From Somniosus microcephalus (taxonomy: Eukaryota), in the NCBI GenBank assembly GCA_052327205.1, contig CM126203.1:322090001-322154000 (forward strand): a stretch of DNA of 64,000 bases. The letters run 5' to 3'. A program made the position numbers and the translations under genes. Below are positions 1 through 64,000 of the stretch, in pieces. Numbering within the stretch: position 1 is the stretch's first letter; each line of letters opens with the position of its first letter. Below the pieces are notes generated by a model, which saw only the letters and a list, made by a program, of their open reading frames with translations, ran no database searches and was not told where the DNA came from.

Positions 1-599
1 TTCTTAAGGACTGGTTATGATTAGGACATTATTCCATCAGCATTTGTGACACTTTGAAAGTCTTGCAATAATTTTCCTTGCCTACTGTCAGTCACTAACA
101 TCTGCTTTAGAGGTAGCAGTGACACTTGTGAAAATCTGGCTCCTGCTAGTCAAGTCTATACCCTTTAGGTTTTTACAGTGAATTTTCTGCAGATGTAATA
201 AGAATGCCAGTGCCAATTTGTACCTATTTGACCTTCAAGGCAAACTGCTTGTCCGAAGTGACCGGACTGACCTCCTGAGAAACATTATACCGTTTTACTT
301 AAATCTAAGCCATTATAATTAGAGCTGGGACTGTCTTATTTAAAATTTAGAAAGAAACTATCTATTTTAGTATAACTGGTTTGAAGGTATTCTTAACCCA
401 ATGCATCTCTTTTCCGCTGGCTGTATTCTGTAGTCATAGTTATGAGGGTGATATCCATACATGGTACTATTGTGGAGCTCGAGACTGTACCATTTTAAGG
501 AATCCTATTGTATTAATAGAATTCTGTCTCCAGAATTAGTTGTATTGTGGTCAATGGCCCATCAAAAATAAACAGCTGCTCAATAAACCTTAAATTACT

Positions 600-725
600 T
601 AAATAAAAACAGAAAATGCAGGAAATACACAGCAAATGGATCAGCATTTGAAGCAGAAAGACAGGATTTCATTTCAGTTGTAACGCTTCAGCATTTTCTG
701 TTCACACTTCAGGTTTCCAGTTTTC
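600..725. mobile_element. Degraded Penelope-derived repeat
   Basis: aaacagaaaatgcaggaaatacacagca... plus an inverted cagcattttctg; same family as 950-1095. Confidence 0.5.
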
Positions 726-949
726 AAAGTCTTTACCTCTGTTATATTCTGTTGAATTGAATTTAGTGTATTCCTCTATATCATGTATCTGTGCTGCTCA
801 CAGCAAAGCCTGTCAATCATGTTACAGTGCGTACCAGGAATCATAGGAAGATTGTAATATGCAGGACTGCTTATATTACACAGAATATCTAAAAAAAGTG
901 ACCTCTACTCAGGGTAAAGTAAAACAAAAAGGAGGAAAAGTTAGTTGAG

Positions 950-1095
950 TCTGAGAAACAAAGCTGACGAAGGGTCATCGACCTGAAACGTTAGCTCTGT
1001 TTCTCTCTCCACAGATGCTGCCTGACCTGCTGAGTATTTCCAGCATTTTCTGTTTTTAGATCAGATTTCCAGCATCTGCAGTATTTTGCTTTTGA
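950..1095 (+). mobile_element. Penelope-like element terminal repeat with minimal hammerhead motif
   Basis: CTGACGA-A-GGGTC-ATC-GACCT-GAAAC-GTT followed by the family tail ctctccacagatgctgcctgacctgctgagtatttccagcattttctg. Confidence 0.7.
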
Positions 1096-1099
1096 CTAA

Positions 1100-1978
1100 G
1101 TTATGGTCCATTATGGTCCATCTAGCCAGTCCCCAAAATATCATATACTACTCTATCTCTCATACCCTTCAATCACTTTCTCTGTCACATAAAACCAGTT
1201 TCTTCTTCAATTTACAACACTATCTTCCTCCATTGTCCCTGGGCAGTCTGTTCCACATATTCACCACCATCTGGGTAAAGTAGTTCAATCTAAACTGTCT
1301 CTTTACCCTGAGCTTGTGTGCATGCCACCTTTGCTGTAGTGTTTGTGGTTATGTCAAACATATTATGAGGATTCAACTTACCCAATTACTGTTAATGATA
1401 TTAATGGACAACGATTTAACATGCTCCCATGACATTCTCCTGTCCACTATTTTAATGCATATGTTAACCTGTTTAAAACATGTTAACACCTCTGTTAAAA
1501 TAGCACTGAGATTATATTAACGTACTAAGCATTCATCTGCTAATATCACCTATAGTCATTTCAACGCTCTATAGTCTTTAGAATTTTGAACACCTCAATA
1601 AGGTCTCCAGTTTCTGTAGCCTCTCCTTAAAACTCAGGTTACCTTATCCAAGGTATCAATTCCCCTTCGCTGCACCCTCTCCAATGAAGAATGGTAACTA
1701 GAATTGTACAAACTATTCCAGATGTAGTTAGTTACGTGCTTTGTACACATTTGTTATCACTTCCTAAGACTTATGCTCTATCCCTCTGATTCTATAACCT
1801 AAAGTCTTGATTACTTTATTTACTGTTGCCACACACAACGCCGATGGTTTTAGGTAGCTAACCGCAAGTAGCCCCGGATCCCTCTCCTGCATTGCGTAGA
1901 ATAATACCATTTAGCTTATAGCCCTATGCCATATTCCCCTTCCTCAGTCTCATCACTTTGCATTTATACATATTAAAC
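1100..1978 (-). mobile_element. Old degraded CR1 LINE 3' fragment (resumes at ~3111-3210)
   Basis: Reverse complement shows decayed CR1 RT/C-terminal motifs (..FN..KCKVM; ..LE...QF..P); the sequence is contiguous across the 1990-3099 insertion. Confidence 0.6.
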
Positions 1979-1989
1979 AACATCTACTA

Positions 1990-3099
1990 CTTCGATAGCA
2001 AAATACTGCAGATGCTGGAAATCCAAAATAACAACAGAAAATGCTGGAAAAACTCAGCAGGCCAGGCAACATCCGTGGAGAGAAATAGAATCAATGGGGT
2101 CAATTTTCCTGAAGCCGTCAGGCGGGGTTTCAGGCATGTGGGGGGGGGGGAAATCCCGATTTTGGGGGTCCCGACACCATCCCGTCCAAAACCCGCCTCC
2201 ACGTAAGTTTCAGGGGAGGCGGGTACCCGCCCCGCACTGGGACCCGCCGACCCGAGGCGGGAAGGGATTAGTGCCAATTAACTGCCTGTTAACAGGTAGT
2301 TAACAGGCAGTTTTTAGCCGAATCCCTATTTTGAGGGGTGTCGTGTGGGATTCCCGACGGCTCCAAACCACGCCAGGTTAGAGCAGGCGGGCCCTCGGGT
2401 TGAAGGACTTGGAGGGGTCGCGATGTCGGTGTTCAGGTGAGTGATGGGCGCATGAGTGCAAAGGTAAGTGTGTTTGGTGTGTCTAAAGTGTGTAAAGAAG
2501 TTTAAATTACTTGTACTTACCTTAACAGCCTTTCTTCCTCCAGGCATCGGGAGTCCATCACTCAGCCGGCACTGAAAGCAAAATGGCTGCGAGCTGTCAA
2601 AAGTGACAGCCTTCAACTTTCATTGCCGGTGAGACTTCTAGCTGAGTCTGTGTAGAAGGACTCAGGTTAGAAGTCAGACTGTCAGTGTTTGACAGATGAA
2701 ATTTCAGTCTGTGACGTCACCTGTTGCTGGGTGGCCCTTAATTGGCCTGCTGAGCCCGTTGGGCGGGCTTAACAAGATCAATCAAGGGAAAATCACGTGG
2801 ATTGGCCGAATGTCGACGTAGGCGGGACTAAAACCCGAAAGTTGTAGTCCCGCTTCCTTCCCGACAGCTTTATGAAAATCTACCCCAATGTTTCAGGTCG
2901 AAACCCTTTATCAAGACTGAAGAAGCACAGGAAATGATCAGATTAAAAGACCAGTTTGGGGACTGGTCTTTTAATCTGATCATTTCCTGTGCTTCTTCAG
3001 TCTTGACAAAGGGTTTCGACCTGAAACGTTGACTTTATTTCTCTCTCCACGGATGTTGCCTGGCCTGCTGAGTTTTTCTAGCATTTTCTGTTGTTATTT
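1990..3099. mobile_element. Palindromic (inverted) Penelope-derived insertion with an 11-bp TSD
   Basis: Arms ~2026-2095 plus 2890-2955 versus 2962-3099 are near-perfect inverted repeats around a 6-nt loop TTGGGG. Flanked by aacatctacta (1979-1989) and aacatcaacta (3100-3110). Confidence 0.75.
2096..2886. mobile_element. Non-autonomous DNA transposon (PIF/Harbinger-like MITE)
   Basis: Imperfect TIRs GGGGTCAATTTTCCTGAAGCCGTC / GGGGTAGATTTTCATAAAGCTGTC; 3-bp TSD AAT at 2093-2095 and 2887-2889; GC- and CpG-rich interior. Confidence 0.8.
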
Positions 3100-3414
3100 A
3101 ACATCAACTATTTGTCAGGTCAATTTCTTAATATATCCAAAGCCCTTTGTTATTGTTCCATTTTATTTACAACCCCCAGTCTGGTCTCATCAGAAAACTT
3201 AGCCAGTTTTGTTTATTAGACTCAACTAACTTTTCCTCCTTTTGTTTTGCTTTAACCTGAGAGGCGGTCCCTGGTTTTAGATTTTCTGTGTGATCTGTCT
3301 AACCAGAACTGAGTATTTCATGGAAACTTCTGTTATAGGAGGAAACAAACCATCACTTTTCTCCCCTCCCCTCCCGAAGGCTGATTCACCCTGCCAAATA
3401 GTTCAACGGCTCCT

Positions 3415-3722
3415 AGCTTCCCCCTGGTACCTCACACAAGTGGCTATTCTTAGGCAGTTCGTGTTGGTATGCTGCATGATCATGGGGATGCATTGTAGCC
3501 AAGTCTGATTCTGCCTTCACCTGACATCCACACACATGTGCTTTCCAGCAGGAGTTACTAGGCTGCAATTAAGAGTGGGAAACTGGCTGATGTGCTGCTC
3601 ATTTTGGCACTCTCTACTGCTCCCCAGTTGAGATCAGCTAATTCAGCACAGACCAAAGATTGAACTGGGATCTTCCTGGCCAGTATCTTCCTATACCAGT
3701 CTTATTCATTGAGCCACCAGGA
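3415..3722 (-). mobile_element. Old tRNA-derived SINE
   Basis: Degenerate tRNA-like head at the right end; body (..ttccagca..agatcagctaattcagcacaga) shared with 16190-16470; 3' part similar to 4395-4490. Confidence 0.55.
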
Positions 3723-4642
3723 GAGCAGCAGGATAATGCTTAATGTTCACTTTAGAAAATACAGTTCTGTTTATTTGGGTGAGTCAGCGAGTAAAAAGTT
3801 TTAACATTATAATTTGACATTAAATTACATATTGCAATAAATCATAACAACTGCAATTCAAAAGTGGTCTCTTCACATAACGAATTGGACAATTTGCTTT
3901 AATTATGTGTTTCATTGCAAAATGGCACTTGTAAAATTGCTAAAGAAGGTTTTGTTTTATTTCATTCCACTGATCATGCACAAAAGGTTCAGTGTACCAT
4001 GAGAATCATGCTCCTTATCCCACATTGTTGTTACGGAGAAACGGAATTCCCTGGGTGCTCAGCTAAGTATCGTGCTATCCCCATTAGACTTGTCTCATGA
4101 ATCTTAAATGGTCTGTGGCACTACTCTCACTGTCCCATTAAAGACAGAACCGGACTGCAACATGTAGCCCTATCCCACAGCTGTTTTAGTGATTTTATCA
4201 GATAGGTAGAACAGATGTCAGAAATTGAAGTAGAAAGCATGATACAAGAACAACAGAAAACAGTAACACAGGCAAGATGCTATGAAGGATGAAGAAAACA
4301 TGCAAACCATCTTGACACATCTGTAGGTATTAGAAGAACCAGTCATAGCAAATTTATGTTTAGTACCAAAAGATACTCTCCTCCTGGCCAGGTACAGTAA
4401 CATAGGCACAGTCTATTAGTCTGCCTCACTATCTAGACTCATTCATGAAGAATGGCATTTGGGCATCCTGGAGGGCAACTGTGCCACAACATGAGTCAGC
4501 ACCTTTTGAGGAAGGAAGGAAACTGGGAAAATAGTGAAGGGAAATACATGTGTCTTAAACTGACAAGAGAGGAAAAAATAAGTACAATGGTGAGCATATT
4601 AGTGATCAAGGCACAGAAAACCATACCTAGTAGGGATACAAT

Positions 4643-4827
4643 GGGGGTAATTTTAATCTATCCCATAAGGTGGGAAACCCACCGGATTAGATGGAACACC
4701 AGTTCACACTCTGCCCAATATTACTCCATTGACTACAATGGAGAGTAAAATTGGGCTGGGTGTAAAACTAGCATTGCACCCGATCCCGCCAGTTTCCCTA
4801 CGGGCAGGTTAGATTAAAGCTGCCCCC
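4643..4827. mobile_element. Short palindromic MITE (Harbinger-like)
   Basis: TIRs GGGGGTAATTTTAATCTA / GGGGGCAGCTTTAATCTA; TSD AAT at 4640-4642 and 4828-4830; central hairpin ctccattgactacaatggag. Confidence 0.75.
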
Positions 4828-4999
4828 AATGTGTTTTCCCGAGAGGTTGAAAAACAGCCATCACTGCAGCCTTTGAATGCGTTGTAATCAGCCATTCTTG
4901 TAAGTGTTAGAGCAATAGAACACCAGCATTCTCAACAATTGTCACATATTGTTTACTGAAGCCCTGTAGAATTGGATTTAAGCAAAATGCAAAAAACTA

Positions 5000-7900
5000 A
5001 ATCCTGGCATGCATTAGTCAATAATAATTAACTCCCTTTCACTCAGTATTGATTAATACACAAACAACCTTTGCATCAACTCACATCTCCTATTATGTTC
5101 TTCATACCTTTAAAATTATAAGGAAAACAATCAAACCTTTTGGTTTAAAAGCATTTAGTGAGATTTGAAACCAAAATCTTGTCCCAAGTTAAATTTGAAA
5201 AAAAAAGTATCAGAAATGTATTTTTTATACACTGAGTCACTCTTTTGTCCTGTGGAAGAACACTAATAGCTTTCTGGAAGAGAAAAAAACATATAATCAA
5301 ACATCAGCTGACTGTCTCTCCTCTGGTCCAAACTTATGTACCCCATCCTCATCTTTGGCAAATAAATAACAAAACAAAGTCACCTCCCTCTTGATCAGAT
5401 CGACCAAGAGCTCTAGCTATAAACATCCACACATCAGAAATTCTACCTTATAACTGAATTAATTCTGTTTGGGTGTTTTCTTGATCTGGAAAATGCTTTC
5501 TCTCACTATTGTAATGTCCGACTGTTGAAAGCCATTGTAAGTGGCAGTAGTGTGGTTTGAAGGATCCTATTAGTTGTGTGCAGGATTTGACTTTTTGTTT
5601 ACGCTAAGTCCTATTTTTGATTTGTTTTTAAATTGACACATCAACCCATCCCAATCCCTGTGCGCCAACTTTTCCAGTGTATTCAATTCAACTGCGTTTG
5701 CTTTCACAGTCCAATATATACACAACTGTTCCACAATGTCTAACAAATAACAGGCTCTCATGCATAAATAAAATCTATTTTTAAAAAAGAGAAAAAAAAT
5801 CTATTTTCTTAAATTAAAAAATATTACTCTCGATAATCACAATGCATCACCTTTGCTAAATTTTTACAACCTCATGCATAAAATTATAGCACTGTTTGGC
5901 AGTTGCTAATTTTAACACTACACTTTTAACACATAACAATTAGTCAATAAGTCTATGTAGGACAATGTGGAAATAAACGCATTTTAAACACACACACACA
6001 CACACAAAGGAAAAAAAACAACGGATTGTTTCTTCAGAATATGAAAACTGTAAACTTTGGGCTCGTTCTGCAACTTTCCCAAATTCCATGAAACATTTAC
6101 AATCCTTTCATAAGCGCACCTGTCACCTATTACAAAAATCACAACTTAAAACGTATAAAGCTTTTTTTATATCATAGTTACAGTTACCAAAAAACGAGTG
6201 AATAATTTATTACATATGCTATAATAACATCACCCTAGACACTATTATCTATGAGGTATATCTGAGAAAATTCGGTAAGGAATGCACGGTCTGCGCTGCC
6301 AACCTACTCAATCAGTTCTTTTTTTTTAAAGCTTTGGTATCTTAAAGAGAAAGAGAAGATAGAGATTGAGATAGAGAGAAAACTTTGGTATCTTTGTTTA
6401 GTTCTTTGCATGGTTGCATTGCAAAGCACCACAGTATAGCGGCTCACCAGCAATAAAAAAATTGGTGGCCTTTTCGAAGCTGAGGTATTCACAGGAATAA
6501 AAAAATGCACAGAGGTCTAGGAACTGGAAAGAAACACCGCTTTGGTTCAAGCAAGGCACTCGTCCCGTGGTTTATCACACTTTGCAACTAAAGCGTGCAT
6601 CTAGATTTTAGTTTTTTTTTTTAAGTACAGGTATTTTGGTAATGGTGGCCACTGATTCAGGATGTGTATTTATTTATTTTTTCTGTGCATTCCTAAATGG
6701 GATATGATTTGGGCATATTACAGCTACCAAAGACCTAAAACATCAGACAATCTAGGCACTGGTTTGGTTTGACATAATCTGAGTACATATAAATTCAACT
6801 GAATGCAAATTAATCTTTCCAGCCTTCTTCTCTAAATATCAGTAAAAATGTCATGACTTTGGTAACATTACATGGCAGAATTTTTTTTCTTCCCCTGGGC
6901 TGCAAAAATAAGCTGATTAACTAAAGTTTGCGAGAGTACATTTTATACGAATAGATTGAAAGAAATTTTAATACACTAAAAAAAACCTTGTGTAGCTTGT
7001 TATGAAGTAAACTTGAATTATCTATTAGTACCACTGTAATTATTGATCCAGCAGGTTTTATATAAGTATATAGGGAGAAGAGTGCTATTTAAAATAGCAA
7101 GCAAAGCACAAGTGCTTTAATTAACTCAAAGCTCCCTATTAGATCATAAGGAACTGCTGGAAGATTCAATTTAGGCAGTGGTATTTGGTTCACTATATGA
7201 AATGTTTTAATATTCATTTCAGGGTTTTTTTTTCCTGCTGAAATTTGAGATTTATTCACTGAGTATTATTATTTTCTCATCTAGATTTTTTTCAAGAATT
7301 TGTATTCTTGAATCTAAAGACCTTTAACAGGACCTAAATAATTGCTGGTCAACCAATCTCAGATTTTTTAGGATTTAAATTGACATTGTACTAATTAACT
7401 ATAAATCAGGCCCCATATTATAATGACTGAACTAACTTTAGACAGGGGGATGTTTGCATTTAGATTAGAGAAAACAGCTGTGTGTTAGACAGTGCTAGAT
7501 GAAACAATCTGAGTGGCACCATAGCAACTGAATCTGCCATGTTTACCAACTCACCTTGCTATTATATGAGAATATTAACACACCCTATATTGAGGTAACA
7601 ATTATTCTCTTTAATTATGTGTTACCTGGGTCCTGTTAGTAGATTTTACTAATTTTAGTTTAGAAAGGACAGAATTCTGTAAAACAGCATCTCCATACAG
7701 TGAAATATTAATTATTTTAAATATACTCCAATCAAAACTGCTGCATATTTTAGATCTATATTTATCACAATAAACACAATACAGCAAAATGCTGGTGACA
7801 TTAGCTTTTTTTAAAATAATTGACCACAAGTACAAAAATTACTAAACATAGTACATTTGGTTTCTTGATGATGGATTCTAATAAGGAAATTGTCTTTTTA

Positions 7901-10900
7901 CAGCACAGAAAAAACACACATTTAGAATGAGTGCAGACCACCATTTAGATCTTTGGGGTATCTGAGTTGCAGCTGTATTTAGGAGACAGTCTATACATGA
8001 GCAGGAGCAAAACGCAGACCGTGCAGAGAAAGAAATCTTTGGTATCTTTGGTATCATCGACGCGATTAAAATTACAAATGGAAAAATTCAGTGAGGTAGC
8101 CTCTTTGGTTCTCACTAGAAGTAGAAAGAGCTTTTACACATAGTTCATACCTGGAAGCAGCGAGTTCAGGGTTTTTTTTTCTGTCTCTTGTCACTAACGC
8201 TAAAGACTTCTTCACAATCGAAAGAAGCTGTCTAAAGCCATTTGGACACAGGGCTAAACAATGGTGGAAAGATCATTAAAGTATTTCCTGTTGTGTATTC
8301 ACTTTCCCATCAGTACATGCTGTATTGTTCCATATAAAATCATTGCTTGTCCATGTTATTACTAATAAGACTGAAGGGATATCTTTCAGTGCTTATAGTG
8401 GGATAATTCTTTGGCATTGAAAATTGAGAATAAAAGATGCAGCGCTTAAAGGTGCTAAAATCCAAAAATAGATAATGATAATGAAAACATGTTGAGATAT
8501 TGGCTCAGGTAGTTTCTGCACAGAAAGCATAATGTTCAACTATTACAGGATGCCTATTAGTACAATTTAGAAAATCTAAATCTCCAATTCTCTTCTATGA
8601 ATTTACAGGATGCAGAATTGGACTTGTGTTAGATGTATATTTATGCACTTGCAATTTTACTCCCAGCGGTAATTTGTATTTGTTCTAATAAAATACAAAA
8701 GAAAATCAATCAAAGTTAAAGGAATTAACTTCTTCTGCTTTATAAAGTAAGCAGACAATGTGATAACTAGAGGCCATTTGAAGCACTGCATCTTTCATTT
8801 TAAATACATTTATAGTATTTGATAAATAAGAGAAAAATCACTGTTTAAATATATAGTTCACAATAAATACCCCAAATAATACAAATAATAATAATAAAGC
8901 TAATATAGCTTTTTGATTTCTAAACTACAGTCAAAAGCACTTTAAAAATTTACGAACTTGTTTAGAAATCAACTTTTGTTAATTAAATCACTTACATGGC
9001 ATATGGGTATTGTGACTAGCAATGAAAATATCACTGTCAACTATCTGAACTTGTTACCACAATACGGCATATTTCTAACATCTGAGTTCATACAAAACAA
9101 TAAGAGCCACACAGGGAAAGTACTGTCATTCTCTCTGTGGGGGTCAACCTTCAGTTTGCTGGTCCAACTGGTTTGGTTTCTTTGGATATAGCTTTGTTTA
9201 AGGATATAAGCTTCCACATTCCTGGATAAAGCTATTGGACTACAGTATACCAATACTGCACTGTCTTCTTTTTGTAAAATTATCGTAGATTTCCTGATGT
9301 TCTTGAAAGTTGAACTCGTCTTGGACGTGCGCAGGGACTCCATGCACAAGATGCTGAGCTTAACGTCTATCAACGCACAATGAATAAAAAACTCATAGAA
9401 TACTTAGGTTAAAGTATAAATGATACACTAGCGACTGTAATCATTTACTAAGTTCACTAACAAACATCACCAATGGACTCTTTTGTGCTTAAGATGAAGA
9501 GTGAACTTTTAAAAATCTATGGATCAATTGAATCTGGACCTTTTAAAATAAATAATTATCATGTCAACATTTCAAAATAAAAAGTTTATACATTTTAAAC
9601 TAGATATACAATACAAGTAAAATAATTTGGAATATATTAATATTGTATGAACTGCATTAATTTACGATAGACTAATCATCAAAATTATTAATGATAGGTT
9701 AAAGTTCACTTAAATTATCCAACTTGAGACTTGATAACCATTGGCTATGTTGAATGCTTGTTAAATGCATATGGCTAAAATCAGACACCACAGTAATGCT
9801 TAGTAACTAATGTAATGCAATATACAGTTTGCAAACACTCCCATATTTAGTTACCTTTACCGAGCTATGGGAATGGGTTGCTATCTTTGGTAGAGGTGTT
9901 TAATCTGCACCCTAACATCTTGTGCTTGGAGACATTTGGATCCATTTGTTGGTATCCTGTTCCATTGGAATTGCTAATTAGGAGGAAATTGTGATACTGA
10001 GTGGGCATTTCCCTCTCTCAATAAGACGAACATTGAAAGACAGGCCAACAGTGCCAACAGCACTCAACTGTAATGCATAAAAACTACAAAACAGATCCAT
10101 GTCTCTGTGAAGCTGACTTTGGTTGAAGCGGAAGAGGTTTTCTGTTGTTCTGTACAACGTTTCTCAAAAACTGCATAGGCACACGTTAAAGACAATATTC
10201 AACTTTAAGAGGCGGAGAGTGTCGTCAAATGAAGCAGCAATGATCCGTGGCATTGCTCCCTTGTTGTTGCTACTTTGCTTGTTAACCCTTTCGTAACTCT
10301 GCTTCCCAAAACGACTAAGACATCCATTGAAACACAGTGCGTACGTTGTTTCCTGACGTGCTTCTTTTGTTTACAAGTTTGTTGCAGAACAATTAGGTGC
10401 AGAAAAAAGTTTCTTTGGTTTCGATTTAATAATAAATAGAAAAAAAAGTATCAAGTGTCTTCACGAGAGTCTTTAAAGCCTTTGGCTTGCCTTTGAACAC
10501 GTCAATGGTGTTCTTAAAGGGCCCGTTCAGTGGTGAATGTGCACATGTAGGAAGAAGGTGTATTGATGCCTAGTTTTAGGAAAAAATAAAACTATTTAAT
10601 GTTTGTGCTTCTGCACTCACCATGGGCAGCCCCCTTTACACGGGCTACTCAGTGCGTTTGCAGTATTAAACCAGTGTTGCCCAAGAATAGAATCTAAGTG
10701 TGTGAATGCATAGTAATCTACAACTAATAAGACAAACAATATGTGCTTCTCCTGCAGCAAACAGCTGCCTTCACGACCGAATGCTCCTGATAGCTTCTGA
10801 AAACAAAAACAAAACAGACCATATGATTGGACATTACAGAATAACGCGGATTTGGTGATTGGGAGGAATGTGCTTGAAGGTTGTGCTTGCATTCCCACCA

Positions 10901-11568
10901 CTAGCAGCTCCACCCAAGGGGTGGCTCTAGCGGTGAGGGCACGTTTACTAGCATCATTCAAGATTCGTGTCGTGTTGCGCGGACGCAGGACTGAAAATCT
11001 CCGGAAATGCCTTTGATATTTTGTGCTTGCCTACTCACCGCTAGCAGCCCATTCTTAAACAGCCTGGTTAGTGATGAGATAGCATGATTGTACAAATGTT
11101 CTCCAATAATTCTATTGAGGTTCCTTTTTTTAAAAAAAAACCGCTCAAAATGAACGTCACTTACTGTCAGTGTCTGTGCCAGTTTCACCGCATCAAAAAT
11201 CATTGTGTAGCTACCAGAAACTGACAATTGAAGCAACTCACAACTGAACTTATTGTGTCACAATTATCTTCAGGCAAAGCACTAGACATATTGCTCAGCA
11301 ACACAGCTCGATGTGCTCTGCCTGATAACGTCGGAAAATTCACCAAATAGGCTCTCGGCTTAGTTGTCAGTTTACAGCAAGGGCTCAAATGATTTAGGGA
11401 GAAATCTTAAATGCCAGACACTTTCAAATAAGTGCCGTCCCTTTTTTTTTAAAAGTGTGTTGATGAAGATTGTGCTTATGCACTCACCACTGAACAGCCT
11501 CTTCAAAAAGCAAAAAAAAAGAAAGAAAAGGTGTTGAGTTGTGCCCAGTTCAGGTGCACTGTCCTCAA
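5000..11568 (-). other. ONECUT2: Long ONECUT2 3'UTR (distal end uncertain)
   Basis: TE-free AT-rich sequence downstream of the stop, packed with miRNA seed matches. Candidate AATAAA (TTTATT on +) at 7251-7256, 6206-6211 and 3770-3775. Mammalian ONECUT2 is known for a very long 3'UTR. Confidence 0.7.
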
Positions 11569-11861
11569 TCATGCTTTGGTACAAGTGCTTGAGGTCGACG
11601 ATGAAGCGCCTGGGCTCGACATGGCTTCGTCCTGCCATTTGTCCAAGCTTCGCCTCCGGGCGTTCATAAAGAAATTACTGACGGTGGTCAACTCCAGACC
11701 GAGCTGTTGCGAGATTGTGATCTGCATCTCCTTGGAAGGGCGCTTATTTTCCTTGAAAATGGCGAAAAGAGTTCGGCGTTGGAGGTCAGTGAAAACTAGC
11801 CGTGGCTTCTTTGGTGTATTGCTCTTCTCTTTGTTCTGTTCTTGTTCTTTGCGTTTGCACG
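11569..11861 (-). CDS. ONECUT2: ONECUT2 coding exon 2: divergent homeodomain and stop
   Basis: Polypyrimidine tract and CAG acceptor at 11864-11862; G|CG restores ..LRLAACKRKEQE..KKPRLVFTDLQRRTLFAIFKENKRPSKEMQITISQQLGLELTTVSNFFMNARRRS..TCTKA*. F48/M50 are ONECUT-type. 1102+293=1395 nt, 464 aa. Confidence 0.97.
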
Positions 11862-12169
11862 CTGGGAAGGAAAAGAAAAAAAATAATAATATTGAGGATT
11901 TATAGAAACGGGCTGACGTTATCCTCGTCTGCACAATATCGAATCTTGCTTAAAATATCACTTTGTTTTACCTGAGGTTTCGAGTTACTGGACGTGGGGT
12001 CGGGGGGGGGGGGGGAAAATCAGCTGATGGCAATAAATGTGGAGCTGAGCAGTGTTCTAACCGATTAATTACAGAACACGCCTACACTAAAACAAAACCT
12101 GACCAATAAAATTGTGCAATAATTACTTCACGTTCGTTCTCTGTGTATTTTATTTTCATCTTGTATGTA

Positions 12170-13903
12170 TGTAAGAAAAAGAAAGGAATAGGCCATTTGG
12201 TTCCTCGTGCCTGCTCCGCCATTCAATAAGATCATGGCTGATCTTCTAGCTCATCTCCACTTTCCTGCACTATCCCCATATCCCTTGATTCCCTTAATAT
12301 TCAAAAATCTATCGATCTCTGTCTTGAATATAATTAACAATTGAGCCTCCACAGCCTTCTGGGGTAGAGAATTCCAAAGATTCACCACCCTCTGAGTGAA
12401 GAAATTTCTCCTCATCTCAGTCCTAAATGGCCGGCCCCTTATTCTGAGACTGTGACCCCTGGTTCTAGACTCCCCAGCCAGGGGAAACATCCTCCCTGTA
12501 TCTATCCTGTCAAGTCCTGTAAGAATTTTGTATGTTTCAATGAGATCACCTCTCATTCTTCTAAACTCCAGAGAATATAGGCCTAGTCTACTCAATCTCT
12601 CCTCATAGGACAATCCCCCCATCCCAGGAATCAGTCTGGTGAACCTTTGTTGCACTCCCTCTATGGCAACTATATCCTTCCTTAGGTAAGGAGACCAAAA
12701 CTGTACACAATACTCCAGGTGAGGTCTCACTAGGGCCCTATATAATTGTAGTAAGACATCTTTACTCTTATACTCAAATCCTCTTGTAATAAAGACCAAC
12801 ATACCATTTGCTTTTCCAATTGCTTGCTGTGCCTGCATGTTAACTTTCAGTGATTCGTGTACAAGGACACCGAGGTCCCTCTGAACACCAACATTTCCCA
12901 ATCTCTCACCATTTAAAAAATACTCTGCTTTTCTATTTTTCCTACCAAAGTGGATAACTTCACATTTCTCCACAATATATTCCATTTGCCATGTTCTTGC
13001 CCACTCACTTAGCCTGTCTATTTCCCCTTGAAGCCTTTCTGCATCCTCCTCACAACTTACATTCCCACCCAGCTTTGTATCATCAGCAAACTTGAATATA
13101 TTACATTTGGTCCCCTCATCCAAATCATTGACGTAGATTGTGAATAGCTGAGGCCCAAGCACTGATCCTTGCGGTATCCCACTAGTTACAGCCTGCCAAC
13201 CCGAAAATGACCCATTTATTCCTACTCACTGTTTTCTGTTCATTAACCAATCTTCAATCTATGCTAGTATATTACTCCCAATCCCATGAGCCCTAATTTT
13301 GTTTAATAACCTCTTGTGTGGCACCTTATCGAAAGCCTTCTGAAAATCCAAATACACCACATCCACTGGTTCTCCCTTATCTATTCTGCTAGTTACAACC
13401 TCAAAAAACTCTAACAGATTTGTCAAACATGATTTCCCTTTCATAAATCCGTGTTGACTCTGCCCAATCCTATTATTATTTTCTAAGTGCCCTGTTACCA
13501 CGTCCTTAATAATAGATTCTAGCATTTTCCCTACTACTGATGTCAGGCTAACTGGTCTGTGGTTCCCCGTTTTCTCTCTCCCTCCTTTCTTAAATAGTGG
13601 GGTTACATTTGCTAACTTCCAATCTGCAGGAACCGTTCTAGAATCTATGGAATTTTGGAAAATGACAACCAATGTATCCACTATCTCAATAGCCACCTCT
13701 TTCAAATCCATAAGATGTAGGCTATCAGGTCCAGGGGAATTATTGGTTTTCAGTCCCATTAATTTCTCCAGTACTATTTTTTCTAATTTCTTTCAGTTCC
13801 TTATTCTCGCTAGACCCTTGGTTCTCCACTATTTCTGGGAAGTTTTTTGTATCTTCTTCCATGAAGACAGACACAAAGTATTTGTTTAATTTCTCTGCCA
13901 TTT
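12170..13903 (-). mobile_element. 5'-truncated CR1 LINE (RT to 3'UTR) in the ONECUT2 intron, sense to the gene
   Basis: ORF fragments with RPVSLTSVVGK, YLDFQKAFDKVPH, FADD, RTRGHSL..RNFFTQRVV; CR1 3'UTR (gatcagccatgatc..gaatggcggagcagg). Confidence 0.95.
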
Positions 13904-14977
13904 GTGTGCCCTCTGGTACTCTAACCATTATTAATGTGTAAGCATTAACATTGGTCGGCTTTTCCACCATGGGTACACCCTCTTCTTCCCTGATGCCCAT
14001 GTGTATAATTTCCAAGAATCACTGGATAGCTACCGTGAACGGGTAACTTGTCTGCCTCCACCGCCGCCCCACATCTCCGCTAGCTCTGGTAGGGTCCAGT
14101 TAATGTTTTGAACCCAGGGGATACGTGGATCAGATCCTCTAATTTCCAAAAATTTTTTAGATGACCGATCTCTTTGAACAAAAGGTTGACCTTAATTGGG
14201 CTGCAGTATACCAGCTACTGACTGGGTGTCTGCATCACTGGGAAGTCAAGTGGTGTCATGTGAAAACGCTGGCTCCCATCTGCTGGGATTGCACATTCTT
14301 GGATATGGGCCAATAAGATGTACGAAACATACGAAAATGACAGACAGGAAAATACCAGCTGGTCCATCAAGCCTGCTCCACACTCATGATGGCTGGAGCA
14401 TCATGACTCGGCACTTCCTAACCCCGTTGCAGCCAAGTATCCCGAGAGAGGAGGAAGAAAAACCAGAGAGTGTCTTAGATGGGATCCGGAGTCTGATCCG
14501 GATCAGCAGCAGAGGCTTTACAACCTCTTGGGTTTGGAATGGGTAAAATAATTTGGCGTTCCTGTTCCTCTACACCGACTTCTGCCGGGGAGAGTTTGCG
14601 GTAAGGCTTATCTTCTGCTGTGTCCTGGTCGAATGGCACAAATGGGCGCACACTGACGGTGCTTACGGGTGCAGAATGGCGACTTGAACCAAGCAGCCAG
14701 CGCTTATTTAAATATGTTCCAGCATTACGCAACGCTTTCAGAAGAGGAATGGAGAAAGTAGGGGGAAGTGAATTGTTTTGAAGGGTATTTCTGTACCTAT
14801 TCCAATTCACCTTAACAACAATCAGATATAATATAGACTTAATGCACAACAGACCAGACTATCTTTTTTTTATGAAGCTATGAGCAACTGAGATGCCATC
14901 ACCATCTTTTTACAAATACAGTTTCACAGCGCCCTGTGGATCAGCTATTTTCCGGGGTCCGGACACTCCTCGAGGAC

Positions 14978-14994
14978 CTGTCCACGGTGCTGAA
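14978..14994 (-). promoter_or_regulatory. RE1/NRSE (REST binding site) in the ONECUT2 intron
   Basis: Reverse complement TTCAGCACCGTGGACAG matches the canonical TTCAGCACCnnGGACAG core exactly. Confidence 0.75.
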
Positions 14995-15188
14995 CTGACA
15001 GCTGTAATTGGGAGCAATTGTTCGTTTTATCTCTTCCTTTTTTCTGAAATTGTGTTAACAGTACATATATCTTTCCACGCTGTATGTTAAATACCATATC
15101 TGTGAAGCTTCCAGAAAACGTAATTACTATTGATTTTTAATGTTAGAAAAGTAATATTTTATTGCCCCCGCGATGTGTCAAGGGTCTC

Positions 15189-15207
15189 TGGCCAGAAGAT
15201 GGCAGTG
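15189..15207 (+). promoter_or_regulatory. Candidate CTCF site
   Basis: TGGCCAGAAGATGGCAGTG versus consensus TGGCCASYAGRKGGCRS. Confidence 0.5.
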
Positions 15208-16189
15208 TTGTACACGCAATTCTCTGGGACAGCGCTGTGTCCCGCTGCAAGCGAAACTGATCTCAGATAAACTGTAGAATAACTACAAAAGCTTATTCTA
15301 TCACTAATGATTGACAAGCACTATGAATAATCAACCGAGGATCAAGGGGCCGCCTCAGATGTTATCGTCATTACTAATAAACCACGAAGATGGGGAAGGT
15401 AATAACACACAAATCCTTACTGCAGTTTCCCACCGAAACCGCACTTGAAAAATGTAAAAGCAGGACTTGAATGACTAATCGCCATGAATAATATAGATGA
15501 ATATCATAAATACGGTCGAGCGGCCTCTATAAGCATTGACTTCCGTCTAATGTTATCACTTTACCCGAACCTCGACTGAACTGAATTTCAATGAAGAATA
15601 TAAATGCATTGTGCTGCATCAAATTAGGCAATGTTATTTTTTAAGAATATGATTAACTAAAAGAAGAATTGTATCAGTATCCATACATTAGGAATGTCAA
15701 CACTGGTCGGCTAATCAAGATGGTTATCGGCTCTTGGTTATTGATCAACTCCACGAGTAAAGTTCGGCGATGGCGTAACTCCAATTAGTCAATAAGTTAT
15801 TCCGAACATGATCCGATGGCAGTGAGTAAATATTAGAGGTAATTATTATTCAACATGGGCGGGCCTCGAAAATCAGCTACTGCCATCACTGATAGACTAA
15901 ACTGCACTGACAGTAGCAGAAAGCAGGGGCTATCTGTAGGTTATGTGTGCTAGTTAGCAACATTTATCCAACTCGTTAATGAACACAAGTTGTCGCCGTA
16001 TGAATTGCACAAGCTGACTATCGTGGACAGCAGACAGGAACGAATACAATGCCACAGCTCTGTGTCCTCAGTGATTGTGTGTGTGTGTTAGAGAAAACAA
16101 TCTCCTTTATCGGCCATTTTTAAGCTCTCTTCCTCCTCTTCTGAATGCATTGATTCCTGACTTGGGTACAGTGTCATGATATCATTCGC

Positions 16190-16470
16190 CCTCCTGGTAT
16201 CTCAATCTTCATGTTTGAGCCTGCAGATATTCCCCATTGGATGGCATCAGTGCTGTGCTCAATCCTGTCCTTGCCCAGCATCCACACTTCCAGCAAGGGG
16301 CACTGGGTAGTGATGAAGAACGGCAACATTGGCCGAATTTTTTTTTTTCAAACTCAAGGGCACTGAAGTCAACCGTAGCTTCAGTGCTGCGGCCTCAGCC
16401 GAGAAACAGCTAACTCAGCACAGATCCCCGGGATGGAGACTCGGGTCGGCCTGCTCTCTACTGCACACCA
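16190..16470 (-). mobile_element. Old SINE copy (same family as 3415-3722)
   Basis: Shared blocks catccacac..ttccagca and cagctaactcagcacaga. Confidence 0.5.
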
Positions 16471-19400
16471 GGTTAGCCTCGGCAATTAGGTTTAATCTAT
16501 TGGTATGAACACTTTTATTTTATTTTATTTTTAAAGCAGATCCATTGCAGTAGATATTTAAGAGTGGAATTAAAGATGAAATCCTTCCAAAGATCCTTCA
16601 AGCTGGGGTCTGGAGACTATGATTGGAGAAAGTTGTGAAAGATTTCCTAGTGGTGGCGATTTCTGCACTCCCCAATTATCACAATGAATGTAAATTACTG
16701 TCTTGCAAAGGTCAAGCACTGCTGTTCGTAATTTAAACTGTCAAACAGGATTTTGTTTGCGGGTGAAGAAAAATTCACCAAAAAAAATGCAACGGGACGA
16801 GGCGGGGATGGGAAGCGGGGCTTAATTCTGTCGCGGGCTTGCAATATCTTTTCAAAGCTCTCAAAGAGCCTGAGATTTCAAGGCTTTATTTTTTTTTTAA
16901 AACTCAGGACATTTTGGACTTGACCCGGGACAATTCTCTCCGGGAAAACTAATGTCAGGACTGGGCTCTGACCCTTTCGGGGTCCATCCATTAAATTGCT
17001 GATCTCAGTGGCGGCAAACAAGCGTGCCAACAACTTCAATAGCTTGCACTGCCTCACAGAAAGACCCCCAGTGTCACAATAAAGTAGCTGTTGATGGCCG
17101 CTCCTCTAATCCAAAGATCTGAACCCAAACGAAAAATAAAGCCACGCGTATGTAGCCAGTTTCCAAAACAAACTGAACCGTCTGTCATGTCAACAAGCAG
17201 CATGAACACGAATGCTAATAAAAAGATAGCTCGTGTTACGCCATCGAATTAATCAGTTAATCAATCAGTCAGTCGATTAATTATACACTTTAGCTGTCAG
17301 ACACCAGCTCTTCGCGTATCGGGATGAGATTTTACAAGACCTGGTTTTAGTTTTACTCATACTTCCGCGCGAGCGTAATGCTAAATACGACATTAAAAAT
17401 AGTTTGCTGCGTTTTATTTTATTTCTCAGTTGAAACTCTAGTCTTTTCAAGCACAGACACGAACCCCGGCCGGGCACAATGCCCAGCACACATTCGCAGA
17501 GATTGACTATCAGATATTAACTAATATCTAACCTTTGGAAATCAGGTGAGGAGGTCACGTATTATTTCTATGAAATAATTTTGCAATTTTTACAATTGAA
17601 CCCCCTCCCTCCCCCTCCCACCCCAACCCGGAAAGATGCACCGATGTGACAGCGCCTATCATTAGAATGTGATTTAATTCGATGTGAATGACAAAATATG
17701 TTTGCAAATGTCTTTTTAGTCGACCGGAACAAATTAAACACAAATATTTGCAATTGTTGGGCTCCAATTGCTGTTGGAATGTCTGGCGCTTTTAAACATA
17801 TCCTACAGCCATAACAAGGATCTCGTTTATTTTAAAAAAAACAACCACCCTGTTCCCTGCATTATTTGTTTGGAAGGTGTTTGAGTAAAGTTGTCTATAA
17901 GTCAAATTCTGCAACATTTTCACCATTGGTATTATTCCATTACATTTATATTCTGAACTTGTTTATTTACTTTGGCTTTCTGCATATTTTAAACAGTTTC
18001 ACTCAAATTGAGAATCGGTGTTCGGAAACGCAGCATCCTGCTATTGCCATCCTTTATTTCCATCCCTCTATTCCGGATTATATGTTTTTAAATGATTTAT
18101 AATACATGTAACGCAGTTACGCAAATCGCTGAGTACAACTGCAGTAAACCAGTATCAACACACGCCAGTGGCATAACATGCATACCCAGTACGGGTAGCG
18201 AGCACACATTTCTCAGTCAGACTCAACAGTCAAAAAGTCAATCTGATGACGCTGTTTAAACGCTAATTACATCCACTAATGTGGCGATTAATTAATCTTG
18301 CTTCCTAACTAGGCCTAGTGCCTGCACAATCCACCCTGTGCACTAGAATAACAAGACAGTAAAGGGTTTAAAACACGGACGTCATGACTATATATATATA
18401 TAAATATACATATAGAGAGAGAGCAATCTGCATATGCCAGTGTGAAAGCAGTAATTCCTGCAATTTCTCCAACAATTTGCAACCATAGAAACATGTTGCA
18501 AATGAATCAATTAGCCGGCACCATCGCTGAACCTTGCCCTTTGAACTCAGTAGCAGACTAATAAACCCATTAACTCGCACAGTGCTCCTTAAATTGTTTT
18601 TATGTTCTGTTTTTAAAAAACCAAATGCCGTTTATTCACGAAATAGACCAGAGAGACACAATGTTTACTTTAGTGGGATTGTTTGGGTGGACGGTTTAGT
18701 TGGGGGGAAATGTCAGATCTTGAGTCGTTTACGCTTTAACCGTAAACAAAAACAAGGCCCCGTCTATTACACTCGGCCTGACACCTTCCAACAAGCCACA
18801 GCATTTACAAAAAATGATCGCTAGGGATTTTAATTACTAGGCATTTTTTTTTAAATTCACCTTATTTATCTAAAACTGGTGAAGCGGTTGTAGGCTCCTA
18901 TTCAGACGGTGTGGCTGTGCTCAGGCACACTGCTGGAGGAGTGGTAATCCCCGAGCCTGAGATGTGATTGGTGAGAGCATTTTGCTGCAGCCACATCCAG
19001 TCCAGGTTAAACAACGAGATCGCCTCCCATTTTGACATTATTAGTTCGTAAAATTGTTCGAATTCTGTCAGTTTGATGAGGTTCGTTTGTGACAACACCA
19101 CGTCAAAGACCCAAGGAAAATAAAGACTTACAAAATGCGCTGACAATACTGTTGTAATAAAAATAGGATTTGTATGTATAATTAATATGCTAACTTTTAA
19201 AATATTACAAATAACACACGGTACCTGTTATTTTTATCCCGTCCGCCCGCACGTTTTCTTCTAATCCAAAGTGCAAAACACCAATCCTTCAACGTTTAAA
19301 AATCCCACCGGCGAATGAATAGGGTTTCAGTTCGCTACCTGCCCTCGGTCTGTAAGAGCGGCACAGCCGTCGCTTTTTTTTCGTCAGACCACTTGTCCAA

Positions 19401-20519
19401 TTTGTGTCTAGCTCTCTAAGTCTGTCTGTGATATGGCCATATCTGTCTTTCCTCTTCATCTGCATCGGTCCTCTCGCTTTCTGTCTCTATCTATGAGATC
19501 TCTGTAGTTCTCTCCCCTTCTTCGTCTCTTGGTCTTTTCAGTGTATGTATTTGCAAGATATGTTCTGCCTTGCTCGGTTATCTTGTACATTCATTCTAAC
19601 CTGCTATTATAGGAGGGAGGGGGGTTTCAATGTCGTTTTGCTGTTGCATAACTATCTAACCATACGTGAGTTCAGAAGACGAGGGTTGCAAAACCACGCA
19701 TCCCATTAGGATTACAAATGAAAAAATCAATAATGGCTTCTAATTACCTGTGAAGTTAAACAGCGCAGGCTGGGATCATCACAGACGCCCCCGTCCTCTC
19801 TCTCTCTCTCACTCGCTCTTTTTAATGTTCAAGAACTGCATGTATTTGTAATTCGAATCAAACCTCTGTTGGGTTTTCCTACCGATAGGTCAAACTAACT
19901 AGGCAGATACGAAACTTTATGGCCGTCACATTCTTATTTGAATAAGTGGAACAAAAGAAAAAGAAACCAGGACCCTCCGAACCGATGATACCAAATTTAC
20001 ACAAAGCAGTTGTGTTTACATTAAACTCCATTCATCTTGCTTGACTTTAAAGCAACCAGCGTCAAGCGGTATATGGTCATTAATACAAACAGGGTTTTCA
20101 CTGTGTAAGATGACTTTTCCACAATGTTTAAATAGAGAAATAGTAAGTATTAAGTATTTGATCACGTATTCTTCATCCACGTCTTATTGGAACGTATTTC
20201 GTAAACAGAAATCATTAAAACATTATATCTAAATACATCTTTATGTATATATTTCACCTATATTTGATCTAGGCACATAGCTATAGGCGACCTATAAAAT
20301 GTCTGGCATTATAGTAAAGTTTGCGGACATAATTAACAGACGTGAGTGCTCGGTTTTAGCTCTGATATTTCTGCTGACTGCATCGCCGCTTTAAGTTCTA
20401 AATTATTCGCCTGTTAGATTTCCCTCGACTAAAAGTGATGAAGATAAGTTTAAAATGAATACAAGTTAGTAACTAAATGCTGCGTTTCCATTATTCTTTT
20501 ACTAAAATATACGGCAAAT

Positions 20520-20900
20520 AATAGAAATGTGCCTGTCTATTAAATATGTAATATATACAACGTATGCTAGTATGTTACATATAGAATATTAAACTATAAT
20601 GTGCACATACACTATATGTTCCATCATAATGTATGGATGTTAACTAACGGATAGCGCATATATGTGTTTATCCTGCCTGTAATCTGTACTATTCACAGTG
20701 TGCACGATATATGATTGAATAGCCTATGATTTAATGATTATACTATATATACTGTGTATTATATAAATGCTGTATATTATCTATAATGCATATTGATTGC
20801 AACTGACATACACAGTATACGACTCATAATACATGTCTATAATCTACAATGTATATAGAATTAATATAAAGTAAAATAATATAAAGATTATACGTATTAA
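20520..20900. repeat. AT-rich TA/ATAT low-complexity tract
   Basis: Decayed (TA)n/(TATAC) composition. Confidence 0.6.
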
Positions 20901-23900
20901 GAATGCTACAACTTCAGCAGCAAAGCATATTAGGACGGTGCGTATATTGGTGCATTGCCCTATCCTCAAAAACCTTGTGGTAATGACGCCCCTCTGTCAT
21001 TGTCTGCCCTGTGCCTCCTGCTTGTAGAACACTTGTTTTAGGTGTTCTTGTATTTCCCAGCAATAACAAATCGAATGACAATACAGTATTAAAAAGAACA
21101 GCATCCGGGTAAACAGTAAATCTATGCAAGAGCTTCTTTAAACGTGCGGTTTCCTTAAAGGGAAAGGCTGGATCAATGCGATCGATGGCGAAGGTTTTCC
21201 CTATTCCTATATCAAATGAATGTCGTTGCTGATAAAACCTCAAACGGGGAGCTTCACTGGGCCACTTCTCCATTGTTTTTTACTCGGGTTGTGACAAAAT
21301 GAAAATCGATGTCAGCGAGTCACTAACACCACAAATAAAACAAAGGCTTGTTTGCACTGACCCGCGGTCGGAGAGAGCAAAGTTCTTTGTGATAGAGCTC
21401 TTGGAAAGAAGAAGAAAAAAGGAGAACGCGGCGCTCCGTCCAATAACCCAAGGAGGATTGATATTCAGAAACACGTTTCGCTAGCAAATTCGAAATTAAG
21501 AAATAAACAAACGGTAGAAAACAGCAACATTCAGAACGAGCAGGAGCGTGGGGGATAAGAACATTTTTTTTACTTGTATGCGGCATAAATCAACCCTGAA
21601 AAGATTGTCAAATTTGTCAGAATAAACACGAGAGCTGATCCTTATCAAGAAATTCTCAATGTCAAGGATAGAACTGAATTTTACAGGGGGAGCTGCAATA
21701 TCTTAAATCACTTACAGTGCAAAGATTGTGATAGTCACGGCGATGATAAGGGCGTCACTCCACGCTACACTAACAGTATTTATTATGGGATTCTATTGTA
21801 TTGTTTTTTAATATAATTTTTATTTAGGATTATATTTTAATTATATATCCTTAAAAGGACGTTGTGCACAAAGAGAGAGAGAGGCCACCAATTGTGTGTA
21901 AGTCAAGCTGTGGAGTTCTATTAGACCAGAGTTAAGAAACTAATCTTAAACATGAGCAAAATACCGGCACCATGTACATTGCACTCGGCTGTTTTCTCAG
22001 ATTGTGTTACATGTCCTTGTGAGAAGGGAAGATCCCAGGAGAACAATAAATATCGATATACAATTATGTTATTAAAATTTGTATATAATGTATAGCCCAC
22101 ATGTATAACGTTTGACGTCGCTCCGCTCCTCGTACTTAAATAACCCCCAAACACTGCAGCGAAATAATCTTTGTAAAAAAAATCTGCGCCGTATCTGAAC
22201 AGATACATTTTATGTTTGCGAATTGAGCTTTAGTTATATGATTTTAAAATGTATAAATAATTTTCCAAACGTGGTCTCCTTGTACATTTTACTCTTTAAC
22301 ATTTAAATTTTATATATTTTGCAGATTCATCGAGGTTTCCCGAAGAAGATACAATACAATTATTTGTATTTTGTGACAAATTAATATATTTGGTACAGAA
22401 CATGATGGTGTTAAATGTTAGAAAGAATGTCAAACAATTAGAAAGCGCTTTGTACTGAAAGAATGAACACAGCGCCAGCATTTACAGTACTGCCTGGCTA
22501 ACGAAATATGAATCATTCACACAGTTATGTTTAAAATGTTTAAAAAAGAAAATAGCTGCAAATATAATAAATAAGGAACAATGGATTATATTTTCCAAAA
22601 CTTGGGGCTACCGGTGTGGGTGCTATAATTACGATCTGAGCTCAACTAACATACATAGAATCTGTGACGATCAAGTACGGTTAGGTTCGTATTAAGTGGG
22701 TTGCTAAAACAAATACTATTCAAGTCAAAATAATGTCTATTGTAAATGTTGAATCTAACAGCAAAATATTCAATTGCCAGGAGATTGACGATTTCTATTG
22801 TATCTGTGAAAATAATCAGAAAGATGTACTCGAGCCTACGCTGAGATTTCGGCACCAATTTTAAATGGTAATTGCATTCAACAGCACTTGGAAGCTGTAA
22901 CTGTATTCAGTATTATAGGATGATGATGGGAGGGCAGCGTCTGCCCCCTCCCCCTCCCCCGCACTGGAACATAATCTCTTCCTACACTGCCGTTGATTCC
23001 TAATGATACCTATTTCGAGGTCCCTGAAGAGTGTGTGATTAATGCTTAAAGGCAAGAAGTTTTTTTAACTGACGGTCTTTTACATCAGAGACACGTCTGA
23101 ATCTGCATTTAAACAAGGATGTTGGAATGCAGCCGTCACCGTGCTGAAGCGTCGAACGTACGCCGTGCCGGCGAGGTTTACACACGCCAGATACCCAATC
23201 GTTTTGAATTGCAATTTGCTGCGCTAATTGGGTTCCTGTCACTTAACACGCGGTCTCTGGTATGCGTATTAAGTTTTCCACCTAGATAAGTCCATATATA
23301 TATATTAGTATCCCAGACGGAAACAGTAAATAATCATCTTGGCGGTTTTTGTTTGTGGACAATACTGGGGCATTGATTCTAACTTTAATGAATTAATTTG
23401 AGTTAAAGTGGAATACTGTATCTGAGGTCACATGTCAGTATCATTGTCGGCTCTTAATAAGATCAACATAGTCTCGCAAAAGAAAAATAACTTATCAGTA
23501 AGACTCTGATTCAAGGACATTAAAAAAAAATACGTCAATTTCCTGTGTCATTTGTGTGTTACATGTTGACAAACTTACTTTAAGAATGTTTTGGAGGAAC
23601 TCTTTAAACCGTAATCTACCCACATCAGCAAAATGAACAATAACACCGTTACATCTTTGGTCATAATGCAAAAAGGGAAAAAAATCGATAATAAAATATA
23701 GTACTACTGTTAAAAAAAAACACGTGAGCTATCATTGTCATGGGCTGTGAACTAAATGTCTTTAAAATGGTAGCGAGGAGGGAACTCAAACTACCAGGAG
23801 ACAAAGGGAAGATAATGTGGACGACAATGCCGGGAAGACTATGGCAGCTTTACTGGAACAACGTCGGATCAGGTTTCAAATCAATGTCTAACCGGGTCCT

Positions 23901-26560
23901 TAGGTTTATGTTATTGTTGCCAGCATTAATGCCCTTTTAATCTTCTAAAGATTATCCTCATCGATCCACGTCCATATACACAGATTTTTTTATATAGTGA
24001 CATAACCACATTATTTAAATACTGTGATCAAAATAAATGCCACTGTTTCATTTCTTTCCTTCCACTCTCACCACCGCCCCCCCCCCCCCCCCCCGCCCCA
24101 ATATATCTTTCCTTGCCCTCAGTGCTCTCAGGAATCCTCTTCTATTAATGAACAGTAGGAAGGTGTTACTCTCTCACACAAGGGGCTGCCAGAGGCAAAC
24201 ATCAGGTGCGGGAGGGTTTCAATTATTAATTTGCCAATTGCAGCAACAACAACTAACAACTGATCCGAGTGACTGGAAATAAAACTCCGGGATTAACAGA
24301 GACACGCTGGTGTCGGTATGGCAGCGAATTTATTGGTTTTACAGATGGCATTCGGCATTCAGACGCTCTTGCATCTCTAGAAGCGATTCCTTTTTATTTA
24401 TCATTCTATCCAAGTGGGCGTTCTAAATATAAATCATTTATGGAGCCGGCGCGAGAGAGAAAGATACTGGTTGACAAGGCTATCAGCTCCAGCGGCGAAT
24501 GAGTCCCCAGATTTTGCCTGGTTAAAACCGAGGCAAGGGTGACGTTGCAGCAAGCAACCGGTCATGCAGAGATTGCCATTAATAATTCATATCTGCGGCT
24601 TCTGGGCTTCTTTTCAAAGCACTGCCAGTAAGCATATTATATCTTCAGACAAAATAAAGAAAGAGAATCCAGCTACGGCACATTTAAAAAAAAATCTTTT
24701 TAACAAATAAAATGTTTCAAAAATTAGCAATATAGTTCACACCAGAAAACCCACACTGTACTCGCCTCAAGTGGTTGGATGAAATGTTGTTGTCCTTCTG
24801 GTCTTTAAAAAAAAAATCTCCTGGTCTGTATTTAGCTGGAGTTAATAAGGTGTTGTAAGAATATATACCTTCCGAAATCATGCTGTAGCGCGTGCGGTAC
24901 GAATCTCTGAAGTCATTTTCCGCAGCAGTGATGGGGTAATGCACAGGGCCCGCATAATGGGTTGATTTATATAAAACAGATAATTTTTTCAATGTTTACT
25001 TTATTGCCAAGGTTGTTCTTTTTTGTGCATTGTGTTTGTAAATACCAAATCAGCTGGGCAATAAACAGTTTAATTATTCAAATCAGAATTGATCGCCTAC
25101 CTGAGGGATGTGGGGTGAAATTCATTGATAATAGTGCAATCAAATAAAAAATGCATTAAATGCAAACACCAAATTATAACATCATTTTTTTTTTCCTGTC
25201 AGCCTGCTTGTGTGGCTTTGCTTGCGTTTTGAATTTTGTTGAATCAGCAATCATTTACTGTCAGCTTTTACCGAAAATACAGTCATGAACATAATGTTAT
25301 AGATACAGGGACAGACAAACAGACGGATAGACGGGGTGACTATTTCAAGGCCGTTATCAAAATGTCTCTTCCACCTCTTTCAGGTCAGCAGCTCAGCTGA
25401 ATTCAGAAGCTAATGGCTACAAGACGATTCAGATAGGCCTACTCTGATCATCACCTATATCGATTGAATAGATTTAATTCTAGTACGGTTGTACCCGCGA
25501 ACTTGGCAACCTGTGATCTCAAATATTTCAACATGTTTTGTATTTTCTGGCATGGTGACATGATTTAAAATAATTGCATTTTTTTTCATATCTGTTGCAA
25601 CCCCAGAAATGAAAAGCAATCAAATTGCTTATAATTTTAAGAATTTTGATTTCCTAATCAATCTGGAAGTTGTGTGATAAGTGAAAACATAAATGTAGAG
25701 AAAAAAATTAAAGAATGTTAGCGAAATACACGCAGTCGGTTACGACATACACGATGTGCACCGCGTTTTTTGTGGCGCACTGTATAAGGATAGAGTTTCT
25801 CCACTAAATGCAGGGAAAAGCCAAGTTTAATTGAAAGAAGTAATTACAGCAATTACAACACATGGCCGTGGTTTACAACATCGTCCCTGATTTGTTTAAG
25901 CGGATAATGACAGCAGTGATGAAAACATTGTATATAATAAATGGTGCTGATATTTTCACTTAAAGCAAACACAACACAAAGTTTATATTTGCATGTTAAA
26001 ATAAATGCGAAATATCGTACAAACCCGAGCTATATTATTCCTCTAATCTATACTGGTAATTCAATGAAATATAGCCACGTATCACTGATTGCCCCAACGA
26101 GCGAAAAAAAATATTTATCTCCTCCAAATCTACATATTTACGAGCGAGTTCACGTTACGTAGTCAAATAAAGATATCGAATCGAATTAGACATTGTAATA
26201 GATGTTGCTTCCATTGTCCTTTTGAGGTACGAAGGTTAAATGATGGCTCTCGGCGCCGTATGGATTTGAACAGTTACCTATTTGCCAAGGAATGCAAGAG
26301 TATTTTTCCATATATATTGAAATAAAATGCGCTCTCCCAATGTGATCAAATATTACTTTCACTTATTTGTCTTGTAGGGTAGAATTCCATAATCGCGCCT
26401 ACTGGGTATTAAAGAAGATTTAAGAGCAATGCATTGAACAGTCTTTCAAAAATGGCAATGTTAATTACATTATATTAAATAGTCCCCAACTGCAGACAAA
26501 TAAAATTCTATGCGTCCAAACACACACAATAGGGATGAGCTCGGATTTGAGGGACCAACA

Positions 26561-26577
26561 CGGCCGCTAGAGGGCGG
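26561..26577 (+). promoter_or_regulatory. Candidate CTCF site
   Basis: CGGCCGCTAGAGGGCGG, a close match to the CTCF core, ~1 kb inside the ONECUT2 intron. Confidence 0.55.
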
Positions 26578-27612
26578 AAACGCAATTCCTCCGATTTCCC
26601 AATCCCACTGCCAACCACCGAAGCTCGTTCTCAATCGTTGCGATTCACCACAACAAAACGATCGTTTACTTATAGCACTGCACTAGTCTTACCTATTCGT
26701 TTAAATACACGCAAAACAGCTCAAGGCTTGTCACTCGGCACCCTACAACACTGTGAAAAGCGTAAAACACTGTATATGTTTTCTCTTTGATTCACATATT
26801 ATACGGACTAAGCAGAACAACAAAAAGCGGTGGCAGAATTCTGTTTAAAAAAAAATAACGGCGTTGTAGATGAAGAACCCGAGAACTAACCGAGTGCTGC
26901 AGACTTAACAGAAATCGGTCGAATTGCTTCTGTCCGATGCAGAGCTGGCATGAGCAAGTGCGGACAACAATAGTCCGATTTTTAGCCCTTACAGATCTCT
27001 AGCAGGGGGGCTGAAGTTAACGTTAGTAAAGGGAATTACTGTGCTACAAAGGAGACAAAAAAAAAGCAGTTCAGAGTCTGACATGGGTTAAACAGGCTGG
27101 CAGCACGTAGGATTCTGGATAGTGCAACTGCGAATGTGTTGATGGTCATCAAGCAAGGGGGGTGGGGAAGCATTTGAACACTGCATTCTTAAATGGGTTT
27201 TTAAGGTACATTAATTGAATGGTAATCAGATGTTGATGCCGTTCCACGTTACGATTGTGGGTGTGTCATTTCATTGAGGGAATAGTGAATTGTCTTCTGA
27301 TGGAGCTATTGTGCGAGCACTGGACTAAGGGGAACCCTGAAGGAGCGCTGCGGTGGGTGGAATGGGGAAAAACAGAAAAATACGCGGGTCTCCCCGCAAT
27401 ACTGGCACGGGTGCATCTAACCACAAAGAAAGGCAGTTTCTATTGAATATTCTCTTGGCGATGAATTAGAGCACAGCAAATAACAATTGCAATGATTTTT
27501 GGTTGTTTTGCACGGTTATTGTGAGTTTATCCCCCCCTCCCACATCACATACGAATGCACTACCAATTCCCTCTTCACAGTCTCAACGTGCGAGCATTAT
27601 CCCCTGGCTTAC

Positions 27613-28714
27613 CTGCGAGCCTTAAGGCTGACATTCTCTGGAACTCAGGCTCTTGAAGCCATTTCCACATCCGCCTGAAGGTCTCCCGTCCCGATTTAAG
27701 TTTACTCCAAGGTTTGGGGTTCCTTAAAAGGTCAGAGAGGGTTCCCTGTGAGCGGCACAGCACCCTTTGAGCGAAGATGGCCTGTGGGATGCTGTAGCGT
27801 TTGAGTTCCGCCGTGATCCTTTGTGCTACTTCTTTGGTATTAATCTCTTCCAGCTGGCCCGAGCTGTTAGCCTGCGAGCCCGAGGAGGAGGGAGGCCGAT
27901 CCCGGCTTGAAGCCAACACGGGCCCGTGAGATTGATGGTGACTTGAGTGACCGTGGTGGTGGTGATGCATGCCGTTCAAGTGTGGCATCATGCCCGCCGA
28001 CGGGGCTCCAAGACCCCGAGACAGGTGCTGGTCCCCTCTGGCCAGCATAGCCGTGTGAGCTTCGAAGTTGGGGCTGAGCATCTTGTCGTGGCTGTTGGAG
28101 CCGTAGCCCTGGATGCCCTGATGGGTGTTGTGAATGGAGCCCAGGCCGTTTCCCAAAGGGTTGCTGGACAGAGGGGAGAGGTTTTGAGTCATCCCGGGCA
28201 TGTCCTTGTGGTACGGGTTGTAGAGATTGTTCATGGCAGCAGGCAAGCCCCTTTCGTCCCGCATCAGGGTAAAGCTCCCGCTAACGTTGCCCGCCAGCCG
28301 CTGGTGGTGGTGATGGTGGTGGTGGTGGTGATGGTGAGGATGGTGGAACTTATCCGAGACGGTGGAGATGGGAGGCAGGGGCTGGAGTGGCGTTAGTGTG
28401 GTGTAGGTGCTGCTCATGCCCATGCCAGGTGGAGACTCGCAGGACATGCTCATGGCCGGATGGAGAGGGATAGAGAGCTCCGGACGGTAGTCCCCAGTCC
28501 CATCCAGAATGGAAGCCATACTGGACACCATTGCAGATCTGGTCGTCAGTTCCCGATGAGCTGCTGAAACTGCCTGCCGCTGGTGACTGTTCATCAGATC
28601 GCCCGTGGATTGCTCATGGCCTATTCCACCATGCAAATTCCCAATGCTGTCCATTGTAATCTCCGGGTTCATGCCATATACCTCTTTGGCTATACATCTA
28701 TACGCGTTGTTCAT
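27613..28714 (-). CDS. ONECUT2: ONECUT2 (one cut homeobox 2) coding exon 1: N-terminal region, TP box, poly-His tracts and CUT domain
   Basis: Translation MNNAYRC..MNPEITMDS..YTTLTPLQPLPPISTVSDKFHH..EEINTKEVAQRITAELKRYSIPQAIFAQRVLCRSQGTLSDLLRNPKPWSKLKSGRETFRRMWKWLQEPEFQRMSALRLA. The N-terminal AYRC extension and position next to ST8SIA3 favour ONECUT2 over ONECUT1/3. Donor GTAAG follows at 27612-27608 (phase 1, exon 1102 nt). Confidence 0.96.
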
Positions 28715-28939
28715 TCAGTCCATTAAAGATTATAATTGTTTCTTTGGGCTTGGTAAATCAAGGAGAATTTTTTGCTACATATATATATGCATGTATCGAT
28801 GATATATACACACATACATATACACACACAAATATATATATATGAAGAGAAATAAAGATAAAAATGAAAATGTTAAGGCCTCACGGGTTGCAAAGATCAC
28901 CGATAACACTCAGACGGGCCAGTGCTGTTTCTCGCCATG

Positions 28940-29260
28940 TCCGAGCCTGTCCTCCTCCTACGTCGACTGTTTAGACAGCTGGAGCCAGCCCGAGACGCGT
29001 TTGCTCCTGGTTCAACCTAAATTGCTAACCTAAGGGTGGGGGATATTTCTGATGGACAGCAGACCCGAGCCTATGAGAGGCTCCCGTTCTCCCTCCCACC
29101 CGCCTGGGTAGAGAGAGCTAGGGGAGGTTTGTCCAATCGCGGCGACGGGGGGCGGGATGTCCGTTATCAGGTTAGATTGACGGGTTGTGTACAATCTGCC
29201 TCCCCTCCTACCTCCCTCCCTCCCTCCGTCCACAAGCAGCCTTCACCACAGCGCCAGCGA
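28940..29260 (-). promoter_or_regulatory. ONECUT2 proximal promoter / TSS region
   Basis: GC- and CpG-rich block directly upstream of the 5'UTR, with CCAAT (~29133), GC box GGGGCGGG (~29149) and CCTCC repeats. Confidence 0.6.
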
Positions 29261-31214
29261 CCTTAGCATTTTTTTTCAAACTATATTAACTTCCGGGTTC
29301 CAAGTAAGTCAGTTTTGTCCTGCTCTTGTTCCAATAATTATTTTCTTACTGATCCGGACGTTTGATTCGAAGTAATTTTAATATAAATATTTATTTTTTT
29401 GTAAATCTATTCTGCCTTTATTTTGATCAATTTGATAACCGCTAGTTAATTTACTATGTTAATTTAACACTTCGAAATGCAAGTTAGAAGTCTTGGACCA
29501 GTGTATACAACTTTACAGAGTCTGTAGATCATTTTAATTATGCGTTTTTATTGAAAAAACTAATTTGATTAATTTTTAAAAGAAGCTTTTCCATATATTT
29601 TATGGCTCTGATTGCGGGTTATTCACAGTTGGTTCAAAAACGCTTCCTCTTTTGAAAATATTCAAGGTATACTAACTAAAACCGTGAAAATCGCAATTAA
29701 TTCAATTTCATGCAATTTCATCCTGTTAAAAAGAAACTTTAACGATCGATTGCTATTTGTTGAACGCAGACATGTTACCTCCTGTTTTCACCACCGCACA
29801 CTTCCCAAGAACAACCCCACTGTACTCCTCGTGTTAACTAATGGGTAAAATGTCCCATCTCTATTGTAAATATATAATCAACTGTTTTCAATAATGACTG
29901 CGGGCCCGGCGCACCGCCGCACTGAGGGATCAATTCAGCTTAACCGCTTCTTCCCAGCCTTCGGTCTGATAGCGACTGACAATAATTTGCCTCGATATAT
30001 TAAGCAAAGAACTGACGAGTTTCCTCAAGTAAAACTGCAGAGAGCAGATTGGACGTTTCTATTTATTAGAGTCGATATAGATCTATCGTTTGATCATTTC
30101 TCATGCTTTTGTGGAATGTGGGCACGCAGATAGCCTCTGCTGTAGTCAGATTTCGGCTAGATGTAAATGATACAAATTATAGGGGGGCCATAGATAAATC
30201 GTAAATCAGACAGTGACATCTTATTGATGATGCGCGTATACCGGCAGAACTTGAAAATAAGTGAATGATACGGAAACAGAGCCAGTTATTTTTAAATATA
30301 GGTATTATTACTGTTGATTAAGATAAAACAACACTTTAAAAATATATATTATTTGAAATGAACTGATTATTGAATCAACTATATGAGTTGGTTTATTTTC
30401 ATACAAATTAATTGAATTTTTTTCAATCGGCGAGGGGCGGGATGGTGGGGGGGGGGGGGGAGGAGATGAGACTGAGAGCAAGAAAATGAACTCAAGTGTG
30501 AAGGGTAGCCGAGTATTTGTGTGATCTGCTCTTTTCCCCCTCTAGGTTTTGACTTTGCAGAGAAGGTGGGGAGGCTGCGCAGATGTGCCCATTGTTTGGG
30601 GGGCAGTAATTAAGGACAGGGGTTGGACAAGAGCTTGAAACGCGTGACCTAGTTTCTTTTGATCATCTGTCAGGGAAGAGCAGCGGGGTCTGACGGATAA
30701 ATATCCCTCCAGTGACTTTCAGCTGTTAGCAAACTTGTAAGAAACTGGAGAGAGAAGTTGTAGGGAGTACCTGTTCTATTCAGAGAATTGATTTGCAACA
30801 ATCGAACATTTCCAATGTCTGAAACAGATTTCAGTGCAGCTCGTTGCGCGACTGACGTCAGTCACAGTGTTAGTCACAGTTAAAAGTCGAGGAGCAGACA
30901 TCTTGTGGCAGGCTAACTTTTTATAATGACACGGGTGCAGCAGTTTATTAGCTGGTGTGCGGGCGCGTGTGTGTGTTAAGTTTGACTTTGCAAGTCAGGG
31001 TAAAGGATGAGATGGACAGATACATAATAAAACCCCCACACCTTTCAGCAAATACACGACATCGAATTAGAATCCAGGTCTTATGCTGGTCAGTTTTGGT
31101 GTATTTTCACGGCTCAAATAATAGAATTGCTAAGATTTAAATATTTGTTTTCTAAAAGTAAAAGTTTGTCCCACCTAACTAAACAACTTATTTTCTAACA
31201 CTGTATCAGAATCT

Positions 31215-31820
31215 CTCACTCCCTCCCTCCACATTCTCCTTCTCGATATTCTTTCTCTTCCTCTCTTTCTGCACACACTTTCTTCCTTTCTTTATGACTT
31301 TTTCCATATTCTCCCCTCTCCGCATTCTGCTCCTTTCTCCGTATTCTCCCCGTCTCTCTCCATATTCTCCTCTCTGTCTCTAGATTACCCCCTCGCATGC
31401 TCCATACTCCCCTTACTCTCTCCACATTCTCCCCTATCTTTCTATAATCTCTCTCTATATTCTCCCCTCTCTTATTCCACAGTCTTCCCCTCTTTCTGCA
31501 CAATCTTCCTCCCTTTCTCTACAGTCTCCCTTTCTGGCTCCATGTCCCCCTCCCGATTTCCATGTCCCCCCTTCTTACTTTCTCTATATTCTCGTTTCTG
31601 TCTTCTCTATATTGCCCCTCTCTCTATAGTCTCCCCTTCTTGCTCCATGTTCCTCTCTCCACATTCTCCCTTCTCTCTTTCTCCGTATTCTACCCTTTAT
31701 CTTTCTCTACATCCATTCCTGTCTCTTTATCTTTTCTGTCTTCATCTTTGGTCATATTCTCTCATTTGCTCTCTCCAAATGATCTACCCCACCCTCTACT
31801 CTTTCTCCAGGATCCTCTCT
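31215..31820. repeat. ~600-bp polypyrimidine (CT-rich) low-complexity tract
   Basis: Recurrent units such as ctctccacattctccc and ctctctatattctc; strong pyrimidine bias on +. Confidence 0.8.
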
Positions 31821-32234
31821 CCGTGTAGTATGTTATGTAAAGTGATCCGAAACAGGGTGACGATTATAGACCGAGAACAAACATGTGGTTAAAACCCAGT
31901 AGATCTCCGATGCGTTTAACATTAGCTCTCAGCTCGCCGTATTTATTGTTGGCAACCTAACTTTACATTGCTTAGTTTGTTAGCTTGCAAGTTAAATCCT
32001 ACTTCGATATGAAGTGAAAAATTAGCATACGGTCAATGAGGTTCGATTTGTTTAAATAATCAATCCATAAAATGAAAAGAGTTCCCTGTATGTTGGCTAT
32101 AGGTTTACCGATAAAGCACAAACACTGCCGAATTGTTTCCAGCGATTGTCCGAACTGTTTTAATTGCTTCGAATACAAAGTTCTGCTTAATTAACATTTA
32201 GCAAACAGTGGTAAAATATAGAAAAGAGAAAACG

Positions 32235-32352
32235 GTAAATGCGGAAATCTGAAATAAAAGCTGGAAATGCTGGGCATACCCAGCAGGCCAGTCAACATCT
32301 GAAAGGGAGAAAATAGGTTCATGTTTCAGGTGGGTCGCTTCAACCATCAGAG
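32235..32352 (-). mobile_element. Degraded Penelope-derived repeat
   Basis: ggaaatctgaaataaaagctggaaatgctgg..cagcagg..atgtttcagg. Confidence 0.5.
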
Positions 32353-35300
32353 CCCAGTTGGTGGAATAAATATATAAATGGCAAACGGAGCGTGAGTTGT
32401 AAGTGCATCATATATTTAAAGGTAAGGAATAGACCATTCTCCAAACACCTTTTTTGCTGCATGATTCAAATAAAACGGTTAAACCTTCTTGATAAAATCG
32501 CTATTAGTCTGATTAATCTTCTCCACTTCACTCGAGGCCTATATTTAATTGTACGAGATTCCCTACTCGAAATCTAGCCCGTCAGCAGCACATTTAAAAA
32601 CTGATTAAAATAGTTTTTTTATAAAATAAAAAGCTCTGACTACAATGTCAAACTGAGCATTTGCAGTTTTGTATCATTTGAACATGTTAACAGCGATTGA
32701 GAATTGCGTTAGTGAAGAATGTCCTACAGTTAAAAAAAGGACGAGTGCTCGTGGGTCGATCTGAAATGTTTTATTTGGTTCTCTCACAAACCATCTGGCA
32801 TGTGAGTGCAATGGGTATTGATTGAGCTCAGTTTGCCGCAGACCCCATGCCAGCGTTACTTGCAAACAGTCAGTCCATGCATGTATCTGTGTGCTAGCAC
32901 CGCCACGAAGAACTAAAAATAAGACAGCTCAAACTATACGAACAGATCTGCGGTAAGTGCACGGTGTTCCTTTGCAATCCTACTTTAAACTGTAACGTCG
33001 CCTGATCTAACTGGCCAACGCTATCTCCAGAAAAAAAACCCTGTGTTTATATTAATTGATCAACATTACAATTGTACTGCTCGATGTTGATCATTCAATA
33101 TAACAGAATGCAGCCCCAAAATACGAGAATTGTCCTTTCTAAAGTGAAAACATTTGCGTAGGAAACAGAGGGGGAGGGGGACTATGTAAAATACGCACGA
33201 GTGAATTGTAAACTGGTGAAGGCATACGTTGAGGCAATACAACAAATCGTTCTTTTTCAATCTCTTGAAACAATTTAATTCAACTACGCGTGTATTATTA
33301 AATAAAAACATATATTTAACTTCTTTGTACATGTGTCTATAATCTCATTTGTGTTTTGAAATCTCTCTGCGTTGTCTAGTTGTTCAGTTGATATCAAATG
33401 TGTGTTCTTATTCCGCAAACATTGAAAGTGCAGGCCAACTTTCCGCAGTGCCAGGAAAGCCAGCTCTTCATTTTCTAAAGTAGCACTTTACCTTTTAATC
33501 AGTAACGCGGAAACGATAACAAAAAAAAAAATGTTTGGAATCGATTAAACTCTTGCAAATTCTCTTCTGTCAATTGCAATGCACAATTCCTTAGCGTGTC
33601 TAACCCTTTTCTGATTAAAAGGTGTTCCATTCTTTTTTTAAACTAAATCACATATAACGAAGCATTGTTCTACTTAAATTGTTGATACGCAGCTCGAAGA
33701 CCGTTAAGGCAAATATAAAGTAAACAAGACCATAAATTATTTCATTATTTCATTGGTAATAAGGTATTTACATATGTCTTAGTCGATTTACACTGTCCAA
33801 AGATAACACAATTGAACCTTCAAAATGTGACATTTTAGAGTTTTTGAGGTTTAAAAAAAAATATATACTTTAAAGCTCGTTAAATAAATGGACGTGTCCC
33901 TGCTTATTTGTTGTAAAGGCGGATAACGGGGAGTTCTACGATTGCAGTTCAGAACTTTTCATCTCCAGAGCTGAGACCGAAGTAGCTTTTCTAACAATTC
34001 ATTGTTAAGAGGTCAAGCAATGGAGACAATCTCTGGCGTGAGGTACCTTTGTTACAAGGCAGCTACGCATAAAATCTTTGTATTGTCCCTTACAAAGGGA
34101 GGCAGAAGTTGCAGTTGATTTTAAAGAAGGGTCTGAATGCAAAGCTGCTTCACATCTGGAGCTGCCGTGTTCAAAGAGTGACGTGCATGTGTGCCATTAA
34201 AGTTTAATTTCGCCCAGCGTTTGTGGTTCTGGTGAGATTCATACAGCTCAAAATTCAAAAGTTTGTGTTTGTGCAGCTTCTATAATCTTTTGACTAATCT
34301 TTATATTAACAAGAAGAATTCGAGGGAAGAGTCTATTCCGTCCTATTCATTCTATTCCTTTTAGAGCACGTTGCCGTTTCTTACTATGTTTTCTTGCGTT
34401 TTATTATCGTTACAGCGAGTAATCTTTTAAAAATAGCTATCATGAAAATATTTCAGCCAAGGTTACGAAGGTTTATAAATAATGACGAAAAAGATACAAA
34501 CTATTTTATCATCTAACAAAAAACTCCAGAGAAGTTCTTAAAGCAATATAACATTTTAAGTAGCATCCCCGAGCTATATTGTTATAAGACAGGTGATTAA
34601 CAATCACTTAAAATGAAATTCAGAGTTACTATATTAATCGGACCCTCCTTTTTAACACGTGGGCTGCGAAATTATCATCGCTGCATGTTATATTTCGCAA
34701 TTAATTCCAATTTTACTTAATAAGTGCAAGTTGTGTGCAAAGTATTGCTGGCAGACACATGCTGAAGTAGTCAAACTTCCCTCAACAGCTCCTGCACCAT
34801 CTAAGTTAAACACTCGCTATTAGAAATAAGGAACTTTCAAATTGCTTGAAATCTCATTTTTAATCGCGGAAGTATGTCCAGATTGTACACAAACACGACG
34901 ACAACGAGGTCTTTGTTCTACAAGATCTAGATTAACTAAATATACATTACATGACTGAAATATTCGTAATCCTTTCAAGTATTTGATATACCTTTTGCTT
35001 GCATTAAGACTGTCAACTCTACCCAGGCACAATAGAAGAATGCAATAGAATCTGATTAATACATTACACTATTGTCAGTCTTGACTCAATGCGCATTGTT
35101 AGGATTATTACTAGTAATAGCTCTTTTAATACTATTTGTACTCGTCAACAACCCAGTGGCTTCCTACACCATTCTTTGTTAGATTGTCATGCTGTTATTA
35201 ACTAGATGGAAAAACAAATGGAATTTAGGTGCAAAGAACGGTCCAGTGGTTGGGTGTGGCCAGGACACGCGGACACCCCAGAGTTAACACAACAGATGTT

Positions 35301-38071
35301 GGTAAGAAAGCAAGGGTTAGGAGCACAGGCAAAACTTTGACACTTTCTAAAGTGATTACGCTTTGTTGGCCCTGACAGACTTAAACTCCAATCTTCTGAG
35401 AACAGCTCACGTACAAAATCAATAATCGCTGCCCATTTTGGAGGGCCAATGCGAAGATTGTGATTTTTATCGCAATCTAAACTTCACAGATAACGAATTG
35501 CTCTGCCCACCGGTATATTAGAAATAGTTACTGATAGATGGGAGGAATGAGCTAGAGCAGCTTTATATAACGCTGTCCTTTAAACTTTCAGCTTGGTTTT
35601 ACATGATAATACGATTATCTAATCATTAACACTGGAGTTAAACGCATTAAGAGATTGTTATAAAACAATTTACAGAAGACCCGGTAACAAGTATTCCACA
35701 AATCCTCTGTACAACTGCGCTAATTTCCTAAATTAAGACATCACCGTATTATTTTTAGTAGAAAAAAATTAATTGGTTGGAAAAGGAAAACAAGAGGAAG
35801 TCAAAAAATTAAACTTCGAAAACTGTACGATTTTGACCTTTTTCATTCATTTTCACATTTAACCGCCGTGCTTATTATGCAGAATCAAGCCCCTTATCAA
35901 TTTCGTTTGATTTTTTAACGCCTGAAGCAATGCCTGTTTTAATCATAAGTTTTGATTTTATGTTATCGATTAATGTGTAAGACAGATGCAATTTGAAAAA
36001 TAGGGAGGAGTTGCAGTTCTTTCATTGCCAAGCACCAACCGGCGTCTAGTTAATTTCATTCTTTTTAGTGGACTTTTTTTTTAAAGCTTGGATTCAACCG
36101 GCTTAATGATGTGGGGTAAATATTATTCAAATACATTTAAATGAAGTGATGAAAATGAATTGAAACTATTAAAAAAGAACTTAATTTACAACGAATATGT
36201 GACGAACTCCTGTTGAGACTACTGATGCCGTTGAATGTATTATAACGCGCGATATTTTGCAATTTGTTTTAAAGGCTCCCTTTAAATAGATGCAGAATAA
36301 GACATTTACTTTGACTAATCCCAATTGGACCAAATTTCTTGCAATATACCGAAGGGAAGGTTTTGCAAGTTAGCTCAGTTCTGCTCTCACGCTGTACTTT
36401 TGTGCTTAATTATTCTCATTTATGTCTATACTGGCTGATATAATTTAAAGCTTACTCGTGCAGGGTACAATAATTGTTAACCATCTCTGGTCTTTGCCAT
36501 TTTTTCCTAATCCATATTTAGGTTAGGTTCCATCGCTTATAGTTGCGTTACCGTTTTGCAGCACTATTGGTAGGACAAGTAATATACATATACCAACTGT
36601 TAAGAAACAGATCGGCTTGGATCAATTTTCTTTTAGGAGCATTTACCATCCTCTACCAGTGTTGAAGTTACTTATTTTACAGGAAGAGTGGTACATTGTC
36701 AACTATGAGGATCTCCTATTGGAAAATCCTGCTCGTTGCTAATCGTAATTATCCATATACGATTAGTGTTTCAAATCACAGCACAGAACATAATCCAGTT
36801 TTGTGCAGAACTATATGTCTAAGGGGTTCGTTCTGAAAATGGCATACACAAAGTAACCCTAATAACTATTTCTGGATGAACCATTTATAGATTAAAGTTA
36901 CGGAAAGGGCCTATAGATTTCCATGATTTTTATATGAACATATAATTACTACTGCGATTGCAAATATATTTTAAGATTTATTGATATCAATCTGCACAAT
37001 TCAATTAATTTAAGGGATGGTGTAAATAAAATTTACCTGCATTTACATTACGAAATTATGCTTATATATTTTAATGCAATTTACTGCTGATCGAACCGTT
37101 AAAATGTAACTTAAGATATATAATGCGAATGCTGGAGCAGTAAATAGTAACATTAAAATAATTTGAAATATCAAACTATACCGAACTAATTTGGAGACAC
37201 GTTAATTCAAACTTGATTTACCCATTATTTTTGGCCCTAAAGCTTACAATTATTTCTCCCCTAAATTATTTTCAAAAGATAACTTGAAAAACGAGTCTAT
37301 TCTATGTCCTTTTATCTGTACCTTGCGAGTATGTGAACAACACACATCGAAGTTTATCTGAAGGGTTTGGTATCAGTTATCACTCTGCGCAGGTCATTCT
37401 TTAGCTCGCGAATCCTCAATCGGTAAACTCTCCGAATAAATAACAGGAGCTTTTTCGACATGAACTGTATTATTTAAAAATTGTATCTTTTGTTGTTGAT
37501 GAATTGTTCTGAAAACGGCGTTTTATATATTATTTACTGTCTGTTGTATATTTATTATACCATCTTCTTAAATTGGGAAATCGCAGATGAAAGCACAGAC
37601 TGGACCTCTCTAACCCGAGCACTGTTCTAAGCATGATCAGTTTACCTGTTCACTGGCTGGAGTATAGATAAATACACGCTGACTCTAGTTGCCATTTAAC
37701 TGACATACACCTCATAATTTATGAATAAGGAAAGACGCGGACGTGTTGCATAAATAGATAGAAGCATTCTCCATTAACAGTGTTCCTGTAAATCCGAGGG
37801 CGAATTTTAAATTTGTGATATAAAGGCAATACGTCGACTGAAAATGTAATTCTTTAGCAACTTGGAAGTTACAAGATTCAGGGATATTTTGTGCTTAAAA
37901 GTTGTGCGAGGAACGAAATGTAGTGTTGTAATTTAGGATTAATGCAGGTACTGAGGAACAGTTTCCGTGTGCACTGATCGATGCTGGGGCTTTAATGTAT
38001 GTGTAATATACCAGTCACACTGAATAAACACACGTGTGTGTGCTGGGTAGTTGCCGAACAATGCTGAATAA

Positions 38072-38172
38072 GTAATAACAACAGAAAATGCTGGAAAAAC
38101 TCAGCAAGTCAGGCAACATCCGTGGAGAGAAATTTGAGTTGACGTTTCGGGTTTGACCCTTCTTCAAAAGTT
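38072..38172 (-). mobile_element. Penelope-derived repeat with hammerhead-like motif
   Basis: Near-identical to 45235-45330; reverse complement TTGAAGA-A-GGGT-CAA-ACCC-GAAAC-GTC-AACT. Confidence 0.7.
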
Positions 38173-41142
38173 CACTTGTTTCTCAATGCTTCACCTGAAT
38201 GGTATAAACTTTCGCAGAGTCTATTCGGCCAGCATAACTTTTCTCTTTCTCGGAGTGCTGTAGTTCTCCCTCCCGCTTTTCAAATTGCTCTCGATAGGAT
38301 ATTAAAGTTCCACTATTCGCAAACAATATGAACCTTCCCCGATGCTTGGTCCACATGCTGCAACTTTAAACTGTTCAAGTGCTAGTTTGTACGGTCACGC
38401 ACGGTTGTTAATGAATCGCAGTGAAAAAGGGATTGGCGCTTAAACCAAACTCTGCTGAGGCAAGTGATCCTACTAATACGAGGTAGTGTGTTTTACAGGT
38501 ACAACCCGATCGCTTGAAAAAAGTACTAAGTATTTGTCACTTGCAAGCTGTGTACCTAACCGCATCTAGAAATATATGTGAAATATAGTTTGTTGGTACA
38601 GTTAAGGTTATACAAGATGGAACATTCTTTCAGCCTTAGTCTTTAGTTGCTCGGAAATAATGGGAAATCCGTATCCTTGCCGTCTGTATACTTGTTATTA
38701 CAACATAACAGGTATAGTTAATTAAAATACACGCATCTACAGCATCTTTATTAACAGGTTTCATGGACGGATACTTTCTTAAATACCTGCCTATACGGTG
38801 TAATAGTTTTAGCAGAAAATAATCATTAGACTTTCTAATAATAATAATTTAAATATCATAGAAGGGAAGCCTGTCTTTACTAGACGGGCCAAATTTACAA
38901 ATAAAACTTAGATTTATATTTGAATTTTTAAAAATATCTTTTAGACACTGAGCATAATTAACGCGCATATAGGTAGTGTGAATTGTTCTGACTTTGATTA
39001 CAAAAATGCTTTCATTGTTAATGTTATTTGATCCTATTAATGTTGTATTTCTTTGGATTTTGCGATGGGCCTTGTCTCATCCTTTCTATAATAAGAATTT
39101 ATTTTGAGGGATCGGGCAAATAGGTTTTAATAAAGCAGGAAAGGAAAATGACCTCAAAGTCTCGGGTTTGGCCATTTTCATGTGTATGTGTAATTGTGAA
39201 AGGGACATGCCTTCTGAAGGTCGGCACTGTGGTTGTAGGCGGAAACCTTTTTAATGTTATGGATTTTTTAAAATATTGATCAAATAACCGTGGTTGACTC
39301 AGTAAACCAAAGATTCAGCTGAGGGAAAGCAACAGTCAGCATTCTCCTGTTCCCCCTCTCACCAAGAATGGCCGGAAGTGTAAGTGTAGTGTGGAATAAA
39401 TACAAATATTAAGGAGTCTCACTTTACAGCACAACACTAAACAACTTTTGGGAGAGGACCAAATACAAGCTTGCTGCGTATGTGGGAAATAAAACCGCAT
39501 AATTCCGTGTATATATAGAGGGAGAGAGTCTGTAATTCGTAGAATTAATTTATAGGCTAAAGATGGCTTACAGTTAACTGCATCTTAGTTTTTATTGATA
39601 TTTAATACGCAACTACCATATTAAAGCCCCAAATCTCCAAGTTAATGGTTTATATGAAAGCTTTATCTCGGAAGCTCTATAGACAGACACAAAATTAAAA
39701 GCATTTATCTTCAATATATAACATGACTTTTCATCTTTCAAGGCGACATTGAGGAATTATACGGTGCTAGTTAAGGCAAAATGAAAATAGTAGCTTTAAT
39801 TATGCACCGACATCAATCAGACACGGTGTGCTCCAACTTATTCTTTAAGCCTAAGGCGCGTTATTTATTTCGAGGAAACCTGTTAATACAGCAATCAAGT
39901 ATTATTTGTTTCGGCCGTGGCTTTTTCTGTCTATAATTCAAAAATATCAACCGGTTCATTTTCATAGTACCGCACAAGACTGAAGCCAACTAGTAGCATG
40001 CTCCGGAGTCTTTAAGCAAAGTTGAATTTTTTTATCATGATACTATAAATACAAAAATGATTTTTAAAAATACAAATAACTTTTTCTCATGTTTTAAGTG
40101 GAGCTCTTAAGATGTTACCACCAATGATTGCGAAACATTGTTTTCAAAGTCTTTATACATTTACCAACAATGCGGTCAAGCCATTAAAACGAAGTTCTCA
40201 CAGAAGTTAATAAGTAATTTAATATAGATGAACAATAGCAGGCATGAGAAAAATATTTAGACATGAGTCAACAAAATTCTTCAATTTCGCATTACAACAT
40301 AAAGTATAGATTCCCTCCTTGAAAACCCTGCTTTAACACGGAGACAGGGACATATAGCAACTTTGTAGCTGCTAAACTAACCAAAGAAAACGCATTCACT
40401 GTAACTTCAAAACTCATTTGGTCGCTTTTGAAGCTGTGAAGGAAATAAAACAAGCCTTTTTTTTAAAATACCGGTACAAAAGTAATACATTTACCGTTCA
40501 TTTGATGATAAAGAAAAAGATTGACACATACATACAAAAAGACTTGCATGTCCACTTTGACAACCATATAGGATATTCTATATAAACAGGATTGAGAGAG
40601 AGCAAACGCTTCCCATTTATGGATATGCTTAAATAAACAATTATTTTGCAATACTCTTACATTCTACTAATGAAGACCGTGTCTTTCAGTCTAACGCAGC
40701 GTCTCTTCCAACGGAATTGTCTTAAAAGAGTTGTGTTGAGGCGTTTAATAAAATGATTGCACTCTCTTGTTTGAACCGTTGTCATTGGTAATATTATTTA
40801 TGTGGGGTTGCATTTTATTTTGCGGGCTTCTCGGCCTTTTTAAAATCAGCCAGGATACACAGAGTTCGCTAGCTGCTTCATGTTAAGATGTAAGAAATTG
40901 ACCTAAAATTCAACAACAAAAAATAGGAGGGTCTCAAATAACGTTGATTGTAGCAACTTCCCGTGCCGAGCACACCAAACATGCAGACTGTGGCTTTATT
41001 ATATTGGCATCATTGAAACAGGTCATTGGTCAGACAATACACGTGCCTGAGCGAAGTCACTGGGATTTTGTTTCTCTCGTTCTAAGTTTTTCACCCGCAC
41101 CCTGTAGCGGTTTCAACATAAGGATTTAAAAAAATGTTACTT

Positions 41143-41201
41143 ATTCATTCACGGAATGTGGGCGTCGCTGGCAAAGCCAGCATTTATTGCCCATCCCTAA
41201 T
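41143..41201 (-). mobile_element. Short LINE/SINE 3' tail in the ST8SIA3 3'UTR
   Basis: Matches the 3' end of the LINE at 52826-52885 (gtgggc.tcgctggcaa.gccagcatttattg.ccatccctaatt). Confidence 0.75.
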
Positions 41202-41651
41202 TTGATTGGGTGCCATACCTAACATACCAGGCTTAAATAATTCTGAAAGCTAGATTGTCGTCAATAGATTGGCACGGCCATCCTGTCTCGGTCTGATATC
41301 GCCAGCCCATTCTCTCCCACCACTCTTCGCTGTAATGCAGCTATTCCCGTCCGTAAATTGACAGCTATAAACAGATTCTTTATGGTTCAATACATTCATT
41401 CGCGGAATTAAAAGAAAGCCCCAAAATTCACGTCTAAGCGCTTCCGACTACTTTGAAATATAAAATATTTTACTAGCACAGTACAGGGAAACTCATGAAC
41501 ACGTCAGTGACACGGTGTTGGAATTACTTGGAGATGTGTTACACGAAGCGTCGCCTATGGAGAGCTTACGCATTGGGTACAAAAATGCATTTTGAAACAT
41601 AAACCGAACAAGAATGAAAAAAAAATGCCTTGGCACTTCAAAAGCATCGTA

Positions 41652-41937
41652 TTAAGAGGCACAATGTGAAAGAGTCAGTTTAGTCAAGCCGTCAGTGTGT
41701 AGTTTGAACAACAGCTTGAATTCTGCTGGAAGCTGATGGGACTCTTGCCATTTGGTCGTGAATTTTGTCCCCTTTTTGTCATAGTAGTGATATGGCAATT
41801 CTTTTCCTGTGTTGGGATCCCACGCGAAAGGCCAAAATCCGTACAAGTGAATCTCTTCGCAAATGGCAGAAGCCAATGTATACATCAGGATGCCTGTACT
41901 TAGGCGCTTTGGCGACAGCTGTTTAGTTTTCCAATAT
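41652..41937 (-). CDS. ST8SIA3: ST8SIA3 exon 4: sialylmotifs S, III and VS, and stop
   Basis: aacag acceptor; YWKTKQLSPKRLSTGILMYTLASAICEEIHLYGFWP..HYYD..HQLPAEF..LSHCAS*. Total CDS 1146 nt = 381 aa. Confidence 0.96.
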
Positions 41938-43434
41938 CTGTTCAACGGTAAAACAACAAAAAGTTCACAAAATATTTTTTCAATTAAGAAACATCGATCT
42001 ACCGTGGATTTTCTCACGAAGAGCACCCCCCCTTCCTGCAACTGTCTCTACTTCTCTCCGACTCTATTCTTTCTCTCAGACATTCTTTCAATCTATCTTC
42101 CACTCTTTGCCCGTCTCTCCAGTGCTTTCTCTTCGTGTATCTCGGAATCTACTATTTTTCACTCTTCTCCCTTTGTGTGAGTTTCTCCTAGCCTGCCTCC
42201 CATCTTCTGCATTCTTACATTCTCAGTATGTCTACAACGCCGATTATTTCCACATGGCTTTCTCTATACGAATCATTTCTCTCTTTCTCTTTATCCTTTT
42301 CTTAATATTTGACACTCCCACATTTTCCTATCGCCCGTCATGGAGGCATGGAAACAGATTGGAATTCCAAACCTCTGATAGCTGTAGATGTAATATTCTC
42401 CCTCTCTCATCTTGTCTTCATGTGTCCGTGTGATGCAGTGGGATAGATGTGGACATGGTTTGGGAAGGAGTGGAAAGCCAGAATCTGAGGCTGGGGCTCG
42501 GGTTAAGAGACTGAGGGAAGGGGGTCCTAAGTAAATACAAATTATTGCATAAGCATAATTTTGAATCCAATATTACAAATTATTCTACAAATTTACAACA
42601 GATGAATGATTTGACTATTACTAATTCGTTGAATAAATATTCAATAGTTGAATGATTCGAATATTCAGAACTGAAACTGTCGGAGAGAGAATGGGGAACT
42701 CAGGTGTTCTACGGGCGGTGGCTTGTGCCTGGGAAACAAAGTCGAGCCTGTCCCGGGTAGCAGAGCAGAAGCAGGTCTCGCTCTTTGAAATGGAGGATAG
42801 CCGGTGAGTCCAGGAGAGTGAAGATACCGGGACCTCATAAGATGCTCAGGCTATCTGGAGTGTGTAGGAAACAGCAAGAGGGCGGGGAGAATGTCGCCGG
42901 TGGTCCAAGGCAGACTGGCAAACAGGCGAAAGAGGGAACGTGTACCCGAGGCCGGGAATGTTCATGAGGCCACACTGGACCATGTGGGAAAAGATTGGAA
43001 GATGAAATGCGTTTTATGTGTTCGTTTGTGATTATTTTTAGAATTGTTTATGGTGCGTACTAAGTTATACATTTCACTTTTAGAGGTATACATGGGTCCA
43101 ATAAGGAATTACGATGGCGGCTGTGTCTGTGGCCTTTTGGTCAATCTGCGAGGGGGAGAAAATTTAAATTTCGGAGAAATTTGTTTGGAGAATGCAAAGG
43201 TAGCCAATCAATTTGAAAGGAGGAAAGTAAAGTCATGCAACCAACGAGGAACAATACAGTCGACAAACGAAGAAGAAAATCGACAGGTTAAATGGCCACA
43301 ACACAGTTTTTAAAACCATAAAGATATGTATATATATGCAATTAAGACTATAACTGGCATAACTATTGTGCACCATCTTATGAATATTTATATAAATGGC
43401 ACGTAAAAAAAATCCTTGAGCCTTACATACTTAC

Positions 43435-43992
43435 TTATTGATATGTTGCATTATGTTCCCAGGCCAAGCCAACTGGATCTTCAGTTGCGCTCTATACTCC
43501 ATAAAAAAATCTACCAAAGTTCTTGTCACCGGAGCAGAGGTGTGGAAGAAAAAAGCAGGGATCCAAAGAATGGCTCCATCAAGCTTTTTAAGATTCAGGA
43601 AAAACTTATTCCGATCTTGGATGGTTAATAGATTGTTGTAGTACTTTTCAAGGATGCTCGGGTTGAAGGTCGTGAGATTCGTTTTTTTCCCAACATCTTC
43701 TTCAAAAGTTTCAGTTGGCGCGAAATTGCAGCGGAACACGAAATCGGACTTATCTATTTCAGCTCCACAACCGCTTCCTGTTAGGATTCCACTGTTCCCA
43801 ACAACCGCACAAATGTTGTAGTGCATCTTTAATATCGGGGGCGCCTCGGGGAGCAATGATCGAAAACTAGTGCTTACAGAAAAAACGTATTTGTGGTTGG
43901 AATAGTCATAGTGCAGCAACTGTCCCACTCGCACGCTTTTCTTCACCAATGTGAAATTTTTAAAAACGTCGACATAGCGACTGATGTCCTTT
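43435..43992 (-). CDS. ST8SIA3: ST8SIA3 exon 3: sialylmotif L
   Basis: ttcag acceptor; KDISRYVDVFKNFTLVKKSVRVGQ..CAVVGNSGILTGSGCGAEIDKSDFVFRCNFAPT..WPGNIMQHIN; gtaagt donor; 558 nt. Confidence 0.96.
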
Positions 43993-44523
43993 CTGAAGCA
44001 AAAATACAGAGAACGAGTTAGGTCAGTTCCTTCTCAGCAATGGGTTTGAATTCAGAACACGTACTTATAAGAGCGCAGTAAAAGCATTCCCAGTAAAAAC
44101 AGGTTGTGCTAAAACGACAAGGTCTAAACTTGTAGGGAAAAAAATCGAACCAAGAAGGGCCATTGAGAAGGAAAACATATCCTAATGATTAAAACGTTTG
44201 CTTTTGAGAAGCTGTAACTTTGAAATTGGGCTCTATGCCCATTACTGATATCACGTAATCCCAGTCCATTGAGACACATCCCATTGAGATTCTGTTGGTC
44301 ATCGCTGAAGTTATTTTGTTTAATTCGTGACACCCATCTCTAATAGTGATATCACTTTTTGTTCTACATATTAAAAACCGTACCAGGGCTCTGACTTTAT
44401 TTGAAAGCTCCCCCTTTTATGGTAAGGATGTACTTTGCAGAGATAAAAACAAAAACATCGGAAAATATGGAATAAAGATGAAAGAAGTTCTCGCCCCTTT
44501 CTTTACTTTGCAGAATGACTTAC

Positions 44524-44646
44524 CTTTGCTGTAAAAATGAAGTTGTGTTGAATGTCCACTTTGCAGGTTTGCCATGAGCATTGTCGTTAAAGCCATTTCC
44601 AGCTGGCAAAAAAGAAGGATCCAGAAACTTCAAAGCAAACTGTGAC
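44524..44646 (-). CDS. ST8SIA3: ST8SIA3 exon 2 (stem region; not in the ORF track)
   Basis: Read by hand: ttgcag|G TCA CAG TTT GCT TTG AAG TTT CTG GAT CCT.. = SQFALKFLDPSFLPAGNGFNDNAHGKPAKWTFNTTSFLQQ, ending AG|gtaagt; 123 nt, phase 2-2. Confidence 0.94.
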
Positions 44647-44691
44647 CTGCAAGAAAAATTGCCGTCAAGGTTTAATTAGAAGTGACGATTT

Positions 44692-45026
44692 CACAGATCA
44701 CAGAAATCCCACAGTGCAGATAGAGGCCATTTCGGCCCATCGAGCCTGCACCGACACATATCCCACCTGATACCCGTAACCCCTACACCAACACATGTCC
44801 CACCCTATCCCCGCATATTTAATCCCCCTAACACTAAGGGTCAATTTATCATAGCCAATCAACCTAACCCGCACATCTTTGGACTGTGGGAGGAAACCGG
44901 AGCACCCGGAGGAAACCCACGCAAACACGGGGAGAATGTGCAAACTCCACACAGACGGTCACCCGAGGCCGGATTCGAACCCGGGTTCCTGGCGCTGTGA
45001 AGCAACAGTGCTAACCACTATGCCAC
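44692..45026 (-). mobile_element. V-SINE (HE1-like shark SINE), near full length
   Basis: tRNA-derived head with A box (TGGCATAGTGG) and B box (GGTTCGAATCC); V-domain (gtggagtttgcacattctccccgtgtttgcgtgggtttcctccgggtgctccggtttcctccc); CR1-like 3' tail. Confidence 0.9.
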
Positions 45027-45196
45027 GTCACGGTATTATTGTCCTGTCGGTTTAACTATGCTACTCATGAATTAACAGTGCTCAGTCCAATTAATTGGTT
45101 CGTGAACCGACATGTGTGTGCAAAAGATCTGAACCCGTTATCAAATTTTCACTGATTATAACTAATAAACGTTATTTAAACCTATCGAGAGTATTT

Positions 45197-45597
45197 GTTT
45201 GATAGCAAAATACTGCAGATGTTGGAAGTCCGAAATAACAACAGAAAATGCTGGAAAAACTCAGCAGGTCAGGCAACATCCGTGGAGAGAAATTTGAGTT
45301 GACGTTTCGGGTCGAACCCTTCTTCAAAACTGGAAAGAAAAGAAAATAGATCGAAGGCAAGGCTGCGATTGGACAAAAGAAGTGAAAGAGACAAAAGAAG
45401 TAGAAGAGACAATAAAAGGTATTCAAAGCCAGACGAGATGGTAATAGGCTGAGATTAGGTGTGAAGTGTACTGGCAGGGCAAGAGATAGCTGCCAAGTGG
45501 GAGAGTGAAACAAAAGGAAAGGGGGGGGGGCGGTGGGAGGAGTGGAAAAATTACAGGTAAAAAATTAATAGGGGCCGAGGTTATGATCTGAAATTGA
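45197..45597 (-). mobile_element. Penelope-like element 3' portion with hammerhead motif (ST8SIA3 intron 1, sense)
   Basis: The minus strand reads ..AAT TTC AGA TCA TAA (NFRS*, resembling the end of a PLE ORF), then a pyrimidine-rich UTR, the hammerhead-like motif at 45331-45297 and the family tail. Confidence 0.7.
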
Positions 45598-46099
45598 CCA
45601 TTTATATTAACGTGAGCATGTGCCGTCCATGCGACTATCCAAGTACACATATAAGGTTACTTCTCAAAACTAAGTTAGAGCTGAGAATTCTACAAATTAT
45701 TTTGCTCAGAGGCCTCAAGAACTCGAACTCATTGTCTGCATCCCAGGAAATAATGATTAAGCTATTTTTAATATCTAAAAAAAGATTACCCTGCCTATTG
45801 AGCATATTTACTATTTTGGCTATTTAATTGTTTCTGTCAGTAAATACAACTCCCGTCCCTCCCCTCGGAGCTCTCCCGTGTAAACTCCTGGTCGCTTTTG
45901 TTTTCATGCAACAATGCCTTTTCCTAGAGTCCTCAACAGATCCCATTATCTAATTTGCTACTGTAGAATCCTGAGAGCTCCTCTCTATCTTTTCACAACT
46001 AAATGCTCGTCACAAGAAGGTAAGAAGGCCAAGGATGGAAAGGGTGCTCAGCTGAGCCACGCAATTCTCTACAGTACTCCAACTCACTCACCCTTGCAC

Positions 46100-47040
46100 C
46101 CACCTGTATTTTGAAAGCCCCTAATATCTTTCACTCTGCCACTTAACTAGATGATTCCAAATATTTTCAGCCTTTCGGTATCAAAAACATGTTTTAAATG
46201 CACTAATTTTAATCTATGTTCTCTGGCACTACTCATCTCACTTACCTTGAAATATTCTGGTTCACATTATCTGCACCACTTTTTAAACATCAGTGAAGTT
46301 CCACCTTTAGTCTTTTCTTTCTATACTGCACAGCATAACTTTCTTTAATCTTTCCTGATAGTTTCTCCCCTTTATACTTGTGATCAATCTTATTGTTTTC
46401 CTTTGCACCCACTCCAATATATGCATCTTCTGAAACATGGTGAGCAAAATTGTACTCCATACTCCCATGTATGGTCTCACCAGTATATTTCTACAGCTCC
46501 AGTAGACATGGTCCTGGCTAGGTATTCCAAAGTTTTATTAGTTTTTTAAAATTGTTTTTCTTATTGTCAACTATTGATTCTTACCCTCCTTCCTCAGAAC
46601 CTCCCTATGGCCTGACACTAGACCTCTCGTGAGTATTTTCTGTTCTATACTTCTTATCCAACTTTTTATCCAGTTCCAAGTACTACTCTGGATTCCCATG
46701 ATTTCAGTTTTATTTGCAGTGTTTCATGTGGCACCTTCATGTGGGTTAATGGCATTCTGAGAGTCCAAATAAACAATTATCACCCAGCGTTCTACTACCT
46801 ACTTTATTGGCAACTTACTCAGATAGGTCCAGGAGATTCAGCAACTAGGATCTCCCCTTCTAAATCGAGGCTGGCTGTTTCTTACTCACCTGTTGCTTTA
46901 TGGTACTTCTCCACCCAATGGTTTCCATCATTTTACCTTTTTGTGACATTAGGATAGTGGGCCTGCAGTTGCCCAAGTCCGATTTGTCCCCCTTTTTAAT
47001 ATATCGTACATTTGCTAGCTTCTAATTCTGAAACTTTGCC
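46100..47040 (-). mobile_element. Old degraded CR1 LINE fragment
   Basis: Decayed motifs (gtgagaccatac..gagtatggagtacaattttg; aaggtgccacatgaa; KKGD). Confidence 0.55.
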
Positions 47041-47157
47041 AGTTGCAATCATTCTTTGACATTTACCTTTACTGGTGTACACTCTTCATTGTAGCTATGT
47101 GGATACAGACCTGCTTGCAGATGTTAATGTGTTGACTTCTGAACCCAGTGTTCAGGC

Positions 47158-47270
47158 CTACATTACAACAGTGATTACACTACAAAAGTACAGTACTTCA
47201 TTGGCTGTGAACGCTTTGGGATGTCCTGAGGTTGTGAAAGATGCTATATAAATGCAGATCTTTCTTTCTT
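47158..47270 (+). mobile_element. DeuSINE (SacSINE1/AmnSINE-like) 3' tail
   Basis: tacattacaacagtga..cttcattggctgtgaacgctttgggatgtcctgaggttgtgaaagatgctatataaatgca..ctttcttt. Confidence 0.65.
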
Positions 47271-47529
47271 ATGAAGGGGTTTTGAGACACATGGTGCTCA
47301 GAACAGTTCCGTTAATTTTGCACAATAAAAATGGATTTAATATTATCTACTGCACTTCTTTTCTTGACCAATGACCAGTAGAACTCATAATCTATTCTAT
47401 TCATCGTTGTTAATTTAAAAATTACTTGATTTTACACTGGATTGTTTTCCTGGCTTTGTTAAAATATTTACCTCTAGTTGGATCTTCTCTCTTTTACTTA
47501 GAGTGCAGTAACGCTCGATTGCTGCAATT

Positions 47530-48030
47530 CTGGCAACGAAGGTTCACGAGATTGATTCCTGGGATGGTGGGACTGTCGTATGAGAAGAGATTGAGTAAAC
47601 TAGGCCTGTATATTCTTGAATTCAGGAGAATGAGAGGGGATCTCATTGAAGCATACAAAATTATTACAGGGCTTGATAGAATGGATGCTGGGAGAATGTT
47701 TCCCTTGGCTGGGAAGTCTAGAACCAGGGGCCACAGCGTCAAGATAAAGGGTAGGCCATTCAGGACTGAGATGAGAAGAAATTTCTTCACACAGAGGGTG
47801 GTGAATCTTTGGAATTCTCTACCCCAGAGGGCTGTGGAGGCTCAGTCATTGGGTATATTCAAAACAGAAGTCGATAGATTTCTGACTAGTAAAGGCATCA
47901 AGGGATATGGCGATAGGGCCAGTGAATGGAGTTGAGGCAGAAGACCAGCCATGATCTCATTGAATGGCGGAGCAGGCTAGAAGGACCGAATGGCCTACTC
48001 CTGCTCCTATTTCTTATGTTCTTATGTTCT
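47530..48030 (+). mobile_element. CR1 3' fragment
   Basis: QRRFTRLIPG..RTRGHS..RNFFTQRVV, CR1 3'UTR and (tcttatgt)n tail. Confidence 0.92.
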
Positions 48031-48243
48031 GCATCCCTGACTTCCTTGCCCCACCATTGGTAGCTGTGCCTTCAACTGCCTAGGCCCCAAGCTCTGGAAT
48101 TCTCCCCTAAACCTCTTCACCTTTAAGACACTCCTTAAATCCTACCTCCTTGACCAAGCTTTGGGACGCTTGTTCTAATCTCTCCTTTAGCTCTGTGACA
48201 ATTTTTGTCTTAAATGCGATATATAAATACAAGTTGTTGTTGT
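48031..48243 (+). mobile_element. L2 LINE 3' end
   Basis: ccaccattggtagctgtgccttc..ctctggaattc..gaccaagcttt..tatataaatacaagttgttgttg; shares sequence with 51585-51622. Confidence 0.65.
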
Positions 48244-48344
48244 GTGTGCAAAGGAGTCTTCACTCTAAATCTGCACCATGGACATATTGCATTAGACAAA
48301 TATTCATAGCATGTTTGAGGAGTTGTATTATAGTCTTACTCCAG

Positions 48345-48945
48345 CAAAGTCTTACTCCAATTATATAGGGCTTTGGTGAGACCACACCTGGAGTGCTGTG
48401 TACAATTCTGGTCTCCTTACCTAAGGAAGGATATACTTGCCATAGAGGAAGTGCAGCGAAGGTTCACGAGATTGATTCCTGGGATGGCGGGACTGTCGTA
48501 TGAGAAGAGATTGAGTAAACTAGGCCTGTATTCTCTTGAAGTCAGAAGAATGAGAGGGGATCTCATTGAAGCATACAAAATTATTACAGGGCTTGATAGG
48601 ATGGATGCTGGGAGAATGTTTCCCTTAGCTAGGGAGTCTAGAACCAGGGGCCATAGCCTCAAGATAAAGGGTAGGCCATTCAGGACTGAGATGGGAAGAA
48701 ATTTCTTCACACAGAGGGTGATGAATCTTTGGAATTCTCTACCCCAGAGGGCTGTGGGGGTTCAGTCATTGGGTATATTCAAAACAGAAGTTGATAGATT
48801 TCTGACCAGTAAGGGCATCAAGGGATATGGCGATAGGGCCGGGGAATGGAGTTGAGGCAGTAGATCAGCCATGATCTCATTTAATGGCGGAGCAGGCTCG
48901 AAGGGCCGAATGGCCTACTCCTGCTCCTATTTCTTATGTTCTTAT
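48345..48945 (+). mobile_element. CR1 3' fragment (near-identical to 47530-48030)
   Basis: VRPHLECCVQFWSPYLRKD..; CR1 3'UTR and tail. Confidence 0.92.
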
Positions 48946-50146
48946 ACCATCTCAATTCCAACAATTGTAAGAAAAAGGAACCCACCCCCGTATTATTTAC
49001 AGGGAAATGTTAAACAGATTTCCATTCATATGCATGTAGACTGAAGAATGCTTGCACAAAGTTGTGTTGTTTACTCAGACGATTTTTTAAACTGCAAAAT
49101 GATAATAAGAAAGGCATGAAATAATTAGTTTTGGAATTGTTCCTTGGCAATTAATTACACTCTGGGTATTACAAAAAATAAGACACTGTATCAATTCCCT
49201 TGGCTTTTAAAAAAAAAGGAACATGCACATTTGGTTATAATGCTCTCCTCTCTATCGTGCTCTCGATTTCATCTTTAAATTTGAATTATTTAATGATAAT
49301 GTCAAGTCAGTTTTTCTTCCAAGCGTGCGCGTACTGCTTCCCAAGGCCAGCAATGCTGCGGCCTTTGCACACAAAAGAACCCAAATGTTATTTGTTTTAC
49401 AGATACAGCATTGGGCATATCTGTTATCACAATGAAACTTGGACAATTGTATTTGTGTTTATATACACACACACACACACACACGTAAACAACAGCAATA
49501 CTTCCGTTTGAAGCATTTACCCCAACCCCCCGCCTTAAATAAAGGATGGCCGTAAGCACGGTGCTGTGGGAAGCAGTAAATAGCCCACAGACCCCGACGG
49601 CGAGCGCTGCCGCTTCAGCAGCACCGCTGGGCCCTGCAAGGACCACTGTGCGGATACCGTGCTTCCACTCACTGAGCGGCAGGCAGCTGCACATCACTCA
49701 GCAAACCACGACAATCCGTTTATCCCGCAAACATCTGGCATCAACCCCCACCCCCATTTTATTTTACATGAAACGACGCGGAGGCGGGGGATGAATCTAA
49801 AATATGCCGATTAAATAGTGGTGCTTGAAGGGAGGGGGGCGGAGGGGGGGTAGAGATTGAACATGTCAGGATCACAACACACATATGATGCTGTGTGCCT
49901 GCGGTGATGCACGGGCCTGCGTGCCTTTTCTCAAACAATACCATTATTACTTTCTGACAAAAACAAAGAAATGATGCAGGCGTTTTTTTTTTGCTGTGGT
50001 TTGAAGCCTGATCCAATCGATTGGGGAAGCGAGGCGGGCACCGGGGGCTGCAACTGAGAAAACGTCTAATTGTCCACAGATTCTATTGACTTTGACCCAA
50101 CATTTTTTTTTAAAAAAGGGCGGGTTTTCCCCCCCCACAAACTTAC

Positions 50147-50325
50147 CGAAATCCACTGTGTAACATGTACATTCTAGGGCCGGCCGAGCCTAGATATCTC
50201 GGAGTGGCGAAGAGGTTGTCCTTTTTGAGTGAGACATAGCTGATCAATGATAGAATAAGCAGAGCGACGCTTAACATCACCAAACCCAGCACACTCGCCA
50301 TACGAGCCATCCTGCAAATCCTCAT
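50147..50325 (-). CDS. ST8SIA3: ST8SIA3 exon 1: cytoplasmic tail and type II transmembrane anchor
   Basis: MRICRMARMASVLGLVMLSVALLILSLISYVSLKKDNLFATPRYLGSAGPRMYMLHSGFR; GTAAGT donor at 50146-50141; 179 nt. Confidence 0.95.
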
Positions 50326-50809
50326 CGTGCACCACCTCAACAGCAAAACGAAAGCAGACCCATATCTGTTCGCTTATCTTAACAAGATGGGGAGGGAGGG
50401 TGGGGAGGGAAGAAAGAAAAGTAAGTCGATTATATTGACAATCTATTGTTCTGGTTTATATATGTGAAATGAAAATGGACGGATTCAAAATTCTGCAATG
50501 CAGAAATGGTAGGTGGTTGCGTTGGTGATACGTCGCGTTGCTCTGTGAAACCCCCACACTCCTCATACACACTGCACCAGCGCAGCCTCCATCCATGCCC
50601 CGGCTGCAAACTGAATGTGACTGGAATAGTGTTTCTCCACTTACCCGGCAAGCTTAAGGATTTTATTAATGAACTCTTAGTAAATGCCTGAGTGCGTTTC
50701 AATAAAAAAAAGGCTTGTTGTTACTTGAACTACGCTGGCTGTATTTCAAAAAAAAAGATCAAAACAATTAGACCTGACGCATGGGAAAGAAAGATTTTTT
50801 TGGTGGGGG

Positions 50810-51110
50810 AGGAGGACAAATGAGTAATAGTAAGGGGTTTGGCAAACACCAAGGAGTCCTGTAAAAGACTTCAAGAAGACAGAAGTTAGGGAAATGGGCA
50901 GACAGGTGGTAAATGCAAGTTAATGTAGGTAAGTGCAAGATCATTTTTGAATATATCGATAGATTTTTGAATATTAAGGGAATCAGAGGATATGGGGATA
51001 GTGCAGGAAAGCGGAGATGAGGTAGAAGATCAGCCCTGATCTTACTGAATGGTGGAGCAGGCTCGAAGGGCCAAATGGCCTACTCCTGCTCCTATTTCTT
51101 ATGTTCCTAT
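50810..51110 (+). mobile_element. CR1 fragments upstream of ST8SIA3
   Basis: RT remnant (WADRW..NVGKCK) and a CR1 3'UTR/tail. Confidence 0.75.
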
Positions 51111-51204
51111 AATTTATTTTAATATATTAAGGCGAAACAAGGAATGGGAGTGTACACTTAATGAAAACCTGCTGAGGGGTGTGGAGCAAAAGGGAGACCT
51201 GGAT

Positions 51205-51622
51205 AATACCACCCGTCTCCGCCCCTGCCTCAGCCCATCTGCTGCTGAATCACTCATTCATGCTTTTGTTACCTCGAGACTCGACTATTCCAATAACCTC
51301 CTGGCTGGCCTCCCATCTTCCACCCTCCACAAACCTAAGCTCATCCAAAACTCTGCTGCTTGTATCCTATCTCGCACTAAGTCCCATTCACCCATCACCC
51401 TGTGCTCGCTGACCTACATTGGCTCCCAGTCCAGCAATGTCTCGATTTTAAAATTGTCATCCTCGTATTCAAATTCCTCCATGGGCTCACCCATCCCTAT
51501 CTCTGTAACCTCCTCTGACCCTCCGACCCTCCAAGCCTCTGAGAACTCTGCGTTCTTCCAACTTGGGCCACTTGCCCATCCCCCAGTTCCTTTGCCCCAC
51601 CATTGGTGGCTGTGCCTTCAGC
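51205..51622 (+). mobile_element. L2 LINE C-terminal fragment
   Basis: RLRPCLSPSAAESLIHAFVTSRLDYSN..LIQNSAA, typical of the L2 ORF2 C-terminus. Confidence 0.85.
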
Positions 51623-51829
51623 AATCAGTATCTGTAAGAGAAAAGCAGGTTAACATTTCAGATAGGACTATTTATCATGTATCATTTCTGATGAAGAGTC
51701 CTCTTGAAAAGTATCTGTAAGTCTGACTTAATGTTTGTTTCAGCATCTCCATTCAATACATAGAGGATATATAATGGCAAACACTGACTTTCTCACCAAT
51801 GGAAAACCAAGCATCCCATTTGCACAGCA

Positions 51830-52197
51830 TACATAAAGTCATAGAGTTATACAGCACAGAAAGAGGCCCTTCGGCCCATCATGTCCGCACCGGCCATCAA
51901 GTCCTGTCTTTTCTAATCCCATTTCCCAGCACTTGGTCCGTAGCCTTGTATGCTATGGTGTTTCAAGTGCTCATCTAAATGCTTCTTGAATGTTGTGAAG
52001 GTCCTTGCCTCTACCACCCTTTCAGGCAGTGAGTTCCAGATTCCAACCACCCTCTGGGTGAAAAAGTTTTTCCTCAAATCCCCTCTAAACCTCCTGCCCC
52101 TTACCTTGAAACTATGCCCCCTGGTTATTGACCCCTCTACTAAGGGGAAAAGTTCCTTTCTATCTACCCTATCTATGCCCCTCATAATTTTGTACAC
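51830..52197 (-). mobile_element. CR1 3' fragment (different subfamily)
   Basis: YKIMRGIDRVD..TRGHSFKVRG..KNFFTQRVV plus 3' tail. Confidence 0.88.
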
Positions 52198-52825
52198 ATA
52201 CATGGAGATAGCTACCAAAATAATATATAAAACATATTGTTTTATAATGGGGATAATAAATGTAGGATATTTTATTACTCCTCAATGTATGTATTACCTC
52301 TCACCTCTCTCTAGTTGTGTGCACACCATCTTGAAAATCCTCTGAACTGTGTTCTCAACTTCAAATACTGCTTCTTTCCACCAGTGAATCATAGAGCTAG
52401 CATAAGCATTTAGCTCCCTAATTCAATATTAGCACAACTTACATATATTTTCAGATGAATTATCAGCCTCAACATAGAAAGAAGGGCCGCTCCTACTACC
52501 GCAGTTCTTTATTATGTGGTACTGCTTCCACAAAGTACCTGTGGCACTGCATCCGTATAACACCTGACAACAGCAATAATGGGGGAGACAAAAGCAGTAC
52601 CTAAAACTTAATGCTCACAATCAAGTGTCGTAACAGGAAAAATATTTTTTGAAATGTATAACAACAATCACTTCTTCTGTACAACCAGTATGTGAAAACA
52701 GTAGTCTAGTCTTTATGGTACCAGACAAGCAACCCAGAGATTGTGGCCTAGAAACCCAATCACAGCTGAATCAGGCATGCAGGGGGGGGGGGGGGGTGGA
52801 GCACATATTTTTAATTAAAAAAAAA

Positions 52826-55800
52826 TTCATTTATATGATGTGGGCATCGCTGGCAAGGCCAGCATTTATTGGCCATCCCTAATTGCCCTTGAGAAGGTGG
52901 TGGTGAGCCGCCTTCTTGAACCACTGCAGTCCGTGTGGTGATTGTACTCCCACAGTGCTGTTAGGGAGGGAGTTCCAGGATATTGACCCAGCGACGATGA
53001 AGGATCGGCGATATACTTCTAAGTCAGGATGGTGTGTGACTTGGCGGGGAACTTGGAGGTGGTGGTGTTCCCATGCACCTGCTGCTCTTGTCCTTCTAGG
53101 TGGAAGAGGTCGTGGGTTTGGGAGGTGCTGCCGAAGAAGCCTTGGTGAGTTAATGCAGTGCATCTTGTAGATGGTACACATTGCAGCCATGGTACACCGG
53201 TGGTGGAGGGAGTGAATGTTTAAGGTGGTGGATGGGGTGCCAATCAAGCGGGCTTCTTTGTTCTGGATGGTGTCGAGCTTCTTGAGTGTTGTTGGAGCTG
53301 CACTCATCCAGGCAAGTGGAGAGTATTCCATCACACTCCTTACTTGTGCCTTGTAGATGATGGAAAGGCTTTGGGGAGTCAGGAGGTGAGACACTCGCTG
53401 CAGAATACCTAGCCTCTGACCTGCTCTTGTTGCCACAGTATTTATGTGGCTGGTCCAGTTAAGTTTCTCATCAATGAGATGTTGATGGTGGGGGATTTAG
53501 CAATGGTAATGCCGTTGAATATCAAAGGGCGGTGGTTAGACTCTTGCTTGTTGGAGATAGTCATTGCCTGGCACTTCTGTGGCGCGAATGTGACCTGTAC
53601 GATTTGGACAGGTTGGGTGATTGGGCAGAAACATGGCAAATGCACTATAATGTGGATAAATGTGAGGTTATCCACTTTGGTGGCAAAAACAGGAAGGCAG
53701 ATTATTATTTGAATGGCAATAGATTGGGAGAAGGGGAAGTGCAAAGAGACCTGGATGTTATTGTGCACCAGTCGCTGAAGGTAAGGAAGCAGGTGCAGCA
53801 GGCGGTTAAGAAGGCAAATGGTATGTTGGCCTTTGTAGCAAGAGGGTTCGAGTACAAGAACAAGAATGTCTTGCTGCAGTTGTACAGGGCCTTGGTGAGA
53901 CTGCACCTTGAGTATTGTGTGCAGTTTTGGTCACCTTACCTGAGGAAGGACGTTCTTGCCATGGAGGGAGTGCAGCGAAGATTCACCAGGCTGATACCTG
54001 GGATGGCAGGAATGACGTACGAGGAGAGATTGTGTCGATTGGGCTTATACTCACTGGAGTTTAGAAGATTGAGAGGGGATCTCATCGAAACCTATAAAAT
54101 TCTGTCAGGTCTGGACAGACTAGATGCAGAAAGGATGTTTCTGATGACCGGGGAGTCCAGAACCAGGGGTCATAGTCTAAGGATAAGGGGTACGCCATTT
54201 AGGACTGAAATGAGGAGGAATTTCTTCACCCAGAGAGTGGTGAACCTGTGGAATTCTCTGCCACAGAGGGCGGTGGAGGCCAGTTCATTAAATATATTCA
54301 AGAAAGAGTTGGATATATTTCTTGAGGCTAAAGGGATCAAGGGATATGGGGAGAAGGCAGGGACAGGGTACTGAATTTGGATGATCAGCCATGATCTCAT
54401 TGAATGGCAGAGCAGGCTCGAAGGGCTGAATGGCCTACACCTACACCTATCTTCTATGTTTCTATGCCACTTATCAGCCCAAGCCTGAACGTCATCCAGG
54501 TCATGTTGCATGTGGGCATGGACTGCTTCATTATCTGAGGAGTTGTGAATGGCACTGAACACTGCAGTCATCAGCGAACCTCCCCATTTCTGACCTTATG
54601 TTGGAGGGAAGGTCATTGATGAAGCAGCTGAAGATGGTTGGGCCTAGGACACTGCCCTGAGGAACTCCTGCCGCGATGTCCTGAGGCTGAGATGATTGCT
54701 CTTCAACCACCATAATCATCTTCCTTTGTGCTAGGTATAACTCCAGCCAGTGGAGAGTTTGCCCCCCGATTCCCACTGACTTCAGTTTTACTAGGGTTCC
54801 TTGATGCCACAGTCGGTCAAATGCTGCCTTGATGTTAAGGGCAGTCGCTCTCACCTCACCTCTGGAATTCAGCTCCTTTGTCCATGTTTGGACCAAGGCT
54901 GTAATGAGGTCGGGAACTGAGTGGTCTTGGCGGAACCCAAACTGTGCATCAGTGAGCAGGTTATTGGTAAGTGCCACTTGATAGTACTGTTGACGACGCC
55001 TTCCATCACTTTGCTGATGATTGAGAGTAGACTGATGGGGCGGTAATTGGCTAGATTGGATTTGTCCTGCTTTTTGTGGACAGGATATAATTGGGCAGTT
55101 TTCCACATTGTTGGATAGATGCCAGTGTTGTAGCAGTACTGAAACAGCTTGGCTAGAGGCACGGCTAGTTCTGGAGCACAAGTCTTCAGCACGATAGCTG
55201 CGATGTTGTCGGGGCCCATAGCTTTTGCTGTATCCAGTGCGCTCAGCCGTTTCTTGATATCACGTGAAGTGAATCGAATTGGCTGAAGATTGGCTTCTGT
55301 GATGGTAGGGGTCTCAGGAGTAGGCCGATATGGATCATCCACTCAGCACTTCTGCTGAAGATGTTTGCAAACACTTCAGCCTTGTCTTTTGCACTCTTGT
55401 GCTGGGCTCCACCATCATTGAGGATGGGGATATTCATGGAGCCTCCTCATCTCGTTAGTTGTTTAATGGTCCACCACCATTTACGACTGGATGCGGCAGG
55501 ACTGCAGCGCTTTGATCTGATCCGTTGATTGTGGGATCACTTAGCCCTGTCTATAGCAAGCATGCATGTAGTCCTGTGTTGCAGCTACCCCAGGCTGGCA
55601 CCTCATTTTTAAGTATGCCTGGTACTGCTCCTGGCATGCTCTTCTACACTCCTTATTGAACCAGGGTTGGTCCCCTGGCTTGATGGTAATGGCAGAGTGA
55701 GGGATATGCCGGGCCATGAGGTTACAGATTGTGGTGGAATACAATTCTGCTGCTGCCGATGGTCCACAGCGCCTCATGGATGCCCAGTTTTGAGCTGCTA

Positions 55801-56820
55801 GATCTGTTCGGAATCTATCCCATTTAGCACGGTGGTAGTGCCCTGCCCAATACGATGACTGTGCGGTGGCCACTGCTACCAATATTGTCATGGACAGATG
55901 CACCTGCAACAGGTAGATTGGTGAGGATGAGGTCAAGTAGGCTTTACCCTCCTGTTGGTTCTCTCACCACCTGTCGCAGGCTCAGACTGGCAGTTATGTC
56001 CTTCAGGATTCGGCCAGCTCGGTCAGTAGTGCTGCTACCAAGCCACTCTTTGTGATGGACATTGAAGTCCCCCATCCAGAGTACATTCTGTGCCCTTGCT
56101 ACTCTGTGCTTCTTCCAAGTGGTGTTCAATATCGAGGAGTACTGATTCATCAGCTGAGGGAGGGTGGTAGGTGGTAATCAGCAGGAGGTTTCCTTGCCCA
56201 TGCTTGACCTGAAGCCATGAGACCTCATGGGGTCTGGAGTCAATGTTGAGGACTCCCAGGGCCATTCCTTCCTGACTATGTACCACTGTGCCGCCACCCC
56301 TGGTGGGACAGGACATACCCAGGGATGGTGATGCAGGAGTTTAGGACATTGGCTGAAAGGTATGATTTTGTGAGTATGACTGTCAGGCTGTTGCTTGACT
56401 AGTCTGTGGGACAGCTCTCCCAATTTTGGCACGAGTCCCAGATGTTGGCGAGGAGGACTTTGCAGGGTCATCTGAGCTGGCTGTGCCGTTGTCATGTCTG
56501 GTGCCGAGGTCGATGCCGGGTGGTTGGGCCGGTTTCATTATTATTATTGTGTTTCGTAGCGGTTTGTTACAACTGAGTGTCTTGCTAGGCCATTTCAGAG
56601 GGCAGTTAAGAGTCAACCACATGTGGGTCTGGAGTCACCTATAGGCCAGGCCAGGTAAGGACGGCAGATTTTCTGCCTTAAAGAACATTAGTGAACCAGA
56701 TGGGTTTTTACGACAATCCGATAGTTTCATGGTCACCATTACTGATGCTAGCTTTTTATTCCAGATTTATTTAATTAACTGAAGTTAAATTCCCCAGCTG
56801 CCGTGGTGGGATTTGAACCC
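52826..56820 (-). mobile_element. Near full-length decayed LINE (APE+RT, no ORF1, tRNA-like 5' head), interrupted by a CR1 fragment
   Basis: Frameshifted ORF pieces: PTRGGGT..YHPPS, MGDFNVHH, KPGDQPWFN, KAMGPDNI, NYRPISLLS, QFGFRQ, IKAAFDRLWH, GVPQGSVLGP, FADD, QVRSVMEYS; B box GGTTCAAATCC at 56819-56809. Confidence 0.88.
53598..54463 (+). mobile_element. CR1 3' fragment nested in the opposite-strand LINE
   Basis: DLDRLGDWAETWQMHYNVDKC..GYGEKAGTGY* and tail; the host LINE rejoins as gaatgtgacc|tgccacttatc. Confidence 0.93.
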
Positions 56821-56824
56821 ACGT

Positions 56825-57680
56825 TGCAGCCTCATTAATCACAATACTCATAGTACTGACACTCTCCTACAAGCACTGCACCATACCTCCTTCTCCTCAC
56901 ATTCACACATACCACTAATACAACCCTCACTTATGCACAACTCACACACTATCAGCTGTTCCATCATGACAGCCAGATTCTCTAAACACCTTATAAGACT
57001 CTCACTAATATGCTCCCTTCTTTCTTGCAGGAGAAGGTGGCGTGGAACTCAAGAAAGCAGGCTACCACCAGAGGGGGAAGAGCCACCTGCACCCCCCGCC
57101 CTCACTAACACACACCCTTATTTCTTGCAGGAGAAGGTGGCGTGGAACTCAAGACAGCAGGCTAGCACCGGAGGAGGAAGAGCCACCTGCACACCCGCTC
57201 CCCCCTTGAAGAAAGCATGCTGGCCATCATGAGCAGGATCAGAGTTGAGGCTGAGGCAACTGGCAATGCTGGAGGTGACATTGTGCAGGGATTCTTCATA
57301 CCGAATCCTCTTTGTCTCTTCTGACTTCTCTCTCACCCACACACTCTGCATGACAAACACCAGATGCTTTCATCATCCACTTCTCTCTCTGCTCTTCCTT
57401 CACACAACAAGCTTAACCCTTGTACCCCTCTTTCATTTCAGGTGCTGAGAATGTGGAAGCCCCTGTGCCAGTCAAGGAAGAAGAGTCAAGCCTTCAGGAA
57501 GATATACCGTCACTCGATCTGACTCTCACAAGCACCAGTTCAGATACTGGCACCACTTTAGACTTTACCACTGGTAGACTTTAGACACACTAGGTTAGAG
57601 GAGGTGTCTACACATGGTGACTCACTGGGCACATGGTTAGGAGTTAGGGGCAGAGGGATAGGACACCACAGGTGCCAGCT
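56825..57680 (+). mobile_element. Remnant of a Harbinger-type transposon Myb/SANT-like gene, with an internal ~100-bp duplication
   Basis: Acceptor ttgcag| followed by EKVAWNSRQQASTGGG, resembling the ..N..E...TGGG end of MSANTD/Myb-like Harbinger proteins; present twice (57021, 57121); second acceptor at ~57441. Confidence 0.5.
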
Positions 57681-58157
57681 TATTTACAACTGCACTTTCA
57701 AAGGTGGAGAAGAGGTAGTGGTTGAGCAGATCAGTAGCTGCAGATGTTAGCATGGAAAATGAAGGGCCAAAGGCTTGGCAGTTTTGGAAGTTTGAAAGTG
57801 CAGTTGTAAATGACTTGAAGGAGAGTTTTTTCCAGGGTGGATGCAGAAGGAAGTGGGTTCCGAAGGAGGTAGGGGGATATGAGTGGGGAAGGATGCAAGG
57901 GAGTGGTTGAAGATGGCCTTGTCTCTGATCAACACCACTCCCTCTCTTCCACCTTTGATGCCCTTGTCCACAGTAAAACATTGACTTTTTCCCATCCTGT
58001 TATGGCCACCATCTGCACTCACTTAAGTACAAAGGACACAGACTTGAGCACATCTGGCACACAACTGGTTGATCCATCCATCACCAGATCTGTCTGGACC
58101 ACTATCGGGCCTAACTCTCCTCTGACAAATCTGGTCACTATTTAAGTACATTCTGGA

Positions 58158-58404
58158 GAAGCATCTGGGAAGGCGCTGAACACCTTGAGTCTCTTCGCTG
58201 GGAGCAAGCGGAAGCCAAGTGCAGGCAGCGCAAGGAGCGCACGTCAACCAAAGCACCCCACCCACCCGCCCCTTCAACCATCGTCTGCCCCACCTGTGAC
58301 AGAGACTGTAGGTCCCGCATTGGACTCATCAGTCACCTGAGAACTCATTTTTAATGCGGAAGCAAGTCATCCTCGGTTCCGAGGGACTGCCTAAGAAGAA
58401 GGAG
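58158..58404 (+). mobile_element. RTE-clade LINE 3' end
   Basis: C-terminal C2H2 finger CPTCDRDCRSRIGLISHLRTH, (AAG)n tail, 10-bp TSD ACATTCTGGA (58148-58157 / 58405-58414). Confidence 0.8.
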
Positions 58405-58778
58405 ACATTCTGGAAAGCAAAGATGACCCACAGCTTCTATTTTCCACTACCAACCTTCTCCTTAAACCCCTTTCACCTCCAAAAACTAGTGGGAGGAGCT
58501 CATGAACTTCTTTGTCACTAAGATTGAGACCATCTGTTCAGCTGCCTCTGCTACATTCCTCCCTTTTGCCTTGTTCAGCAAGCCAAACCTCCCCTCAGAT
58601 ACCCCCATGCCCTAACCCTGAACCCATGTCTTTTTCTAGTTTCTCTGTGCACTTCTTGTCCATGAGGCTAACCTCCTGCTCCTTTGACCTCATTCCCACC
58701 AAACTGCTGACCTCCCATCTTCCCTTCCTGGGTCCCATGCTAGCTGACATTGTAAATAGCTCTCTCTCCTCAGGTACT

Positions 58779-59090
58779 CACAGAATCACAGAAACCCCAC
58801 AGTGCAGATAGAGGCCATTTCGGCCCATCGAGCCTGCACCGACACATATCCCACCCGATTCCCGTAACCCCTACACATATCCCACCCTATCCCTGTAACC
58901 CCACGTATTTAATCCCCCTAACACTAAGGGTCAATTTATCATAGCCAATCAACCTAACCCGCACATCTTTGGACTGTGGGAGGAAACCGGAGCACCTGGA
59001 GAAAACCCACGCAAACACAGGGAGAATGTGCAAACTCCACACAGATAGTCGCCCGAGGCCGGATTCGAACCCGGGTCTCTGGCGCTGTTC
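58779..59090 (-). mobile_element. V-SINE (HE1-like), head truncated
   Basis: Highly similar to 44692-45026; flanked by TACT on both sides inside the L2. Confidence 0.9.
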
Positions 59091-59571
59091 TACTGTTCCC
59101 ATCCCTTTCAAAACTGCTATCATCACTCCCTTTCTCAAAAAACTCACCCTCAACCCCTCTGTCCTTGAAATCTACTGCCATAGCTCCAATCACCCCTTCC
59201 TCTCCAAAGTCCTTGAATATATTGTCACCTCTCAAATCCGTTCCCATTCTTCCCACAGCTCTATGTTTGAATCTCTCCAATTAGCCCCGGCACAGCACTG
59301 AAACAGCTCTAATCATAGCCACAATTTACATCCTCTATGACTGTGACCATAGTGCATTATTTCTGCTCATTCTTCTTGACCTTTCTGCAGCCTTTGACAC
59401 AGCTGATCGTACCATCCTTCTCCAATGTTTCCTTCTCTGTTGTCTAGCTCAGTGGGACTGCCCTCGCTTAGTTCCACTCTTACCCGTCAGATCGTAGCCA
59501 GAGCATTTGCAGTAATAGCTTCTCTTCCCACCCTGCACTGTTACTTCTGGCATCCCCAAGGATCCATCCTT

Positions 59572-62500
59572 GCCACGAGCTAATAAGTTTAGAGAGAGTA
59601 AGATAGATAAGCTAAATACGTGGCTTGAGCAGTGGTGCAAGGGAGAGGGATTTAAATTCCTGAGGCATTGGAACCAGTTCTTGGGGAGGAGTGACCTGTA
59701 CCAAGGGGACGGTCTACACCTGAACTGTGAGGGAGCCGATGTCCTCGGGGTAATATTTTCTGGGGCGGTTCGGGAGGATTTAAACTAATTTGGCAGGGGG
59801 ATGGGAACCTAGGTAGTGGAAAAGAGGGAAGTCATATGAAGTCAGAAATAGATGGTAGAAAGGTGAGAAGCAATAAGCAAAGGAGAGAAACACAAAGGGC
59901 CAAACTAATTCATAATGAGAGTGTGAAAAAAGCAAGCCTGAAGGCTTTGTATCTTAATGCTAGAAGCATTAGGAACAAGGTGGATGAATTAGTTGTGGAA
60001 ATAGAGGTAAACAAGTATGATTTGATTGGGATTACAGAAACGTGGCTGCAGGGTGGGCAAGGCTGGGAACTTAACATCCAGGGATATACAATATTTAGGA
60101 AGGATCGGCAAAAAGGTAGGGGAGGTGGGGTAGCATTGCTGGTAAAGGAGGGGATTAATGCAATGGAAAGGAAGGATATTAACTCGGATGAAACGGAATC
60201 TGTATGGGTAGAAATGAGAAATAGCAAGGGGAGGAAAACGTTAGTGGGTGTGATATATAGGCCTCCAAATAGTAATATGGAGGTGAGGGAAGGCATAAAA
60301 AGGGAAATTAGAGAAGCGTGCGATAAGAGCACAGCTGTCATCATGGGTGACTTTAATTTACATATTGATTGGACTACCCAAATTAGTAAAAATTCTGAGG
60401 AGGAGGAATTCCTGGAATGTTTTCGGGACGGTTATCTGGACCAATATGTCGAGGAGCCGACTCGAGATCAGGCCATTTTAGACTGGGTATTGTGCAATGA
60501 GAAGGGACTTATCAGCAATCTTCTTGTACGAGGCCCCTTGGGTCAGAGCGATCATAATATGATCGAGCTCTCAGTCGAGATGGAGAGTGAGGAAATTGAA
60601 TCAGAGACTAAGGTCCAGAACTTAAATAAAGGGAATTACGAGGGTATGAGACGGGAATTGGGTAAGATTGATTGGGTGGTGTTTCTGGGGGGATTGACAG
60701 TGGATAGACAATGGCAAGCATTCAAAGATAGAATGGAAGAATTCCAGAACATGTTTATACCGGTTTGGCATAAAAATAAACCTAAAAAGGTGACTCAACC
60801 GTGGATAACGAGGGAAATTAGGGACAGCATAAAATCAAAAAAAAGGGCATATCAACTGGCAAAAAAAAGCACCAGACCGGAAGATTGGGGGCAGTACAGG
60901 ATACAGCAAAAGAGGACAAAGGGATTAATCAGGAAGGGGAAAATAGAATACGAAAGTAAACTTGCAGCAAACATAAAGACAGACTGCAAAAGCTTTTATC
61001 GGTATATCAGGAGGAAAAGACTGGTAAAATCCCAAGTCGGTCCCTTGCAGTCCGATTCGGGAGAATATATAATGGAGAATAAGGAAATGGCAGACCAATT
61101 AAACTCATACTTTGGTTCTGTATTCACAAAGGAGGACACAAATAACCTCCCAGGAATATCGGCAAACATAGGGACTAATGAGAGGGAGGAGCTGACAGAA
61201 ATTAGTATCTCTAGGGATATGGTGTTGGGTAAGTTGAGGGGACTGAAGGCCGACAAATCCCCGGGGCCTGATAAACTACATCCTAGGGTACTTAAGGAGG
61301 TGGCCCTGGAGATAGCAGATGCTCTAAGGATCATCTTCCGGAACTCCATTGACTCGGGAACAGTACCCGTGGATTGGAGGCTAGCTAATGTTACCCCAAT
61401 ATTTAAAAAGGGGGGTAGAGAGAAAGCAGGGAATTATAGACCAGTAAGCCTTACATCGGTTGTGGGCAAAATGCTAGAGTCCATTATTAAGGATAAAATA
61501 GCGGAGCACTTGACAAATGGGGAAAGGATCGGACAGAGTCAACATGGATTTACAAAGGGTAAATCGTGTTTGACTAATCTGCTGGAATTTTTTGAGGAGG
61601 TAACTGGTAGAATAGATGGGGGAGAGCCAGTGGATGTGGTGTACCTTGACTTCCAGAAAGCCTTCGATAAGGTTCCACACAAAAGATTATCATGCAAAAT
61701 TAAGGCTCATGGGATTGGGGGCAATGTATTAACGTGGATAGAGAACTGGCTGGCGGATAGAAAACAGAGAGTTGGAATAAACGGCTCGTTTTCGGAGTGG
61801 CAGGCAGTGACCAGCGGGGTGCCGCAAGGATCTGTCCTGGGACCCCAGCTGTTCACAATATATATAAATGATCTGGATCAGGGAATTGGATGCAATATTT
61901 CCAAATTCGCTGACGACACTAAACTAGGAGGAGGGGTGGGCTCTGATGAGGATGTCAGGAGGCTACAGTGTGATTTGGACAGGTTGGGGGAATGGGCGGA
62001 TACGTGGCAGATGCACTATAATGTGGATAAATGCGAGGTTATCCACTTTGGGGGTAAAAACAGGAGGGTAGATTATTATCTAAATGGCAATAGATTGGGA
62101 GATGGGGAAGTGCAGAGGGACCTGGGTGTTCTTGTGCACCAGTCACTGAAGGAGAGCATGCAGGTGCAACAGGCGATTAAGAAGGCAAATGGTATGTTGG
62201 CCTTCATATCAAGGGGGTTCGAGTATAGGAATAGGGATACCTTACTACAGCTGTACAAGGTGCTGGTGAGACCGCATCTGGAGTATTGTGTACAGTTTTG
62301 GTCGCCCCATCTGCGGAAGGATGTTCTTGCCATGGAAAGAGTGCAACGGCGATTCACCAGGCTGATACCTGGAATGGCGGGAATGACCTACGAAGAGAGA
62401 TTAAATAGTTTGGGCTTGTACTCACTGGAGTTTAGAAGATTGAGAGGGGATCTCATCGAAACATATAAAATTATGGCAGGCCTGGACAGGCTGAATTCAG

Positions 62501-62860
62501 AGAGAATGTTTCCAATGGCCGGGGAGCACAGAACCAGGGGCCACAGTCTAAAAATAGCGGGCAAATCATTTAAAACAGAGATGAGGAAGAATTTCTTCAC
62601 TCAAAGAGTGGTGAGCCTGTGGAATTCCCTGCCACAGAGGGCTGTGAAGGCTAATTCAATAAATATTTTCAAGAGAGAATTGGATATATTTCTGAAGGCT
62701 AAGGGGATTAAGGGTTACGGAGAAAAGGCGGGGACGGGGTACTGAACTGGTAAGATCAGCTATGATCTCAGACGAAGATCAGCCATGATCTCATTGAATG
62801 GCGGAGCAGGCTCGAAGGGCCGAATGGCCTACTCCTGTTCCTATCTCTATGTATCTATGT
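59572..62860 (+). mobile_element. Young CR1 LINE, 5'-truncated in ORF1, with intact ORF2
   Basis: ORF1 tail with SGNH-esterase-like DGLHLN; TSD ATCCTT (59566-59571 / 62861-62866); (tatctatg)n tail. Confidence 0.96.
59836..62745 (+). CDS. CR1 ORF2: APE endonuclease and reverse transcriptase (969 aa, uninterrupted)
   Basis: YLNARSIRNK, ITETW, YRPP, GDFN, SDHN (APE); YLDFQKAFDKVPH, GVPQGSVLGP, FADD (RT); RTRGHSLK C-terminus. Confidence 0.95.
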   Translation: MKSEIDGRKVRSNKQRRETQRAKLIHNESVKKASLKALYLNARSIRNKVDELVVEIEVNKYDLIGITETWLQGGQGWELNIQGYTIFRKDRQKGRGGGVALLVKEGINAMERKDINSDETESVWVEMRNSKGRKTLVGVIYRPPNSNMEVREGIKREIREACDKSTAVIMGDFNLHIDWTTQISKNSEEEEFLECFRDGYLDQYVEEPTRDQAILDWVLCNEKGLISNLLVRGPLGQSDHNMIELSVEMESEEIESETKVQNLNKGNYEGMRRELGKIDWVVFLGGLTVDRQWQAFKDRMEEFQNMFIPVWHKNKPKKVTQPWITREIRDSIKSKKRAYQLAKKSTRPEDWGQYRIQQKRTKGLIRKGKIEYESKLAANIKTDCKSFYRYIRRKRLVKSQVGPLQSDSGEYIMENKEMADQLNSYFGSVFTKEDTNNLPGISANIGTNEREELTEISISRDMVLGKLRGLKADKSPGPDKLHPRVLKEVALEIADALRIIFRNSIDSGTVPVDWRLANVTPIFKKGGREKAGNYRPVSLTSVVGKMLESIIKDKIAEHLTNGERIGQSQHGFTKGKSCLTNLLEFFEEVTGRIDGGEPVDVVYLDFQKAFDKVPHKRLSCKIKAHGIGGNVLTWIENWLADRKQRVGINGSFSEWQAVTSGVPQGSVLGPQLFTIYINDLDQGIGCNISKFADDTKLGGGVGSDEDVRRLQCDLDRLGEWADTWQMHYNVDKCEVIHFGGKNRRVDYYLNGNRLGDGEVQRDLGVLVHQSLKESMQVQQAIKKANGMLAFISRGFEYRNRDTLLQLYKVLVRPHLEYCVQFWSPHLRKDVLAMERVQRRFTRLIPGMAGMTYEERLNSLGLYSLEFRRLRGDLIETYKIMAGLDRLNSERMFPMAGEHRTRGHSLKIAGKSFKTEMRKNFFTQRVVSLWNSLPQRAVKANSINIFKRELDIFLKAKGIKGYGEKAGTGY

Positions 62861-62923
62861 ATCCTTAGTCCCTCCTCTTCCTCACCTACATGCTTTCTCT
62901 TGGTGACATCATCCAAAGACATG

Positions 62924-63586
62924 GGCCCAGATTTTTAACTTCTCCTGCTTGGTGGAGATCGGGTGGGGGGAGAGGGGGTGGGGGGGGAGATAAAATGAGG
63001 CCAGTGACTTAGCGCCTCTGATCCCGCTGCTGGCGAGCAGGACATCCACAGGAAGGAAGCGGGAATCCTTCTTTAAATAAGCAGATTGGGTCTGATGATA
63101 ACATTGGGACCCGATCTGCAATTTTAGTTGAAGGTCTGAGCGGGGAAGCAGCGACAGCTTCTGCATCAGGCCAGACCTGTCGGGAGCTGGAGTGTGGGCC
63201 AGAAGAGGCCCAGCAAGGTAAGTTTATCATTTATTTTTAGGTTTCCTTTTGGGCCAGGAGGAGCTCCTCTGGTCCTCACAAGGAAACCATGGGGCCTCTC
63301 ATGCCCCGGGCTCTCTCGCTCTCCCCCGATCGCAGCCAGAGCCCACCCCCTAAATTGAGGCTAGAGCACCCACTGCCCCCCCCTCTCCCTGATCACCTCC
63401 AGAGCTCCGTTCCTCAACTGTCTGCCTGGGACAGTTCCCACAGGTCCCCCCTACGGCATCCTGCAGCCGAATTCCCGCTCCCACCCACCAGCAAGGTAGT
63501 GGATCAAGTTGAGTCAGAGAAAATGTATACAAATGAACCCCAGAGCTCCTGTGCACTGTACCAGCCCCACGATTAAAATCAGGGCC
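62924..63586. mobile_element. Non-autonomous DNA transposon (Harbinger-like MITE)
   Basis: TIRs GGCCCAGATTTTTAAC / GGCCCTGATTTTAATC; 3-bp TSD ATG (62921-62923 / 63587-63589). Confidence 0.65.
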
Positions 63587-63684
63587 ATGCTGTCAGTTTG
63601 GCAGATTGGCAGAAGTGGGCTTCAGTCAGGCAGTGTTGTCGAGATGAAAAGAAAATTGACTTTCTAACAGATCAGATGTGGGGG

Positions 63685-64000
63685 AGGAGGTACCAGGGAT
63701 GAGGGACTGAAGTTATCTGGAGAGACTAGAGAAGCTGAGATTGTTCTCCTTAGAGCAGAGAAGATGTAATAGCGGTGTTCAAAATTATGAGGGGTTCTGA
63801 TGGAGTAGATAGGGAGAAACTGTTTCCACTGGCAGGAGGGTCGATAGCCAAAGGACACAGATTTAAGATAATTGGCAAAAAATCCAGGGGGGAAAAGAGG
63901 AGAATTTTTTTATCGCAGCGAGTTGTTACAATCTGGAAAGTATTGCCTGAAAGCTCAGTGGAAGCAGATTAAATAATAACTTTCAAAAGGGAATTGCATA
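63685..64000 (+). mobile_element. Degraded CR1 3' fragment
   Basis: FKIMRGSDGVDREKLFPLAGG..KGHRFKI..QRVVTIW. Confidence 0.8.

Follow-up and report, generated by a model that had tools for sequence, protein, structure and literature searches.

A minimal hammerhead motif dispersed in the Somniosus microcephalus genome lies in the pLTR of an autonomous Penelope-like element

INTRODUCTION

Minimal hammerhead ribozymes are carried in the pLTRs of Penelope-like elements (PLEs), where an extra base, dimers, the U3-A8 variant and a circle model have been described (Cervera & De la Pena 2014, PMC4209133). Whether these hammerheads must cleave in vivo is an open question. In Poseidon of Anolis carolinensis (PAc), hammerhead cleavage is protein assisted and reverse transcription starts at two internal sites (Frangieh et al. 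2024, PMC11167929). The hammerhead was not required in vitro in that study, in which no RNA ends were seen at the cut site.

A 36-base motif at 2999-3034 of a 64,000-nucleotide stretch of Somniosus microcephalus DNA (the window) reads as such a hammerhead. This raises the questions of which element the motif belongs to, whether its sequence is kept as a ribozyme, and whether the copy at this locus cuts anything. The initial annotation of the window had described four copies of a Penelope-derived repeat family and proposed that it spreads self-cleaving RNA motifs.

RESULTS

Five copies of the motif in the window

We found all four annotated strings letter for letter, at 964 and 2999-3034 on the plus strand and at 45331-45297 and 38170 on the minus strand, and a fifth copy that had been overlooked at 2918-2887 (minus strand), in the inverted arm of the 2999 copy. 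The family features are listed here, with lineages A, B and C being those of the 964, 2999 and 45331/38170 types, respectively, and with family positions numbered from the first base of stem I (+1).

964..1093, plus strand: lineage A copy with a C3-G8 core and the long 3' end, beginning at the core
2999..3034, plus strand: minimal type I hammerhead motif of 36 bases, lineage B, U3-A8 core
32222..32331, minus strand: older, decayed family tail of 74% identity, the 5' half of its hammerhead gone
38074..38169, minus strand: lineage C stub with a U3.G8 core and the short 3' end, truncated at +2
45201..45596, minus strand: lineage C copy with the final ORF codons, the 3' UTR, a U3.G8 hammerhead and the long tail

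The 2999 copy has a 4-bp stem I, a U3-A8 core pair, an extra A between positions 9 and 10.1, a 4-bp stem II with G.U at 10.1-11.1, GAAA, the palindrome ACGU and a GUU triplet, after which (3030) cleavage is predicted. The type I layout assigned to all four annotated copies is complete at 2999-3034 and at 45331-45297 (U3.G8), where stem I is whole, and broken at the other two. Stem I is broken in the 5'-truncated 964 copy because that copy starts at the core, and there is a G/A mismatch at 1.1-2.1. The 38170 copy is truncated inside stem I, leaving two stem I pairs.

The 964 stub adjoins another short repeat, which has inverted copies (82%) at 913-972 and 3198-3257, and sits at the end of one of them. 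An Rfam covariance-model scan of the window gave no hammerhead family match up to E 10, and its mir-16 match at 2911-3006 is the hairpin of the inverted repeat. We are nearly certain that the 36-base motif at 2999-3034 is a PLE hammerhead.

The motif is the pLTR hammerhead of an autonomous element

By walking upstream from close relatives of the window copies, we reached the parent ORF. RVT_1 and GIY-YIG matched the ORF upstream of a U3-A8 copy (locus L033) and of a C3-G8 copy, with Pfam scores mostly under the curated cut-offs and one GIY-YIG piece at the cut-off. At locus L282, an unbroken ORF of 955 aa lies between two U3.G8 hammerheads, its ATG 21 nt downstream of where the first of these is predicted to be cut; its matches to RVT_1 (E 3.5e-4) and GIY-YIG (E 1.3e-3) fall below the curated cut-offs. 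The hammerhead occurs once per unit of 3.13-3.21 kb; the preceding ORF stops about 250 nt upstream of it, and the next ATG follows 21-22 nt downstream. Partial tandems have units of 3,206 nt (L202) and of 3,133-3,155 nt (L282, L285 and L287, with pLTR identities of 132/133, 266/268 and 904/924); the pLTRs of the tandems are 98-99% identical. At L307:570-8584, three lineage C copies lie 4,007 bp apart with no ORF between them, which is a local tandem duplication.

The parent ORF has a CX4CxxC linker before GIY-YIG and a CxxC inside GIY-YIG. A CX2-5CxxC linker in this place marks Neptune and Nematis (PMC8557442), and this linker motif, by which the clade is assigned, suggests that the element is likely of the Neptune type. 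The Penelope/Poseidon clade, in which the linker zinc finger is absent, was rejected because the ORF has the motif. We also found hallmarks of endonuclease-bearing (EN+) PLEs: a pLTR partial tandem, an inverted 5'-truncated copy and a one-sided tail of 30-40 bp.

The motif is the pLTR hammerhead of an autonomous EN+ PLE; what the window contains are truncated 3' ends of this element. The Penelope origin proposed in the initial annotation is thus borne out by the RT and GIY-YIG ORF upstream of the motif and by the partial tandems. Its repeat family is not a separate Penelope derivative; the repeat is the 3' end of the autonomous element itself.

Three lineages amplified in one genome

Degenerate patterns, one per lineage, had 28,473 (A), 3,301 (B) and 10,863 (C) exact matches in the 6.45-Gb genome, and the reversed-pattern control of each lineage had 0. 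Thousands of matches against none show that the motif is not due to chance. The repeat is very abundant, with a lower bound of 42,637 exact-pattern copies. Among 44 unselected stretches of 10 kb, 5 of which adjoin the window, we found 11 motif-bearing copies, which extrapolate to the order of 10^5.

Mean divergence of the tail from the lineage majority, outside CpG, was 7.0% in A, 2.0-2.6% in B and 1.4% in C. Lineage C also has the shortest terminal branches in a tree of 38 ORF-end segments, which sets it apart without ordering A and B and in which several rows are truncated, giving long branches. Lineage C is the youngest large lineage; its loop 2 exists in three versions, and its H17 is C. 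The upstream flank is only 35-77% identical between representative copies. Thirty loci were used purely as bystanders, since the query that drew them began with 263 nt of another repeat.

In lineage A, two acceptor-like polypyrimidine-CAG sites flank the ORF start (995-1012 and 1050-1066), and both read CGG in B and C. A conserved splice acceptor after the motif was rejected because its AG is GG in those two lineages.

The tens of thousands of dispersed copies, that at 2999 included, are likely dead 5'-truncated by-products, and selection likely maintains the hammerhead in the small number of source elements.

Lineage changes keep the hammerhead pairs

The initial annotation had claimed covariation among the copies. 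In 61 distinct copies, 92.5% of pair cells pair, a value matched by 0 of 500 shuffles and well above slid controls (14-53%). The 1.1-2.1 pair reads UA in 27 copies, CG in 21 and UG in 4, and the 3-8 pair reads CG in 26, UA in 15 and UG in 15. These are the two pairs that change on both sides, and 187 of the 500 shuffles also reach two. The claim holds between lineages, whose changes preserve pairing, with a number of two-sided pairs that does not exceed shuffles. Since the copies share ancestry and a hammerhead-like pattern was used to parse them, they represent a handful of lineage-level events, not 61.

Lineages differ at 1.1-2.1, 10.1-11.1 and 3-8 by pair-keeping changes only. The 10.1-11.1 pair is G-C in lineage C, G.U in most of B, and A-U or G.U in A; in the published alignment, G10.1-C11.1 is highly conserved and not universal (PMC4209133). 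Nine positions (U4, G5, A6, A9, G12, A13, A14, A15.1 and U16.1) have one majority base throughout all five groups, whereas variation is seen in loop 2, at N7 and at H17 (U or C). An extra A at 9.1 is found in all parsed copies, and 15.2-16.2 is palindromic (ACGU). Lineages B and C read through the motif in different frames, which rules out coding constraint.

The minimum-energy fold of the isolated 36-mer from 2999 consists of stems I and II. Its stability is like that of shuffles (z 0.17), and the folding energies of the isolated motifs showed nothing unusual against shuffles (z 0.17, 0.28 and -0.51). A z of -4.9 for the 964 copy was set aside as the product of a rod-like fold that pairs the core, which is not the hammerhead fold. 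For monomers of A, of B with C-G and of C, the predicted preference is for an "off" fold that pairs the core strand with the strand holding stem III and the cut site, and the predicted probability of the hammerhead fold is 0.002-0.05. Only U3-A8 copies favor the stem I and II fold (predicted probability 0.22-0.36).

U3-A8 copies form a true source sub-lineage

A Watson-Crick 3-8 pair is present in the 2999 copy (U-A) and in lineage A (C-G), and absent from lineage C, including the copies at 45331 and 38170 (U.G). All three states had been noted in the initial annotation, which gave too little weight to U.G, the state of the youngest lineage: U3.G8 was found in 98 of the 100 lineage C matches listed (hand count). 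U3.G8 lowers hammerhead activity strongly.

Among the 3,301 lineage B copies, the 3-8 pair is C-G in 1,928, U-A in 901, U.G in 310 and, by subtraction, C/A in 162, with an odds ratio of 34.6 for the association of the two positions. We asked whether the U3-A8 copies could be the product of two independent decay events in dead copies (C to T, and CpG to CpA) and no subfamily at all. G8 does lie in a CpG, and mispaired C3/A8 copies do arise by decay: they make up 162 of the 2,090 C3 copies of lineage B (7.8%), a level that resembles that of A8 in lineage A (C3 in 100 of 100 matches listed and A8 in 8 of these, hand count) and so points to CpG decay. In 6 inverted pairs, moreover, one arm is U.G and the other is U-A. 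However, the other-strand decay product TTGATGA was found in 9 of 100 U.G matches listed (hand count), a rate at which about 28 U-A copies are expected genome-wide, not 901; thus U-A is not decay of U.G. An upstream deletion, scored in lineage B copies long enough to show it, is present in 34/38 U-A, 8/24 U.G, 1/45 C-G and 0/3 C/A copies, and its linkage to U3-A8 (Fisher p 1e-17) is also left unexplained by decay. So are the 10 inverted pairs in which both arms are U-A and the RT-EN body that U-A copies have of their own. We regard decay as vanishingly improbable. U3-A8 is a true source sub-lineage, as the annotation had proposed, and it was likely reached through U.G, an order that we infer.

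The six arm-discordant lineage B pairs (L097/L115, L123, L127, L128, L134 and L008; also L090/L114) exceed what CpG decay of 8-9% predicts, and lineage C pairs agree in their loop 2 version. Discordant arms could reflect two templates per insertion or mixed tandem sources.

Ends of insertions

The 3' ends are bimodal, with a near group at +97 to +101 and a far group at +130 to +136; in inverted insertions, the far end lies at +130 to +134. The loci examined held 65 inverted pairs, of which 7 that continue into the ORF were set aside. The remaining 58 comprise 55 long-plus-short and 3 short-plus-short pairs, and none that is long plus long. A target duplication of 13-15 bp (mode, 14 bp) was found in 42 of 57 pairs (56 of the 58, without L018 and L333, plus that of the window) at a score cut-off of 9, compared with 1/228 in a mismatched-flank control.

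A pile of 5' ends, comprising 11/111 lineage C and 18/133 lineage B copies, surrounds the front edge of stem I (from -5 to +5). Poisson p values for C and B are 1.6e-5 and 1e-10 against the upstream rate and 0.008 and 6e-7 against the downstream rate. No such pile was seen at the cut site, where 3 of 111 lineage C copies end at +31 to +33 (p 0.13); part of the loci had been picked by whole-motif patterns, so that ends inside the motif are thinned out. All 8 full-length copies extend 26-825 nt upstream of the front edge and are longer than one unit, which argues that their templates were circular or tandem. Read-through of tandem sources explains these longer-than-unit copies equally well.

An inverted insertion surrounds the 2999 copy

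The segment 1993-3099 is a single inverted Penelope insertion with two arms and a 14-bp target duplication, laid out as follows.

1979..1992, plus strand: left target-site duplication, 14 bp
1993..2095, minus strand: remainder of the inverted arm, with the 3' strand of stem I, the ORF start and the long 3' tail (to about +133)
2096..2886, no strand assigned: 791-bp MITE with 13-bp terminal inverted repeats and a 3-bp target duplication
2887..2955, minus strand: 5' part of the inverted arm, with the second U3-A8 hammerhead (2918-2887)
2962..3099, plus strand: forward arm, pLTR -37 to +101, with the near (short) 3' end
3100..3113, plus strand: right target-site duplication, 14 bp

The two duplications differ at 2 positions, giving a score of 8, just below the cut-off of 9. 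Inverted arm segment 2887-2955 is 97% complementary to 2962-3031, and the stem III palindrome of its hammerhead has decayed. The MITE, which we take to be PIF/Harbinger-like, splits the inverted arm exactly at the cut triplet of that hammerhead. Among about 373 tail copies examined, the motif is a hot spot for a terminal-inverted-repeat family of about 800 bp, with 6 insertions at the cut triplet (2096-2886 in the window; L003, L008, L053, L089 and L206) and 2 seven bases beyond it (L093 and L110). The hot spot likely reflects a DNA target preference.

The segment 2886-3034 is predicted to fold as a single hairpin (149 nt, -123 kcal/mol) that engulfs the 2999 motif. Two neighboring genes are encoded on the minus strand.

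27575..28714, minus strand: CUT-domain exon of an ONECUT-type gene
43431..44033, minus strand: exon of a family-29 sialyltransferase gene (other exons near 50286, 44639 and 41906)

The CUT-homeobox gene (11570-28714) has a 16-kb intron and a homeodomain exon that ends near 11570, and the 2999 insertion lies about 8.5 kb beyond its stop codon. Since this gene is on the minus strand, the 2999 motif is antisense to it, and the sense motif at 2918 is broken. Because the 2999 copy has no partner in cis, is antisense to the host gene and is sequestered in the hairpin, we predict that it is inactive: a truncated stub, locked in a long hairpin, that likely cuts nothing. The spread of motifs that the annotation described is borne out for the sequence motif only, and single copies are without a stem III partner.

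Could window copies have been co-opted to cut or tune host RNA, in the 3' region of the ONECUT-type gene or in the sialyltransferase intron? The 45331 copy, with its whole stem I, is in the sense orientation in the first intron of the sialyltransferase gene (41720-50330), and the 2999 insertion is downstream of a transcription factor gene. However, the 2999 and 964 copies are antisense and the sense arm at 2918 is broken by the MITE; the window copies are young (95-99% identity to dispersed copies) and decaying; and single minimal hammerheads showed no cleavage (PMC4209133). Co-option is therefore a very improbable reading.

We assume that the two genes are ONECUT2 and ST8SIA3, whose neighborhood is presumably found in other vertebrates. 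The window also contains a 1,004-aa open frame of a presumably CR1-like LINE at 59731-62745 (plus strand) with LINE fragments at 12184-13792, 47414-48946 and 53478-54466; two near-identical copies (94-97%) of a SINE-like repeat at 44697-44998 and 58785-59088; and a two-copy tandem of 100 bp at 57001-57196.

A proposed model with a circle and two-ended priming

We propose that the two hammerheads of a pLTR-ORF-pLTR transcript would pair through their palindromic ACGU stem III. The dimeric hammerheads would cut slowly, helped by the protein of the element, and the cut RNA would re-ligate to a unit-length circle, which the RT could copy beyond one full turn. The endonuclease would make a staggered double cut of 14 bp, and both 3' ends would prime reverse transcription at the two internal start sites. 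From C-G, the core pair may have passed through U.G to U-A in one branch, with U.G retained in the youngest lineage; its retention there would mean that only weak activity seems needed. We consider it probable that the motif is the pLTR hammerhead of an EN-bearing PLE, selected in its sources and used in this way. For cleavage in vivo itself, our lean is a modest one in favor.

Another reading is that the hammerhead shape is kept but is selected as a promoter element and/or an RT-bound hairpin, the template being uncleaved, tandem read-through RNA. Hammerhead mutants left insertion unaffected in vitro (PMC11167929). Nearly all listed matches of the youngest lineage lack a Watson-Crick 3-8 pair. 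The pile of 5' ends at the stem I front edge fits as well: an initiator-like sequence (YYANWYY) is centered there in 117/121 B, 87/91 C and 28/37 A copies, with positions 1.1 and 3 as its last two pyrimidines. In a tract rich in pyrimidines, however, such a match is of low information. Promoter function would leave it unexplained that A8 tracks U3, that G/A at 2.1 tracks C/U at 1.1, and that the nine catalytic positions are fixed while loop 2, N7 and H17 drift; the deficit of C/A copies also opposes this reading. Full-length copies made from linear RNA that starts at the edge should begin there, and 0 of 8 do. We consider this reading unlikely, although it is the main rival.

In a further reading, with the balance still against it, such a start could be combined with the circle model: the RNA would start at the first base of the hammerhead, and cleavage would clip off a capped leader of 31-32 nt, the body being joined into a unit-length circle. 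Stubs would then derive from the uncut 5' end and full-length copies from circles, and the youngest lineage would do so with U3.G8. If this is true, the genome is a natural series (C-G, U.G and U-A) for the minimal in vivo ribozyme activity of Penelope.

In two raw RNA runs from other or unverified species, made from fragmented libraries that capture 5'-OH ends poorly, we found no pile of read ends at the cut site. These runs gave 10,534 and 12,623 element reads, on both strands and mostly from the tail. Five reads link the end of the tail to a point one base beyond the cut site; this joint may be a genomic tandem and was not counted.

DISCUSSION

Taken by itself, the flagged copy at 2999 is a routine case of an arrangement already in the literature. 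The wider family is relevant to the question of whether cleavage in vivo is required of Penelope hammerheads: ready-made constructs and predictions come from its three naturally amplified core states, from a young lineage in which the ORF is unbroken, from the mispairs that do not amplify, and from the end statistics.

Earlier publications already cover U3-A8, one-sided tails, the extra base and the presence of minimal hammerheads in Penelope pLTRs, and U3.G8 has appeared once in an alignment: one PLE motif, from Saccoglossus, has it in supplementary Fig. S3 of PMC4209133. Natural U3-A8 covariation has been reported (PMC3088659), the Penelope promoter has been placed in the pLTR (PMC2377424), and the one-sided tail is described qualitatively in the legend of Fig. 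2 of PMC8557442. In the searchable parts of PMC4209133 and its supplement, we found no cartilaginous fish (shark, Callorhinchus or Leucoraja). A literature search on shark Penelope hammerheads, twin priming, start sites and U3.G8, with some key hammerhead papers outside its reach, turned up no report of this family or of amplification of a U3.G8 lineage. Hammerhead retrozymes have been reported from one chondrichthyan genome (bioRxiv 10.64898/2026.07.22.740005), so the supplement of that preprint may already contain this family.

The non-LTR retrozymes of that preprint resemble our motif in that their hammerheads are of type I and related to those of PLE pLTRs. Retrozymes are, however, non-coding tandem repeats, while the window copies, which occur singly or inverted, are stubs from an element that codes for protein. 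Retrozyme identity was rejected on these grounds and because the tandem spacing of 3.13-3.21 kb contains an ORF.

As in PAc (PMC11167929), the hammerhead is at the pLTR-ORF junction, both target strands are used, and two internal 3' ends 30-40 nt apart lie inside the ORF start. The PAc ORF begins inside the hammerhead, whereas in this element 21-22 nt separate the cut site from the downstream ATG; and unlike PAc, a Poseidon, this element has the CX4CxxC linker of Neptune/Nematis. The insertions resemble canonical EN+ PLE insertions (Craig et al. 2021, PMC8557442; Schostak et al. 2008, PMC2377424) in their 5' truncation, partial tandems, inverted 5'-truncated copy and tail of 30-40 bp, often at one end only. 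Beyond those descriptions, the pairs are counted here (55/58 long plus short) and the target duplication is 13-15 bp.

The closest likeness is to the PLEs with minimal hammerheads (PMC4209133), which share the pLTR position, U-rich 5' flank, short stem I, extra base, GAAA-C-G-U-H, palindromic stem III and mostly single, dispersed copies with inverted pairs; the U3-A8 variant is shared with the Cercyon elements of Schistosoma. Unlike them, this family has a short stem II (4-5 bp) and A-U or G.U at 10.1-11.1 in lineages A and B, and its copy number is 5-10 times the largest counts given there. It also differs in that its three 3-8 states are separately amplified lineages within one genome.
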